Under the pieces are notes generated by a model. That model was not told the origin of the DNA. It made no database searches and saw only the letters and a program-made list of their open reading frames with translations. The translations under genes were made by a program, and so were the position numbers. A stretch of DNA of 52,197 nt from Clostridia bacterium (GTDB lineage: Bacteria; Bacillota; Clostridia; Oscillospirales; CAG-272), in contig JAFYHA010000020.1 in assembly GCA_017539425.1 (NCBI GenBank), positions 1 through 52,197 of the forward strand, in the 5' to 3' direction. Shown piece after piece: positions 1 to 52,197 of the stretch (positions are counted from its first letter, which is position 1; the number at the start of each line of letters is the position of its first letter).

Positions 1-43
1 GGGCCGGATCGAAAAATGATAGCCGCAAGATAAGGAGGTAGAT

Positions 44-748
44 ATGAGAGTATTGTCCATACTGTGTCATCCGGATGATATGGAGCTGACCTGCGCTGGG
101 ACGTTGATCAAATGCCGAAAGCGCGGAGACGACGTGTTTGCCTGCCATCTGGCCAACGGGAACATGGGGCATGAGGTGATTCCGCCGGATGAGCTGAGGG
201 AGATCCGGACCCGCGAGGCGGAAAACGCCGGCAAACTGGCCGGGTTTGAAGTCATCAACGGAGATATCGGGGACCTGACCCTGAACGGGTCGGACTTTGA
301 ACAGGTCAAAAAAGTCATACGCATCATCCGCTATGTCCGCCCGGATATGATCATTACGCACGATCCGGCGGATTACTGCTCGGACCATACCGAGGTCTAC
401 CGCTTGGTGTTCAACGCTTCGTTTTCGGCTTCCTGCCCTCACTTCCATCCGGAACTGGGCGGAGCGACCAAGGTTACGCCGATTTATTTTGCCGAGACCA
501 GTTATGCCGTGAATGCCGTGTATAAGGAATACGTGGACATCACGGAGGAAATGGACCTGAAAATGGAGATGCTGGCCTGCCACAAGAGCCAGATCGACTG
601 GCTCCGTGACCATGACCGTATCGATGTGATCCACAACGAGACCATCAAGGCTGCGGACCGGGGAATCCAGTGCGGGGTCAAGTATGCGGAAGGCTTCAAT
701 CAACTTTTGGCGGCGCAGCGCCTGGTCCCGTACCGGATGCTACCGTAA
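44..748 (+). CDS. PIG-L/LmbE family N-acetyl-sugar deacetylase
   Basis: 234 aa; N-terminal metal motif CHPDD, later THDPADYCSDH, CHKSQ and YAEGF typical of PIG-L; RBS AAGGAGGT upstream. Confidence 0.9.
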   Translation: MRVLSILCHPDDMELTCAGTLIKCRKRGDDVFACHLANGNMGHEVIPPDELREIRTREAENAGKLAGFEVINGDIGDLTLNGSDFEQVKKVIRIIRYVRPDMIITHDPADYCSDHTEVYRLVFNASFSASCPHFHPELGGATKVTPIYFAETSYAVNAVYKEYVDITEEMDLKMEMLACHKSQIDWLRDHDRIDVIHNETIKAADRGIQCGVKYAEGFNQLLAAQRLVPYRMLP

Positions 749-766
749 ATACAAGGAGGTAGGAAC

Positions 767-1702
767 ATGGATTTTTTGAGCACGGTCAAAGGGTCTCTTC
801 TGGAAGGGTTCTTCCCGGAAGGCTGGGATATGGCGCGCATCGACGCCTGCTGTGACAAGGGTGTGCGGAGAGAGGCGTTCTGGCACCGCAATTTCAAGCC
901 GGTCGCCTGTGAGACGGTCGCGGATTTTGACACATATATGGGACATGAGATCGCCCTGCAGATCCGGAAAGCCCGTGAAGAGCATCGTAAACTGGCCCTG
1001 ATCCTGCCCGTCGGACCTATGGGTATGTACAGATGGGCGGCCTATTTCCTGAATGAATGGAAAACCGACTGCAGCCACGTCACGACATTCAACATGGACG
1101 AGTGGGCGGACGAAAACGGGAGAACTCTGGACCCGACCAATCCGGCGTCCTTTGAGTTCAGTATGAAGCAGGCTTTTTTCAGCAAGATTAAAAAGACCGT
1201 TCCGGAATCCCAGCGGAACTTCGCAACGTATGACAATCTTCCCACGTATCCGGAAAAGATCGCAGCCTTGAAAGCGGAAGGCGCAAGACTTGTGCTGGTG
1301 TTCGGCATCGGCAGAATGTGCCACATCGCGTTCTGGGAACCGCATTTTGCCAAAGACTACAAGACCGAGGAGGAATGGAAACAGGCACCATACCGCCGCG
1401 GGGCAAAACTGCATCCTCTGACGATCGAGCAGAACGCGATCACGAGTTTCAAATCTCGTACGACGCTCGTTCCTTGTTACGCCAACACCATAGGCCCGGG
1501 GCTTTTTTTGCAGGCGGACTATATCATAGGCGGATGTGACGGGGCGCTCGGAAGGGGTATGGGCTGGCAGGGAATGAGTTTTCTGACCACGCTCCATTAC
1601 GGCCCGGATAGGCACATTACCTCCACGTTTATCCCGACTATGCCCGGCAAACTCTTCTATCTGAAAGAGCTGGCCGGCCCGCTTGTTGCCGAATGCAACT
1701 GA
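767..1702 (+). CDS. Glucosamine-6-phosphate isomerase/deaminase-like (divergent NagB family)
   Basis: TFNMDEW and [14 protein letters not shown] match NagB motifs (FNLDEY, GIGxxGHIAFNEP); RBS AAGGAGGT; 18 nt after the deacetylase. Confidence 0.8.
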
Positions 1703-1724
1703 GAGCAGAAACACAAAATACAGA

Positions 1725-1762
1725 AAAGAGGCATTCTATCCGATCGGACAGGATGCCTCTTT
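1725..1762. terminator. Bidirectional intrinsic terminator
   Basis: AAAGAGGCAT...ATGCCTCTTT inverted repeat between convergent genes. Confidence 0.7.
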
Positions 1763-1777
1763 GAGTGCTTGACGGGG

Positions 1778-2704
1778 TCAAACGTTAAGCGCCTTGATGA
1801 TCTCTGGAAGCAGAGCGTCTACCTGGTCATTCTCTAGCTGGCAGGTGCCGGCGTTCCGGTGTCCGCCGCCGCCATAGCGCAGGCACAGGCTTCCGATATC
1901 GGCGGATGAACCGCGGTTGACGATCGATTTGCCGATCATCACGGCCGTGTTCTGCTTGCGGAAACCCCACGCCACATGAACCGAGATCTGGGTCTCCGGA
2001 TACAACGCATAGATCATGAAACGGTTGCCTGCGTGAATGATCTCTTCGTCTCTGAGATCGAGCACAACCACTTTGCCGTAGACCTTGGCGATGCGTTTCA
2101 GCTGTTCCTTAAACTGTTCGGCCTGGTCGAAATACAGTTCCACACGTTCCTTGACGTCCGGCAGCTCCAGAATTTCATCAATGCTGTGGTTCATGCAGTA
2201 GCCGATAAGTTCCATCATCAAATCATAGTTGGAGATCCGGAATTCACGGAAACGGCCCAGTCCGGTGCGGGGATCCATCAGATAGTGCAAAAGCACCCAG
2301 CCCTTTGGATTCAGGATGTCGTCCATCGTAAAATCCGCACTGTCTCCCTTGTCTACGGCTTCCATCATCTCATCGGTGATGAGGGGAAGCTTCTTCTTTC
2401 CCCCGTAATAGTTATAGACCACGCGGGCGGCACTGCGGGCGTTGGGGTCAATGATCAGTTTGCCGTCGGTCTGCTCGGCATGCAGGCGGTCGATCTCGGA
2501 TTCGTGGTGGTCGAACGCAAGCCCGACACGTGCATCGAACGGAAGATTGGTCGTGATGTCGTTCTCGCTCAGTTCCACTTTCCCGTCCTGGACGTCTTTG
2601 GGATGAACAAACTTGATGTCTTCGATAATGTCCAGTTCGCGAAGGATCATCGCGCACACCAGCCCGTCAAAGTCGCTGCGGGTCACTAAACGTTTCTTTC
2701 CCAT
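1778..2704 (-). CDS. DHH/DHHA1 family phosphoesterase (exopolyphosphatase/nanoRNase-like)
   Basis: RSDFDG, FDHHES and GGGGHRNAG motifs; start moved to ATG 2704 (MGKKRLVTRSDFDG), which follows a GGAGG. Confidence 0.85.
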   Translation of the reverse strand: MGKKRLVTRSDFDGLVCAMILRELDIIEDIKFVHPKDVQDGKVELSENDITTNLPFDARVGLAFDHHESEIDRLHAEQTDGKLIIDPNARSAARVVYNYYGGKKKLPLITDEMMEAVDKGDSADFTMDDILNPKGWVLLHYLMDPRTGLGRFREFRISNYDLMMELIGYCMNHSIDEILELPDVKERVELYFDQAEQFKEQLKRIAKVYGKVVVLDLRDEEIIHAGNRFMIYALYPETQISVHVAWGFRKQNTAVMIGKSIVNRGSSADIGSLCLRYGGGGHRNAGTCQLENDQVDALLPEIIKALNV

Positions 2705-2735
2705 AGGAAGCCTCCGATTAATAGATTCTGCACCC

Positions 2736-2823
2736 ATTATACCACAGCAATCGGTCCCGTGTGCAAGCCTTGTGAAAACGGATTCGATTTTTTTGTTTTC
2801 AAAAGGCGGATTTGTGGTATAAT
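2736..2823. promoter_or_regulatory. Divergent extended -10 promoters for the DHH gene and lysS
   Basis: TGTGGTATAAT on + at 2813-2823 and its exact reverse complement ATTATACCACA at 2736-2746. Confidence 0.6.
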
Positions 2824-2859
2824 AGGTCTATAGTTTGGTAACAGAACGAGGTTTTAACT

Positions 2860-4887
2860 ATGCATTGGTCTGAAGAAATCGCGGAACGCATCATAGCCCG
2901 CAATCCGGACAAGGAAGAATATGTTTGCGCAGCGGGGATCAGCCCGTCCGGATCCATCCACATCGGCAACTTCAGAGATGTGGCCACCAGTCTGTTTGTC
3001 GTGAAAGCCCTGGAGAAAAAAGGAAAGAAGGCCAGACTGCTCTTTTCCTGGGACGAGTTTGACCGGTTCAGACACGTTCCGGCCAATGTCAAGGCTCTGC
3101 CCGGCAACGAGGACATGGACGAAAACATCGGCCGCCCTTACGTGGACGTGCGGAATCCGATCCCTAACGATCCGGCTCCCAACTACGCCAAGTATTTTGA
3201 GAACGAGTTTGAAGCGGCCATCCGCCGGTTCGGGATCAAGATGGACTACCGCTATCAGGCGGATATGAACCGTTCCGGGAAATATGCCAAGTATCTGATC
3301 CAGGCCCTGGAAAAGAGAAAAGAGATATTTGACATTCTGGATTCGTTCCGGACGCAGGATGCCGAGGAGGGAGAGCGGGACCGCTATTATCCGGTCGCCA
3401 TCTACTGCCCCTGCTGCCATAAGGATTCGACTACGATCACCTGGATCAGCGACGATTGCACGAAAGCCAAGTATACGTGCGAGTGCGGGCACAGCGGAGA
3501 CTGGGACTTCACCAAGGATTTCAACTGCAAGCTGGCCTGGAAGATCGACTGGCCGATGCGCTGGCTCTACGAGGGTGTGGATTTTGAGCCCGGAGGCAAG
3601 GATCATGCCTCTCCTACGGGCTCCTACCAGACCTCCAAGGTGATTTCCAAGCAGATCTTCGGATACGAACCGCCGCTCTTCCAGGGGTATGAGTTTATCG
3701 GGATCAAAGGGCTGACCGGAAAGATGTCCGGTTCATCCGGACTGAATATGACGCCGGACACACTGCTGAAACTGTACCAGCCGGAAATGATCCTCTGGCT
3801 GTATTCCAAAACGGATCCGACCAAAGCGTTTGATTTCTGCTTCGATGACGGGATCCTGCGCCAGTACTTCGAATATGATAAAATGCTGACCGATTGCCGG
3901 ACCGGCGCGGCCAATGACGCGATCAAGGCCATCATGTACAATTGCGAGATCGAGGGCCGCTATGTCGAGACCGTCCCGATGTCTCTGCTGGTTCAGCTTG
4001 GCTCGATCGTAGACTTTAATGTCCCGATGCTTGAGACCGTGTTTGAGAAAATCGGCCAGCCTTACAAGCACGAGCAGTTCGCGGACCGTCTGGAAAGGGC
4101 CAAATACTGGCTGGAAGTCTGTGCGCCGGATCAGGTCAACCGGCTGCGGACAACGCGCAACTGGGCCGTCTTTGAGTCGCTGAACGAAGCACAAAGGAAG
4201 GAGGTCGAACTTCTCCATGCGCTGATTGCCCGCGGCGGTTACGATCTGGACGCACTGAATACGGAACTGTATGCCATTCCGAAAACCGTATTTGGAGAAG
4301 ACGCGGACCCGAAAGTCCTCAAGACGGAGCAGGCGGAGTTCTTCCAGACCGTCTACCGGCTGCTCATCGACAAGGAGAGGGGACCCAGACTGTACCTGTT
4401 CCTGTACGCCATCGATCCGGCCAAGTATGTCGGGCTTCTGGATTTCTCATACCCTCAGACGGATGCGGAACGGGAGGCGGATATGCCCCCGGAAGAGTCC
4501 TCCTGCCCGGTGGAAGAGCCGCAGGAAACAAGTGAACCCGATCCCGTTGCGCCGGTTAAGCCGGAAATCACGATCGACCAGTTCAATCTGCTGGACGTTA
4601 GGGTCTGCAAGATCCTGAAGGCGGAAACCGTGCGCAAATCCCGCGCCTGCCTGAAACTCACACTGTTTGACGGATTGAAAAACCGGGTGATCATGTCCAG
4701 CATCAAGGATACCTACACGCCTGAACAGCTGGTCGGGAAAAAGATCCTGGTCGTGGCCAATCTGCAGCCGAACCGGATCTGCAACGTGACGAGTGAAGGT
4801 ATGCTCCTGGCTGCCACCAACGGCGCATGCGGGTGCAAGGTCATTTTTGTGGACGATGCGATTCCGGAAGGGACGCCGTTGCATTGA
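2860..4887 (+). CDS. lysS: Class I lysyl-tRNA synthetase with a C-terminal Trbp111/CsaA/MetRS-type tRNA-binding OB domain
   Basis: HW start, SPSGSIHIGNFR (HIGH), KLAWKIDWPMRW, FEPGGKDH, KMSGS (KMSKS), GPRL; last ~110 aa (ITIDQF..LDVRV..LVGKKILVVANLQP..SEGMLLA) match tRNA_bind. Confidence 0.95.
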   Translation: MHWSEEIAERIIARNPDKEEYVCAAGISPSGSIHIGNFRDVATSLFVVKALEKKGKKARLLFSWDEFDRFRHVPANVKALPGNEDMDENIGRPYVDVRNPIPNDPAPNYAKYFENEFEAAIRRFGIKMDYRYQADMNRSGKYAKYLIQALEKRKEIFDILDSFRTQDAEEGERDRYYPVAIYCPCCHKDSTTITWISDDCTKAKYTCECGHSGDWDFTKDFNCKLAWKIDWPMRWLYEGVDFEPGGKDHASPTGSYQTSKVISKQIFGYEPPLFQGYEFIGIKGLTGKMSGSSGLNMTPDTLLKLYQPEMILWLYSKTDPTKAFDFCFDDGILRQYFEYDKMLTDCRTGAANDAIKAIMYNCEIEGRYVETVPMSLLVQLGSIVDFNVPMLETVFEKIGQPYKHEQFADRLERAKYWLEVCAPDQVNRLRTTRNWAVFESLNEAQRKEVELLHALIARGGYDLDALNTELYAIPKTVFGEDADPKVLKTEQAEFFQTVYRLLIDKERGPRLYLFLYAIDPAKYVGLLDFSYPQTDAEREADMPPEESSCPVEEPQETSEPDPVAPVKPEITIDQFNLLDVRVCKILKAETVRKSRACLKLTLFDGLKNRVIMSSIKDTYTPEQLVGKKILVVANLQPNRICNVTSEGMLLAATNGACGCKVIFVDDAIPEGTPLH

Positions 4888-4907
4888 AAAGCAAAAAGAA
4901 ATAGAAG

Positions 4908-4936
4908 ACAGCGGACGGCGGGAAGCCGTCCGCTGT
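4908..4936. terminator. Hairpin/terminator between convergent lysS and TIR gene
   Basis: ACAGCGGACGGC-GGGAA-GCCGTCCGCTGT 12-bp perfect stem; A-rich left flank gives a U-tract on the - strand. Confidence 0.7.
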
Positions 4937-4959
4937 TGCGTTCAACAGGACAGTAGAGT

Positions 4960-5784
4960 TCAGGCCGGGGACTGTGCCGGCTGTTCTGCAGTCTCTGCCG
5001 GGGTGTCCGTATCCTGGTCGGGCCGGGTTTTGCGAAGGCAGTCCTTGATCCTGTTCAGTACCGCATCCATATGCGTTGTGTTGGCCAGAACGCCGTTCAT
5101 ATACGGGAGGGAACTGAGTTCAGGAGGAAGGGTGTCCGGCCATTCAAAGCCGGGCATATTGACCAGGATGATGTTTTTCTCCTGGGCAATGGCGTAGATG
5201 AGTTCGCCCTGCAGATTGGCGTCTCCCTTGGAGTCCAGCTTCTTTACGGAGGCAAGACTGTCCGGGGTCAGGATGGCCAGGACATCGGTTGCTCTGTCCA
5301 GAGCTGTGTCTACGCCCAGTGTCCGTACGTCTTCGCTCAGGTAGAAATTGTCGGTATAGACCTTGTATCCCTGGGCGGTCAGGCGTTCGTAGAGCATCGT
5401 GGCAAACGGAGCCGCCGTAGAATTTTTCGCAGTGATGAACAGGATCTGCTCGGATTTGCGCAATAGATTGTCCGGGTCGTTGTTCCGTGCTTTCCGATTG
5501 GCTTCCACGGTTTCGGCAAGGCGCTGCACGGTGACCCTGCGTTCGCTGTCGCGCAGGATCTTCCCGCGGAAATTGATGATGACCGTCAGGACGATTGTGC
5601 CGATGAGCGCGCCCAGAAAGGCGCCGAAGATCCCCAGGGCAATGCAGATGAGCACAGAGAGTATGGCAAGTATCCTCTGGCGGGAGCGAAGGCCGAGCAC
5701 GAAGGGAAGGATACTGAGCAGCAGACCGGCTGCGGCACCCGGGCCGTAGTCGGCGACAAGAGTAGAAAACGTCACAATAAACAC
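4960..5784 (-). CDS. Membrane-anchored TIR-domain protein (SARM1/TIR_2-like)
   Basis: 2-3 N-terminal hydrophobic helices, then LFIT..A..LYERLTAQGYKVYTD..LAILTPDSL..GELIYAIAQEKNIILV..GFEWPDTLPPEL..L...NG; the true start may be GTG 5775 (RBS GAGGTG). Confidence 0.75.
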   Translation of the reverse strand: MFIVTFSTLVADYGPGAAAGLLLSILPFVLGLRSRQRILAILSVLICIALGIFGAFLGALIGTIVLTVIINFRGKILRDSERRVTVQRLAETVEANRKARNNDPDNLLRKSEQILFITAKNSTAAPFATMLYERLTAQGYKVYTDNFYLSEDVRTLGVDTALDRATDVLAILTPDSLASVKKLDSKGDANLQGELIYAIAQEKNIILVNMPGFEWPDTLPPELSSLPYMNGVLANTTHMDAVLNRIKDCLRKTRPDQDTDTPAETAEQPAQSPA

Positions 5785-5785
5785 C

Positions 5786-6124
5786 TCACATGGAATCCAT
5801 GAGTTCGTGCAGGGAGTCGTTTACATTGTCAACGGCTTCTGTAATATCGTCAATGTTGGCCAGAGAGGAAAGTGCGGGGACTATGTCCGCGGACATAAGC
5901 GAGGAAACGGATTCCATCTGCTGGCTGATGTTCTGAAAGCCAAGTTCTGCGGATACGGAAAGCGCGGCAATGTTTTTCGCGGAATCATCCGTGCTGGTCT
6001 GGATCTGGTCCAGCCGCACCTCCAGAGCATGCAGGGCCGCAGCCGTGGTGGCAACGGAGCCGACCAGGGCGTGCAGAGCATCTCGGATATCCGTCAACAG
6101 GACAAGCATTTCGTTATCGCTCAT
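5786..6124 (-). CDS. Small acidic all-helical (coiled-coil-like) hypothetical protein, 112 aa
   Basis: ATG 6124 preceded by GGAGGT; heptad-like L/I/V spacing; stop lies 1 nt before the TIR ORF. Confidence 0.65.
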   Translation of the reverse strand: MSDNEMLVLLTDIRDALHALVGSVATTAAALHALEVRLDQIQTSTDDSAKNIAALSVSAELGFQNISQQMESVSSLMSADIVPALSSLANIDDITEAVDNVNDSLHELMDSM

Positions 6125-6140
6125 AAAGACCTCCAATTGG

Positions 6141-8033
6141 TTAAGGGTTCGGATTCCAGTCGTAGGATCCCTCTTTGACATCACGGCCGAGTTCCAGGGA
6201 ATAGACCCAATGGATCCGGTCTCCGGGTTCACAGATATAGGTCCCGCAGCCCTTGGACGGCTGCGTGCCGTTGACCACATAGACCCATCCGGACAGATCT
6301 CCGCAGTCCATCTCGTACATGCCTCCGATACCGGTCACGTATGCTCCGGTGTCGTCGCCATTGTGCGTAGTTACGATTCCGTTGGCGCGACAGACATAAT
6401 CCAGCACATCCCAGACGGAAAGATCTTCGGTCCAGAGGACTGTGGTTTCTTTTAAGAGTATACCATCCTGTGGCAAATCAATCAAGAGATCGGAAGACAG
6501 AGCGTTGTAGCACAGGATATCGATCGTCACGACAGGCGCTCCGCTCTCCGGTTCGGTAGATGTTTCCACGTGGAAATGGTCATCTACGGATTCAAAACGG
6601 ACGGCAAACAGGACTATCCCCAAGAGGACCAGGACCGCGACGGCGACCGGGATCCAGCGGGAAGGCGTCAAATGGTGCGACAGGGCAAGGGCCAGTATGG
6701 CGATACCGCCTCCAAGCAGGACGGCGCCAGCCGCGATCCATTTCCACACGGAAGTGGCGGAGCGGGGCGGGGAATCATCTGCCTTGGTCTCTTTGTCCGG
6801 CTCGCGTTCGGATTCCTCTCTGCGGGTCTCCGGTTCGGTCTGGGCCTCAACCGGCTGGCTTTGATCGCTTTCCGGTGTAATCGTACTTTCTGTCTCCGTA
6901 CCCTGCCCGGAACCTGGTTGGGATTCATCCGTCTCCGTTTCGGGAGAAGGGGATTTTGTCTCCGTATCGCTTTCAACCGGAGCTGGAGGGTTGGTTTCCG
7001 TGCTTTCGTGCGGGTCGGTTTCAAGGGGGTCAGAGGATCCGGTCTCGTCCGGGGGCGGCGTCTTGCGCTCGTTGAGCGCGTCAAAATCATACAAGGCGGC
7101 ACCATACTCACGCAGCAGACGGCACGCCGCCAAGGCCTGGAAGGCCTGATAGGTGGCCATCGGGTTTGAGGTCCCGCCGTGAACATGGGAGAAAGAGCCG
7201 TCCGAAAGCGCATAACCCCGGATGACCTCGGTCAGGGCGGGAAGCCCGTCATTGAACCAGGTGTCCGGATCCAGCCCGAGGGCACAGAGAGCCAGGGAGA
7301 CCTGTGCGGAACTCTCCGCGTTCTCTACGCCGTATGAGGCGAATTCGCCGTTTGGTCTGCGCAGGGCGCGTATTCTGGACAAGGCCTTGTCGACCGCGGT
7401 CGCAACGGCAGGAGTGTCCCGGTGGGGCGCCAACGCCGCCAGAGCCATGGACGTAACATCGGTATCGGACTGAGTCCCGGTCAGGGCCCAACCCCCATCC
7501 GCGAACTGGATATCCAGAAGATGGGAAATGAGCGCCTCCCGCCCTGCAAAATCGTAATGATGCGAGTCTGCGAGGATCAGGCCCGTGATGTAATTCATAA
7601 TGTTGCCGTTGCCTGCGCAGGTGGAAAGGACCGTCTGGATGTAGTCGGATTCCTCATCCGGGGCGATGGCGCTGAAAACGAGAGCCATACGCAGCTTCGC
7701 GGGAATGTCCTTGGTCAGGGAAAGATCCGTCGAGTCTATATACTGACGTAATGCGGAGCGGTAATCCGACAGATCCGCGTCCGGGTGCAGCGCCAGATAG
7801 GCAATCGACGACCAGTCATTCACATAGGACACGGAAGGTGTGCCGGACAGGGCGTCCGGCAGACCGAGCGAGACCTGAATCTGGTCCAGAACGTCCCCGT
7901 CGGGCTCGGCGAAGATCCGGATGGTGGCGAACAGACCGCCCAGGAGCAGCGCCACCGTCAGGAACAGACAGGCTACACCCGTTATCCGGGAACGTCTATG
8001 CAGTTGTCGGTGTTGCATTGCCGAAGCAGACAT
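6141..8033 (-). CDS. Membrane-anchored protein with prenyltransferase/squalene-oxidase-type alpha-barrel repeats and a C-terminal DUF4430 (transcobalamin-C-like) domain; probable corrinoid-binding protein
   Basis: Signal/TM segment; QFADGGW..DTDVTSMALAAL, RPNGEF..ENAESSAQV and LSDGSF repeats; S/T/E/P linker; two TM helices; YVTGIGGMYEMDCGDLSGWVYVVNG..G...YICEPGDRIHWVYS. Confidence 0.8.
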   Translation of the reverse strand: MSASAMQHRQLHRRSRITGVACLFLTVALLLGGLFATIRIFAEPDGDVLDQIQVSLGLPDALSGTPSVSYVNDWSSIAYLALHPDADLSDYRSALRQYIDSTDLSLTKDIPAKLRMALVFSAIAPDEESDYIQTVLSTCAGNGNIMNYITGLILADSHHYDFAGREALISHLLDIQFADGGWALTGTQSDTDVTSMALAALAPHRDTPAVATAVDKALSRIRALRRPNGEFASYGVENAESSAQVSLALCALGLDPDTWFNDGLPALTEVIRGYALSDGSFSHVHGGTSNPMATYQAFQALAACRLLREYGAALYDFDALNERKTPPPDETGSSDPLETDPHESTETNPPAPVESDTETKSPSPETETDESQPGSGQGTETESTITPESDQSQPVEAQTEPETRREESEREPDKETKADDSPPRSATSVWKWIAAGAVLLGGGIAILALALSHHLTPSRWIPVAVAVLVLLGIVLFAVRFESVDDHFHVETSTEPESGAPVVTIDILCYNALSSDLLIDLPQDGILLKETTVLWTEDLSVWDVLDYVCRANGIVTTHNGDDTGAYVTGIGGMYEMDCGDLSGWVYVVNGTQPSKGCGTYICEPGDRIHWVYSLELGRDVKEGSYDWNPNP

Positions 8034-8074
8034 GGTATACTACCTTTCAGACCTGAACGGGGGGAGGACAAGAC

Positions 8075-8623
8075 ATGAGAGAATACTCCTATACGCCGCC
8101 TGCGGCGAAACGGAAGCCCGCGATCGTGGTCGGGTTCCTGATACTGGTCTCCCTGTTGCTGATCCTTGCGTCAGGGTCATTTCCTTACCGGGCACTGTGG
8201 CAGGCCGGAGGGTTCTGCGGACTTGCGGCCGCACTGTTCATCGCCGGCAGCTATCTTCTGCGGGAGTATACCTACCGGATCGTTTCCAGGGAAACGGGTT
8301 TTGATGAGGAAGAACCTGTGTATGCCTATGACTTTGAAATTCTGCAAAACGGAAAGCCGGTCTGCAGGATCGGGCTGGACAGGATCGCGGAAGTCGAACC
8401 GGAAACGGAGCAAAAGGACCCGAAACCCTTTCGCGGACGCACCTATACCTATCGCGCGTCCTGGGAGAAAGCCGGCCGCTGCCGGCTGGTCTTCCTGGAC
8501 CGGGAGACGGATGTCCCGGAAGCGGTTGCGGTCCGGTTTTTCGCGGACGGGACGCTTCTGGAGCTGCTGCGTTCCGGCATTTCGGCCGAAACGGCAGAAG
8601 AATATCGATCCAATCATTTATGA
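8075..8623 (+). CDS. Hypothetical membrane protein (2 TM plus soluble domain)
   Basis: RBS GGAGG; two hydrophobic helices; followed by a hairpin and T-tract. Confidence 0.65.
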   Translation: MREYSYTPPAAKRKPAIVVGFLILVSLLLILASGSFPYRALWQAGGFCGLAAALFIAGSYLLREYTYRIVSRETGFDEEEPVYAYDFEILQNGKPVCRIGLDRIAEVEPETEQKDPKPFRGRTYTYRASWEKAGRCRLVFLDRETDVPEAVAVRFFADGTLLELLRSGISAETAEEYRSNHL

Positions 8624-8628
8624 ACCAG

Positions 8629-8650
8629 GCGGCCGCAAGGCCGCTTTTGT
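8629..8650. terminator. Terminator between convergent genes
   Basis: GCGGC-CGCAAG-GCCGC followed by TTTTGT. Confidence 0.5.
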
Positions 8651-9304
8651 TCATGCGGAGGGATCCGGGTTTTGTGTGTTTTCCGGGTCCTGAGTCTCTT
8701 CCGCAGGAGAATCGTCAGAGGTTACAGAATTTTCAGCGGCTGCGGGAGATTCGGTAGCTTCGGACTCTTCCGGGGAAGGATTCGGATCTTTCTTTTTCTT
8801 GAACACGAAGCCCTTGGAAATGAAATAGTTCAGGATGACCACGATGATGGACGACAGGAGCTTGGCGATCAGTTCGGCATTGATTGCCCAGTTCCGGTGG
8901 AAGAGGACGAAATCGAACTCGGCGCCCTTGAGGATCACGTTGAGCAGCAGGACGAGCAGGTAGGTCATGATCAGGTCAAGCCCGAATGTGCCCAACCGGG
9001 TCAGGGAGAACTTGAACAGCTGAGGCCAGAAGGTACCCTTGCTCCGGTCGGCCTTGGTAAAGACCCATTTCCGGTTGGTGCTGAACGCAACCAGCACGGC
9101 CGTGATCCACTGCAGGACCTGGGCGGTAAAATAGGTCGCCAGATAGGGCCCGCTGGAAATTTCGGCCAGATCGACGCCGAGAAAATGTTTTGCAAAGAGG
9201 AAGGTCAACTCGTAGACGGCCATGGAGCTGAACGTGGTCAGGACTCCGAAAGCCATGTAGCTCAAACCTTCACGGTGCTTTTTAATAAATGCGACTAACT
9301 TCAT
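8651..9304 (-). CDS. GtrA family membrane protein
   Basis: Y..FGVLTT, AF.TNRKWVF and ILNYFISKGFVF motifs; 4 TM; acidic tail. Confidence 0.85.
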   Translation of the reverse strand: MKLVAFIKKHREGLSYMAFGVLTTFSSMAVYELTFLFAKHFLGVDLAEISSGPYLATYFTAQVLQWITAVLVAFSTNRKWVFTKADRSKGTFWPQLFKFSLTRLGTFGLDLIMTYLLVLLLNVILKGAEFDFVLFHRNWAINAELIAKLLSSIIVVILNYFISKGFVFKKKKDPNPSPEESEATESPAAAENSVTSDDSPAEETQDPENTQNPDPSA

Positions 9305-9312
9305 AATTTTGA

Positions 9313-10752
9313 TTACTTCACCTGGAACGTGGTGCCGTCCTTGCTGTCGATCAGGAGAATGCCCCGAGCGGCCAGTTCGTTGCGGATCGCGTCGGCCCTC
9401 GCATAATCTTTCGCTTTTTTTGCATCAGCGCGCTCCTGGATCTTGGCACGGATCTCTTCGGCCAGTTCCGGACTGACCCCTGTGCCGGATGAAGCGGACT
9501 CCGCGGAGGCTGCGGCCTTGCGGGATGCCGCTTCCATCAGGTTCAGGCAGAGCACGCTGTCCATATCCTCAAGGGCTTTGCGCTTGGTGGATGCGTTCGT
9601 GTCGGCTTTGAGCACATCATACAGGGCGGTCAGGGCCAGAGAGGTGTTGAGGTCGTTGTCCAGAGCGTCGGTGAATTCTTTCCGGAAGGCGGTCAGGGCC
9701 TCTTCGTCAACGGATTCGTCCGGAGCGGAAGACAGGGCCGCGATCCGTCCGATCAGTTTGTCGTAGGTGACGGCCGCGTTGTCCAGATTCTCCCAGGAGA
9801 AGACCAGGTTCTTGCGGTAATGGGACTGCAGGCAGAACAACCGGTAAGCCATCGGGTCATAACCTTTTTGCTTAAGCAGATCTACGGTCAGGAATTCACC
9901 CTTGGACTTGCTCATCTTTCCGGAGGCCGTATTCAGGTGAAGCACGTGCATCCAGTAGTTGCACCACTTGTGGCCCAGATAGGCCTCGCACTGCGCGATT
10001 TCGTTGGTGTGGTGCGGGAAAGCGTTGTCAATGCCCCCGCAATGGATGTCCAGACGTTCGCCAAGATGTTTCATGCTGATGCACGAGCATTCGATGTGCC
10101 ATCCGGGATAACCCAGGCCCCAGGGAGACTCCCATTTGAGCTCCTGGTCCTCAAACTTGGATTTGGTGAACCAGAGCACGAAGTCGGCTTTGTTCCTCTT
10201 GTTTCCGTCGGCTTCCACGCCTTCGCGGACACCTACCGCAAGATCTTCTTCGGTGAATCCGTGGAAAACATAGTACTGTTCCAGCTTGGACGTGTCGAAA
10301 TAGATGTTTCCCCCGGCCTCATAGGCAAAGCCTTTGTCCAGAAGGACCTGGATGGTCGCAATGAAATCCGAGATGCAATGGGTCGCGGGTTCAATCACGT
10401 CCGGCTTGCGGATGTTGAGAGCGCGGCAGTCGTTGAAGAATGCGTTCGTGTAGAATGCGGCGATCTCCATGACGGTTTTGTGCTCCCGGCGCGCGCCCTT
10501 GAGCATCTTGTCCTCTCCGGTGTCGGCATCCGAGGTCAGGTGCCCGACGTCCGTGATATTCATTACGCGTTTCACGGCATATCCGCTGTAGCGCAGATAG
10601 CGGTCCAGGATGTCCTCCATGATATAGGTGCGCAAATTTCCGATATGGGCATAATGATACACCGTAGGCCCGCAGGTGTACATACTGACTTTGCCGGGCT
10701 CGACGGGAACAAACTCTTCTTTTTGGTGGGATAGGGAATTGTAAAGTAGCAT
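9313..10752 (-). CDS. cysS: Cysteinyl-tRNA synthetase
   Basis: YTCGPTVY..AHIGN, PGWHIECS, FPHH.NE and KMSKS motifs. Confidence 0.97.
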   Translation of the reverse strand: MLLYNSLSHQKEEFVPVEPGKVSMYTCGPTVYHYAHIGNLRTYIMEDILDRYLRYSGYAVKRVMNITDVGHLTSDADTGEDKMLKGARREHKTVMEIAAFYTNAFFNDCRALNIRKPDVIEPATHCISDFIATIQVLLDKGFAYEAGGNIYFDTSKLEQYYVFHGFTEEDLAVGVREGVEADGNKRNKADFVLWFTKSKFEDQELKWESPWGLGYPGWHIECSCISMKHLGERLDIHCGGIDNAFPHHTNEIAQCEAYLGHKWCNYWMHVLHLNTASGKMSKSKGEFLTVDLLKQKGYDPMAYRLFCLQSHYRKNLVFSWENLDNAAVTYDKLIGRIAALSSAPDESVDEEALTAFRKEFTDALDNDLNTSLALTALYDVLKADTNASTKRKALEDMDSVLCLNLMEAASRKAAASAESASSGTGVSPELAEEIRAKIQERADAKKAKDYARADAIRNELAARGILLIDSKDGTTFQVK

Positions 10753-10777
10753 GATTTACTCCGTGCGGACGTCCGTC

Positions 10778-11365
10778 TCAGCGAGAGGCGTCCTGATGAT
10801 GGGGATTCTTTTTGCGGACTGCGTATCCGCGTCCGCCGACACGCCGGCCGAGCTCATAGTAGGAGCCGTGCGCATAGCCCAGCAGATGGGCTTTTTCCAG
10901 ATGCAGCTTTCCTGCTGCGTCGATGAGAGCGGGATCCACGTCCACCGCTTCGATTCTGGCCATAAATACCGTATGCGAGCCGAGATCTACCGTGTTGACG
11001 ACGCGGCACTCCAGGGAAAGCGGGCAGTCATCCAGGACCGGACAGTCTATGGTTGAGGCGGGAACCGGATGCAGACCGCAGCGTTCGATCTTGTTGACTT
11101 TCCGCCCGGTACAGACTCCGCAGATGTCTACGGCTCTCGCCAGACGGGAGGAGGGAAAATTGATGGTAAACACTCCGGTTTCCTGCAGAAGGGAAAAGGA
11201 GTATCGGGTTTCCCTGACAGAAATGTATGTCATCGGTGGCTCTGAGTTCAGGATCCCTGTCCAGGCCACGGTGAGGACGTTTGGCTTTTCGTTTGACCCG
11301 CAAACGACAAGAGCGGGCGGGATCGGAGCGGACAGCGCAGCCGCCGGCCAGACGGTTTTCGGCAT
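10778..11365 (-). CDS. Flavin reductase family protein (flavoredoxin/DIM6-NTAB-like)
   Basis: PN..TVAWTG, ISVR..RYS, SLECRV...DLGSHT.F motifs; start moved to ATG 11365 after RBS AAAGGA. Confidence 0.85.
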   Translation of the reverse strand: MPKTVWPAAALSAPIPPALVVCGSNEKPNVLTVAWTGILNSEPPMTYISVRETRYSFSLLQETGVFTINFPSSRLARAVDICGVCTGRKVNKIERCGLHPVPASTIDCPVLDDCPLSLECRVVNTVDLGSHTVFMARIEAVDVDPALIDAAGKLHLEKAHLLGYAHGSYYELGRRVGGRGYAVRKKNPHHQDASR

Positions 11366-11411
11366 TAGATAGGTCCTTTCGTGCAATGAGAAAAAACGAG
11401 ATAAGGGGTAC

Positions 11412-11440
11412 TTGACTTTTAAGTGGTCTTGTGTTATTAT
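11412..11440 (+). promoter_or_regulatory. Sigma-A promoter of tRNA-Ser(GCT)
   Basis: TTGACT-17 nt-TATTAT with TG extension. Confidence 0.7.
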
Positions 11441-11474
11441 GACGTTTGCGAGGTATGCAATGGCCCCTCGCCAC

Positions 11475-11562
11475 GGAGAAGTACTCAAGAGGCCAAAGAG
11501 GCGCCCCTGCTAAGGGTGTAGGCTGGGAAACCGGTGCGAGAGTTCGAATCTCTCCTTCTCCG
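11475..11562 (+). tRNA. tRNA-Ser(GCT), CCA not encoded
   Basis: Acceptor GGAGAAG/CTTCTCC, anticodon arm CGCCC-CTGCTAA-GGGTG, long variable arm, TTCGAAT T-loop, discriminator G. Confidence 0.95.
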
Positions 11563-11565
11563 TTC

Positions 11566-11590
11566 AAATCCTGCGCAAGCAGGATTTTTT
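11566..11590 (+). terminator. Intrinsic terminator after tRNA-Ser(GCT)
   Basis: AAATCCTGC-GCAA-GCAGGATTT followed by a T-tract. Confidence 0.8.
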
Positions 11591-11762
11591 GTTTTTGGAG
11601 GGTATGCGTGCGGTGAAAAAAGGCTCAACGCCGGTTCGCTCCTGGAGCGGAGCTTGTGCACAATCCTAATTATTATACAGCATTTTGTGGATGCGCGCAA
11701 GTGCCCGTGCGTGAAAAGGCCGAAAGCCCCTGAGACCCGACCCGGAGAAAACGTGGCCGGTC

Positions 11763-11791
11763 TTGACAGAAACGGGGTTTCGTGCTATCAT
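11763..11791 (+). promoter_or_regulatory. Sigma-A promoter of tRNA-Ser(TGA)
   Basis: TTGACA-17 nt-TATCAT with TG extension. Confidence 0.75.
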
Positions 11792-11822
11792 TTCCGCAGG
11801 CAGAGGCGCTGCCGCAGTATAC

Positions 11823-11910
11823 GGAGAGATATCGAAGCGGTCATAACGAGGCGGTCTTGAAAACCGTTTGGGTTCTGCCCACGTGGGTTCGAATCCCACT
11901 CTCTCCGCCA
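11823..11910 (+). tRNA. tRNA-Ser(TGA)
   Basis: Acceptor GGAGAGA/TCTCTCC, anticodon arm GCGGT-CTTGAAA-ACCGT, variable arm, GTGGG-TTCGAAT-CCCAC, ends GCCA. Confidence 0.95.
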
Positions 11911-12013
11911 TTATTTTTGACCGGGGCGTCTGGCTTTGCGTACGGCAAGGCCGGACGCTCTGTCTGTTTCCGGAGCCGTTGCAAAACCTGGAAGGAGGGG
12001 CGAATTCAACCGT

Positions 12014-13930
12014 ATGGGTGTAGCTTTTCATATCTCTGCATTTCTAATCAGCGTTTCCTGCTTGGTGTTCACATTCATACAGAACCGGTATGACAAACCG
12101 CAGAAAAAGATCTACATGGTCATGGTCGCTATCCTGGCCCTGAACACGGTCTCCGAGGCGGCCGTTGAATTTGCAGTGCCGTTTCAAGCCGAAAGTGTAA
12201 TTGCGCAGAACCTGATCCTGGTCAGCAAGTATTTCTACTTTGTCCTTCATGCCGCCGTTCTTCCGCTCCTGGTCTATTATGTGCTCCGGATTACGGGACG
12301 GAGCCACCGCTTTACATTGCTGAAGCATGCGCTCTTTCTGATTCCGGTCGCGGTCGTGGACGTGCTGATGCTCACCAATCCGCTCCACCACTGGTGCTAT
12401 TACTATGAACCCGTGACGTTCGCCTATCATCGCGGATGGGGTGTGACAGCGCTTTATGTGATTTCGGTTTTCTACATCGCGTTCTTTATCGGAACACTGT
12501 TTTCATCCTGGAAAGCGATCACGCAGAAGCGAAGACTGGCGATGTCCTATTTCCTGGTTATGGTGATCGCGGGCATTCTCGTGCAGATGGTTCTGATCAC
12601 CGCACGCGTGGAACTTCTGGCCGAGGCCGTGGCGTTTCTCGGAGTGCTGCTGACCGTGGAGGATGAGGGTGATCTGATCGATTCGGATGCCGGCATTTAC
12701 AACCGGAAAGCTATGCGGATCGACCTGGGAAACCTGATCGCAAACAAGCAATCGTTCAAGATCCTCTGCGTAAAAGTGGAAAATGCAGGAGTCATCCGGA
12801 GAGCAACCGGCTCGAATAACACGGATATCCTGGCCTCTATGCTGTATCGAGAGCTGGTTTCCATTGTGCCCAGATATCTCATTTACCGGACGGCGCCTGA
12901 CACATTCGCGCTGATTCTGGTCGGAAAGCACAGGGCATCTGCGGAAGAGGCCGTACACAAACTGGAAGAGAGGTTCAAAAAAGGATGGTCCTGCAACCAT
13001 ACTGAAGTGATCCTGTCCGCGACCATTATGCTGGCCACTGTGCCGGAAGACATCATGACGGTCGAGGACGCGTTCAACATGACCGACGGAATGCTCCCCC
13101 TCAACCACAAGAAGTTGCTGATCGGGAAAGAGGATCTGAGTTATCTGATCCGCCGCAGGATGCTGGAACGGGCCATCCAGCAGGGGCTGACGCAGGGCAG
13201 ATTCGAGGTGTATTATCAGCCCACGTTCGATGCGGACGGGCTCCGGCTCGTGGGAGCGGAGGCACTTGCGCGTCTGAACGATCCGCAGCTCGGGCAGCTG
13301 ATGCCGGATGAATTCATTCCGCTTGCCGAACAGATCGGCTTGATCGGAGATCTGGACGATTATGTGCTTTACGCAGCCTGCGAGTTTGTGACCAGCGGAG
13401 TCCCCGCGCGGATCGGGATTCAGAGCATCAATGTCAACCTGTCCGTGGTGCAGTGCATCAAACCGGGGTTTGTAGAACATATCATCTCGATCGTGGACGA
13501 GGCCGGCGTGGATCATGCCCGTATCAATTTTGAGATTACGGAGTCCGTGGACGCAAACGATTATGCGGCTATGGGTGCGGTGATCAACGGATTCAGGCAG
13601 AACGGCTTCCGGGTTTATATGGATGATTACGGAACGGGCTTTTCCAACCTGCGCTCCCTGTTCTCCATGGACTTCAATGTGATCAAGATCGACAAATCCC
13701 TGCTTTGGGGTGCACAGGAGAGTGATCTCGGGAGGGTGATCCTGGAGAACAACGTGCGCATGCTGAAGCAGATGGATGTAAAAATACTGGTTGAGGGTGT
13801 GGAAACCCAGGAACAGATCGCGCTGCTGAAAGAACTCGGAGTAGACTATCTGCAGGGATTCTATTTCTCAAAGCCTGTGCCGGAGAATGAACTGATCAGC
13901 CAATACAAATATCTGGATGTGCCCGCTTAG
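12014..13930 (+). CDS. Membrane sensor (about 7 TM) with degenerate GGDEF and intact EAL domains; c-di-GMP phosphodiesterase
   Basis: Hydrophobic N-terminal third; D..AGIYNR linker; GGDEF position reads APDTF; YYQP, EALAR, INVNLS, FEITE, DDYGTGFS, IKIDKS, VEGVET, QGFYFSKP. Confidence 0.9.
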   Translation: MGVAFHISAFLISVSCLVFTFIQNRYDKPQKKIYMVMVAILALNTVSEAAVEFAVPFQAESVIAQNLILVSKYFYFVLHAAVLPLLVYYVLRITGRSHRFTLLKHALFLIPVAVVDVLMLTNPLHHWCYYYEPVTFAYHRGWGVTALYVISVFYIAFFIGTLFSSWKAITQKRRLAMSYFLVMVIAGILVQMVLITARVELLAEAVAFLGVLLTVEDEGDLIDSDAGIYNRKAMRIDLGNLIANKQSFKILCVKVENAGVIRRATGSNNTDILASMLYRELVSIVPRYLIYRTAPDTFALILVGKHRASAEEAVHKLEERFKKGWSCNHTEVILSATIMLATVPEDIMTVEDAFNMTDGMLPLNHKKLLIGKEDLSYLIRRRMLERAIQQGLTQGRFEVYYQPTFDADGLRLVGAEALARLNDPQLGQLMPDEFIPLAEQIGLIGDLDDYVLYAACEFVTSGVPARIGIQSINVNLSVVQCIKPGFVEHIISIVDEAGVDHARINFEITESVDANDYAAMGAVINGFRQNGFRVYMDDYGTGFSNLRSLFSMDFNVIKIDKSLLWGAQESDLGRVILENNVRMLKQMDVKILVEGVETQEQIALLKELGVDYLQGFYFSKPVPENELISQYKYLDVPA

Positions 13931-13957
13931 AAGCAGACATAGCGGCGCAAAAGCAAT

Positions 13958-14018
13958 ACGCAAAAAGCCGGTGTTTCCGTGCGGCATAGGCCGCGACGGA
14001 GACGCCGGTCTTCTGCGT
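13958..14018. terminator. Long imperfect hairpin between convergent EAL and GH31 genes
   Basis: ACGCA..GCCGGTGTTTCCGT GCGGC-ATAG-GCCGC ACGGAGACGCCGGT..TGCGT. Confidence 0.6.
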
Positions 14019-14027
14019 TGTATGGGG

Positions 14028-15992
14028 TCAACCGCGCCGAAATACCGGGATGACGTCCAGAGGAGCGGGGACCGTGATGGTTGAACCGCCAGCATAGGAC
14101 CGCCCGGTCTCCAGATCCGTCCATGTGCCTTTTGGCAGATAGACCCGCCGTTCTCTTGCACCGGCTTCCAGAACCGGGCAGACCAGCAGATCCGGGCCGA
14201 ACAGATACTCGTCGCGAAGATTTGTGCAGAGGGGGTCATCCGGGAATACGTACCACAAGGGACGCATCGGAGGAACACCGGTCCTGTGTGCCTCGTCAAA
14301 TACACTGCGCAGATACGGGCGCATAGCCTGCCTGCGATCCAGGTACTTCCTGAAAATGCCGTAGGCTTCGTCTCCATAACTCCAAATCTCGTTGTCCGCG
14401 CCGGAGCCCATACAGACCTTGCCGCTGACCGGATGACGGATTTCGTGATGCGGATTCCGGTCCCCGTGAAGACGCATGACGGGGCAGTAGGCGCCCCACT
14501 CAAACCAGCGGATCAGCAGCTCCACAAAGGCCGGATCCCGGACATCACCGCCCGAGAAGCCTCCGATGTCCGAATTCCACCAGGGAATTCCGGCAACGCC
14601 CATAGACAGACCTGCGCAAACCTGAATGCGGAAAGACTCCCATGTGGAGGATATGTCACCGCTCCAGGCCAGGGCGCCGTACCGGGCGCTTCCCGCCCAG
14701 GCGCAGCGGATGAGGCTGATGGGCTTTTCCACGCCCTCGGAACGGAGACCTTCATAGAAGTTGCGGGCATAGGCCTGCGGATACAGGTTGCCGACCTGAA
14801 GTCCGGGGCCTTCGCGATAGGTCCAGCGGGACCAGTCGCATACGGAGTATTCCGGTTCCGCCACGTCCAGCCAGTAATCACGAATGCCGAGAGTATAATA
14901 ATTGTCCCGGATCCGGTTCCAGACGAAGTCGCGCGCCTCCGGATTGGTCGTATCATAGAACAGGGTTTTCTGATCGGCGAAGAACATCGAATACAGGCCG
15001 TCGGAGTCCGGACGGATGAGCATACCGCGTTTCTGCATGGTTTTGTAGTTTTCGCTTTCAGTGGATACGGTGGGCCAGACGCTTACGACCAGACGGATCC
15101 CCATCTCGGACAATTGTTCCACCATCCCTTTCGGATCCGGGAAAAAGGCCGGATCGAACCGAAAATCGCCCATTTCGGTCCAGTGGAAGAAATCGCACAC
15201 GATCACGTCGGGCTTGATTCCGCGGGCCGCGTATTCGGATGCGACGCGGAGAATCTCGTCCTGGGAGGAGTAGCGCAGTTTGCACTGCCAGAACCCGAGC
15301 CCGTGCTCGGGCATGGGCGGAGCGTGTCCTACAGCGTCGGCATACTGAGAGCTGATCTGCTGCGGAGTATCGCCAACAGTCAGCCAGTAGTCAATCTGGA
15401 GGGAAGACTCGGATTCCCAGAGAATCTCGTTTGTTCCGAACGTGACGCGGCCAATGGACGGGTTGTGCCACAAAAAACCGTACCCTTTGCTACTGATATA
15501 AAAGGGAACCGAACTCTGCGTGTTACGTTGAGACAGATCAAGGGTACACCCCTTAAGATCCAGTATATCCATCTGATACTGGCCCATTCCGTAAAAATGT
15601 TCCGTTTCGCACCCGGCAAAGGCGACATTGAGTTTGAAGGACCCGTCCGGAAGAGGACGGTATTCGCGTGCCCGGTGCCTTTGAGGACCCGGCGCGCTCC
15701 ATTCGTCAAGAAGGATTCGTCCCGAACGGTCTTCAAAGCGAAGATGCACGCCGCCCTCGTGCTGCCGGGCACGGCAGACCAGGTCTCCCACGGACAGGGA
15801 AGCTTCCCCGTCGTCGATGTGGAGAGCGGGGGCCTGTGGACCGGGACTCAGCAGGGCATAGTCGGTATCAACAGGCATATGGCCCCGGGCAATGCGTACG
15901 CGTACGCTGTTGGTTCCCCAGGGTGTGAGCAGCAGATGTTCGTCGCCGGCTATGCAAAGCAAGCCGTTCTCTAAGTGTCTGAATTCCGCCAT
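14028..15992 (-). CDS. Glycoside hydrolase family 31 (alpha-xylosidase/glucosidase-like)
   Basis: GFWQCKLRY, WLDVAEPE (nucleophile), WSGDI, WNSDIGGF, PPMRPL, YLFGPDLLV; start moved to ATG 15992 after GGAAAGGA. Confidence 0.93.
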   Translation of the reverse strand: MAEFRHLENGLLCIAGDEHLLLTPWGTNSVRVRIARGHMPVDTDYALLSPGPQAPALHIDDGEASLSVGDLVCRARQHEGGVHLRFEDRSGRILLDEWSAPGPQRHRAREYRPLPDGSFKLNVAFAGCETEHFYGMGQYQMDILDLKGCTLDLSQRNTQSSVPFYISSKGYGFLWHNPSIGRVTFGTNEILWESESSLQIDYWLTVGDTPQQISSQYADAVGHAPPMPEHGLGFWQCKLRYSSQDEILRVASEYAARGIKPDVIVCDFFHWTEMGDFRFDPAFFPDPKGMVEQLSEMGIRLVVSVWPTVSTESENYKTMQKRGMLIRPDSDGLYSMFFADQKTLFYDTTNPEARDFVWNRIRDNYYTLGIRDYWLDVAEPEYSVCDWSRWTYREGPGLQVGNLYPQAYARNFYEGLRSEGVEKPISLIRCAWAGSARYGALAWSGDISSTWESFRIQVCAGLSMGVAGIPWWNSDIGGFSGGDVRDPAFVELLIRWFEWGAYCPVMRLHGDRNPHHEIRHPVSGKVCMGSGADNEIWSYGDEAYGIFRKYLDRRQAMRPYLRSVFDEAHRTGVPPMRPLWYVFPDDPLCTNLRDEYLFGPDLLVCPVLEAGARERRVYLPKGTWTDLETGRSYAGGSTITVPAPLDVIPVFRRG

Positions 15993-16083
15993 AACAGTTC
16001 CTTTCCAAGCAGAAGTTCTTACCTTCAGTATAGCAGTGTGCGCATGAAAATGCAACCAGGGGTTCGTACGGGTGCCGGACAAC

Positions 16084-16112
16084 TTGACACCTTTGCAGGA
16101 TGTGGTTATAAT
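16084..16112 (+). promoter_or_regulatory. Consensus sigma-A promoter
   Basis: TTGACA-17 nt-TATAAT. Confidence 0.8.
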
Positions 16113-16151
16113 TGTTTTGTTCCTATATATAAATAGGAGGACAATTGAACT

Positions 16152-16760
16152 ATGATTACAAACAAGTATGCACAGGATTACAGGCTTGAAAACCGTGTCA
16201 ACGCCAAGGGCAAGACCGTGACCAAGGCCGTATATGTCGGAAAATACTATACCTTTGACCGGACACCGGAAAAAATGCGCGCAGAAAAGCGGATTCTTCT
16301 GATAGCAGCCGTATGCGCCTTGGCGATGCTTGCCCTCGGAGCCGGTGTATATAACAACCAGGGCTTTTCTTCCCAGTACTATACGCTCGTTCCGTTTCTG
16401 GTCTGCGCATTCCCGCTGCTCTATCTGGGAATGGCCTTGTATTCCGTCTTTACGTTTAAGGGCAAATGCACCCGGGAGCAAAAGGACCACATCTCGGAGC
16501 GGATTCCGAAATGCGGATTTGCGGGGATGGTCTTTTCGGGTGCTGGCGTAATCGGCATACTGATTTCAACCGGACTCAAGATCGCCGGAGTGGAAGAACG
16601 GCCGGTCCACGCAAACGATATCATCTTCATGACAGCAGCGGTGCTTATGTTCCTGGCATTTCTTGTGGTGTTCCTGCGCAGAAAAGCCTTTTTGATGAAG
16701 GAAACCGGCAAACCGGACGTGCCTGCGGAACCGGCTGAGGGCGACCCGCAATCCCCCTAA
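16152..16760 (+). CDS. Hypothetical 4-TM membrane protein
   Basis: RBS AGGAGG, consensus promoter, four hydrophobic segments. Confidence 0.75.
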   Translation: MITNKYAQDYRLENRVNAKGKTVTKAVYVGKYYTFDRTPEKMRAEKRILLIAAVCALAMLALGAGVYNNQGFSSQYYTLVPFLVCAFPLLYLGMALYSVFTFKGKCTREQKDHISERIPKCGFAGMVFSGAGVIGILISTGLKIAGVEERPVHANDIIFMTAAVLMFLAFLVVFLRRKAFLMKETGKPDVPAEPAEGDPQSP

Positions 16761-16818
16761 AATTGCCTGTGTGAGCACGCCGAATTGTGCGGGCGGAGTA
16801 TGAATATGAAAATTTTAC

Positions 16819-16847
16819 TTGACAAAAGCGCTCGTTTTGTGTAAAAT
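16819..16847 (+). promoter_or_regulatory. Sigma-A promoter of the opp-like operon
   Basis: TTGACA-17 nt-TAAAAT with TG extension. Confidence 0.75.
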
Positions 16848-16937
16848 ATCTCTTACTTAGCATTAGGGCATGGTATGTCTGTTCGAAATTAAATGACCTA
16901 GTAAAGCTAAACAAATCTATTTTGGAGGAAAAATGCA

Positions 16938-19238
16938 ATGAAAAAGGTTATCAGAATCTTAGCCTTTGTGATTGTGTTGGCGCTTACCGTTTCCGCTATC
17001 GCGGCTTGCGGATCCAAGCCCTCTGACAAACCTCAGGGTGAAGAGTATAAAGGCGCAGATACTCTGGTTGTAGGTTATGCGAACTTTTCTGGCAAGTTCA
17101 GCCCGTTCTTCGCAACTACCGCTTATGACCAGGATGTCGCCGGCATGACACAGCTCGGCCTGATTTCCACTGACCGTGAAGGCAACGTGGTGTATAAGGG
17201 CATCGAAGGCGAAAAGAGAACCTTCAACGGAACCGAGTATACCTACAAGGGTATTTCGGATGTGACTGAGACGATCAACAAAGACGGCACAGTCGATTAC
17301 AAGATCGTTCTGAAGCAGGGCGTTAAATTCAGCGATGGCAAAGAAATGACCGCTGACGACGTGCTCTTCTCCATCTATGTGGTCTGCGACCCGACTTATG
17401 ACGGCTCCACGTCCTTCAGCTCCCTGCCTGTAGAGGGCATGGACAAGTACCTGGCCGGTATGTCTCCTCGCGCCAAGGCTATCTTTGATGGCGGCAACGA
17501 AGGCTATACTGCCAATGATAACTACACAGAAGCTCAGTACACGGAGTTCTGGAACTACTACAACGACAAAGCCGGTGCGGATTTTGCACAGGAAATCGTT
17601 GACTACTGCAAGAGCAAAGGCTACAACGCAGCCACCGACTCCGTCGCGGCTTGCGCTAAGAACTGGGGCTTTGAGCTGGCCGATAACGCCACCACAAAGG
17701 ACTTCTGGGATGCCATCGTAGCCGCTTATCCGGATGCAGCTACCGCTGAAGTCAAAGAGTCTGCCGGTTCTTCTCGGTTTGATCTGACTATGGCTGCTCT
17801 CGGCGAGGCATATCAGGTAGGTGTTGTGACCGGTGAAACGGCTGCCAACATCTCCGGTATCAAGAAAGTGAATGACTATGAGATCTCCATCAAGATGACC
17901 GAGTTCTCCGCTACCGCTATCTACCAGATCGGCCTCACGGTCGCTCCGCTCCACTACTATGGCGACGCCTCCAAGTTCGACGTTTCCAAGAACCAGTTCG
18001 GTTTCACCAAGGGCGATCTGTCCGGTGTCAAGTCCAAGACTTCCAACCCGATGGGCGCTGGTGCTTACAAGTTCGTGAGCTACGCTAACGGTGTTGTGAC
18101 GTTCGAAAAGAACGACAACTACTTCCTCGGCGCTCCGAAGATCAAATACATCAAGTTCCAGGAAACTGGCGACGCGGACAAGGTTCCGGGCGTAACTTCC
18201 GGTCTGTTCGACGTGACCGATCCGTCCTTCAACACCACTGCTGTTGAAAACATCAAGAAGGCCAACTCCAATGGCGAGCTGACCGGCAATGTGGTTACCA
18301 CCAGCACGGTCGACAACCTCGGCTACGGCTATATCGGTGCAAATGCGACCACTGTTTGCGTGGGCGGCGAACCTTCCAGCGCAGCTTCCAAGAGCCTCCG
18401 CAAGGCATTCGCAACCCTGTTCGCTGTGAATAGAGACAAGAGCGTGTACTCTTACTACGGTGAGAGAGCCACTGTTATCCAGTATCCGATCTCCAACACC
18501 TCCTGGGCGGCTCCGAAGCCGAATGATGCAGGCTATGCTCTTGCATACTCCAAGGATGTGGATGGCAAGGACATCTACACTGCCAATATGACCGAAGCTG
18601 AGAAACAGGATGCCGCCCTTCAGGCTGCTATCGGTTTCTTCAAGGCTGCCGGCTACACCTGGGACGAGACCGCGAAGAAATTCACGGCTGCTCCCGATGG
18701 CGCCAAGATGGAATACGAAGTAATCGTCCCCGGTGACGGCAAAGGCGATCACCCCGCTTACGGTATTCTGACCGATACCAAGGCCCAGCTCGAGACGATC
18801 GGCATTACGCTGAACATCAATGACCCGGCTGACTCCAACATCCTGTGGGATGCTCTGGATGCCGGCACACAGAACTTCTGGACAGCCGCTTGGGGCGCTA
18901 CCGTTGACCCGGATATGTACCAGGTGTACTACAGCCAGAACGTTGTGGGTCTGGAAGGTTCCACCGGTTCCAACCACTACAGAATCCAGGATTCTCAGCT
19001 GGATAAGCTGATCATGGACGCCCGCGTCAGCGCAGACCATGACTATAGAAAGGCTACTTACAAACAGTGCCTGGATATCATCCTTGACTGGGGTGTTGAG
19101 ATCCCGACCTACCAGAGACAGAACGCCATCATCTTCAGCACGGAGAGAGTCAACATGAGTACGGTTACTCCTGACATCACCACTTACTGGGGCTGGATGA
19201 ATGACATCGAACTTCTGGAAATGAATCCTACCAAATAA
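16938..19238 (+). CDS. oppA: ABC transporter substrate-binding lipoprotein, family 5 (OppA/DppA-like)
   Basis: Lipobox IAAC; FSGKFSPFF, VKFSDGKEMTADDV, PMGAGAYKF; codon style of a highly expressed gene. Confidence 0.9.
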   Translation: MKKVIRILAFVIVLALTVSAIAACGSKPSDKPQGEEYKGADTLVVGYANFSGKFSPFFATTAYDQDVAGMTQLGLISTDREGNVVYKGIEGEKRTFNGTEYTYKGISDVTETINKDGTVDYKIVLKQGVKFSDGKEMTADDVLFSIYVVCDPTYDGSTSFSSLPVEGMDKYLAGMSPRAKAIFDGGNEGYTANDNYTEAQYTEFWNYYNDKAGADFAQEIVDYCKSKGYNAATDSVAACAKNWGFELADNATTKDFWDAIVAAYPDAATAEVKESAGSSRFDLTMAALGEAYQVGVVTGETAANISGIKKVNDYEISIKMTEFSATAIYQIGLTVAPLHYYGDASKFDVSKNQFGFTKGDLSGVKSKTSNPMGAGAYKFVSYANGVVTFEKNDNYFLGAPKIKYIKFQETGDADKVPGVTSGLFDVTDPSFNTTAVENIKKANSNGELTGNVVTTSTVDNLGYGYIGANATTVCVGGEPSSAASKSLRKAFATLFAVNRDKSVYSYYGERATVIQYPISNTSWAAPKPNDAGYALAYSKDVDGKDIYTANMTEAEKQDAALQAAIGFFKAAGYTWDETAKKFTAAPDGAKMEYEVIVPGDGKGDHPAYGILTDTKAQLETIGITLNINDPADSNILWDALDAGTQNFWTAAWGATVDPDMYQVYYSQNVVGLEGSTGSNHYRIQDSQLDKLIMDARVSADHDYRKATYKQCLDIILDWGVEIPTYQRQNAIIFSTERVNMSTVTPDITTYWGWMNDIELLEMNPTK

Positions 19239-19275
19239 AGAGTGCTAACTGAATTGTTTTAATACTCTTAAGGAC

Positions 19276-19303
19276 TCGGCAAGCACGTGTGCGTGCTTGC
19301 CGA
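19276..19303 (+). other. Intercistronic stem-loop after oppA (mRNA stabiliser or attenuator)
   Basis: TCGGCAAGCACG-TGTG-CGTGCTTGCCGA 12-bp perfect stem with no U-tract. Confidence 0.65.
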
Positions 19304-19327
19304 CGTCTTGATTTTAAGGAGTCCGTT

Positions 19328-20329
19328 ATGGGAAAGTTTATAGTCAAAAGATTGCTTCTTTGTGTAGTCATATTTTTCTTTGCTATGTTCTTGATCTACA
19401 CATTGATTTACAACTTGCCCTCCAGCTACGTGGAAACGACCGCCCGAGAACTCGCTGCCGCGACTTCCAAAATGGGCGGCAAGAATTATCAGGAGTGGCT
19501 GGCACAGTTGAATGAGCAATACGGAATGAATAAAGGCGTGGTGGCCGGCTATTTCACCTGGCTTGGAAACGCCCTGAAAGGCGATTTTGGTACGAGCTGG
19601 AAATGGAATATGGCCTGCACAGCCAAATTTGCCGGTTGCATCTGGAACAGTTTTACCCTTGGACTTGTAGCTTTCGTTTTTGAAATCCTGATAGCGATCC
19701 CGTTGGGAGTCGTGGCAGCCAAAAAGCAGTATAGCATTACCGATTACACGGTGACATGTGTGTCGCTGATCGGTATTTCGTTGCCTACATTCTTTGTGGC
19801 AACCGTATTGAAACTTATTTTTGCAATCAATCTGGGCTGGCTTGATATCGGCGGTATGCACAGCAAGTTCTTTATCGCGGCCAATGCCACTCAGTGGGAA
19901 AATATTCTGGATCTGGGCAAGCATTTCATTTTGCCGGCTATGACGCTGATCTTTGTCAGTATCGGCGGCTTGATGAGATACACCAGAACCAACATGCTTG
20001 AGGTTTTAAATGCGGACTACATCCGCACAGCCAGAGCCAAAGGCCTTTCCGAAGGCAAGGTCATCGGTTATCACGCGTTCCGGAACACATTGATCCCGGT
20101 CGTGACGCTGCTGGGCGGTACGCTTCCCGGACTGTTCTCCGGCGCACTGATCACGGAAACGCTGTTTTCTATCGAAGGTATCGGTTATGTGTCGTACAAT
20201 TCGATGATCAGCGGCGATATTCCGTTTACGATGTTCTATCTTGCACTGATGTCGGTTCTGACGCTGTTGGGGAATCTCATTTCCGATATCCTGTATGCGG
20301 TCGTGGATCCCCGCGTAAGGGTCAATTGA
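19328..20329 (+). CDS. oppB: Oligopeptide/dipeptide ABC permease
   Basis: GDFGTSW, DYIRTARAKGLSE (EAA loop), HAFRN, DILYAVVDPRV. Confidence 0.92.
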   Translation: MGKFIVKRLLLCVVIFFFAMFLIYTLIYNLPSSYVETTARELAAATSKMGGKNYQEWLAQLNEQYGMNKGVVAGYFTWLGNALKGDFGTSWKWNMACTAKFAGCIWNSFTLGLVAFVFEILIAIPLGVVAAKKQYSITDYTVTCVSLIGISLPTFFVATVLKLIFAINLGWLDIGGMHSKFFIAANATQWENILDLGKHFILPAMTLIFVSIGGLMRYTRTNMLEVLNADYIRTARAKGLSEGKVIGYHAFRNTLIPVVTLLGGTLPGLFSGALITETLFSIEGIGYVSYNSMISGDIPFTMFYLALMSVLTLLGNLISDILYAVVDPRVRVN

Positions 20330-20339
20330 GGTAAGAGTT

Positions 20340-22238
20340 ATGGCAGAGAACAATACAACGAATTTGCTTAACGAAAAGCTCAAGGCCAGAGAAGCGGAAC
20401 AGGCAAAGGAGACCAACGCAAAGCAGGCGGATGAACCGATTGCGCTGGACGATGCGTCCAGAGTGAAAGTTCTCAGCCCTGCAAGACTGGTGTTGAAGAG
20501 ATTCCTGAGGAACAAACTGGCTATTGTCGGTATGGTCTTGCTGATTGCGCTGTTTTCGTTGTCCTTCCTGGGCCCGGTGTTCTATCCATATGGTCAGCTG
20601 GACAAGTTTACGACCGTAAAAGGCATGGAACTGGATTATGCTGTCTGCGGTGTGCCGAGCACATTCAACAAGTATATGCTTGTGGAGAACAAGGCCACAG
20701 ATGAATTCAAGAATTTTGTGGATTCGTTCATCAAGGAACTGAACAACGACGAAGCAGACGAGAAACTTGTAGAACGTATGGGGTCTTCGTTTATCGTGAC
20801 CAAGGGCGTGGACAACGTATACACGGTCAAGATCAAGAGCGCGGAACTGTATGCCTATGACAACATCCGCAAGGAAGTCAAGGTTGGAGAACCTTCTGCT
20901 GAACTGGATGCAAAGATCAAAGCGGCAATCGAAAACAAAGAATCGGAATTCACCTTTGAAGGCGTGTCCTATCAACTGGTTTCCAAGTCCAAAACCGAGA
21001 CGGGTGTGATCGCCACCTATCCGGACGGTGCTGAAGTCGAGGCTATTCTGGCCACAAAACTGACGTTTGATCCGGTGGAAAGCGGTTACAAAGTGGAAGA
21101 TGAGATGATTTCCCTTGCTCTGCTGAATTATCAAAAAGAGAACCGTTTCACCTATAAGGGTGCCGAGTATACCATTGAGATCCATGAAGGCGGCAGCGCA
21201 AAGATCCTGGATTCAACAGGAAAGGCTGTTATTGACATACTGCCTTACTCGATCCGTGACATCAGCGGCAAAGACAGTTTGGGCGGTGGCTTCAAAACAG
21301 CATTCGCGGCTGTTGTCAATCAGATGGAAGCGGAGAAGTCCAGAACCGGGAAATTCAGTTACGACGTACCTCAGCTGGATGCCGATACGGCTCAGTATCT
21401 GACCGATGAAGACGGGAACCTGATTCTGGAAAACGAGGAACTGGCTGTCAACCGCAAGGAAATATCCGGAGAGGTGCGCTACTATGCGAATTATTCCGTT
21501 CGCAAGGAAGTATATGACCTGTATTCTCCGCCTTCCAGAGCCCATATCCTGGGTACGGACGGCGACGGATATGATGTGCTTGCCAGAATCATGTACGGCG
21601 GCCGGATCTCTTTGATCGTCGGGTTCGTGGTCGTGTTCCTGGAAACCATTCTGGGCGTCATTATGGGCGGTATTGCCGGTTTCTTCGGAGGATGGGTCGA
21701 TACGTTGATCATGCGTCTGGTCGATATCTTCTACTGCATACCGACCATGCCGATCATGATCATCATCGCGTCCGTGTTTGACAAACTGAAGGTCCCTCCG
21801 TACGAACGGCTTATGTGGATGATGGTCATTCTGGGCGTACTGGGCTGGTCTGGTATTGCCAGACTGGTCAGAGGGCAGATCCTGTCCCTGCGTGAGCAGG
21901 AGTTCATGATCGCGGCCGAGGCGACCGGTTTGAAGACTAACAGGCGTATTTACAAGCATTTGATTCCGAACGTCATGCCCCAGCTGATCGTATCTATGAC
22001 AATGGGCCTTGGCGGTGTCATTCTGACGGAATCCACGCTGTCCTATCTCGGCCTCGGTGTCAAACATCCGCTGGCTACATGGGGTAACATCATCAACTCT
22101 GTGTCTTCGATCGAAGCCATGAAGAGTTACGTGTACATCTGGCTCCCTGTCGGAATTCTGATCTGTCTTGCGGTTATCGCATTCAACTTTGTCGGTGACG
22201 GCTTGCGCGATGCGTTCGATCCAAAAATGAAACGCTGA
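20340..22238 (+). CDS. oppC: Oligopeptide ABC permease with a large extracytoplasmic insertion
   Basis: RFLRNKLA, PPS..HILGTDGDGYDVLARIMYGGRISL, EFMIAAEATG, GDGLRDAFDP; about 300 extra aa after TM1. Confidence 0.9.
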   Translation: MAENNTTNLLNEKLKAREAEQAKETNAKQADEPIALDDASRVKVLSPARLVLKRFLRNKLAIVGMVLLIALFSLSFLGPVFYPYGQLDKFTTVKGMELDYAVCGVPSTFNKYMLVENKATDEFKNFVDSFIKELNNDEADEKLVERMGSSFIVTKGVDNVYTVKIKSAELYAYDNIRKEVKVGEPSAELDAKIKAAIENKESEFTFEGVSYQLVSKSKTETGVIATYPDGAEVEAILATKLTFDPVESGYKVEDEMISLALLNYQKENRFTYKGAEYTIEIHEGGSAKILDSTGKAVIDILPYSIRDISGKDSLGGGFKTAFAAVVNQMEAEKSRTGKFSYDVPQLDADTAQYLTDEDGNLILENEELAVNRKEISGEVRYYANYSVRKEVYDLYSPPSRAHILGTDGDGYDVLARIMYGGRISLIVGFVVVFLETILGVIMGGIAGFFGGWVDTLIMRLVDIFYCIPTMPIMIIIASVFDKLKVPPYERLMWMMVILGVLGWSGIARLVRGQILSLREQEFMIAAEATGLKTNRRIYKHLIPNVMPQLIVSMTMGLGGVILTESTLSYLGLGVKHPLATWGNIINSVSSIEAMKSYVYIWLPVGILICLAVIAFNFVGDGLRDAFDPKMKR

Positions 22239-22253
22239 TTTCGGGTGGTTGCT

Positions 22254-23441
22254 ATGGCATTGAAAAGAAAAAATGTGAATTATATTTCCGGTAAGGAATC
22301 CAGAAATATTTCCAAAAGAAACAGAGAGATCACAAGAAGACTGGAGAAGGAACGGAACAATTCCAAGAAAGACAGTTCTCTGTACATGACAAAAATGCAT
22401 GACGAGAACAATGTCGTGGAAATGGATAACGTCTGCACTTACTTCTTCACGGATATCGGTGTGGTCCGGGCCGTTGACGGCGTTTCATTCAATATTCCTA
22501 AATGCTCAACCGTGGGTGTGGTCGGCGAGTCCGGATGCGGAAAAAGCGTCACATCGCTGTCCTTGATGCAGCTGGTCCAGAGGCCGACCGGTCAGGTCGT
22601 CGGCGGTGAGATCCGCCTGAACAACGACGACGGAACAGCATACAACATCGTCAATACCCCTACGTCCATTATGCAGGAGATCCGCGGCAACAAGGTTTCC
22701 ATGATTTTCCAGGAGCCTATGACGAGCCTGAACCCCGTGTTCAAGATCGGCGCGCAGATCAACGAGGTCCTCGAACTGCATAATAAGGAAATGACCAAGG
22801 AGGAGATCCGGGAAAGAACCCTTGAGATGCTCAAGATGGTCGGCATTGCGAATGCGGAAGGCGTGTACAACATGTATCCGCACGAACTGTCAGGCGGTAT
22901 GCGGCAGCGTGTGATGATTGCCATCGCATTGGCCTGCAGCCCCAAGCTGATCATTGCGGACGAGCCCACAACGGCCCTGGACGTGACCATTCAGGCCCAG
23001 ATCCTGGATCTGCTCAGAAACCTGAAGGACAAGATCAACAGTTCGATCATGCTGATCACCCACGACCTGGGAGTGATCGCGGAAATGGCAGACTATGTCG
23101 TTGTCATGTATGCGGGACGGGTCGTCGAGAAGGGAACGGCACAGGATATTTTCCATAATCCCTGCCACCCGTACACGATCGGCCTGATGAATTCAAAGCC
23201 GGTGGTCGGGAAACAGGTCGAAGAACTGTACAACATCCCCGGAAATGTTCCGAACCCCATCAACATGCCGAACTACTGCTATTTCAAAGATCGCTGTGAG
23301 TTCTGCGATAAGGAAAAGTGTTCCGGCCGCTATCCGCCAGAAATCAAGATCAGCGATACGCACATCGTATCCTGCTATCGGTTTATGGATCAGGGCGAGG
23401 TCATGGGCTATCCCAAGATCATCAACACGGAGGAACTTTGA
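22254..23441 (+). CDS. oppD: Oligopeptide ABC ATP-binding protein
   Basis: [30 protein letters not shown]; Cys-containing C-terminal domain. Confidence 0.93.
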   Translation: MALKRKNVNYISGKESRNISKRNREITRRLEKERNNSKKDSSLYMTKMHDENNVVEMDNVCTYFFTDIGVVRAVDGVSFNIPKCSTVGVVGESGCGKSVTSLSLMQLVQRPTGQVVGGEIRLNNDDGTAYNIVNTPTSIMQEIRGNKVSMIFQEPMTSLNPVFKIGAQINEVLELHNKEMTKEEIRERTLEMLKMVGIANAEGVYNMYPHELSGGMRQRVMIAIALACSPKLIIADEPTTALDVTIQAQILDLLRNLKDKINSSIMLITHDLGVIAEMADYVVVMYAGRVVEKGTAQDIFHNPCHPYTIGLMNSKPVVGKQVEELYNIPGNVPNPINMPNYCYFKDRCEFCDKEKCSGRYPPEIKISDTHIVSCYRFMDQGEVMGYPKIINTEEL

Positions 23442-23443
23442 GT

Positions 23444-24610
23444 ATGGAAGATATCGTAAAAGATACAGCCGTCAACGAGAGCGAAACCAAAAACGACTAT
23501 GTTCTTGAAGTCCGGAATCTGAAAAAGTATTTTCCAATCAAGTCCAGTTTTCTCAGGCTGGTCATCGGTAACGTCAAGGCCGTCGACGGGGTTTCCTTCG
23601 CCATAAAACGCGGAACCACGATGGGACTTGTCGGCGAATCGGGTTGCGGAAAGTCTACAGTCGGACGCACACTGCTCAGACTGCAGAGCAAGACCGAGGG
23701 TGAAGTCATCTTTGATGGCGTGGACATCTTCAAGCTCTCAAAAAAGGAACTGAGAAAGATCCGTCCGAAGATCCAGATCATCTTCCAGGATCCGTATTCA
23801 AGTCTGTCACCCAGAATGCCTATCGGGGAGATCATCGGTGAAGCCGTGCGGGAACACAACATCGTGCCGCCGGAAGAGTACGAAGACTACATCTCCCGGA
23901 TCATGCGTGCGTGCGGACTGCAGGAATACTATAAGGACCGCTATCCGCATGAGTTCTCAGGCGGACAGCGCCAGAGGATCTGTATCGCCCGTGCGTTGGC
24001 CCTGAACCCGGATTTCATTGTCTGCGACGAACCGGTTTCGGCTCTGGACGTTTCGATCCAGGCTCAGATCATCAACCTGCTCAAACAGCTTCAGAGAGAT
24101 TTCAACCTGACCTATCTGTTCATCTCCCATGATCTATCCGTTGTGGAACATATTTCGGACACGGTCGGTGTGATGTATCTTGGTTCAATGGTTGAGTATT
24201 CCGAAACGGAAAAGATCTTCTCCAATCCACTTCATCCGTATACGAAAGCGCTGTTTTCCGCCATCCCGGTTCCGGATCCGGATTACAAGATGGAACGGAT
24301 CGTGCTGGAGGGCAGCATTCCGTCACCGGCCAATCCTCCCAAAGGCTGCAAATTCCACACCAGATGCAAGGATTGCATGAAGATGTGCGAATGCGTTGTC
24401 CCGAATTACAAAGAGGTTGAACCCGGGCATTTCTGCGCATGCCATCTGTACAACTCGGAAGAGGAGAACCAGGCGGCTGAGGAAGAAATGAAGAAGCTCG
24501 AGGAAGAAGCCGAACTAGCGAATAAGCCGGGAACACCTGCAGCAGAGCCTGAGGATGAGGTCGTAGAGGACGCTAAGGAAGAAGAGAAAGCTTCGGAAAC
24601 GAAGGAATGA
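23444..24610 (+). CDS. oppF: Oligopeptide ABC ATP-binding protein
   Basis: [33 protein letters not shown]; acidic tail; start ATG 23444. Confidence 0.93.
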
Positions 24611-24628
24611 AACTAAACGGAGTTAGAT

Positions 24629-24898
24629 ATGGCCAGAAAAGACAAGGATTTTGAGGATGACGGCCGGGTCATTGCTCCCATGAACGTGGAGGGAATGCCC
24701 TGGTACGATTCCCACAGAGCCAAAAACAAGGACGCGGATGCGGAAAAGAACGCACAGGAATTGAAAAAGATCGGGAAGAAAGAGACTTTCCATCTGATCC
24801 TGGGCGTGCTTGGAGCCGCACTTGCGGTGACCGCCGTGTTTGCCCTGGGATATCTTTTGTTCATTCTGTTCTGCCAGTATGTCTGGTTCAGAGTCTAA
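24629..24898 (+). CDS. Small hypothetical membrane protein
   Basis: 89 aa; DDGRVIAPMNVEGMPWY then a C-terminal TM segment; last gene of the opp unit. Confidence 0.7.
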   Translation: MARKDKDFEDDGRVIAPMNVEGMPWYDSHRAKNKDADAEKNAQELKKIGKKETFHLILGVLGAALAVTAVFALGYLLFILFCQYVWFRV

Positions 24899-24912
24899 GG
24901 CCGTAAGGCCAA

Positions 24913-24966
24913 GCCAAACAGAAAAGCAGCAGCAAGGTTTTCCTCGCTGCTGCTTTTCTGTTTGGC
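24913..24966. terminator. Bidirectional terminator between the opp and BMC operons
   Basis: 21-bp perfect inverted repeat GCCAAACAGAAAAGCAGCAGC / GCTGCTGCTTTTCTGTTTGGC. Confidence 0.85.
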
Positions 24967-24977
24967 GGACAGGAATC

Positions 24978-25826
24978 TCAATACTTTCCGGCGCAGCCGA
25001 ACAGCTGCATCTTTTCCATAGTCGCTTCCTTGACAGCCAGGCGAACGACAGGCATGATGTCGGTCTGTCCCATACCGGGCTTCCAGACTTCGTGGGCGGC
25101 TTTGGCGAAAGCCGTGTTGATGTCGGTGAAGATATTGACCTTGGAGATACCGTTGGCGATGGTGCGTTTGAAATCGTCGTCGGACAGACCGGAACCGCCG
25201 TGCAGCACCAGAGGCGTGCTGACGATGCTGGCGATCTCCTTGAGACGGTCAAAGTCGAGTCTGGGCTTTTCCTTGTATGCGCCGTGTGCAGTACCGATGG
25301 CAACGGCCAGAGCGTCTACACCGGTGACCGTAGCATATTCCAGAGCCTGCTGAGGATCGGTATAGATGCTGTTGTCGTTGGGGCCGTGGTTCTCCGCACT
25401 GGATTCGTTTGCGCCGACATGACCCAGCTCGCCCTCCACGGAAATGCCGCGTTCATGTGCATAGCGCACCAGAGCACGGACTTTCCCCATGTTGCTGTAA
25501 TAGTCATCCGTGGAGCAGTCGAACATAACGGACGTAAAGCCGAGACGGATGGCTTTCTTGACCATATCCAGGGTCAGACCGTGGTCCAGATGCAGAACGA
25601 TCGGGACGGTCGCCTTTTTGGCCAGAGGAAGCAGGAATGCGGACAAATCCTCCAGGGAGGCATACGGGGTCAGGATCTCGGCCGTGCCGATGATGACCGG
25701 CGCGCGAAGCTCTTCGGCGGCTTCAATAACGCCCTTGGCCATTTCCAGGTCCACGGTGTTGAACAATCCTACGGCATAGTGTTCTGCCTTAGCACGAGGC
25801 AGGAGGTCTCTCATAGTTACAAGCAT
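24978..25826 (-). CDS. Class II fructose/tagatose-bisphosphate aldolase family protein (last gene of the BMC operon)
   Basis: LHLDHG, TSVMFD, VEGELGHVG, AIGTAHG, LVLHGGSG, KVNIFTD. Confidence 0.92.
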   Translation of the reverse strand: MLVTMRDLLPRAKAEHYAVGLFNTVDLEMAKGVIEAAEELRAPVIIGTAEILTPYASLEDLSAFLLPLAKKATVPIVLHLDHGLTLDMVKKAIRLGFTSVMFDCSTDDYYSNMGKVRALVRYAHERGISVEGELGHVGANESSAENHGPNDNSIYTDPQQALEYATVTGVDALAVAIGTAHGAYKEKPRLDFDRLKEIASIVSTPLVLHGGSGLSDDDFKRTIANGISKVNIFTDINTAFAKAAHEVWKPGMGQTDIMPVVRLAVKEATMEKMQLFGCAGKY

Positions 25827-25877
25827 TGCGGTTTACCTTTCTTATCTGAAAAGTGTAGATGATTGATTGGCGCTGGA

Positions 25878-26072
25878 TCAGAGCAGCCAGACAGGGAGTT
25901 CTTCAGTGATCAGAACATAGTTGCCGTGGCGGGGAGCCTTCTTGGGGGCTGCCTTTTTGGCCGGTTCTTTCACAACGGCCTCGGTCTCTTCCGCAGGGGC
26001 GGCGATCACGGTCTCTTTAACGGCTTCCTTTTTGCCCGCTGCACGGGTGATGCTGCTTTTACCGACTGACAT
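25878..26072 (-). CDS. Small low-complexity ParA partner protein (McdB-like candidate), 64 aa
   Basis: ATG 26072 after RBS AAGGAG, overlapping the ParA 3' end; basic N-terminus, A/E/K/P-rich middle, C-terminal ELPVWLL. Confidence 0.65.
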   Translation of the reverse strand: MSVGKSSITRAAGKKEAVKETVIAAPAEETEAVVKEPAKKAAPKKAPRHGNYVLITEELPVWLL

Positions 26073-26850
26073 ATTCCATAATCTCCTTTGCAAGATTTGC
26101 ATATTCTTCAGCGCTTCTGGAACTGCGCTTGTATTCGCCAACAGGCTTGCTGTTGTCCTGAGACCATTCGATGGTGCTGTCGATCCGTACGATCGTACGG
26201 AAGACGGTCAGCCCTTCGTAGGAACCCAGTGTGTCCAGAGTCTGCTTAAAGTACTTTTTCCGTTCATCTGCCTTGGTGATGGCGATACCCAGCAGATGGA
26301 TATCCGGGGCAATGGACTGGACCTGCTTGACGAAATCAAACATGTTCGCCAGACCGAAGAGCCCCCAGGGGCTGGCCTCGACCGGAATGATCAGTTCCTT
26401 TGAGGCACACATGATGTTCATGACCCAGCAGCCAAGCGTCGGGGGCGAGTCAATGAGTATATAATCGTAAGTGCCGGAGGCCACTACGTTGGCCAGACAT
26501 TTTTTCAGGATGAATTCCCGCTGCCACTTTGGAAACAGTTCAAATTCCACCGAGCTCATCAAGGTCGAGGAAGGAATGATATCCAGGCCTTTGTACGGAG
26601 TGGGTACGATGAATGCGGCCAGGTCCTTCTGGTCCCGGATCGCATTGTAGATCGTCTTTCCGGATTCGACAAAGGTCAAGGCGGCTTCCTCATCAAAGAA
26701 GGAGAGGGTCAGGTTCAGCTGCATGTCTCCGTCGATGAGCAGGACTCTGCGGCCGGCCCTTGCCATTTCATATCCGACATTGGCACAGGTCGTGGATTTT
26801 CCGCTTCCACCTTTGTTGTTGGCAAAGCAGATCACTTGGGTAAGACTCAT
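26059..26850 (-). CDS. ParA/Soj family ATPase inside the BMC operon (McdA-like candidate)
   Basis: Deviant Walker A KGGSGKST, LLIDGDMQ, DYILIDSPP; no N-terminal HTH. Confidence 0.9.
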   Translation of the reverse strand: MSLTQVICFANNKGGSGKSTTCANVGYEMARAGRRVLLIDGDMQLNLTLSFFDEEAALTFVESGKTIYNAIRDQKDLAAFIVPTPYKGLDIIPSSTLMSSVEFELFPKWQREFILKKCLANVVASGTYDYILIDSPPTLGCWVMNIMCASKELIIPVEASPWGLFGLANMFDFVKQVQSIAPDIHLLGIAITKADERKKYFKQTLDTLGSYEGLTVFRTIVRIDSTIEWSQDNSKPVGEYKRSSRSAEEYANLAKEIMEYVSR

Positions 26851-26865
26851 ATGGGATGCTCTCCT

Positions 26866-27360
26866 TTACATGGCTTGTGAAGCGGTGCTGCGGCTGCGCC
26901 GGACAGGGCGTCTGACCGTAGGACGGTCACCTGCGCTGTCATCCAGGTAGGCAATGATATCAGATAATCCCTCGCCGGTCACCGAGCTGACCTTGAAGAT
27001 CTTCTTGCATCCGGCTTCCCGTAACCAGTTTTCGGTCATGGGAATGTTGGCATCCGGCTTGTCGATCCCGGTGAGGATTCCGATGACTTCCCGGTTGCAC
27101 ATACAGGTGATATTGGGAGGGAAGAGCGTGAACGGTTCATCTGCACTGCACAGGATCCCGACCACATCCGCCTCGTAGGTGTACAAGGCCAGAGCGGCGC
27201 CAAGTCCGCGGGTCTGCAGGTATTCGCCCGGCGTGTCAATGATCGTATCGGTATAGGAGATGTACTGTGTCTTGCAATAGGACAGTTGTTCTCCCTTGAG
27301 AGCCTGCATCAGGGTCGTCTTGCCGGCGCCTACGCGTCCGGCAAGGATCAGCCTGCGCAT
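26866..27360 (-). CDS. EutP/PduV family microcompartment GTPase
   Basis: GRVGAGKTTL, KTQ, IDTPGEY, VSSVTGEG. Confidence 0.92.
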   Translation of the reverse strand: MRRLILAGRVGAGKTTLMQALKGEQLSYCKTQYISYTDTIIDTPGEYLQTRGLGAALALYTYEADVVGILCSADEPFTLFPPNITCMCNREVIGILTGIDKPDANIPMTENWLREAGCKKIFKVSSVTGEGLSDIIAYLDDSAGDRPTVRRPVRRSRSTASQAM

Positions 27361-27364
27361 GGGA

Positions 27365-27739
27365 CTATGTCCTCGTCAGCGGGCAGACCGTAAACCCAAG
27401 CGTGTCCCGCACGTATGTGCAGATGGCCTGGAAGGAGGCTTCTACCTGGGAAACCGTTCCGGTCAGGATCAGCGTGCCGCTGAAACGGTCTACAAAGCCG
27501 AGCTCCGCGCCTGAGGATTTAAGCGCGATATCCGCAATGATGACGGCTGTCTCGGCCGGACTGATCGTCATGACACCGATCGCCGCCTTTGAATATTCAA
27601 CTTGAGGGTCCAGACCGAGTTTATAGTACAAAATCGGGTCCGGATTCGCGACAATGTGCGCCAGTGTGATCTGCCGTCCGGGAACCAGTTCCTGGACAAT
27701 ACGCATCTTGTCATGAAGGGCGATTGGATCTTCACTCAT
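27365..27739 (-). CDS. BMC shell protein, permuted PduU/EutS type
   Basis: RIVQELVPGRQITLAH, AIGVMTISPAE, FVDRFSGTL. Confidence 0.92.
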   Translation of the reverse strand: MSEDPIALHDKMRIVQELVPGRQITLAHIVANPDPILYYKLGLDPQVEYSKAAIGVMTISPAETAVIIADIALKSSGAELGFVDRFSGTLILTGTVSQVEASFQAICTYVRDTLGFTVCPLTRT

Positions 27740-27759
27740 AATTAGGTGACTCTATCTTT

Positions 27760-28305
27760 CTACAGATTGTCCCACAGTTCTTCGTGCGGGGCTGGAATGA
27801 CCGTATAATTGTTCAGCATGCTCTGTTCCTGAGCGTGCTTGGCACCCGCCTCTACGGCGGCGGTGACGTCTCCGACATCCCCGGTGACCAGGACGATGCC
27901 CTTGCCGCCCATGCCTCTGGAGAGCCGGAGCTCATAGATGGCGACCTTTGCGGTCTTGACGGCAATATCTGCGGCTTTGACGATGCTGGCGGCACTGTAG
28001 GTCTCGATGATGCCAAGACTCCCTTTGCGCTCGGGCGCGACCGTTCCGTACAGGGCGGTGATGACCTGAGGGTCGATCCGGCCCATCAGGGACACGTCGA
28101 CAAGGGTGGACGCAAAGCGTTCCTTGACATGCTCTTCGGCAGCGGTTACATCTGCGATGGAACCGGTCAGCATGATCTCAAACTTGCCCGGACAGACCGG
28201 ATGCGCCGAGACCAGACGGACTCCTGCGCTCTTCAGCGCAGCATCCGTAGCTTCTATGCCCGCAGCAATGCTTTTCAATTCAATTACGCCTACGGCTTGG
28301 TACAT
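27760..28305 (-). CDS. Tandem-domain BMC shell protein, PduT-like (BMC-T)
   Basis: Two BMC domains; CPGKF motif carrying the Fe-S-ligating Cys of PduT; GMGGKG. Confidence 0.9.
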   Translation of the reverse strand: MYQAVGVIELKSIAAGIEATDAALKSAGVRLVSAHPVCPGKFEIMLTGSIADVTAAEEHVKERFASTLVDVSLMGRIDPQVITALYGTVAPERKGSLGIIETYSAASIVKAADIAVKTAKVAIYELRLSRGMGGKGIVLVTGDVGDVTAAVEAGAKHAQEQSMLNNYTVIPAPHEELWDNL

Positions 28306-28329
28306 AGTGGTTTCGTTCCTTCTGTCACG

Positions 28330-29664
28330 TTAGTTTTCGATGATGATCTTCGTCGGATCGACGAAGATGACCTTCCCGTCGATGGTTGCGTGCTGCGGTA
28401 TGGACAGCCCGGTTCCCGGATCGGCGATCCGCTGGCCTTTGGTCACGTGGTCTCCCACACTGACACAAGGCACACTCGGTGCGCCGATATGAGGATTCAT
28501 ACGGATTTCCACATGGTTTGTGGGCTGCAGTTCCGGCACATAGGTCGGGGTCTTGTCGTATTTGCGGATGCCAAGGCTTTCCATCCACTTGACGGAGTGA
28601 ACCCGCGTCAGGGGACGGTCTTCGGCAATGGTATAGGTTTTGCCCTCCGGAGCGGAGAAGCGGATATGGTCTTTGGCTAGAATGGCTTTGTGCTTGGCAA
28701 TCACGGCTCTTGGCGAAATGTACTGGCAGCAGGCCAGGATCTCGCAGACGCCGCAGGAGGAGCACAGGGAAGCGGTCTTGATCAGTTCGGGCTGATCCTC
28801 TCCCAGTGCGCTGGCCGCCACACGCACATGTTTGTGCGGTTCCAGCGGGTAACCCAGATTGAATCTCGGGCACAGGTCCGTGCAGCGGGTGCACTGGCAG
28901 CACACCGAGGAAGCAATGGCCAGATGGGCTTCCGGTTTGCGCTGCTTGACCATTACGGCGGGAGTGTTCTCGGGAATGATGATCAGCGACTTGGTCGTTT
29001 TGGTCACGATGTGGGTGTTCGGATTGACGATACGGCCCATGGAAGGCCCGCCGTCCAGTACGGCGTCGCCTTCAGGTACGCGGATACCCAGGTGGCTGAA
29101 CAGGTCGGACACGCGCATACCGATTGGAGCCTTGACAACGACAGGATTATCGATATCGCCGTTGATGGTCAGGTTTTTTTCGGTCAGAACGGTTCCGCAG
29201 ACCACGGCGTTGCGGATGTTGAAGATCGTCTCCAGATTGAAGACGATCACACCCTGCGTGATCGGCAGCTGTCCGGGCTGGACCAGCCGGCCGGTCGTTT
29301 CATAGATGAGAGCGATCTCATCACCCATCGGGTAAACGTTCGGAAGTTGCTTGACCGTGATGTCCGGTGCCAGTTCCTGACCTTCGGACAGCCCGAGTTT
29401 TATGCAATTGTGTTTTTTTATGCCGATCAGGCAACGCTTCATACCTACGGCCCGCATCACGATGGTGGCGCCCTCCACGACAAGCGGAAGATAGGCACTC
29501 ATCAGCGAGTAGTCCGTGTAGAGCATAGGCTCGCATTCCGCACCGTTGATGACCAGCGTATCCGCTCCTTCTGCCAACTTGGCAAAGGAAGGGAAGCCGG
29601 CGCCGCCGGCGCCCACGATGCCTGCGGTCTGCATGACCTGCTTCAATTCTTCAAATGTAGTCAA
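28330..29664 (-). CDS. PduS-like/RnfC-like flavoprotein with SLBB and 4Fe-4S domains
   Basis: GIVGAGGAGFP, INGAECEP, YPMGDE, GGPSMG, CCQCTRCTDLCP, CSSCGVCE, HIGAPS; TTG start after AAGGAG. Confidence 0.9.
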   Translation of the reverse strand: MTTFEELKQVMQTAGIVGAGGAGFPSFAKLAEGADTLVINGAECEPMLYTDYSLMSAYLPLVVEGATIVMRAVGMKRCLIGIKKHNCIKLGLSEGQELAPDITVKQLPNVYPMGDEIALIYETTGRLVQPGQLPITQGVIVFNLETIFNIRNAVVCGTVLTEKNLTINGDIDNPVVVKAPIGMRVSDLFSHLGIRVPEGDAVLDGGPSMGRIVNPNTHIVTKTTKSLIIIPENTPAVMVKQRKPEAHLAIASSVCCQCTRCTDLCPRFNLGYPLEPHKHVRVAASALGEDQPELIKTASLCSSCGVCEILACCQYISPRAVIAKHKAILAKDHIRFSAPEGKTYTIAEDRPLTRVHSVKWMESLGIRKYDKTPTYVPELQPTNHVEIRMNPHIGAPSVPCVSVGDHVTKGQRIADPGTGLSIPQHATIDGKVIFVDPTKIIIEN

Positions 29665-29717
29665 AACAGACTCTCCTTGACCGGACGGGGATCAGACCGG
29701 GTCCGGTAAAAACGCAA

Positions 29718-29990
29718 TTATTCGTTCGTGTAATCGATGATACCGACGATCGCGGCATCTGCGGGGATCTCGTTGCCCTCACGATCCTTGGGCAAAGCCA
29801 CACGGGCTGAACTGCCGGTCGTGATCAGGACGGTTTCACCGATACCTGCGCCCACCGCGTCTATGGCGATCATATATTTGTCCGTTTCCTTACCGTTTTC
29901 AATGATATGGACCTGCATGAACTTGGATCCGAGCAGGCTCTCACACTTGCGGGTGGATACGACATTGCCGATGACTTTTGCAACTAACAT
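29718..29990 (-). CDS. BMC vertex pentamer, EutN/CcmL family (BMC-P)
   Basis: AKVIGNVVSTRK, AIDAVGAGIGE.VL..TGSSAR, DAAIVGIID. Confidence 0.95.
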   Translation of the reverse strand: MLVAKVIGNVVSTRKCESLLGSKFMQVHIIENGKETDKYMIAIDAVGAGIGETVLITTGSSARVALPKDREGNEIPADAAIVGIIDYTNE

Positions 29991-30011
29991 TGGCCTGGCC
30001 CTTTCTATGAA

Positions 30012-30683
30012 CTATTTCGCGACGGTTACGCGGCTTCCGTTGCCGATGCCTGCGGCATTGGCGTCATCCGTATCCACGTGCATTTCCAGACGAAATTTGT
30101 CGCTGACGCGGATCTGGACGTCATACCAGAGCGTGTGCTTGGTGCCGACGACATCGACGTTGATGTAGTCTCCGTCCTTTACGCCGAAACGGGCGGCGTC
30201 CTCGGGAGACATATGGATATGACGGTTGGCAATGATGCAGCCCTCGTCGAGCTGGACAATGCCTTTCGGACCGACGATAGTGATCGGGGCGGATCCGGAG
30301 AGTTTGCCGGATTCACGCACCGGAGGTTTGACTTTCAGGACATAGGAATCCGTCACCGAGATCTCGACCTGGGACTGCTTACGCAGCGGGCCGAGTACGC
30401 GGACCCCTTCAATGGGCCGCATGGAGGGACCGATCAGGGTCAGGGTTTCCTTGCAGGCGAACTGACCGGGTTGGGACAGGTCCTTGATCGGGGTGAGGGA
30501 ATAGCCTTTTCCGAACAGAATATCGACATGCTCCTGAGTGAGGTGAATATGCCGGTTGGATACGCCGATCGGAATGGACATGTCAGCGGTTGCAGCCGCA
30601 CCTGCGGAAGAACCGGACGGAGCCATTTCGGCAAGCGCGCGTTTGACCATTTCGGCTATCTGTTCACTGGTATAGGATGCCAT
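30012..30683 (-). CDS. pduL: Phosphate acyltransferase PduL with N-terminal encapsulation peptide
   Basis: GVSNRHIHL, LSQPGQFA, RVLGP.R, RHIHMS, MHVDTDDANA; N-terminal SEQIAEMVKRALAEM; start ATG 30683. Confidence 0.93.
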   Translation of the reverse strand: MASYTSEQIAEMVKRALAEMAPSGSSAGAAATADMSIPIGVSNRHIHLTQEHVDILFGKGYSLTPIKDLSQPGQFACKETLTLIGPSMRPIEGVRVLGPLRKQSQVEISVTDSYVLKVKPPVRESGKLSGSAPITIVGPKGIVQLDEGCIIANRHIHMSPEDAARFGVKDGDYINVDVVGTKHTLWYDVQIRVSDKFRLEMHVDTDDANAAGIGNGSRVTVAK

Positions 30684-30915
30684 GATGAAAGTTCCTTTCT
30701 TGTCCGCAGGGAATTGCGGAACCGAATCTATAGAATCGCCTTGCGGCGGTGCATTCAAAGTAAGGCAGCGTACGGAATGCTGCAGGACAGAGTTGAATCG
30801 TCCGGGAAGTTTTTTAAGCCCGACCGATGAGATGGCCCGGGACCATCCCATCGGTGGTGATACTCAGGGAGTATCGGGTTGTTGAGCGCTCAAATATCAG
30901 TTACGGAAAATCCGA

Positions 30916-31188
30916 TTAACCAATCTTCGGCAGAATCTTCTCAACATCAGAGTGCGGTCTCGGAATGACATGTGTCGCAATGACTTCGCCAAGGCGGGCA
31001 GCAGCAGCGCCACCAGCTTCGACAGCGGCCTTCACAGCACCGACATCACCGCGGACCATAACGCTGACCAATCCGGAACCGATCTTCTCGGAACCGATCA
31101 GGACAACGTTCGCAGCCTTTACCATAGCATCGGCAGCTTCGATCGCAGCAACAAGACCTCTGGTTTCAACCATACCAAGTGCTTCCAT
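30916..31188 (-). CDS. BMC hexamer shell protein, PduA/EutM type
   Basis: [42 protein letters not shown]. Confidence 0.96.
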
Positions 31189-31290
31189 TTGAGTATTCCT
31201 CCTGTTTAGAATGACTAGAGTAATGTTTTCCGCCTGTGGCGGAAGGGTTTGCCGCCCGGCAGTTGTGGAAGGGCGGCTCTATCATGATCC

Positions 31291-31578
31291 TCAGGCCTTT
31301 TTGACCGGCTTGAGGAATTTCATGACTTCGGGGTGGGGACGGGCAATGACTTCGCCCAGTTTGACCTTACCCACTTTGGCCGCTTCCGCCTTGCCGGCAT
31401 CCAGGGATGCCTGGCAAGCGGAAACAGTTCCTTCAACAACAACCGTGACCAGTCGTCCGCCCAAACGCTTTTCACAGCGAATGAACGTTACGTCCGCGGC
31501 TTTGCACATGGCGTCCAATGCAGCGATTGCGGCGACCATAGCCTGGACTTCCAGTAACGCGATTGCTTTTTCTTCCAT
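31291..31578 (-). CDS. BMC hexamer shell protein (divergent)
   Basis: AIALLEV..MVAAIAALDAMCKAADV, KRLGGRLVT, VIARPH. Confidence 0.9.
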   Translation of the reverse strand: MEEKAIALLEVQAMVAAIAALDAMCKAADVTFIRCEKRLGGRLVTVVVEGTVSACQASLDAGKAEAAKVGKVKLGEVIARPHPEVMKFLKPVKKA

Positions 31579-31605
31579 GTTGAATGTCTTCCTTTATTGT
31601 GTCAA

Positions 31606-31881
31606 TTATTTGATCACGGGCAGGATCTTTTCAACATCGTCGTGCGGTCTCGGGATGACATGCGTAGCAATGACTTCTCCGAGGCGGGCAGCAGCGGCAC
31701 CACCGGCTTCAACGGCGGACTTGACAGCACCGACGTCGCCGCGGACCATTACGCTGACCAGACCGGAACCGATCTTCTCAGAGCCGATCAATCTGACGTT
31801 TGCAGCCTTTACCATAGCATCGGCAGCTTCGATCGCTGCGACAAGGCCTCTGGTTTCAACCATTCCAAGAGCTTCTAACAT
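31606..31881 (-). CDS. BMC hexamer shell protein, PduA/EutM type (close paralog of 30916-31188)
   Basis: Same motifs as the 30916 copy; only a few residues differ. Confidence 0.96.
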
Positions 31882-31944
31882 AGTTTTGTTCTCCTTTTAA
31901 AAATAGGCATTGTTTTTTGTTTTTCTTGTATTGGATAAGTCCGG

Positions 31945-32262
31945 TCAGATGGTGCTGTTCCGACCCAAGGCGTTGAGCCGGGCAAACCATTCAATCTCTT
32001 CGGATTGACGCGGAATTATTTTGTGGGTGATGTACATCCCTCTCTTTTTGGCTTCGTCTACGCCCGCCATCGTGGCGGCTTCCACGGAGGCCACGTCGCC
32101 TTCAATCTTGACGACCATCACAAGCGGAACCTCACACTTTTCGGCGTTGGCCGGCTTGTTCTTATCGATGGCCACGATCTCAACGGGAGCGGTCTTCGCG
32201 GCTTTGTCGGCGACCACTATGGAAGTTACGAACCCGAAGCATTCAATCATGCCGAGTGCCAT
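31945..32262 (-). CDS. BMC hexamer shell protein (divergent, with pore-loop insertion)
   Basis: ALGMIECFG....ADKAAKTA.V, EGDVASV, IIPR; extra DKNKPANAEKCEVP loop. Confidence 0.85.
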   Translation of the reverse strand: MALGMIECFGFVTSIVVADKAAKTAPVEIVAIDKNKPANAEKCEVPLVMVVKIEGDVASVEAATMAGVDEAKKRGMYITHKIIPRQSEEIEWFARLNALGRNSTI

Positions 32263-32278
32263 GGGTCAGCACCTCGAT

Positions 32279-33484
32279 TCAGCCGGGGATGTAGCAGACT
32301 TTGATGCCCTGCTGCGCCACGTTGACTTCGCAGGCTTCGTTCATCTTGTCGAGCGGGAAGGTGTGGGTGATCAGATCTTCGATCGGAATGTTCATTTCCT
32401 TGCACTGACGCAGGAAAGCCATCGTTACGGGGTAATCCTCTGCGGAGTAAGCCCAGGAACCGATCAGGTTGATCTCCTTGTTGCACATGGCAAAGTGCGG
32501 GTTGACCTGGTAGTCGCCGTTGTTCACGAAGAAGCCCATCTCGCACATGCCGCCGCCGCGACGGATGAAATCATAGATGTCGGCAGCTGCTGCAGGAGCA
32601 CCGGTGCACTGGTAAGCAAAATCCGCGCCTGCACCGTCCGTCAGACCCTGGACAATGGCTACGCGCTCTTTCTTGTCCGTGATCTCGCGGAAGTTGATCG
32701 TGGTCTTGGCACCCAGCTTCTTGGCCATTTCCAAACGCTTGGGCGAGCCGTCGATCGCGATGACGTGGTTGATGCCTGCCGCGCGAAGCACGGAGCACAT
32801 CATCAGGCCTACCGGGCCGCAGCCCTGAAGGACGACCTTACTGTTGAAATTCAGCAAGCCGGTCTTCTGTCCGCGGAGCAGAGCATGCACGCACACGCAG
32901 GCCACTTCCAGGAGCATTCTCTGGTTCAGATTCAGGTCGTTGACCACGAAATACGTGGAACCCGGATCCCGGATGAGAATGTATTCGGCGAACCATCCGC
33001 GGAACGGATTGCTCGGATCGATCGGGACAAGCCCGTAAATGCCCTGATTCCAGCACAGGTTTTTCTGGCCGGGGTGGTTGCGGCAGATAAAGCAGTTGTC
33101 GCAGCTGATGACCGAAGTGACCAACTTGTCTCCGACCTTGATCGGATGACCTGCCGTATCTTCCTTGATGTTCTTGCCGAGGTAGACAATCTCACCGGTG
33201 CCTTCATGTCCGAGGACAAGCGGGCACAGACCGAAGGGGTCGCCTTTCCATTCATGGACATCGGTACCGCAGACGCCGCAGCCTTCGACTTTGACGAGGA
33301 TGTCATTGTCGGTCAGCTCAGGCATCGGGAACTCTTTGACCACGAACTTTTTCGGTTCTGCCAGGACCGCGGCCTTTGCGGATTTCGGAATCGCGCAGCA
33401 GGCAGTGGATCCTGTTGAGGAGGTGGACAGTTCGCTCAGGATCTTGCGAACGACCTCTTCAACTTGAGAAGCTGAAACGTCCAT
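32279..33484 (-). CDS. Zn-dependent (MDR family) alcohol dehydrogenase with N-terminal encapsulation peptide
   Basis: GVCGTDVH, LGHEGTG, CDNCFIC......NLC, GCGPVG; N-terminal SQVEEVVRKILSEL. Confidence 0.92.
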   Translation of the reverse strand: MDVSASQVEEVVRKILSELSTSSTGSTACCAIPKSAKAAVLAEPKKFVVKEFPMPELTDNDILVKVEGCGVCGTDVHEWKGDPFGLCPLVLGHEGTGEIVYLGKNIKEDTAGHPIKVGDKLVTSVISCDNCFICRNHPGQKNLCWNQGIYGLVPIDPSNPFRGWFAEYILIRDPGSTYFVVNDLNLNQRMLLEVACVCVHALLRGQKTGLLNFNSKVVLQGCGPVGLMMCSVLRAAGINHVIAIDGSPKRLEMAKKLGAKTTINFREITDKKERVAIVQGLTDGAGADFAYQCTGAPAAAADIYDFIRRGGGMCEMGFFVNNGDYQVNPHFAMCNKEINLIGSWAYSAEDYPVTMAFLRQCKEMNIPIEDLITHTFPLDKMNEACEVNVAQQGIKVCYIPG

Positions 33485-33508
33485 AGTGTATATTCCTTTC
33501 TTGTTTTA

Positions 33509-34963
33509 TCAAACGATGCGGAAGTTGTCCACCATCACGCAGCGGCGGGAGCGGGTGAAGCTCTTGCCGGAGGTCAGGCCCTCACCGGTCGGCCCGGCGA
33601 TGGTAAAGGTGGTATGACCTTCGCCTCCGAAGCCGATGCCGGCATAGGAAGGCGCGTTCTTGACAAAGATGGTGGTTTCCACCGCACGCGCGAACCGGGT
33701 CAGGTTGTCGATGTTCTTGGAATGCATATGCGCGGTGTGGCGGTTGCCGTGCTCAGCCTTGACAGCCAGGTCAATGGCTTCGTCGATGTTCTGCACACGG
33801 ACGATGCCCAGGATCGGCATCATCAACTCGGTCTGCACGAACGGGTGCTCAAACGGAACCTCCGCGATAGCGCAGCGGATCTCGTCACCCACATGGATGC
33901 CGATCTTCTCGAGCAGGACCTTCGCGTCGCGGCCTACGCAGTCGCGGCTGACAGCACATTTGACCTTGCCGTCCTTGTCGGTGGTCTTGTTGATGACCAC
34001 ATCCGCAAGACGGTCGGCCTGTTCACGGGTCAGCAGGTAGCAGCCGTTCTGGAGCATGTATTTGATCAGGTCGTCCGCGATGTTGGCAAACGCGAACACT
34101 TCCTTCTCGGCGATGCAGGGCAGGTTGTTGTCGAAGGTGCATCCGTCGATGATATCCTTGGCCGCTTTCTTGATGTCGGCGGTATCGTCCACGATGACGG
34201 GCGGGTTGCCGGCGCCGGCGCCGATGGCCTTCTTGCCGGAACTCAGCACGGATTTGACAACGCCCGGGCCGCCGGTGCAGACCAGCAGACGGATCAGCGG
34301 GCTCTTGTACATGATCTGGGCCGTGTCCAGGGTGGGCTTGACGACGGAGGCGACCAGGATGGGCGGTCCGCCTGCAGCCGCGCTGGCGCGGTTGACCAGG
34401 TCGACGGCATAGTTGGATGTGGCGATGGCGTTGGGATGCGGATTGAAGACCACACCGTTGCCGGCCACGATCATGCCGATGCTGTTGCAGATGACGGTTT
34501 CAGACGGGTTTGTAGAGGGAGCGATCGCGCCGACCACGCCGAACGGGGCCATTTCCGTAAGCGTGAGACCGTGATCGCCGGTCTTGACCGTCGGAGTGAT
34601 GTCCTCGGTCCCCGGCGTCTTGTCCGCGATCAGGTTGTGCTTGGCGATCTTGTGATCCACGCGGCCCATCTTGGTTTCGGCGACACCCAGAGCCGCCATG
34701 GTCGGCGCCTCCAGTCTTGTCAGGCGACGGATCTCAGTAATGATTTTCTCCCGATTGGCCAGGGACATCGAACGCACGGCCTTGTAGCCTTCGTTGGCGG
34801 CCGCGATGGCGTCGTTCATATCCTCGAAGATACCGATCAGCTTGCGCCCGTTGTACTGGGTTGCATCCCAGTTGGCCGCGGGCTGAGCGGGAGTGTTCTT
34901 CATCTGGGCCAAAACATTTTGTACGATCTCATTGATCTGAGCGTCTGTCCAGTTAATAGCCAT
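33509..34963 (-). CDS. Acylating aldehyde dehydrogenase (EutE/PduP family) with N-terminal encapsulation peptide
   Basis: PSTNPSET, TGGPGVV, GAGAGNPP, FDNNLPCIAEKE, ELMMP, GPTGEG; N-terminal DAQINEIVQNVLAQM. Confidence 0.95.
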   Translation of the reverse strand: MAINWTDAQINEIVQNVLAQMKNTPAQPAANWDATQYNGRKLIGIFEDMNDAIAAANEGYKAVRSMSLANREKIITEIRRLTRLEAPTMAALGVAETKMGRVDHKIAKHNLIADKTPGTEDITPTVKTGDHGLTLTEMAPFGVVGAIAPSTNPSETVICNSIGMIVAGNGVVFNPHPNAIATSNYAVDLVNRASAAAGGPPILVASVVKPTLDTAQIMYKSPLIRLLVCTGGPGVVKSVLSSGKKAIGAGAGNPPVIVDDTADIKKAAKDIIDGCTFDNNLPCIAEKEVFAFANIADDLIKYMLQNGCYLLTREQADRLADVVINKTTDKDGKVKCAVSRDCVGRDAKVLLEKIGIHVGDEIRCAIAEVPFEHPFVQTELMMPILGIVRVQNIDEAIDLAVKAEHGNRHTAHMHSKNIDNLTRFARAVETTIFVKNAPSYAGIGFGGEGHTTFTIAGPTGEGLTSGKSFTRSRRCVMVDNFRIV

Positions 34964-35007
34964 TTGAATTCTCCTGAAAGTAATTTGTCGGATTCCGGAT
35001 GGAATCG

Positions 35008-35745
35008 TTAGTTTTCGTAAAGTTGAGCCAGAACCTTTGCGGTCACTTCATCTACCGTTTTCTGGTTCTCGGGACTGAGTTTCACTTCGGCGGGCGTTGA
35101 GGCCTTCGGGGAAGTGCAGCAACAGCCGGATTTGGTGGCCGGTGCAGCGGCGGCTCCGGAACGAAGGGCATCCAAGGCGGCCCCTACCGCATTCATACGG
35201 CAGTAGTACTCGCAGGCGTCGATGTTGTCGAACGCATTGTCCAGCGTGTCGGCTACGGCGAAAGCACTGTTGCCGCCGAACAGGAATGCGCAGTGATCTT
35301 TGAGAACGCTGCGGAAGGTGTCGTCGGCTGTGTTGGAAGTCTTGTCATAGGAACCGGCTGGGATCACGCCCAGATAAACCCGGTTCTCCGGAAGAACACA
35401 GTTGTCCACGGCTACGCCCTTGATGGCATATGCGGTCGCCACATTGGGCTGTGCATGGATGATGGCGCGGATGTCCGGGCGCAGGCTGTACATCAGGATG
35501 TGCAGCTTGGCTTCGGAGGTCGGTTCGTAAATGCCCGATCCGATCTTTTTGCCGTTGGCATCCACTTTCACGATCATGTCGCGGGTCAGGCGGTATTTGC
35601 AGACGCCGCGGGGCGTGACCAGATACTCGTTGTCGCTCAGCTTGTAGGAAATGTTTCCGTGCTTGGCGGCAACCAGCTGTTTCGCGTAAAGCCGGTGGGC
35701 GGCCTCGACCATTTGATCTCGGATTTGATATTCGGATACGATCAT
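35008..35745 (-). CDS. Class II aldolase/adducin paralog lacking two Zn ligands (probable pseudoenzyme) with C-terminal encapsulation peptide
   Basis: GNIS, TP.GV.K and PTSE are kept, but HAH becomes HAQ and NHG becomes GNS; C-terminal TVDEVTAKVLAQL. Confidence 0.8.
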   Translation of the reverse strand: MIVSEYQIRDQMVEAAHRLYAKQLVAAKHGNISYKLSDNEYLVTPRGVCKYRLTRDMIVKVDANGKKIGSGIYEPTSEAKLHILMYSLRPDIRAIIHAQPNVATAYAIKGVAVDNCVLPENRVYLGVIPAGSYDKTSNTADDTFRSVLKDHCAFLFGGNSAFAVADTLDNAFDNIDACEYYCRMNAVGAALDALRSGAAAAPATKSGCCCTSPKASTPAEVKLSPENQKTVDEVTAKVLAQLYEN

Positions 35746-35791
35746 CTGTCGGTTGCATGTCCGCTAAGGGAAATGCAAGCCCCCTTTCTAA

Positions 35792-36655
35792 TTATTTGTA
35801 AAGCTCGGCCATGACTTTTGCCGTTACCGCATCGATGAACGCGGCGTTAGATTCTGTCTTGGCTGAAATTGGATGTTCAATGGAAACGTCCTTGAAATCC
35901 GAAGCGCCCGGCTCTTCCATCTTCTTGTTGGCCAGAGGCTCGATGTTCTGTTTGCAGCGGCAATTCTCCGTGCCCAGATTCTTGCATTTGGAGCAGCCGG
36001 GATGACGGCCTGGAACATTGAACTTCTTGCGGAGTTCCATCAGCTTCTCCAACTCTTCGCAGGACAGTTCTTTTTCCCCGCCGAGCTGACGGGCCATCAG
36101 GGTGATCTTGGCATAGAACTCCAGCGTTTCCATGTTGAAATACGCTTTCATCAGCGTGTTGCCGACGGTCAGCGCGCCGTGGTTGGCCAGAAGGAACGCG
36201 TCGTGGTCCTGAATGTAGGGCATCAGGGAGTTCGGGATCTCGTCCGTGGACGGCGTTCCGTACGCGCAGGTCGGAACGGATCCCAGGAACAGGGAAGCTT
36301 CGGCCATCGTGTATTTGTCCAGCGGCACGTGGGCCACGGCGAACGCGGTGGCCGTAGGCGGATGGGCGTGCACAACGGCGCGTACGTCTTCGCGCTCGGC
36401 ATAGACTTTCAGATGCACCTTGAATTCGGAGGAGGGATTGTACGGGCTGGATTCCAGCTTATTGCCGTTTGCATCCACGCGGAGGATCATATCCGGGGTC
36501 ATAAACCCTTTGGATACGCCGGTAGGGGTGCAGTAGAATTCGTTCGGGCCGACCTTGACGGAAATGTTGCCGTCATTGGCCGCGACAAAACCGTTCTGGT
36601 ATACGCGGCGGCCGATCTCGCAGATTTCTTTTTTAATTTCAAATGCAGATGGCAT
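35792..36655 (-). CDS. Class II aldolase (L-fuculose-1-phosphate aldolase-like) with C-terminal encapsulation peptide
   Basis: NDGNIS, TPTGVSK, PSSE, VHAHP, LANHGA; C-terminal FIDAVTAKVMAEL. Confidence 0.92.
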   Translation of the reverse strand: MPSAFEIKKEICEIGRRVYQNGFVAANDGNISVKVGPNEFYCTPTGVSKGFMTPDMILRVDANGNKLESSPYNPSSEFKVHLKVYAEREDVRAVVHAHPPTATAFAVAHVPLDKYTMAEASLFLGSVPTCAYGTPSTDEIPNSLMPYIQDHDAFLLANHGALTVGNTLMKAYFNMETLEFYAKITLMARQLGGEKELSCEELEKLMELRKKFNVPGRHPGCSKCKNLGTENCRCKQNIEPLANKKMEEPGASDFKDVSIEHPISAKTESNAAFIDAVTAKVMAELYK

Positions 36656-36676
36656 ATCGTTTGTACCGTCTTTCGT

Positions 36677-37870
36677 TTATTTGACCAGATTGAGGGTGTC
36701 CAGGGCGATCATCAGTTCCTCGTCGGTCGGGATGACCAGGGTGCGGACCTTTGCGTCCGGAGCGGAGATGTCCACGTTCTCGCCGCGCGGGCAGGACATA
36801 TTGAAATCCTCGTCAATGGAGATGCCCAGATAATCCATATCGCGGCAGACCGCGGCGCGGAAGGCACGGTCGTTCTCGCCGATGCCGGCGGTGAAGAGCA
36901 CGATGTCCACTCCGTTCATTTCCGCAATATACGATCCGATGATCTTCTTGGCGTCCTGGACCAGGACGTCCAGGGCCAGCTTGGCGCGTTCGTTCCCGGC
37001 GTCGGCGGCCGCCCACACGTCTCGCATGTCGCTGGACACGCCGGACAGGCCGAGCAGACCGGATTTCTTGTTGAGAACGTCGTCCATCTGGTCGGGGGTC
37101 AGGTTTTCCTGTTTCATCAAGTAGGTCACGATGGTGGGATCAATGGAGCCGCACCGTGTGCCCATGGGAAGACCTTCCTGCGGAGTCAAGCCCATCGCGG
37201 TATTGATGACCTTGCCGTGATCCACGGCGGTGATGGAAGAACCGTTGCCGCAGTGGCAGGTGATGATCAGGAGCTGTTCCAGAGGAACGCGGACGAATTC
37301 GGCGGCTTTGTGAGCCACATATCTGTGGGAGGTTCCGTGGAACCCGTATCTGCGGACCTGATATTTTTCGTAGTACTCGTAGGGCAGGGCGTAGATGTAG
37401 GATTTCTCCGGCATCGTGCTGTGGAACGAGGTATCAAACACAGTCACCATGGGCTTGCCCGGCATTGCCTTGCGGCAGGCGTTGATGCCCTTGATGGCGG
37501 GCGGGCCGTGAAGCGGGTTGATGCCCACGATGGATTCCAGATAGCGGAGGACCGAATCCGTAACGATCATGGATTCCTGGAGCTTGCCGCCGTGTGCTAC
37601 GCGGTGTCCGACCGCGTCGATCTCGTCGACGCTCTTGATCACGCCCAGATTGCTGTCCGTCAGGAGCTTGAGCACCAGCGCGATGGCATCGTCATGATCC
37701 TTGAGCTCGATTTCGGACTTGTAATCGTCCTTGCCGGGGCGCTTGTGCGTGACGGCGCCTCCGATTCCAATCTTTTCGCAAAGCCCTTTCGCGATGACCT
37801 TGTTCTCGTCCATATCGAACAACTGATATTTCAGGGACGAGCTTCCGGCATTGACTACCAGGATTTTCAT
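36677..37870 (-). CDS. ackA: Acetate/propionate kinase (first gene of the BMC operon)
   Basis: MKILVVNAGSSSLKY, GHRVAHGG, PLH, FDTSFH, RRYGFHGTSH, MGTRCG, FTAGIGEN, PTDEE. Confidence 0.95.
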   Translation of the reverse strand: MKILVVNAGSSSLKYQLFDMDENKVIAKGLCEKIGIGGAVTHKRPGKDDYKSEIELKDHDDAIALVLKLLTDSNLGVIKSVDEIDAVGHRVAHGGKLQESMIVTDSVLRYLESIVGINPLHGPPAIKGINACRKAMPGKPMVTVFDTSFHSTMPEKSYIYALPYEYYEKYQVRRYGFHGTSHRYVAHKAAEFVRVPLEQLLIITCHCGNGSSITAVDHGKVINTAMGLTPQEGLPMGTRCGSIDPTIVTYLMKQENLTPDQMDDVLNKKSGLLGLSGVSSDMRDVWAAADAGNERAKLALDVLVQDAKKIIGSYIAEMNGVDIVLFTAGIGENDRAFRAAVCRDMDYLGISIDEDFNMSCPRGENVDISAPDAKVRTLVIPTDEELMIALDTLNLVK

Positions 37871-37944
37871 CAAAAACCTCCAATAAAGAGTGAAATTCTA
37901 ACCTCGAACCGGCAAACCTGCGGAGTGCCGCTTTTACCATGTCT

Positions 37945-37973
37945 ATTATAACATGACCCCCTGCCTTTTGCAA
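37945..37973 (-). promoter_or_regulatory. Sigma-A promoter of the BMC operon
   Basis: Minus strand TTGCAA-17 nt-TATAAT with TGn extension, about 75 nt upstream of ackA. Confidence 0.7.
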
Positions 37974-38193
37974 CAAAAAAAGCGCCGTTCTCGGCATTTT
38001 CTACAAAAGGCAACAAGGGAAACACCGCGGAATATCACAGGTTGTTCAAAACTGTCAACGTTGATAACAAGTTAACGTCAAATTCAGAGAATGGTTTGCT
38101 TTTGTTCACAGAATAGCAATATTTTTTGTGAAGGTGAACGAGAACGGTTTTCAAAAAACGGACAGGTTGCACAATGAAAAACGGGTGGTAATG

Positions 38194-38220
38194 AAAAAAA
38201 GACCCGGACCGGAGTCCGGG
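38194..38220 (-). terminator. Intrinsic terminator of the acyl-CoA synthetase gene
   Basis: Minus strand CCCGGAC-TCCG-GTCCGGG-TC-TTTTTTT. Confidence 0.8.
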
Positions 38221-38229
38221 TGGAGAGAT

Positions 38230-39954
38230 TCAATGCACCAGATGGCGCTTGATCTTCTTGGAAGTCGTTTTTTCAAATTCTTCATCGCGGAATTCCACAG
38301 ACTGGATCTGCTTGTACCGCACGAGTTTCTTGTTTTCGATCTGGATCTTGTCCCGGATGCAGTCCTGCATATCCTCTGCCGGGGTCCCGTCCGGGAACGC
38401 AGAGGCGTTGGGATAGACGATGGCGACCAGGTTGATCGTTTCGCCGTCTTCGCCCTTCCGGCCGACCACGACGCTTTCCGCGATCTCCGGGATCCCGGCC
38501 AGGTATTCTTCGATCTCCTCCGGGAAGACGTTCTTGCCGTTTTCCAGAACGATGACGGATTTTTTGCGCCCGGTGATATAGATATATCCGGACTTGTCCA
38601 TATAGCCGATGTCTCCGGTGCGGAAGTAGCCGTCCTCGGTAAAGACCTCGGCGCTGGCTTCCGGATTCTTGTAGTAGCCGAGCATCACATTGTCGCCCTT
38701 GACACAGATCTCGCCTTCCACGAAACCGCGGTCGTTGGGCTCCGCGCCCTCTCCGGAATCGATCCGGACCGTGCAGCCGACTACTGCCGGACCAACCGAG
38801 CCGTGTTTCGGGGCATAGTACGGAGTGACGGCGACCAGGGGGGAGCACTCGGTGATGCCGTAGCCCTCACAGATCTGGATACCGAATTCTCCGAACACGT
38901 CCACCATTTCAGGGTTGAGCGGAGCACCTCCGCAGATGATCTTCTTCAGGTTGCCCCCAAACGCGGCCGTGATCTGCCCAAACAGTTTCTGGGACAGGTT
39001 CAGACCCACGAAACGGGCGACCCGGGATACCTTGAGACCGATCTTCAGGTTCCGCTCCATCTCTTTGCGCTTGACTTCGTCCATGATCTTCTTGTACATC
39101 GTGTTGACGAACAGGGGGACTAGGATCAGACCGGTGGGCTTGAACAGGGCGAAGTTGCGCAGCACATGGCGCAGACTGTCGTTGATACAGACGGTCACGC
39201 CCAGGCTGAGTTCGGCCAGCGTGATGCAAAGTTCATAGGTGTGGTGGATCGGGAGGACCGAGACGGTCGTATCTTCTCCCGAAAAGTCCACGCTCGTATA
39301 GGCGGCGCGGCAGGCGGCGACCACATTGCGTTCGCTCAGCATCACGCACTTGCTGCTTCCGGTCGTCCCGGAGGTGAACAGCATCACGGACATACGGTCC
39401 ATATCCGTACTGTCCTCGAGGGTGACTTCCTTGGTTTCGTAAGCGGCCTTTCCAATCTCCAGGATCGTATCCAGAGGAAGGATCCAGGATCCGGTCGTAC
39501 GGGATTCCGTGACGGAAGACATCATCGGGATGAAGGTGTGCACGGAGGGGTGGGACTCCATGATTGGAGCAAATTTCTCATGGAACGAAGGAGAATAGGC
39601 CACGGCATCGATTTCGGCAAAGGCCAGAAAGCCGGAGATCTCCTCGGGCTTGAGATCCTTGTCCATCGGGACCGCGACCCCGCCTGCGATGATGGCGGCC
39701 AGATAGGTCGAGATCCAGAACGGGGAAGTGTCTCCGATCACGGCGATCCGCTTTCCGCCCAGCCCCAGTTTTTTCAGGCCTGCAGCTTCTGAGAATACGA
39801 TACCCTGGAAATCCAGGTAGGTGATGTCTGCGATATGGTTGGAATCATAATAGCGGAATGCGGTTTTATATTGATGGGTGCTCAGGTTCTCGACCAGCTG
39901 GTACAGAGACTGCAGGTCCGGGAGCGCACGGTCATGATATTTGGTTTTAATCAT
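38230..39954 (-). CDS. Long-chain acyl-CoA synthetase (AMP-binding family)
   Basis: FTSGTTGSSK, LPIHHTYE, EGYGITECSP, FRTGDIG, ITGRKK, NGKNVFPEE; start ATG 39954 after AGGAGG. Confidence 0.92.
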   Translation of the reverse strand: MIKTKYHDRALPDLQSLYQLVENLSTHQYKTAFRYYDSNHIADITYLDFQGIVFSEAAGLKKLGLGGKRIAVIGDTSPFWISTYLAAIIAGGVAVPMDKDLKPEEISGFLAFAEIDAVAYSPSFHEKFAPIMESHPSVHTFIPMMSSVTESRTTGSWILPLDTILEIGKAAYETKEVTLEDSTDMDRMSVMLFTSGTTGSSKCVMLSERNVVAACRAAYTSVDFSGEDTTVSVLPIHHTYELCITLAELSLGVTVCINDSLRHVLRNFALFKPTGLILVPLFVNTMYKKIMDEVKRKEMERNLKIGLKVSRVARFVGLNLSQKLFGQITAAFGGNLKKIICGGAPLNPEMVDVFGEFGIQICEGYGITECSPLVAVTPYYAPKHGSVGPAVVGCTVRIDSGEGAEPNDRGFVEGEICVKGDNVMLGYYKNPEASAEVFTEDGYFRTGDIGYMDKSGYIYITGRKKSVIVLENGKNVFPEEIEEYLAGIPEIAESVVVGRKGEDGETINLVAIVYPNASAFPDGTPAEDMQDCIRDKIQIENKKLVRYKQIQSVEFRDEEFEKTTSKKIKRHLVH

Positions 39955-40071
39955 AAAAGAAACGCCTCCTGTAGGGTACTGGCTCCGTATGCCGGAGCGG
40001 CAGACAAAAGACGTTGCCATTATAGTCGCTTTGAACCAAAAAGTCAAGTGTGCGCATTTTTGCCTGGTTGC

Positions 40072-40100
40072 TTGACAGTCGGAATGACGGGGTGTACAAT
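40072..40100 (+). promoter_or_regulatory. Sigma-A promoter upstream of the riboswitch
   Basis: TTGACA-17 nt-TACAAT with TG extension. Confidence 0.75.
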
Positions 40101-40106
40101 ACAATC

Positions 40107-40225
40107 CGACAGTTGGAACAGCGCGTGACCTGGGAAATCTCGGTGAGAATCCGTCGCAACCGCCATTACCGTAACCGGGCCTGACCCGTCAAGTCGGAAT
40201 GCCAGCCGTGCTGTGGCAACCTCCG
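40107..40225 (+). ncRNA. Cobalamin riboswitch (compact form)
   Basis: GGGAA..CGGTGAGAATCCG..ACCGTAA..AAGTCGGA..GCC core; closing helix ACAGCGCG (40118-40125) / CGTGCTGT (40207-40214); precedes a DUF4430 gene. Confidence 0.75.
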
Positions 40226-40344
40226 GATGCTTTGTGCCGGAGGAACATCCTTGGGTGAGCGTGAAAACGCCGAATGGGAGGGTGCAGCCAGAAACAGAGG
40301 CCTTGTCCGGGATCAGCAGCTCGGCAGAGGCATCGTTTCCTGCT

Positions 40345-40373
40345 CTCTCCGGATCTTTCCGGAGAGTGTTTTG
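40345..40373 (+). terminator. Leader terminator (probable riboswitch expression platform)
   Basis: CTCTCCGGA-TCTT-TCCGGAGAG followed by TGTTTTG, upstream of the RBS. Confidence 0.55.
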
Positions 40374-40416
40374 CTTGTTCAACGGTCAATTTTTCACAAA
40401 GAAGAAGGAGTACACC

Positions 40417-41244
40417 ATGAAAAAAGGAACGAGGCTGCTATGCCTGTTCATCAGCGTGGCCATTCTGGCCGTGCTGGGGGCTGTGAGCGCATTTGCAGAG
40501 CCGGACCAGATCGAGGTCAGCCTGCGCATCGAAGGCGTTCATGCCAATTTGTATTATAAAGCCGTGACGCTGACGGTGGAAGGAGACCCGCTGACTGTCC
40601 AGGACCTGCTGACCTATGTGGATGAGACAGAAGCGGAGGTGACCATTACCGGCGCGAGCGCTGGATATGTTACGGCCGTCAACGGTGAGGCGTCCGCTCA
40701 GACGCAGACCGGATGGGACGGATGGATGTTCCGCCTCAACGGCGTGGCGCCGGCAACCGGGATCGATTCCACACTTATTGCGGACGGAGACGAGGTCGTG
40801 TTGTATTACTCGGATGAGTTCGTGACCGGGATGCAGTATCCCGAGATGGACGTGTCCCATCTGAACACAAACGGCGAGATCGTCTTTACCAGTCTGGATA
40901 CCACCTACGATGCACAATGGAATCCAATCGTTGAAAGATGCCCGGTCGCGGGAATGACCGTGACGGTGGGGACAGTGGAGTATGTGACCGACGCGGAAGG
41001 CAAGATCACGCTGGATGCTGAACAGCGGAACAAGACCGCGAACCTGCCGCTTTCCGTCTCCCGTGAGACGGACGGGATCCCGACGGTCCTCAGACTGGCG
41101 CCCAATACCACGATCCATGTCAACAAGGTCATCAACCCCAACACGGGCGACGATCTGTTCGTGACTGCGCTTGTATCCGTTCTGGCTATGGCGGCTTCCT
41201 TGTCCGCTGCGGCATACGTGATCCGCAAAGCGTACTGCAGATAA
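40417..41244 (+). CDS. Secreted DUF4430 (transcobalamin-C-like) protein with sortase-type NPNTG anchor; probable corrinoid-binding surface protein
   Basis: Signal peptide ending AFA; YVTAVNG...GWDGWMFRLNG..P.TGID....DGDEVVLYY; NPNTGD plus TM and basic tail. Confidence 0.82.
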   Translation: MKKGTRLLCLFISVAILAVLGAVSAFAEPDQIEVSLRIEGVHANLYYKAVTLTVEGDPLTVQDLLTYVDETEAEVTITGASAGYVTAVNGEASAQTQTGWDGWMFRLNGVAPATGIDSTLIADGDEVVLYYSDEFVTGMQYPEMDVSHLNTNGEIVFTSLDTTYDAQWNPIVERCPVAGMTVTVGTVEYVTDAEGKITLDAEQRNKTANLPLSVSRETDGIPTVLRLAPNTTIHVNKVINPNTGDDLFVTALVSVLAMAASLSAAAYVIRKAYCR

Positions 41245-41264
41245 TTGAACCGAACAAAAAACAG

Positions 41265-41299
41265 CGCGGCGGGTGTCCATCACCCGCCGCGAATTTTTT
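41265..41299. terminator. Bidirectional intrinsic terminator
   Basis: CGCGGCGGGTG-TCCAT-CACCCGCCGCG with an upstream A-tract and a downstream T-tract. Confidence 0.8.
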
Positions 41300-41304
41300 G
41301 TTAA

Positions 41305-43947
41305 TCAGGCCTCGAGAATGGAAATGTCCGGAACGGTCAGACTGGCCTTTGTGCCGTCGGCACGGGTGAAGTCCCGCGTGATCTCCGACCCGGAGTCATT
41401 GAGGATCAGCAGCTTGCCGTTCCGTCTGGCCACAAAAACCTTGTCCAGTTTCCCGTCCGCCACGTAGACACCGTGTCCGGCGAGGAAGCCTGTGATCGGA
41501 TCGAAGACGGTTGCCTGTGTTTCACGGATCTGTTCGGGCGTACTGGCTTCCATACGGTAGTTGGAAGACGTCCCCGTCTCGGATACTTTTCCGCCTACGG
41601 TTCCGCCCACGAGGATGGAGGAGACCGTACGGTCAGGCCCGAACCATTTCGCCAGGTAATCCGTGTGCGTGTCCAGGTCATACAGCTCGGTCAGGTTGAT
41701 CCCGACCAGCAGGCCGCCTGCATTCGCGAACCGGTCTATGGCCTGCATCGTGGAGGTCTTGTACGGACCGCCTACCGGAATGAAGAGTGCGCGGATGCCG
41801 TCCAGAAGACCGTCCGCAATCGTCTGGTCACAGGCATAGAGATAGTCCGTATAGTCGCGGAGCACGGTGAACGCCGCATACATGGCACCCTGCCGGCGCA
41901 TGTCCAGCATCATCGGGGTATCCGGATACAGAACGCCGATATCCCTCTCAATTCCGCCCTCCTGGAGAAAGTGCACGTTTTCGGCGAAACGCATGGCCCG
42001 CTCTTCGCTGCCCATGATGTTCGCCCCGTAGTAATGCAGGGACTTGGCTCCGGTCGCGGCTGCGTTGTACACGCGGACGACCAGCCCCCGTTCGGTGACC
42101 TGCCCGGCAGGCTCAAAGCTGAACAGCCCATTGTAGAACGTGGAAGCGCTTGCCACCCAGTTGGTGACCGCAAAGTTGAATGCGTAATTGGAAGCTTCGT
42201 TGGTGATGCGTACACCTCCGCCGACCGCCGCAGAGATCTTGCACTGCTGTGCGAACTCGGAGGCGTGCCACGGCACGGCGTCTCCGCCCGTGCACAGGTA
42301 CAGTTCGGTCGCGGGGAAGTATTTGCGGGCGGTCTGCATCCAGAACGAGGCATAGTCGGTCATGGATTTGCGGTACCAGTCGATAAAGTCGATCCAGCGG
42401 CGGCTCTGCGCGTCATCTTTGGGGACATAGCTGCCCGGACCGTTGCATTCATCCACACGGAACTCCGCGTGGGTAATGTCCAGTGGAGGGTAGGTCACGG
42501 CGCCGAAAGACGGGAAGTCGGTCCCCCAGCAGGCATTGAGCGCAGACAGGTCTCCGTTGAACTTTTCCCCGGCCCACCTGCGGAAATCGGCGCGGGCAAA
42601 ACGGTCTCCGCACCAGTAGCCTCCATGGGAATGGTAGACTCCAGGAATGGCCATGGGCCAGTTTCCGTGCGCCACGCTGACGATGGCTTCACCGAAATCC
42701 CCGCTGATCCCGAAGAGCAGTCCCTCAAAGATATCCGTGTCGCGGTAATGGTCCGCGAAAGCTTTCAGGAAGCGTTCGACCCAGGTGTAGAAGTGTTTGT
42801 CCCAGAATGTCTGGATCCGGCTCTCCGTGCCGTGCTCGCAGCAGACCAGGCCTTCGAAATCGCGGGATGCGCGGTACCAGTCCGGAAGGGAATAGGCCGG
42901 ACCCGCGATGATGAACGGAAGCCAGCGGAGCCCCGCTTCCCGGATGATCCGGACCTGTTCGTCCCAGTGGGAGAAGTCCCATTGGCCTTCGCCCGCGTTT
43001 TCGCAGGACTCCCAGGTAACGTACTGCTCCACCGAGGTAACGCCCATATTCTTGAGATGCTTGAGCGTCTTAAGGTCCGCACCTCCGATGCCGATGCACA
43101 GCTCCTGCCCGTCCGGAATGCGAACGCGCATAGCGTCCAGCTTTTCGGAAAACGGATCCGCTTTGGGCGCCGGAGCCGGCTTGGCCTTTTCTTCCGGCTT
43201 GGACTCTACGACAAGATCCCGGGCGCAGCGGAAACCGACGGACGCATTCGTCCCGCCGCCCAAAATGGTCCGGCGTCTGGCGACCCGGAGGTCCTTGGCG
43301 ATCGAATGATAGCAGCCTCCGCGGCAGACCTTGCTTCCCCCCCAGCCGTCCGAGAAGGAACTGGTGTCGTGCTTCTTGTCCGCATAGGAAAAGAACCAGT
43401 CCTGCACCCATTCGTACACGTTGCCGGACATATCGTACAAACCGAACGCGTTGGGAGGATATGAGCCTACCGGGGACGTGTATTTGTATCCGTCGTTGAA
43501 CTGGGCGTCATGCCAGGGCAGATCGCTGTTGCGGTCCGCAAAATTGGCCTGGGTGCCGTCCGGGACGCTGTCGCCCCAGGAATAGACCGTTCCGCTCTTT
43601 CCTCCCGCAGCGGCATATTCCCACTCTTCTTCAGTCGGCAGACGCTTGCCCCGGAAGGCCGCGTAGGCGGCTGCGGTGCCCCAGTCCACGTTGATGACCG
43701 GGTAGTCCGGGTAATCCAGAAAATAGTTGGGCATATCCGGCCATCTCGGGTTTGCGGGATACCCGCGGTGCGTCGCGTCGCAGAACTCTTTGAATTCCCG
43801 GTTGGTTACGGGGTATTCGTCCATGTAGAACGGGGACACGGTGATCTCGTGTACGGGCTTCTCTTCGGGGTAGCCGTGTTCGCTGCCCATCCGGTATGTA
43901 CCTCCGGGGATCAGCTTCATGCGATCCGGAATCTTAGAGTCGGCCAT
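41305..43947 (-). CDS. Fusion of an FGE-sulfatase (SUMF1-like) domain with a GH14/GH42-like glycoside hydrolase
   Basis: IPGGTYRMGS, PVTN.EF, RLPTEEEWEYAA, NAFGLYDMSGNVYEWV, GFRCA; then GVTSVEQYVTWESCE..EGQWDFS, LPDWY, LNACWGT.F.SF; no signal peptide; start ATG 43947. Confidence 0.8.
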   Translation of the reverse strand: MADSKIPDRMKLIPGGTYRMGSEHGYPEEKPVHEITVSPFYMDEYPVTNREFKEFCDATHRGYPANPRWPDMPNYFLDYPDYPVINVDWGTAAAYAAFRGKRLPTEEEWEYAAAGGKSGTVYSWGDSVPDGTQANFADRNSDLPWHDAQFNDGYKYTSPVGSYPPNAFGLYDMSGNVYEWVQDWFFSYADKKHDTSSFSDGWGGSKVCRGGCYHSIAKDLRVARRRTILGGGTNASVGFRCARDLVVESKPEEKAKPAPAPKADPFSEKLDAMRVRIPDGQELCIGIGGADLKTLKHLKNMGVTSVEQYVTWESCENAGEGQWDFSHWDEQVRIIREAGLRWLPFIIAGPAYSLPDWYRASRDFEGLVCCEHGTESRIQTFWDKHFYTWVERFLKAFADHYRDTDIFEGLLFGISGDFGEAIVSVAHGNWPMAIPGVYHSHGGYWCGDRFARADFRRWAGEKFNGDLSALNACWGTDFPSFGAVTYPPLDITHAEFRVDECNGPGSYVPKDDAQSRRWIDFIDWYRKSMTDYASFWMQTARKYFPATELYLCTGGDAVPWHASEFAQQCKISAAVGGGVRITNEASNYAFNFAVTNWVASASTFYNGLFSFEPAGQVTERGLVVRVYNAAATGAKSLHYYGANIMGSEERAMRFAENVHFLQEGGIERDIGVLYPDTPMMLDMRRQGAMYAAFTVLRDYTDYLYACDQTIADGLLDGIRALFIPVGGPYKTSTMQAIDRFANAGGLLVGINLTELYDLDTHTDYLAKWFGPDRTVSSILVGGTVGGKVSETGTSSNYRMEASTPEQIRETQATVFDPITGFLAGHGVYVADGKLDKVFVARRNGKLLILNDSGSEITRDFTRADGTKASLTVPDISILEA

Positions 43948-44124
43948 AGGAGGATCCTCCTCATAGTATGGTTTTCGGCCCAGGGGCCACTTGCATTGTA
44001 ACATGCGGCAAACGGGATTGGCAATATGGAAAGCAGAGTTTGCGAAAAAAGTCCAACCCCTTGACAGTAGAATGATTAAACGTAATAATGTTGTTGTAAA
44101 AAGTTTTCAGGAGGTTGATCATCT

Positions 44125-47100
44125 ATGCAATCATTCTCTAAGATCACCTGTTCCTGGCTGCTTGTCCTTCTGGCTGCAGCGCTGATCCTGACCGGATGCT
44201 CGTTTGGCGAGGCCGTTCCAAAGCCTTCCGAGAGTACGGAAACGCAAAGCGAAACACGGGAGGACGCACCGTCTGAATCCCGGGTACCGGAAACCGGAGA
44301 ACCGGGGAGCAGCGAGACACAGAGTCCGGAAACCGGCAAGACCACGGAGACAGACCGTGCGACCGAAACCGAAAAGTCATCCGAATCCGAGTCCGGAAAA
44401 CCGGTCAGCACCGAAACGGAAAGGCAGACCGAAACGGAAACCGACAAACCGACCGAGACCGAGACGGATCCGTCCTCCGGCCCCGTGATCTATAACATCA
44501 TTCCGGATTGTTCCTGGGGCAACGATACCCGCACGACGGCCGAGGGCGAGTATATGCTCGGTGACGGGGTATACCAGGTCACATTCAAGGCCATTGACGT
44601 CAGCGGCATGAAGTATCTGGAACTGGATCTGTACGTCCCGGATGCGACTAATATCAAAAAGCTGACTGGCAACACACAGTTTGAGATCACCTCCTCGGGC
44701 ATCTATGACAAGGAGGAATACAACTGGACCGCGGGATCCTTCTTCAATGGCGTGAACATCGTGAACGGTTGGAACCACATCAAGAAGAATCTGCCAAAAA
44801 GTTCTGACTGCAATATGACCAGGGTGAATTTCATGCGCTGGTACTGGGTCTCACCCGCAAGCACCATTCCGGGCTGCAAGATCGCCAACCTCAGGTTCAC
44901 CACGGACGGCAGCGTTGAGCCCGAACGGGAGGTCTATGAGTTCACACCGATGGATCCGTTCATTCCAATGACCGCCTATCCCACCGAGGACGTACCGGTG
45001 GCGCTCATCGACCTGACCAAGGCACCGTATAACGCCGATTCGACAGGGCAGCAGGATGTCACGAACAAGCTCAACGCGGCCCTGAAACATGCCCTGGCGC
45101 TGGGCGGAGGCACCGTGTTCCTGCCGGCCGGGAAATACAGGATCACCGATACGATCAGCATTCCGAGTATGTGACGCTCCGCGGCGACTGGCAGAATCCG
45201 GATACCGGAACCGAGTACGGGACCGTGATCCTGGCGGACGTCAAGTCCGAAGAAGCTACCGGAGACAACTCGCTGTTCTATCTGGCCGGTTCCGCGGGTG
45301 TATACGGGCTGACCGTGTACTATCCCGGGCAAAGCCTGACGAACGTAAAACCGTATCCCTTCACCTTCTATACCGGCGACCAGATGCTGGCCAGCGTACA
45401 GTACTGCACGGTCATCAACGGATACCAGGGTGTCGGAGCCTGTGCACTGAACGGGGTCCACGAGATGTTCACGCTGGATCATTTCTACGGAACGTTCCTC
45501 AAGACCGGTGCGGAACTCCGGAATTCTTCGGATGTAGGCACCTGCCAGTCGGTGTATGTCAATCCGAAATACTGGGCGGAGAGCCCCCTGAATCCGGCGC
45601 AGGTGAAACTCGCGGATATCCAGACATACACGCGGGCCAACACGATCGGACTGCTCATCGGAGACCTGGAGTGGACCGAGTTTACGGACATCCAGATCGA
45701 AAGCTGCAAGTACGGCGTCCAGATCACCAAGGGCGTGCGGATTGATTTCGCAGGGTCCTTCTTCGGATCTTCCATTCAGAATTGTGGAACGGCCGTCAAA
45801 CTGGATGCGCTGGATACCCGCTGGGGCATGACCATTGCCAATACGACGCTGGGCGGAAGCGACTACAGCCTGCTGAACAGTTCCGGCGGGATCGTCAAAA
45901 TGGTCAACGTTACGGCCAGTTCCAAGATTCAGGGCAGCGTGACCCGCGAGACGGCGACAGGGTTTGCCGGTTACGAGATTCCGTCCCGGACCTATGTCAA
46001 GCCCGCGGCCAAGCTCTACGTCTTCGACGGGGACAAAACCGGCGCCAGCGATGTGTCCGCATCCCTGCAGGCCCTGCTTCAGACGGCGTCCGCGACAGGC
46101 GGTGTGGTCTATCTGCCCGGCGGATACTATCTGCTGAACCAGGCCATCACGGTGCCGAGCGGCGTTGAACTCCGGGGCAGCGCGGGATCTCCTGCACGCG
46201 ACCAGAGCCGACTCACTAAAGGAACGGTCATCCTGGCCACATACGGCGACTCATCGGCAGCGACCATCGACCAGCCGGCCCTGATCACCCTGCAGACCCG
46301 TTCGGGCATCCAGGGAATCCGGATCGCATTCTACAAGAACGGGCCGCTCAACAACGCAAACGTCAACACCGTGTACGCGATCCGGGGGACAGGCGCGGAT
46401 GTATACTGTGTGAACTGTGCGATCCTCGCGGCTGCCCACGGCGTGGACTTCAGCAACTGCGACCGTCACTATATCCGTAAACTGGTCACAGCCTGCTACT
46501 ACAACACGATGAAGGTCGGCGGAAACGACGGCATCGTCGAAGGATGCCTGCAGAACGGGACGGTGATGCAGCGAATCTCCAGCACCTTCTTCTCCAAGTG
46601 CGAGAACTGGATCACGGGGGATACGCTCTTCAACGGATTCTTCGATCCCATCACACGCAAGGTCCTGGCATATCTGATCATCGGGGACGGAACCAATCAG
46701 CTGGTATATAACACATTTGCGTACGGACCGTACGATTTTCTGACCAATCAGGGCAATACCGGGGCGGTCGCGCTGAACGTCGGGTCCGACAACATAGGCG
46801 GAACGCAGACGGTTCAGCAGTCCGGCAGCCTGACTGTGGCCGGCGCACTGCGCTGGAACGGACGCTCCTATCAGCTCAAGGGCGGAAGCCTGAACCTGTA
46901 TGCCCGCCTGACCATCAACAACAAGGACGAGGGTAAGGAAGAACTCGTCTACACGCCCACAGATCCGGGCACCCCGGTCACGGTGGTGAAACCCAACACC
47001 CCCTGGGCGAACGCGACGAAGGACAATCCGAGTTCGGCATTCAAAATGGGTGACAGCGTCAACGGATTCAAATTTGACGCAGTGGACCTGAGCGAGATGA

Positions 47101-47399
47101 ACTTCATCGAGTTCGACCTGTATGTGCCGTCTGTGGACAATCTGAACCAGATCACCACGAATTCCGAGTTCGAGATCTCCTCTTCCGGGACCTGCGACGT
47201 GCAGGAGCACCAGTGGGCCGGAGGCACGTTCCTCAACGGGCAGAACATCCAGGCGGGCTGGAACCACGTGAAGGTCGGACTGAGCGGCCTGTCCGGTACC
47301 AATCCCGAGAACATCAACTGGATCCGCTGGTATTGGGTGGAGCCGAAAGCCACCATCAGCGGATGCAAAGTGGCCAACCTGCGGTTCACCGCAAGTTGA
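44125..47399 (+). pseudogene. Lipoprotein with two pectate-lyase-3/GH55-type beta-helix modules flanked by duplicated beta-sandwich domains; split by a 1-nt frameshift at ~45169 (ORFs 44125-45174 and 45171-47399)
   Basis: Lipobox LTGC; T/E/S linker; ADSTGQQDVT..GGGTVFLPAGKY..IPS | VTLRG continues in another frame; second module DKTGASDVS..GGVVYLPGGYY..VPSGVELRG; could be an assembly error rather than a true pseudogene. Confidence 0.75.
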
Positions 47400-47415
47400 G
47401 CCTCGCAAAAGAATA

Positions 47416-47459
47416 GCCATTCGGCCGGAGAGACGGTGATGTCCCTCCGGCCGATTGGC
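47416..47459. terminator. Hairpin between convergent genes
   Basis: GCCA.TCGGCCGGAG ... CTCCGGCCGA.TGGC followed by GTTTT. Confidence 0.65.
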
Positions 47460-47472
47460 GTTTTCCGGTTGG

Positions 47473-48156
47473 TTACTTGTTGGTTTTGCGCAGTGCCGTG
47501 GATGACTCGGCGGTCCGGTCGGACGGCTCGGGCTCGGGTTCCGGGTCTTCGTCGGGTTTGACGTCGTCGATCATCATCTGGACGTCCTCCTGGGCCTTTT
47601 GCCGGTCCAGCTCGGTCATACGCAAGATGAAGACGGCGCCCGCCAGTGTCAGGGCGGAGACCACAATGAACGAGATACCGATAAACAGATTGGAACTGTC
47701 TCCGGATTTGAACGGGTTGATGAGGATCACGGCGCCGAGTGCCAGCTTGATCACGGCCAGCATCAAATCGACCCACCAGTAGTTCTTGTGCAGGCGGGCC
47801 TTGTCTATGGTGTGCTGAACCTTGTTCAGACCGAACAGGATCATCACGGCGCCGAACAGGTACACGACCCACTGGTTCACGGCGGCGAATACACCGTTGT
47901 GTCCGATCGTGCAGAGCAGGCCGATCAGAACAAAGGCGATACCGGTGACCAGATCGGTCCCGGAAGCGGCCTCTTCCGCTTTTTCGGTAATGTAGGTATA
48001 GATGTCCTTCAGGCCGAGAATGATGGAGATGATCCCGAGCAGGATGATCAGACCCATCGTCATTTCCTTAGGCATGATCAGGAAGAATATGCCGATGGTC
48101 AGTTCCAGCGCGAAGAAAATCAGATCCCGGATCACTTCGTTGAACTTTTTGAACAT
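47473..48156 (-). CDS. DUF308/HdeD-like membrane protein
   Basis: Six TM helices with repeated G.....P pattern (LGAVILINPF); ATG 48156 after GAGGTG. Confidence 0.75.
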   Translation of the reverse strand: MFKKFNEVIRDLIFFALELTIGIFFLIMPKEMTMGLIILLGIISIILGLKDIYTYITEKAEEAASGTDLVTGIAFVLIGLLCTIGHNGVFAAVNQWVVYLFGAVMILFGLNKVQHTIDKARLHKNYWWVDLMLAVIKLALGAVILINPFKSGDSSNLFIGISFIVVSALTLAGAVFILRMTELDRQKAQEDVQMMIDDVKPDEDPEPEPEPSDRTAESSTALRKTNK

Positions 48157-48237
48157 AACGAGCACCTCGTTTGGAGTGATTGTCGCTTAAACTCTACCAC
48201 AGACGCGGGTCTGAGTCAAGACAAAAACGGGGGATGC

Positions 48238-49311
48238 TCAACCGATTTTGCCGGCCACCAGGGAGCCCATTTCCGAGCACAGGACCTTTTTTGTGCCCTC
48301 GGCCCAGATGTCTCCGGTCCGGTACCCTTCGTCCAGAACCGTGTTCACGGCCTGTTCGATCGAGTCCGCTTCCTTGGCCATCGCGAAGGAATAGCGGAGC
48401 ATCATTGCCGCGGAGAGAATGGTGCCCAGGGGGTTTGCAATGTTCATTCCGGCGATGTCCGGAGCGGATCCGTGGATCGGTTCGTACATGCCCAGAGTGC
48501 CGTCCGAGAGGGAGGCGGAGGGCATCATCCCGATCGATCCGGTCAGCATGGAAGCCTCGTCGGACAGGATGTCGCCGAACATGTTCTCGGTCACGATGAC
48601 GTCAAACTGCGCTGGGTTCCGGATCAGCTGCATCGCGGTGTTGTCCACCAGGATGTCCGAATAGGCGACATCCGGATACTCTTCGCTCAGCTCGTGCATA
48701 ATGCGGCGCCACAGACGGGAGGTATCCAGCACGTTGGCCTTGTCCACGGAGGCCAGCTTGCCCCTGCGCAGACGGGCGGTTTCGAACGCGACCCGTCCGA
48801 TGCGGCGGATCTCGCTTTCCCGGTAGGTCATGTCATCATGGGCGGCGACCTCTCCGTCTTCTTCACCCGTGAACCGCTTTCCGAAATACACGCCGCCCGT
48901 CAGTTCGCGTACGATGAGAAGGTCAATGCCGCCTCCGATTACAGACGCTTTCAGGGGCGAAGCTTCGGCGAGCTGCGGAAAGAGTTTTGTGGGACGGAGA
49001 TTGGCGAACAGGCCCAGTGTCTTGCGGACGGCCAGAAGCGCCTTTTCCGGGCGAATCTGGGGAGGGCAGTTGTCCCACTTCGGGCCGCCGACCGCGCCGA
49101 GCAGGACCGAATCCGCCTGCAGGCAGGTCTGCATACCCTCGTCCGTGATCGGGACGCCGTATTTGTCGATCGAGCAGCCTCCGATGTCCACGTAGGTATA
49201 GTCAAAAGAATGCCCGTAAACGGCCGCCACGCGGTCCAGGACCTTGACGGCCTCCCGGATGATCTCCGGCCCGATGCCGTCACCGGCCAGAACGGTAATA
49301 CGCTTGTCCAT
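48238..49311 (-). CDS. leuB: 3-isopropylmalate dehydrogenase
   Basis: [54 protein letters not shown]. Confidence 0.97.
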
Positions 49312-49315
49312 AGAT

Positions 49316-49804
49316 TCAAGACTCCTTGGAAATAGATTTGAGCAGGCCGCCTTTTTCAATGATCTCCTGGATGAAGGGCGGAAAAGGCTGGGCCGTATAG
49401 GACTCGTTCTTCGTCAGGTTGGTGATGACGCCCGTGTCGAAATCGATGCGGACCTCATCTCCGTTTTCGATTTTCCGGCTGGCCTCCGGGCATTCCAGGA
49501 TGGCCAGGCCGATGTTGATGGCGTTGCGGTAGAAAATACGGGCGAACGTGTCCGCGATGACCGCGGAGATCCCGCTTTCCTTGATGGCGATCGGCGCGTG
49601 CTCACGGGAACTGCCGCATCCGAAGTTGGCGCCTCCGACCAGGATGTCGCCCGGACGGACGCGGGACGCGAACGAGGCATCCAGATCCTCCATGCAGTGC
49701 TTGGCGAGTTCGCGGTGGTCCGCCGTGTTGAGATAACGGGCGGGGATGATGACGTCGGTGTCGACGTTGTCGCCGTATTTATGGACTTTGCCCTGTGCCA
49801 GCAT
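49316..49804 (-). CDS. leuD: 3-isopropylmalate dehydratase small subunit
   Basis: [35 protein letters not shown]. Confidence 0.96.
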
Positions 49805-49816
49805 AAGCGTACCTCC

Positions 49817-51076
49817 TTATTCCGCGGACGGGCACACGATATGTCCCGCCAGCGCGCTGGCCGCGGCCGTGGCCGGCGAAGCCAGATAGATCTTGGATGT
49901 GATGTGTCCCATCCGCCCCACAAAGTTGCGGTTGGTGGTCGCGACGGCCACTTCATTCTCGGCCAGAATGCCCATATAGCCGCCCAGGCACGGACCGCAG
50001 GTGGGAGTCGAAACGGCGCAGCCGGCCTCGATGAAGGTTTCCAGGTAGCCGCGCTTCAGGCATTCCAGATAGACAGCCTGTGTGGCCGGGATCACGATGC
50101 AGCGCACCCCGGGTGCAATGTGCTTGCCGCGCAGGATACCGGCGGCGGTCTCCATGTCCGAGATGCGCCCGTTCGTGCAGGAACCGATGACGACCTGGTC
50201 GCAGACCACGTCGGTCAGTTCGGACGCGGGTTTCGTGTTTTCCGGCAGATGAGGGCAGGCCACGGTGGGGACGATGGCGGACAGGTCGATCGTGATGACC
50301 TTGTCATAAACCGCGTCCGGATCCGGAGCATAGGCCTTGAAGGGATGGCGTACGCGGCCCTTGCAGTAGGCCTCCGTGATTTCGTCGTATTCGAAAATGC
50401 CGTTCTTGGCGCCCGCTTCGATCGCCATGTTGGCAATGCAGAGGCGGTCGTCGATGGACAGGGAAGACAGCCCGGGTCCGCCGAACTCCATGGACTGGTA
50501 CAGAGCCCCGTCCACGCCGATCTGTCCGATGATGGACAGGATGACATCCTTGCCCGAGCAGGGCTTGTTCAACTTCCCGACCAGTTCAAACCGGATCGCG
50601 GAAGGCACCTTGAACCAGGCTTCTCCGGTCGCCATTCCGGCGGCCATGTCCGTGGAGCCCACCCCGGTGGAAAAGCCGTTCAGGGCTCCGTATGTGCAGG
50701 TGTGGGAATCCGCGCCGATGATGCAGTCACCGGGGCCGACCAGGCCTTTTTCCGGGAGCAGGGCGTGCTCGATGCCCATTTCACCGACGTCGAAATAGTT
50801 CTGGATACGGAAGGACTTGGCAAACGCGCGGCACTGTTTGGTCTGCTGCGCGGCCTTGATGTCCTTGTTGGGTACGAAATGGTCCATCACGAGCGCGATC
50901 TTGGCCGTGTCGAAGACCGAGGTGAAACCGTGCTTTTCAAATTCGTTGATGGCGACCGGGGAGGTGATGTCATTCCCCAGCACCAGATCCAGTTTGGCGC
51001 GGATCAGCTGGCCGGCCGAGACCGACGGAAGCCCCGCGTGAGCCGCCAGGATCTTCTGTGTCATTGTCATTCCCAT
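49817..51076 (-). CDS. leuC: 3-isopropylmalate dehydratase large subunit (LeuC2/HacA type)
   Basis: [35 protein letters not shown]. Confidence 0.96.
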
Positions 51077-51091
51077 GTGGGGAGACCTCCT

Positions 51092-52197
51092 TTACGTGAG
51101 ACCGCCCAGATGGCGGTTGATGGCAGAGAACAGGGCGCGGACGGAGGACATCAGGATATCGTCATCCACCCCGACACCGTAGGAAAGGGAACCGTCTTCG
51201 CAGCGGAAACTGACGTAGGACGCGGCCTTGGCGTCCGTCTTGGAGAAGGACGATACGTCCAGCGCGTGCTCCTGGTAGGTCAGGTCGCTGTATACGAACC
51301 CGTACTGTTCGACCAGGGCGGAGGACAGGGCGTCCAGCCGCCCGTTTCCGATTCCGGAGAACGAGGAGATCGTGCCGTTGTATTCAGCCGTGACGTCCGC
51401 CCGCATCTTGTCGTCCACGTGCGCAAAATGGCAGTCGATCAGTTTCAGCGGGGCCGAAACGTTCACGAACTGTTCGCTGAAGATCTGGAAAACCTCTTCG
51501 GGTTTGAGCTCCGCGTGGCGGTGGTCCGAAACGGACTTGACCGCATAGCTGACGGATTCGCGCATCTTGGGCGGAAGCTGGTAGCCGTAATAGTGCTCCA
51601 GCAGATACCCGATGCCGCCTTTGCCGGACTGGGAGTTGATGCGGATGACGCTGGTCTCGTATTCCCGCCCGACGTCCGCCGGATCGATCGGCAGATAGGG
51701 AACCGTCCACTCGGTGCAGTTGTGTTCCTTCCGCCACTGCATGCCCTTGGCGATGGCATCCTGATGGGAACCGGAGAAGGCCGCGAAAACCAGCGCGCCC
51801 GAGTAGGGAGAACGCTCATAGACATGCATTCTCGTCACCCGCTCGTACAGCTCACAGATCGAGGGCATATCCGAGAAGTCCAGTTCGGGCTCCACGCCCT
51901 GGGCGTACATATTCAGGGCCAGGGTGACGATGTCCACGTTTCCGGTTCGTTCTCCGTTGCCGAACAGCGTGCCTTCCACGCGGTCCGCACCGGCCAGCAG
52001 ACCCATTTCGGTATCCGCCACGCCGCATCCGCGGTCGTTGTGCGGGTGAAGGGACAGGGCCACGGCGTCCCGGTATTTGAGGTGGTCGCTCATATATTCG
52101 ATCTGGCTGGCGTAGACGTGGGGCATGGACAGCTCCACGGTGACCGGCAGATTGATGATGGCTTTATGGTCCGGAGTGGGCTTCCAGATGTCCAGGA
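51092..52197 (-). CDS. leuA: 2-isopropylmalate synthase (5' part beyond the window edge)
   Basis: SLHPHNDRG, GTLFGNGERTGNVD, AFSGSHQDAI, IRINSQSGKGG, GNG.LDA regulatory domain; frame open to the window end. Confidence 0.95.
   Translation of the reverse strand, partial: LDIWKPTPDHKAIINLPVTVELSMPHVYASQIEYMSDHLKYRDAVALSLHPHNDRGCGVADTEMGLLAGADRVEGTLFGNGERTGNVDIVTLALNMYAQGVEPELDFSDMPSICELYERVTRMHVYERSPYSGALVFAAFSGSHQDAIAKGMQWRKEHNCTEWTVPYLPIDPADVGREYETSVIRINSQSGKGGIGYLLEHYYGYQLPPKMRESVSYAVKSVSDHRHAELKPEEVFQIFSEQFVNVSAPLKLIDCHFAHVDDKMRADVTAEYNGTISSFSGIGNGRLDALSSALVEQYGFVYSDLTYQEHALDVSSFSKTDAKAASYVSFRCEDGSLSYGVGVDDDILMSSVRALFSAINRHLGGLT

Follow-up and report, generated by a model that had tools for sequence, protein, structure and literature searches.

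The GRM5 locus of C. phytofermentans (Cphy_1174-1186) is a characterised fucose/rhamnose microcompartment (BMC) locus. Table 1 of Petit 2013 lists its core as an aldolase, an aldehyde dehydrogenase (AldDH), a Zn-type alcohol dehydrogenase (ADH), BMC-H genes, PduL, BMC-P, PduS and PduT, together with a PduU-like shell protein, and places its isomerase genes distally. According to Ferlez 2019, PduS and PduT occur in all 57 GRM5 loci counted, the GRM5 "LR" has the Pfam pair ADH_N + ADH_zinc_N, a ferredoxin insertion is missing from the activases of GRM5 only, and the glycyl-radical enzymes (GREs) of GRM3/4/5 carry an insertion described as a predicted encapsulation peptide. PVM-like loci of gut Bacillota, as outlined in Axen 2014 and Sutter 2021, combine a class II aldolase, AldDH and shell genes in the absence of a GRE from the locus; in the Axen 2014 account they are suspected to be GRM5 fragments, with a core AlcDH in only one and a DeoR regulator in most. 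The PVM microcompartment of Planctomycetes/Verrucomicrobia (Erbilgin 2014, as cited) is described as having a homologous class II aldolase with an encapsulation-peptide tail and an in-locus acetate kinase, and as acting on the same sugars. Co-localisation of an aldolase with a B12 diol dehydratase was already noted by Ravcheev 2019.

Here we describe an 18-gene operon in the window, by which we mean the whole 52,197-nucleotide stretch analysed. The operon is a real microcompartment locus, and the assembly, a MAG that is 90.4% complete, has no other BMC locus. The ORF list and Pfam searches bear out the preliminary description of an aldolase-containing metabolosome operon of 18 co-oriented genes at 24978-37870 on the minus strand, and all 18 frames are open. 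Its features, in order of transcription, are as follows.

38058-38031 and 37973-37945, minus strand: two sigma-70-like promoter matches 5' of the operon (consensus matches only)
36677-37870, minus strand: acetate/propionate kinase (AckA/PduW-like) without targeting extension; Acetate_kinase 468.8 bits, TIGR00016 481.7 bits, above cut-off
35792-36655, minus strand: Ald1, class II aldolase with a ~75-residue C-terminal linker and targeting helix; Aldolase_II 173 bits
35008-35745, minus strand: Ald2, divergent class II aldolase paralogue with a Cys-rich linker and C-terminal targeting-like helix; Aldolase_II 109 bits
33509-34963, minus strand: CoA-acylating AldDH (PduP/EutE family) with an N-terminal amphipathic helix; Aldedh, PRK15398 666.8 bits, above cut-off
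32279-33484, minus strand: Zn-ADH with an N-terminal amphipathic helix, predicted lactaldehyde/propionaldehyde reductase; ADH_N + ADH_zinc_N
31945-32262, 31606-31881, 31291-31578 and 30916-31188, minus strand: four single-domain BMC-H genes; PF00936, 68-103 bits each
30012-30851, minus strand: PduL-type phosphotransacylase; PTAC 262 bits
29718-29990, minus strand: single-copy BMC-P pentamer; EutN_CcmL 95.6 bits
28330-29664, minus strand: PduS-like flavin/FeS oxidoreductase; Complex1_51K, RnfC_N, Fer4_17
27760-28305, minus strand: PduT-like tandem-domain BMC-T; two BMC domains, 138.5 bits
27365-27739, minus strand: PduU/EutS-like permuted BMC-H directly after PduT; BMC 44 bits, residues 53-120
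26866-27360, minus strand: PduV/EutP small GTPase; PduV-EutP 162.7 bits
26059-26850, minus strand: ParA/MinD-family ATPase, McdA-like, with a classical KGGSGKST Walker A motif; AAA_31 168 bits
25878-26072, minus strand: 64-aa McdB-like partner without Pfam or NCBIfam family
24978-25826, minus strand: class II ketose-bisphosphate aldolase paralogue (FBA-type) without targeting extension; F_bP_aldolase 306 bits
24919..24960, minus strand: likely operon terminator, a perfect 15-bp hairpin with a 12-nt loop and T-rich tail, read directly from the sequence

The AckA start, an ATG at 37870, is preceded by GGAGG, and a terminator-like hairpin (38221-38202) ends the AMP-ligase gene upstream of the operon. 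The 15-bp hairpin (24960-24919) sits 3' of the stop of the FBA-type gene; it was absent from the terminator scan because its loop of 12 nt exceeds the scanner maximum of 8 nt. Together with the two upstream promoter-like sites, it agrees with the promoter and terminator previously ascribed to the operon. The FBA-type gene is probably co-transcribed with the operon, and a second copy of this aldolase lies on contig C11. The true start of PduL is probably Met57 (30683), which would give the protein an N-terminal amphipathic helix.

The operon core is collinear with that of C. phytofermentans from the aldolase through PduT, and includes the PduU-like protein. It differs from the GRM5 loci of C. 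phytofermentans and R. inulinivorans in that no DeoR regulator adjoins it and the GRE and activase lie on another contig; it adds a head acetate kinase, the zinc-ligand-deficient Ald2, PduV, the ParA/McdB-like pair and the ketose-bisphosphate aldolase paralogue. Pfam searches of the operon interior found no diol dehydratase, EutB, GRE, sugar kinase, isomerase or regulator gene. Locus content alone would give the PVM-like type assigned in the preliminary description, although PVM-like loci mostly have a regulator and rarely an ADH. That description had also set a Zn-MDR against the usual Fe-ADH; a Zn-ADH is indeed used, but it is the usual GRM5 enzyme according to Axen 2014 and Ferlez 2019.

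The statement that no B12 or glycyl-radical signature enzyme is present holds for the locus but not for the genome. No PduC match was found in the genome, but contig C97 encodes a diol-dehydratase-type GRE (TIGR01774, 850 bits, above cut-off) with an adjoining activase gene, both intact. The closest solved relative of this GRE is the R. inulinivorans diol dehydratase 5i2a, itself a GRM5 enzyme, which matches in one stretch over residues 21-864 (1111 bits). Residues ~604-667 form an insertion of ~60 residues relative to glycerol dehydratase 1r8w and align with 5i2a; this is the same insertion described for GRM3/4/5. The activase has only Radical_SAM and Fer4_12 domains and thus fits the GRM5 activase type. 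The preliminary reading had been staked on there being no distal glycyl-radical enzyme with an encapsulation peptide; given the insertion-bearing enzyme on C97 and the GRM5 collinearity, it falls by its own standard, and the reading as a whole is supported in part. Next to the GRE-activase (GRE-AE) pair are genes for a GH78 rhamnosidase and a rhamnogalacturonase-like protein. The pair lies outside the operon, so that its co-regulation and encapsulation are presumed.

We kept 80 related loci, of which 27 were too short to judge. Among the 53 informative loci, a diol dehydratase of either kind was present in 47, namely a radical enzyme in 36 (after PduT in 30, between Ald1 and AldDH in five, partial in one) and PduCDE in the Ald1-AldDH gap in 11; the remainder comprised one window-like locus and five aldolases without a BMC core. 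Assignment to the B12 type rested on Pfam for one locus (L056) and on tblastn with its PduC for the other 10. These hybrid loci, of the Clostridium methylpentosum type, have orthologous AckA, Ald1, AldDH, Zn-ADH and BMC-H (51-87% identity) but, unlike the operon, carry PduCDE, a reactivase and PduO between Ald1 and AldDH, and RhaA-RhaB and DeoR upstream. Two same-family genomes (G256 and G243) have the order PduT-GRE-AE-PduU-PduV-ParA, and the GRE-AE slot is empty in the operon. A GRE orthologue lay apart from the fetched BMC stretch in three of four other genomes tested, and the distal GRE sits among different genes in the window's genome and in its closest relative (G001). In a quick GRE tree, the C97 enzyme falls on a long branch (0.73) as sister to a type-B in-locus GRE and not to the same-family in-locus GREs, so that simple relocation out of the operon is not demonstrated.

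Alignment shows that the zinc motifs of Ald1 (HAH and NHG) are intact, and its closest solved relatives are L-fuculose-phosphate aldolases; more than 580 relatives occur in species genomes. Ald1 is predicted from sequence to be a fuculose/rhamnulose-1-P aldolase, and cleavage of a ketose-1-phosphate, as previously proposed, is most likely. Both Ald1 and Ald2 score below every NCBIfam equivalog cut-off, FucA and RhaD included, and the specificity of Ald1 therefore stays a prediction. The substrate can no longer be called undefined, in view of the collinearity with the characterised C. phytofermentans locus, of five of the 11 B12-type loci (Clostridium methylpentosum among them) where an orthologous aldolase immediately follows RhaA-RhaB, and of the genome-wide search that had been suggested for fuc/rha kinases and isomerases. 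This search recovered an L-rhamnose isomerase, RhaA (above both equivalog cut-offs), and a RhaB-like kinase on contig C49 nearest to E. coli rhamnulokinase (321 bits), then a fuculokinase (307 bits); it gave no clear fucose isomerase, the single weak Fucose_iso_C match scoring 39-43 bits. There are two Aldolase_II genes, as described before, but Ald2 is without two of the three zinc histidines (HAQ, GNS) while keeping its targeting tail; its family has 54 other clusters at ≥46% identity. The FBA-type paralogue exceeds the TIGR00167 cut-off (265 bits) yet reaches none of the FBA or GatY equivalog cut-offs. Elsewhere, the window has genes for a GH31 protein and for a protein with an FGE-sulfatase domain, as well as rhamnosidase and rhamnogalacturonase-like genes.

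We consider it likely that the operon provides a GRM5-type fucose/rhamnose metabolosome with its shell, core enzymes and positioning proteins, and that the signature GRE, a 1,2-propanediol dehydratase, and its activase are supplied in trans from C97. It would thus be a variant of an already known microcompartment type. In the pathway that we propose from homology and synteny, L-rhamnose, possibly also L-fucose, would be freed by rhamnosidases and rhamnogalacturonan-degrading enzymes, isomerised by cytosolic RhaA and phosphorylated by the cytosolic RhaB-like kinase. Ald1 would cleave the ketose-1-phosphate (rhamnulose/fuculose-1-P) to DHAP and L-lactaldehyde, Zn-ADH would reduce lactaldehyde to 1,2-propanediol, and the GRE, probably recruited via its internal insertion of ~60 residues, would convert this to propionaldehyde. 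AldDH, PduL and AckA would then yield propionyl-CoA, propionyl-phosphate, and propionate plus ATP, while the ADH would form propanol and so recycle NAD+. PduS and PduT are a probable electron relay for GRE activation, PduV and the ParA/McdB-like pair would probably position the organelles, and the FBA-type paralogue would probably handle DHAP in the cytosol.

The lack of a dehydratase in the locus could instead reflect PVM-type chemistry, in which the compartment would only split lactaldehyde into lactyl-CoA, lactate plus ATP, and 1,2-propanediol, with the distal GRE a separate non-encapsulated step or serving another purpose. Among 13 gut Firmicutes with this BMC, Ravcheev 2019 found propanediol dehydratase in only 10 (absent in 3) and co-localised in 6, and concluded that the conversion carried out by the BMC itself is that of lactaldehyde to lactate and propanediol. 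An in-locus acetate kinase is listed among PVM features in Axen 2014. We nevertheless think this unlikely, given that the distal GRE retains the BMC-associated insertion missing from free glycerol dehydratase, that PduS and PduT are present as in every GRM5 locus tallied, that GRE-AE lies inside the operon of same-family genomes, and that most informative related loci have a diol dehydratase. The absence of GRE-AE from exactly the slot that it fills in same-family genomes, along with the loss of zinc ligands by Ald2, might alternatively mark a decaying GRM5 remnant that has lost its signature enzyme and no longer forms a working organelle. This seems scarcely credible beside 18 open frames, an intact GRE and activase elsewhere, membership of Ald2 in a conserved family, and retention of the arrangement in an independent MAG (L028, 60-100% amino-acid identity) and of the first 13 genes on a metagenome contig (L130).

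Another ketose-phosphate (e.g. pentulose-1-P, giving glycolaldehyde, or another deoxy/sulfo sugar) would yield an aldehyde that is neither lactaldehyde nor propionaldehyde. The sub-threshold equivalog scores of both aldolases, the promiscuity attributed to class II aldolases in Axen 2014, the GH31 and FGE-sulfatase-domain genes and the extra aldolase paralogue as last operon gene all allow for this. We regard it as quite improbable, since orthologous aldolases follow RhaA-RhaB, the partner GRE is diol-dehydratase-type, and rhamnosidase and rhamnogalacturonase-like genes both flank that GRE and occur in the window.

Encapsulation-peptide-like tails were seen on the five cargo proteins for which they had been proposed (Ald1, Ald2, AldDH, Zn-ADH and PduL). 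When a hydrophobic-moment script ranked each against all 15-residue windows, three of the five fell in the top 5% (AldDH N-terminus, 95.8th percentile; Zn-ADH N-terminus, 99.7th; PduL, 98.6th), and the aldolase tails ranked lower (60.9th and 84.5th). In alignments, both aldolase tails match the C-terminal peptide that BMC aldolases conserve, planctomycete ones included.

Near the operon end, the ParA gene is paired with the small McdB-like partner; ParA orthologues end the BMC loci in G256 and G243. The 64-aa partner, for which no sequence family was detectable in Pfam or NCBIfam, was aligned with five orthologues; it has a conserved MSVGKxSIxR N-terminus, a K/A/E/P-rich middle and a C-terminal EELPVWLL. 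The McdAB carboxysome-positioning system and McdB-like proteins near PDU/GRM loci likewise comprise a ParA-type ATPase followed by a small, charged, low-complexity protein, and the partner resembles McdB in that acidic residues lie close to an aromatic one among its last five positions. This aromatic residue is Trp in the window, as against Tyr or Phe in the published McdB-like proteins from outside carboxysomes; within the family of the partner, a single aligned position is occupied by W, Y or F.

From its sequence, the operon is best read as a variant of the known fucose/rhamnose system GRM5, the glycyl-radical fucose/rhamnose type of bacterial microcompartment (BMC), with a detached signature enzyme. 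The preliminary description had proposed a new aldolase-only organelle of unknown substrate, which was not borne out. BMC typing from the locus alone can mislead: a locus of the "PVM-like, substrate unknown" kind (PVM, Planctomycetes/Verrucomicrobia BMC) becomes, after a whole-genome search, what appears to be an ordinary fucose/rhamnose-to-propionate organelle.

The operon is a real module, complete in shell and core. It consists of 18 successive open frames on the minus strand (24978-37870), 17 of which were named by Pfam and NCBIfam.

Table. Members of the operon at 24978-37870 (-), with the source of each name
Within the operon (-), acetate/propionate kinase; Pfam/NCBIfam
35792-36655 (-), class II aldolase, Ald1; Pfam/NCBIfam
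35008-35745 (-), class II aldolase, Ald2; Pfam/NCBIfam
Within the operon (-), PduP/EutE-family acylating aldehyde dehydrogenase (AldDH); PRK15398, 666.8 bits
Within the operon (-), zinc-type alcohol dehydrogenase; Pfam/NCBIfam
Within the operon (-), four BMC-H and one BMC-P shell proteins; Pfam/NCBIfam
Within the operon (-), PduL; Pfam/NCBIfam
Within the operon (-), PduS-like flavin/FeS protein; Pfam/NCBIfam
Within the operon (-), PduT, tandem-domain; Pfam/NCBIfam
Within the operon (-), PduU-like permuted BMC protein; Pfam/NCBIfam
Within the operon (-), PduV; Pfam/NCBIfam
Within the operon (-), ParA-family ATPase; Pfam/NCBIfam
25878-26072 (-), 64-residue open frame; no family in Pfam/NCBIfam
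24978-25826 (-), class II ketose-bisphosphate aldolase (FBA paralogue); Pfam/NCBIfam

Two promoter-like sites precede the first gene, the AMP-ligase gene upstream ends in a terminator-like hairpin, and a perfect 15-bp hairpin stands 3' of the last gene. Terminal extensions with helix-like periodicity were found on five cargo proteins; three of these fall in the top 5% for hydrophobic moment, and the tails of both aldolases align with the conserved tail of BMC aldolases despite a lower moment. With frames, boundary signals and tail extensions confirmed, what the preliminary description says of the sequence holds. The window is contig C121 of an assembly of 2.10 Mb in 148 contigs, rated 90.4% complete; a search of this assembly found no other BMC-domain genes, and Rfam at gathering thresholds found two tRNAs and no riboswitch or leader in the window. 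The FBA paralogue lacks an extension, passes only the broad ketose-bisphosphate aldolase subfamily cut-off, is the second copy in the genome and was not seen after the ParA pair in G256, another genome; it presumably serves cytosolic DHAP handling.

Glycyl-radical enzyme (GRE; PF01228/PF02901) and activase (PF04055) domains are absent from 24978-37870 and its flanks. A whole-genome search returned three matches to the glycyl-radical domain, one of which, on contig C97, is an 868-residue GRE (3401-6007, minus strand) followed by an activase. This GRE scores 850 bits, above the cut-off, on the PFL2/glycerol-dehydratase family model, and its closest solved structure is 5i2a, the diol dehydratase of Roseburia inulinivorans (1111 bits in one stretch, residues 21-864 versus 10-839). 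Aligned to 1r8w, a free glycerol dehydratase, the protein matches in two separate pieces with a gap at residues ~604-667, and these residues do align with 5i2a. The absence of a glycyl-radical signature enzyme, asserted in the preliminary description, thus applies to the locus only, since C97 carries a diol-dehydratase-type GRE with a BMC-type insertion and its activase. Release factor 3 borders the pair at one end, and a rhamnogalacturonase-like gene and a GH78 rhamnosidase lie at the opposite end; with genes flanking it on both sides, a contig-break artefact was rejected and the pair regarded as a true satellite. The other two GRE-like genes, on C85 (cut by the contig end) and C17, score no higher than 165 bits against any solved GRE (147 and 109 bits, respectively, against 5i2a), and no link to the BMC was drawn for them. 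The C85 gene (3-2150 of fetched locus L015) adjoins a PfkB kinase, and the C17 gene (5702-7894 of L016) is accompanied by an activase-like gene at 4656-5690.

According to Ferlez 2019, the propanediol dehydratases of GRM3, GRM4 and GRM5 have no N-terminal encapsulation peptide (EP) and carry instead a unique ~60-residue insertion, predicted to be an EP; a ferredoxin-like insertion is missing from the activases of GRM5 only, and PduS and PduT occur in all 57 GRM5 loci. The genome agrees with GRM5 on each of these points: the propanediol-dehydratase-type GRE has the ~60-residue internal insertion and no N-terminal EP, the activase consists of Radical_SAM and Fer4_12 domains only with no ferredoxin (PF00037) insertion, and both PduS and PduT are present. 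The class II aldolase (PF00596) bears a C-terminal EP, and the reductase is of the zinc type (PF00107 plus PF08240). The genome differs from GRM5 in that GRE and activase lie on C97 and not inside the BMC locus. Table 1 of Petit 2013 gives the same core order for the Clostridium phytofermentans locus, which was induced 15-87-fold on fucose and rhamnose, is required for their fermentation to propionate and propanol, and belongs to a genome with its isomerase genes elsewhere. The reading with the most support is a GRM5-type organelle that receives its signature GRE in trans, a scheme drawn at every step from homology and synteny.

A B12-dependent route (PDU; PduCDE) was rejected. A tblastn search with C. 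methylpentosum PduC against the whole assembly (90.4% complete) gave no match at E <= 1e-3, and no EutB was found in the genome search; a search of the genome for PF02286 (B12 diol dehydratase) also gave no match, but its control likewise matched nowhere.

The main rival is a PVM-type scheme, with a compartment confined to the disproportionation of lactaldehyde. Judged by the published description, the window locus fits the PVM-like loci. Ravcheev 2019 favoured the PVM-type scheme on the grounds that, of 13 gut Firmicutes, just 6 had a co-localised dehydratase and 3 had none. Against it stand the BMC-type insertion retained in this genome's GRE, the PduS/PduT pair, and genomes of the same family that carry the GRE in the locus. 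The window also departs from PVM proper in having one BMC-P against four BMC-H, PduT and PduU, and a zinc-type reductase. The outcome of the whole-genome search supports the suspicion voiced in Axen 2014 that PVM-like loci are fragments of GRM5. It also bears on the disagreement of Ravcheev 2019 with Petit and Zarzycki as to whether the dehydratase step lies inside the compartment, as the GRE in trans keeps the BMC-type insertion. Axen 2014 and Ravcheev 2019 had earlier caught sight of such cases, and similar loci may already be listed in Supplementary Data 2 of Sutter 2021 and Table S4 of Ravcheev 2019. Our literature search found no BMC paper on GRM5 satellites besides Axen 2014, which does not prove absence.

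Species genomes contain more than 580 relatives of Ald1. The best 80 of these served as the comparison set; most belong to uncultured gut Clostridia (labelled Oscillospiraceae, Acutalibacteraceae and the like), and Clostridium methylpentosum DSM 5476 is among them. Window proteins were mapped onto their loci by tblastn; 27 loci were too short to judge, leaving 53 informative.

Table. Arrangement of the 53 informative loci among the best 80 Ald1 relatives
30/53, GRE after PduT
5/53, GRE between aldolase and AldDH
1/53, partial GRE
11/53, B12 diol dehydratase operon (PduCDE, reactivase, PduO) in the aldolase-AldDH gap
1/53, window-like: L028, from an independent MAG, aldolase 89% identical
5/53, aldolase without BMC core

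ParA orthologues of at least 56% identity occur in 3 of 300 other genomes of the order. Two of the three, from the same family, show the order AckA-Ald1-AldDH-ZnADH-BMC-H-PduL-BMC-P-PduS-PduT-GRE-AE-PduU-PduV-ParA (AE, activase); the G256 stretch begins at the last BMC-H gene. PduT and PduU are adjacent in the window and in L028, and it is exactly at that junction that the GRE-AE pair is missing. All four other genomes checked contain a GRE orthologue, which lies away from the fetched BMC stretch in three and is probably contiguous with the BMC locus in the fourth. In a quick maximum-likelihood tree, the window's GRE and its orthologue in the closest relative (G001) fall inside the group of BMC-locus GREs, on a long branch that is sister to a type-B in-locus enzyme and not to the in-locus GREs of the same family; this tree does not show a simple relocation of the pair out of the operon. 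A conserved site for the satellite was rejected, as the neighbours of the C97 GRE have no match in the 5.6 kb that precede the distal GRE of G001.

The B12 arrangement was confirmed by Pfam in L056, a C. methylpentosum scaffold, where the B12 genes (10868-16910) lie between the EP-tailed aldolase and AldDH in a hybrid locus similar to those of the 10 others. In 5 of the 11 loci the aldolase is immediately preceded by RhaA and RhaB (rhamnose isomerase and rhamnulokinase), and L056 also has a DeoR regulator there. C. methylpentosum carries a distal GRE orthologue as well (62% identity). In five loci (L085, L086, L089, L090 and L103) the aldolase shares 72% identity with Ald1 across residues 6-225 and has no match to its C-terminal tail; no BMC core gene was seen within 10 kb, and these Ald1 relatives are apparently free-standing.

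Sugar supply was sought in the rest of the genome. An L-rhamnose isomerase on C113 passes both equivalog cut-offs, and there are three FGGY kinases, of which the one on C49 most resembles E. coli rhamnulokinase (321 bits) and a fuculokinase (307 bits); those on C111 and C97 were rejected as RhaB, being XylB and GlpK. For fucose isomerase, the genome search gave one weak Fucose_iso_C match only, in a 676-aa protein on C56. Two rhamnogalacturonase-like genes lie in the window at 44125-47399, next to a gene for an 899-aa protein with an FGE-sulfatase-type domain and glycoside-hydrolase-like regions (41305-44004, minus strand). In the gut, the pathway would turn plant and mucin deoxy-sugars into propionate and propanol. 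Also flanking the operon are a convergent Opp-type ABC transporter (16938-24610, plus strand), whose family-5 binding protein is unusually long at 766 aa and whose permease has 632 aa, and, just upstream with a terminator-like hairpin between, the AMP-binding acyl-CoA-ligase-like gene (38230-40104, minus strand). The latter is kept upstream, at 70% identity, in L130, a window-like metagenome contig.

Ald2 is 35% identical to Ald1. The zinc motifs H-A-H and N-H-G of Ald1 and other BMC aldolases read H-A-Q and G-N-S in Ald2, so that two of the three zinc histidines of a class II aldolase are lost. All 15 aligned members of the Ald2 family, 48-82% identical to the Ald2 of the window, share these losses. 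In E. coli FucA the catalytic set is His92, His94 and His155 (4fua table row, PMC4887040), to which the Ald2 sites were mapped by a constant offset of four residues rather than by a printed alignment. A BMC-style helix very like that of Ald1 is retained at the C-terminus throughout the family, and our guess is that Ald2 may act as a non-catalytic scaffold or adaptor that helps to nucleate the core or recruits cargo. The family comprises 54 other clusters at >=46% identity in a set of 5.8 billion proteins. None was found in 400 other order-level genomes at E <= 1e-50, and 398 other class-level genomes at E <= 1e-60 gave a single match, which scores as Ald1 does against the same model. A metagenome scan yielded four loci, two of them too short, one window-like (L130) and one non-BMC (L133). 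The L133 member (55% identity) has housekeeping genes as neighbours and lacks any BMC gene within 10 kb, so Ald2 cannot be said to be always BMC-linked. We found no literature on a zinc-deficient BMC aldolase paralogue, nor a mention in the Axen 2014 passages; this does not prove absence.

The 64-residue open frame has orthologues after ParA in four other genomes.

Table. The small ParA partner and its orthologues
25878-26072 (-), window
12003-12194, L028
8219-8557, L122
132-359, L125
17427-17714, L123

All begin with MSVGKxSIxR (Ala at position 2 in the most distant orthologue), continue through a variable middle rich in K, A, E, P and T, and end in acidic-acidic-(L/M)-P-x-aromatic-L-L. At the aromatic position the window and L028 have Trp, two genomes have Tyr and one has Phe. 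In McdB-like proteins near PDU/GRM loci, MacCready 2021 and Basalla 2024 describe Tyr or Phe, against an invariant Trp in carboxysome McdBs. The Trp-acidic C-terminus of the window's partner is of the carboxysome type, and the orthologues vary between W, Y and F as in the published mutational series. In a BMC locus, a ParA-family ATPase beside a small adaptor that is charged and disordered and bears an aromatic residue at its C-terminus points to a putative McdAB-like pair. A complex prediction for the ParA dimer with the partner scored 0.00 and counts neither for nor against this.

Two members of the operon are of interest in their own right, the degenerate aldolase with its EP and the ParA partner that ends in a Trp motif, as leads on cargo scaffolding and metabolosome positioning. 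We regard it as rather unlikely, on balance, that the parts together form a naturally "unbundled" metabolosome, with a GRE in trans, a zinc-deficient Ald2 scaffold or adaptor with a targeting helix, and a Trp-acidic ParA partner. If they did, the GRE would have to find the organelle by its internal insertion alone, and the system would be a natural setting in which to test the recognition of one shell by cargo, scaffold and positioning modules. In G250, a near-complete genome from the same order, ParA with its partner (C1:1723721-1724485) lies ~570 kb from the main BMC locus (C1:1145796-1150132), and the positioning module can therefore also be detached.

Follow-up and report, generated by a model that had tools for sequence, protein, structure and literature searches.

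Gut and rumen bacteria break down fucose and rhamnose with aldolase-type bacterial microcompartments (BMCs), the PVM and PVM-like systems, and schemes of these organelles usually show one signature aldolase. C-terminal encapsulation peptides (EPs) of BMC aldolases have been described (PMC4594438), and that account gives as their hallmarks a terminal amphipathic helix of ~17 residues and a poorly conserved linker of 23-81 residues. The chemistry of the class II aldolase fold is that of a metal Lewis acid with a displaced Glu as base, as set out in PMC6079011. In a further type of organelle, the triose-phosphate-releasing SPU BMC, triosephosphate isomerase is encapsulated with an EP of its own, according to PMC11585597. 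In the literature that we searched, which names one signature aldolase, a degenerate aldolase paralogue is not described, though supplementary locus tables may record loci with a pair of PF00596 genes.

Here, we describe a BMC locus that carries two adjacent aldolase genes, the second of which belongs to an old, conserved subfamily with a remodelled metal site. The window, by which we mean the whole 52,197-nucleotide stretch analysed (contig JAFYHA010000020.1 of a Clostridia bacterium), was the subject of a preliminary description made from the letters alone, and we return to its claims where our results bear on them.

Results

The operon runs from acetate kinase through the two aldolases—copy 1 (Ald1) and copy 2 (Ald2)—to aldehyde dehydrogenase, a Zn-type alcohol dehydrogenase, four BMC-H proteins, PduL, EutN, a PduS/RnfC-like protein, BMC-T, a further BMC-domain protein, and PduV (Table 1). 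BMC-H, BMC-T, BMC-P, class II aldolase, aldehyde dehydrogenase, and PduL are thus all present, and no glycyl radical enzyme was found among the large annotated ORFs of the window. We call this content PVM-like, a label that reflects a match of the locus to the descriptions in PMC4207490 and PMC8156839 and not a run of their classifier.

Table 1. Features of the BMC operon, in window coordinates
Feature	Position	Strand	Basis or remark
Acetate kinase, first operon gene	36677..37873	(-)	PF00871, 468.8 bits
Ald1, BMC-type class II aldolase	35792..36655	(-)	287 aa; Glu and His triad; Cys-rich linker; C-terminal helix
Ald2	35008..35745	(-)	245 aa, intact ORF; PF00596, 109.3 bits; remodelled metal site, KHGN..TSE..HxQ clade member
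Ald2 aldolase-fold core, residues 1-198	35152..35745	(-)	AF2 pLDDT, Foldseek
Ald2 Lys28-His29-Gly30-Asn31 codons	35653..35664	(-)	Sequence; clade-invariant
Ald2 His97-Ala98-Gln99 codons	35449..35457	(-)	Gln at second metal-ligand His
Ald2 Asn159 codon	35269..35271	(-)	Third metal-ligand His position
Ald2 linker, residues 199-223	35077..35151	(-)	Low pLDDT; Cys-Cys-Cys run
Ald2 C-terminal helix, residues 225-244, putative encapsulation peptide	35014..35073	(-)	Predicted helix; Thr235 invariant
Aldehyde dehydrogenase, EP-like N-terminal extension	33509..34963	(-)	PF00171, translation
Zn-type alcohol dehydrogenase, EP-like N-terminal extension	32279..33484	(-)	PF00107 and PF08240
Four BMC-H shell genes (span 30916..32262)	31945-32262, 31606-31881, 31291-31578, 30916-31188	(-)	PF00936
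PduL	30012-30851	(-)	
EutN/BMC-P	29718-29990	(-)	
PduS/RnfC-like	28330-29664	(-)	
BMC-T	27760-28305	(-)	
Further BMC-domain protein	27365-27739	(-)	
PduV/EutP	26866-27360	(-)	

The preliminary description had the two paralogs aligning throughout; this is true of their cores, which share 71 of 189 positions by BLASTP (38%, E 4e-47, residues 3-191 against 4-191), but not of the linkers between core and tail. Translation bore out its reading of the motifs. Ald1 carries the full FucA set, with an intact His triad (PSSE, VVHAHP, LANHGA), and Ald2, in an uninterrupted frame, retains Gly-Asn (HGNIS), Thr-Ser-Glu (PTSE), and the first His, with Gln in place of the second His (IIHAQP) and Asn in place of the third (FGGNSA). 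The three-His metal site is therefore reduced in Ald2 to His97, followed by Gln99 and Asn159; the two lost ligands correspond to FucA His94 and His155, a numbering that is consistent with the alignment offsets. Both proteins score well above the PF00596 cut-off of 22.2 bits (173.1 for Ald1; 109.3 for Ald2, over residues 11-184), and neither reaches an NCBIfam equivalog cut-off, the best score of Ald2 being 72.9 bits against 250 (OxoTetrPhDc) and its scores with the FucA models 39-57 bits against cut-offs of 250-400. No clear Shine-Dalgarno sequence lies directly 5' of the Ald2 ATG. The AF2 model of Ald2 (mean pLDDT 80) is mostly above 90 in the core, except for loop 114-123 (<50), and its best Foldseek matches are FucA, AraD, and YgbL (E ~1e-13, probability 1.00). 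We considered Ald2 as the donor of a trans-acting Tyr (FucA Tyr113) to an adjoining subunit and rejected the idea, given the low confidence of that same loop and a column that is unconserved even in active BMC aldolases.

The substitutions are not peculiar to this genome. A signature of the form KHGN…TSE…HxQ is invariant across a clade of Ald2 homologues: HxQ occurs in 55 of the 89 homologues recovered by search, every one of which keeps Gly-Asn, Glu, and the first His, and in a further cluster (P0090), KHGN/TSE/H-Q-D is found in all 12 members whose sequence extends over this part. Constraint has been lost where the third His would stand, with N, D, T, M, S, or G found across the clade (among the 55: N in 6, T in 31, M in 15, G and S in one each, and one gap). 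No clade member departs from E78, G30-N31, T44/G47, or T76-S77, the catalytic and phosphate-site positions, whose roles are taken from PMC6079011 and the FucA literature. G30, N31, T44, P45, G47, S77, E78, and H97 are invariant in the active BMC aldolases as well, and mean column conservation is the same in the two groups (0.78 in each). They are separated by fixed differences of the type II kind, given here as Ald2 clade/active BMC aldolases: K28/N, H29/D, T76/S, Q99/H, K135/T, G158/N, and S160/G. Lys28-His29 thus stand where the active enzymes have Asn-Asp, directly before the Gly-Asn common to both. K28, H29, and K135 are new basic residues, fixed in the clade, and their sequence position beside known phosphate-site residues suggests that they lie around the pocket.

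This pattern bears directly on whether Ald2 could still be an ordinary Zn-dependent ketose-1-phosphate aldolase, used for instance for a second deoxy-sugar. The retained Glu, first His, phosphate site, and fold are what one would expect of such an enzyme, and some BMC loci do hold two intact EP-bearing aldolases (in G347, both are HHH). Nevertheless, two of the three metal ligands are replaced in every member of the clade, while HHH is kept in 129 of the 152 aligned rows of our representative set, and we regard this explanation as very improbable. The non-HHH rows that we inspected were the Ald2 clade, two other clusters (P0092 and P0110), and short fragments; EP-bearing aldolases have lost the triad independently at least two more times, in P0092 and P0110. 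Among homologues of at least 350 aa, 27 of 30 have a second aldolase-like domain, and no such domain retains more than a single His of the triad. Elsewhere in Lachnospiraceae we found no degenerate second aldolase, as 12 of 12 aldolase ORFs in 11 stretches and the ORFs of two further loci (L023 and L027) keep HHH, and none of the PDB entries that Ald2 matched in our search is without the triad, apart from the non-catalytic adducin.

Turning to the C-termini, Ald1 ends in ...FIDAVTAKVMAELYK and Ald2 in ...TVDEVTAKVLAQLYEN. These peptides had been quoted correctly and are alike, as claimed, but "near-identical" overstates an identity of 9 out of 16 anchored positions. In the Ald2 model, residues 225-244 form a predicted helix after a linker of ~25-30 residues, with pLDDT below 50 over 199-223, that is gapped, variable, and not alignable between clade members; a helix-like tail is conserved in all 55, and Thr235 within it is invariant in the clade alignment. 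Ald2 thereby shows the terminal helix and the poorly conserved linker by which EPs are recognised in PMC4594438. Amphipathicity was less clear-cut: the hydrophobic moment of the Ald2 tail is 1.29 against a mean of 0.73 in a simple shuffle test (a fraction of 0.076 of the shuffles equalled or exceeded 1.29), and among 12 tails the result was not significant (fractions 0.056-0.36) except for one Lachnospiraceae copy-1 tail (0.015). Within the window clade, each Ald2 tail matches the Ald1 tail of its own genome at 9-12 of 16 positions, but the copy-2 tails of Lachnospiraceae at just 5-8 of 16. We reject recent gene conversion between the tails: in a comparison by eye of 8 residues that are identical in both, 5 are encoded by different codons. 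Encapsulation of Ald2 in the BMC is what these features lead us to infer.

In the phylogeny, the Ald2 clade (18 rows) is well separated (SH-aLRT 99, stem of 0.98 changes per site) and lies next to Firmicute BMC aldolases; it takes in the 55 search matches and a 41-member cluster, and is rare, since a set of 185,579 species genomes contains 18 loci. The gene sits inside the BMC operon beside Ald1 in the window and in two other loci (L001 and L002), whereas in Lachnospiraceae it is solitary and unlinked to copy 1 in 16 of 16 loci, with no flanking ORF family common to more than four of them. Most of the genomes that carry the solitary gene have the same type of BMC locus elsewhere, and these loci are syntenic. 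Counts are soft, as most genomes are incomplete MAGs, but shell genes were found in 5/5 of these Lachnospiraceae genomes by PF00936 and in 9/11 by PF03319, and a BMC-type aldolase (at least 170 bits in a frame of 269-292 aa) in 3/5 and 9/11, respectively. One genome (G002) has the syntenic BMC locus without copy 1, and its only PF00596 match is the Ald2 homologue; in two others (G004 and G210), the locus is cut at a contig end, and in another (G207), a high-scoring aldolase is just 25% identical to Ald1 and no EutN was found.

These genes are under strong purifying selection. In the window clade, dN/dS is 0.07-0.18 for Ald2 and 0.04-0.14 for Ald1, values that are rough since dS is at least 1; among solitary copies in Lachnospiraceae, the range is 0.027-0.094 with a median of 0.056 (34 of 120 pairs, pS <0.7; some at dS 0.31-0.84). 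Contigs from four RNA libraries in three studies cover parts of Ald2 with 0-2 differences, one of them bridging the two copies; such contigs are not proof of transcription. A duplicate decaying towards loss, to which the lower Pfam score (109 vs 173 bits) and the lack of a Shine-Dalgarno might point, is refuted by the conservation data and has a negligible probability: the frame is uninterrupted in the window, as it is in each of the 18 loci, dN/dS is 0.03-0.18, and the signature residues are invariant across three subclades. Ald2 belongs to an old, single-origin, conserved subfamily and is neither a recent nor a decaying duplicate. The "tandemly duplicated" of the preliminary description hence applies to the adjacency of the paralogs and not to a recent local duplication, given the long stem and a clade that is shared with Lachnospiraceae and unlinked there; a gene confined to this genome and evolving neutrally, which that description named as a way for its proposal to fail, is contradicted by the low dN/dS and by the spread of the clade over further genomes.

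Discussion

We propose that Ald2 is an encapsulated accessory cargo that would bind DHAP or a ketose phosphate without carrying out Zn-dependent aldol cleavage, and that would do so independently of any fixed partnership with Ald1; we put the probability of this reading, which draws on sequence and predicted structure, at roughly one half. Ald2 would enter the BMC lumen through its C-terminal targeting helix, and its old active site would hold a phosphorylated ligand—either DHAP, the product of the aldolase, or the ketose-1-phosphate substrate—while the His/Gln/variable site would perform no Zn-dependent aldol cleavage. Ligand binding is suggested by the conserved pocket, and a lack of aldolase activity by the altered metal site. 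Among the three roles raised in the preliminary description, the sugar-phosphate binder is the one that fits best, with its phosphate site, Glu, and first His invariant and new basic residues fixed, and the suggested hetero-oligomer subunit or cargo scaffold has lost ground.

That latter role, in which Ald2 itself lacks any ligand function and either forms obligate mixed tetramers with Ald1 or cross-links cargo by its tail, is improbable in our view, though it has several points in its favour. In the window clade the two genes lie side by side and are plausibly co-transcribed; enzymes with this fold assemble as tetramers (PMC6079011, PMC12599920); natural fusions of an intact and a fully degenerate aldolase domain are common, as the long homologues show; and the triad has been lost repeatedly in EP-bearing aldolases. 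On the other hand, the Lachnospiraceae genes are unlinked to copy 1, the gene is present in G002, where the locus lacks copy 1, and Ald2 has its own tail, even if a stable partner could bring such a protein in. Further, the pocket residues of Ald2 have stayed invariant, while the degenerate fusion domains have lost Asn, Glu, and all His. A complex prediction for the Ald1 core with the Ald2 core (score 0.01, mark 0.32) was run without controls and weighs on neither side.

The main rival, though we consider it distinctly less probable than the proposed binder, is a neofunctionalised enzyme that would convert a phosphorylated substrate inside the BMC lumen by a different catalytic apparatus. Pseudoenzymes usually relax the old active site, and because of this an enzyme accounts for the pattern of conservation no less well than a binder does: the old site of Ald2 equals that of the active paralogues in its degree of conservation, with new invariant Lys and His residues added to it. 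A stoichiometric DHAP binder, moreover, has no obvious kinetic benefit. Very low dN/dS (0.03-0.09) and the persistence of the gene in G002, beside a BMC locus without copy 1, point the same way. Such an enzyme could dispense with metal: Glu78 would serve as the base and His97, His29, and Lys28 as electrophiles, much as DHAP is handled by triosephosphate isomerase or methylglyoxal synthase. Alternatively, catalysis could rely on a harder metal (Mn, Fe, or Mg) with His97, Gln99, Glu78, and Asn/Asp159 as its ligands, as the Asn of the window clade or the Asp of the P0090 clade could complete such a site together with Gln, Glu, and His. The term "inactive" used earlier for Ald2 therefore needs narrowing, in that canonical Zn-dependent aldol chemistry is unlikely, judging from the replaced ligands, but a harder-metal or metal-free pocket could still work. 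Against an enzyme, the third ligand position lacks conservation, varying among T, M, S, and G in Lachnospiraceae; the comparison with triosephosphate isomerase and methylglyoxal synthase is an analogy of our own; and, leaving aside the non-catalytic adducin, we know of no enzyme of the class II aldolase fold without the His triad and found none among the PDB matches. In support, DHAP processing inside a BMC has a precedent in the encapsulated triosephosphate isomerase (PMC11585597), and members of the fold are described as using Mn or Fe besides Zn (PMC6079011 and a study of pyruvic oxime dioxygenase).

A bolder extension, which we offer tentatively, is that the KHGN..TSE..HxQ clade may have a new metal-free or hard-metal activity on the DHAP or ketose phosphate set free inside aldolase-type BMCs, comparable to the encapsulated triosephosphate isomerase of the SPU system, and may be one of several triad-less targeted paralogues that arose repeatedly (this clade, P0092, and P0110). 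If so, these would constitute a general, undescribed class of accessory BMC cargo. A conserved, apparently targeted paralogue without the Zn site implies that the cargo list of aldolase-type BMCs is incomplete, and points to a possible further step or point of control in the organelle that involves DHAP or ketose phosphates or, alternatively, to a bacterial pseudo-enzyme recruited into it. Databases name members of the clade "L-fuculose-phosphate aldolase" or "class II aldolase/adducin family protein"; the KHGN…HxQ signature lets annotators tell them from true aldolases.

Comparison with known systems

The closest relatives of Ald2 are the active BMC aldolases, with which it shares the fold, a sister position in the tree, the type of operon, and a C-terminal helix after a poorly conserved linker; it differs from them in its His/Gln/variable site, in having Lys-His for Asn-Asp before Gly-Asn, and in being often encoded by a solitary gene off the BMC locus. 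Escherichia coli FucA (PDB 1fua and its mutant series) is a more distant relative (Foldseek E ~3e-12, TM 0.6-0.7; phmmer E 3.6e-8) whose Gly-Asn, Ser-Glu, and first His are conserved in Ald2, but identity is only ~20%, Ald2 falls short of the NCBIfam FucA models (39 bits against a cut-off of 400), and FucA has no targeting tail.

The adducin head domain of animals offers a parallel for loss of the catalytic His from a class IIa aldolase fold that is nonetheless conserved and functional, and in the Trichoplax domain, as reported in PMC12599920, two of three His have diverged and no metal was modelled. Adducin, however, is presented there as a eukaryotic protein-interaction module for actin and Mud, whereas Ald2 is a free-standing bacterial protein that retains both the phosphate site and Glu—a conserved remainder of the pocket for which adducin-type scaffolds have no need. 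Two-domain class II aldolase fusions (~425 aa; P0098, 34 members) likewise pair an intact aldolase domain with a His-less one, but there the degenerate domain is fused and lacks Asn, Glu, and the His triad, whereas Ald2 stands alone. Finally, the gamma-CA-like and RbcS-like domains of carboxysome CcmM are non-catalytic enzyme homologues that organise cargo. They resemble Ald2 as enzyme-derived, non-canonical paralogues in a BMC, but belong to other folds and another BMC class, and a scaffold role of their kind is not the one that we prefer for Ald2.

Gene pair and operon context

The two class II aldolase genes of the window, Ald1, whose product has the full Glu and His triad, and its remodelled paralogue Ald2, are separated by 46 bases, and their products share 38% identity (71/189; BLASTP, E 4e-47, residues 3-191 against 4-191) with linkers that could not be aligned. 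All motifs quoted in the preliminary description were found in the translations (PSSE, HAH and NHG in Ald1; GNIS, PTSE, HAQ and GNS in Ald2), and alignment bore out its report that Ald2 has lost two triad histidines, the second being replaced by Gln99 and the third by Asn159. The C-terminal peptides, which it had called near-identical, are similar, but with 9 of 16 anchored positions identical they fall short of near-identity.

The pair lies in a bacterial microcompartment (BMC) operon with the order acetate kinase, Ald1, Ald2, aldehyde dehydrogenase (AldDH), Zn-type alcohol dehydrogenase, four BMC-H and PduL, followed by EutN, a PduS/RnfC-like gene, BMC-T, a further BMC-domain protein, PduV and a ParA-like ATPase; no glycyl radical enzyme was found among the annotated ORFs of the window. 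This arrangement fits the PVM-like locus as described in the available parts of PMC4207490 and PMC8156839. The ~15 bases ahead of the start codon of Ald2 contain no obvious Shine-Dalgarno sequence, unlike those of AldDH, the next gene, so the level of Ald2 may be below that of its neighbours. Coordinates are collected in the table, which also includes class II fructose/tagatose-bisphosphate aldolases (PF01116), a further DHAP-producing enzyme close to organelle genes, and an ORF with an unusual domain pairing.

Features of the window and of related loci (L, fetched loci; G, genomes; C, contigs within genomes)
Feature	Location	Strand	Description
Ald1	35792-36655	minus	287 aa; PF00596, 173.1 bits (Pfam)
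Ald1 linker	35792-36100		G-[KR]-H-P motif, then Cys
Ald2	35008-35745	minus	245 aa; PF00596, 109.3 bits (Pfam)
Ald2 upstream region	35746-35791		no obvious Shine-Dalgarno
Metatranscriptome contig	35589-35905		bridges Ald2-Ald1 gap
AldDH	33509-34963	minus	AGGAG 8 bases upstream
Zn-type alcohol dehydrogenase	32279-33484	minus	
PduL	30012-30851	minus	N-terminal extension of ~93 residues ahead of PTAC domain
PF01116 aldolase	24978-25826	minus	just beyond ParA-like gene at operon end
899-aa ORF	41305-44004	minus	FGE-sulfatase (formylglycine-generating enzyme-like) and glycoside hydrolase family 14-like domains
PF01116 aldolase, L024	2975-3826		~5 kb upstream of BMC locus, one Lachnospiraceae genome
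L020 (G002:C46)	8076-12718		PduO-type adenosyltransferase, BMC, PduV, HbpS-like, AldDH...; no aldolase at syntenic place
L029 (G347:C55), first aldolase	1902-2720		intact (HHH), tail-bearing; Lachnospiraceae
L029 (G347:C55), second aldolase	6462-7277		intact (HHH), tail-bearing; 4.5 kb from the first
Fusion, window's order	G080:C4:33971-35161		intact plus second aldolase-like domain
Fusion, window's order	G136:C2:469221-470420		intact plus second aldolase-like domain

Distribution of Ald2 and its link to microcompartments

Ald2 is rare. A pattern scan of one genome per species (185,579 species) recovered 18 Ald2-type loci. Two of these, one in a 'Ruminococcus sp.' MAG of rumen origin and one in a Clostridia MAG from goat rumen, show synteny with the window over the whole span between acetate kinase and PduV and carry Ald2 beside Ald1 (together with the window, the window clade). 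The best match to Ald2 outside its own genome was 38% identical in a sample of 200 genomes from the window's order and 45% in 200 further Lachnospiraceae, 66 of which did contain an aldolase matching with an E value of 1e-25 or lower. The other 16 loci belong to Lachnospiraceae MAGs (Acetatifactor, Faecalimonas, Roseburia and others). There, in every case, Ald2 is the only gene of the window's operon found within the fetched flanks of up to 8 kb per side (less at contig ends); no flanking ORF family recurs in more than four of the 16 loci, and in the fully annotated one (L016) the neighbours are unrelated.

These Lachnospiraceae genomes nonetheless encode microcompartments: BMC-domain genes were present in all five tested, EutN in nine of the remaining 11, and a BMC-type aldolase (170 bits or more, in a 269-292-aa frame) in three of the five and nine of the 11. 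No statistics are attached to this co-occurrence because the holders are close kin. The fetched BMC loci run BMC, PduV, Ald1, an HbpS-like gene (PF03928), AldDH, ZnADH and four BMC-H, then PduL, EutN, PduS and BMC-T. Among the genomes with a marker missing, the locus of G004 and that of G210 end at a contig edge; G207 lacks EutN, and its other aldolase is 25% identical to Ald1; G208 gave no EutN match, and its Ald1-type gene lies close to a contig start.

The Faecalimonas genome G002 has a PVM-like locus in which PduV passes directly to the HbpS-like gene without Ald1, and the sole PF00596 match in this 1.9-Mb assembly is an Ald2 homologue on the same contig, at a distance of 80 kb. The adjacency of the two genes in the window clade speaks for an obligate Ald1-Ald2 hetero-tetramer or scaffold and this genome speaks against it; on balance such an assembly seems improbable. 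In L029 both aldolases are intact, which shows that a second aldolase copy in such a locus is not always a degenerate one.

Origin of the Ald2 clade

Searching 5.8 billion clustered proteins with Ald2 returned 89 matches. Each of the top 55, which are 46-100% identical and mostly 223 aa long, has His-x-Gln and keeps Gly-Asn, Glu, the first His and the helix-like tail (a putative encapsulation peptide), with Asn in six, Thr in 31, Met in 15, and Gly, Ser and a gap in one each at the third His position; in the remaining 34 the triad is complete. When 1.84 billion representatives were scanned exhaustively with HMMER, 5023 relatives of the class II aldolase type had E values no higher than 1e-3, and among these two representative proteins stood out, P0035 (53% identical, from the Lachnospiraceae group) and P0090 (44%), the other top-ranked relatives being at most 39% identical. 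The P0090 cluster has 41 members; of the sequences read, the 12 that span the region all carry KHGN, TSE, H-Q-D and a tail. In a maximum-likelihood tree built from 64 sequences (quick search, unrooted), a branch with SH-aLRT 99 separates all Ald2-type sequences and P0090 from the others; they sit at the end of a long stem of 0.98 changes per site, and their neighbours are Firmicutes BMC-type aldolases, Ald1 among them. By this placement the duplication is old and took place only once. The earlier label of tandem duplicate thus fits the present gene order in the window genome but not the history of Ald2.

What the pocket keeps and what it has changed

Taking as conserved those positions with at least 90% agreement within a group, the Ald2 clade and the active BMC-type aldolases share identical residues that include G30-N31, T44-P45-x-G47, S77-E78, H82, H97-A98 and P100. 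Fixed differences (active group in brackets) are K28 (Asn), H29 (Asp), L53 (Met), T76 (Ser), Q99 (His), K135 (Thr), G158 (Asn) and S160 (Gly), and constraint on the third His position is lost. The Gly-Asn, Thr-Gly and Ser-Ser elements we take, from the FucA literature, to form the phosphate site, and the titles of FucA mutant structures in the Foldseek match list (T26A, Del27, N29Q, S71Q, E73Q) agree with these roles. In enzymes of this fold the enediolate of DHAP is bound by the metal, and a Glu that at first coordinates the metal is displaced and then acts as acid/base, according to the available text of PMC6079011. The predicted pocket of Ald2 keeps the phosphate site and the base, lacks two metal ligands and an Asp, and has two or three additional basic side chains, the pattern expected if an anionic ligand were still bound without Zn and one unlike that of purely structural, dead aldolase-like domains. 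That Ald2 is nevertheless an ordinary aldolase appears very unlikely. Its AF2 model (pLDDT 80 overall, core mostly above 90, with low values in loop 114-123 and in linker 199-223) structurally matches FucA, AraD and YgbL (Foldseek).

Selection, targeting and expression

Among the window, L001 and L002 (the window clade), dN/dS (Nei-Gojobori) was 0.07-0.18 for Ald2, 0.04-0.14 for Ald1 and 0.02-0.20 for other operon genes, values that are rough because dS was 1 or more. For Lachnospiraceae Ald2, it was 0.027-0.094 with a median of 0.056 (34 of 120 pairs, those with pS below 0.7), and 0.03-0.09 in unsaturated pairs with dS of 0.31-0.84. Mean column conservation was 0.78 both in the Ald2 clade (n = 26) and in active BMC-type aldolases (n = 22). 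Ald2 is thus neither confined to this genome nor under neutral evolution, the state that by the preliminary description would have refuted its proposal; it belongs to a conserved family with low dN/dS, and we give almost no credence to a decaying copy. This enzyme-like conservation, together with retention of Ald2 in G002, favours another alternative, a neofunctionalised enzyme, metal-free or using a harder metal, that acts on DHAP or a sugar phosphate; a precedent is the encapsulated triosephosphate isomerase of SPU microcompartments (PMC11585597, as far as its available text goes). We consider such an enzyme the main rival, possible but less likely than not.

A C-terminal peptide of ~17 residues behind an unconserved linker of 23-81 residues occurs in 21 of 23 BMC-associated class II aldolases, according to the accessible portion of PMC4594438, and Ald2 has this layout, its residues 225-244 being a predicted helix (AF2). 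In the window clade, the Ald2 tail matches the Ald1 tail of the same genome at 9, 10 and 12 of 16 positions and Lachnospiraceae Ald2 tails at 5-8; the within-genome match is weaker in Lachnospiraceae (5-8 of 16). The window's two tails use different codons at five of the eight identical residues compared, and their likeness is therefore kept at the protein level; a hydrophobic-moment test of the tail was not significant. Contigs from four metatranscriptome libraries (three ruminant gut studies) cover parts of Ald2 with 0-2 differences, and one bridges the gap to Ald1, although such contigs do not prove transcription.

Helix-like N-terminal peptides are also present on the alcohol and aldehyde dehydrogenases (MDVSASQVEEVVRKILSEL, MAINWTDAQINEIVQNVLAQM), and PduL is N-terminally extended; most cargo of the operon appears to be individually targeted. 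Common to the linkers of active BMC-type aldolases are a G-[KR]-H-P motif and, after it, at least four Cys (C..C..CxxCxxC-like), of which window-clade Ald2 retains a CCC run only and P0090 GKHP plus Cys; this supposedly unconserved linker is a possible metal or redox site.

The most likely reading, to which we assign a probability of about 0.5, is that Ald2 is an encapsulated accessory protein that would still bind DHAP or a ketose-1-phosphate, would not carry out Zn-dependent aldol cleavage and would function without an obligatory partnership with Ald1.

Comparison with degenerate aldolase-fold proteins

The open full-text literature, in the portions searched, yielded no description of a microcompartment aldolase paralogue lacking the His triad; some of the loci tabulated in PMC4207490 and PMC8217296 may have two PF00596 genes. 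Two further small clusters of tail-bearing BMC-type aldolases, identified from protein sequences alone, have lost the triad independently, both with Gly-Ser for Gly-Asn. P0092 (five members; H-Y-N, in agreement in all four covering the positions) lies within the Lachnospiraceae Ald1 clade and is 71% identical to an intact member, and P0110 (three members, all agreeing; Y-Y-F) lies near window-clade Ald1. Of the 30 representative-set homologues at least 350 aa long, 27 join a domain that is intact (Gly/Val-Asn, Glu, HHH) to another, aldolase-like one in which no more than one of the three His survives and, mostly, both Asn and Glu are gone; this fusion family of ~425 aa (P0098, P0127, P0140 and 24 more) is widespread in the window's order and elsewhere. 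The animal adducin head is a non-catalytic tetramer of the same fold, and two of the three His have diverged in the Trichoplax adducin domain (both from the available part of PMC12599920). Dead copies of the class II aldolase fold are thus common, as P0092, P0110, the fusion domains and adducin attest; Ald2 differs from them in that its pocket is kept.
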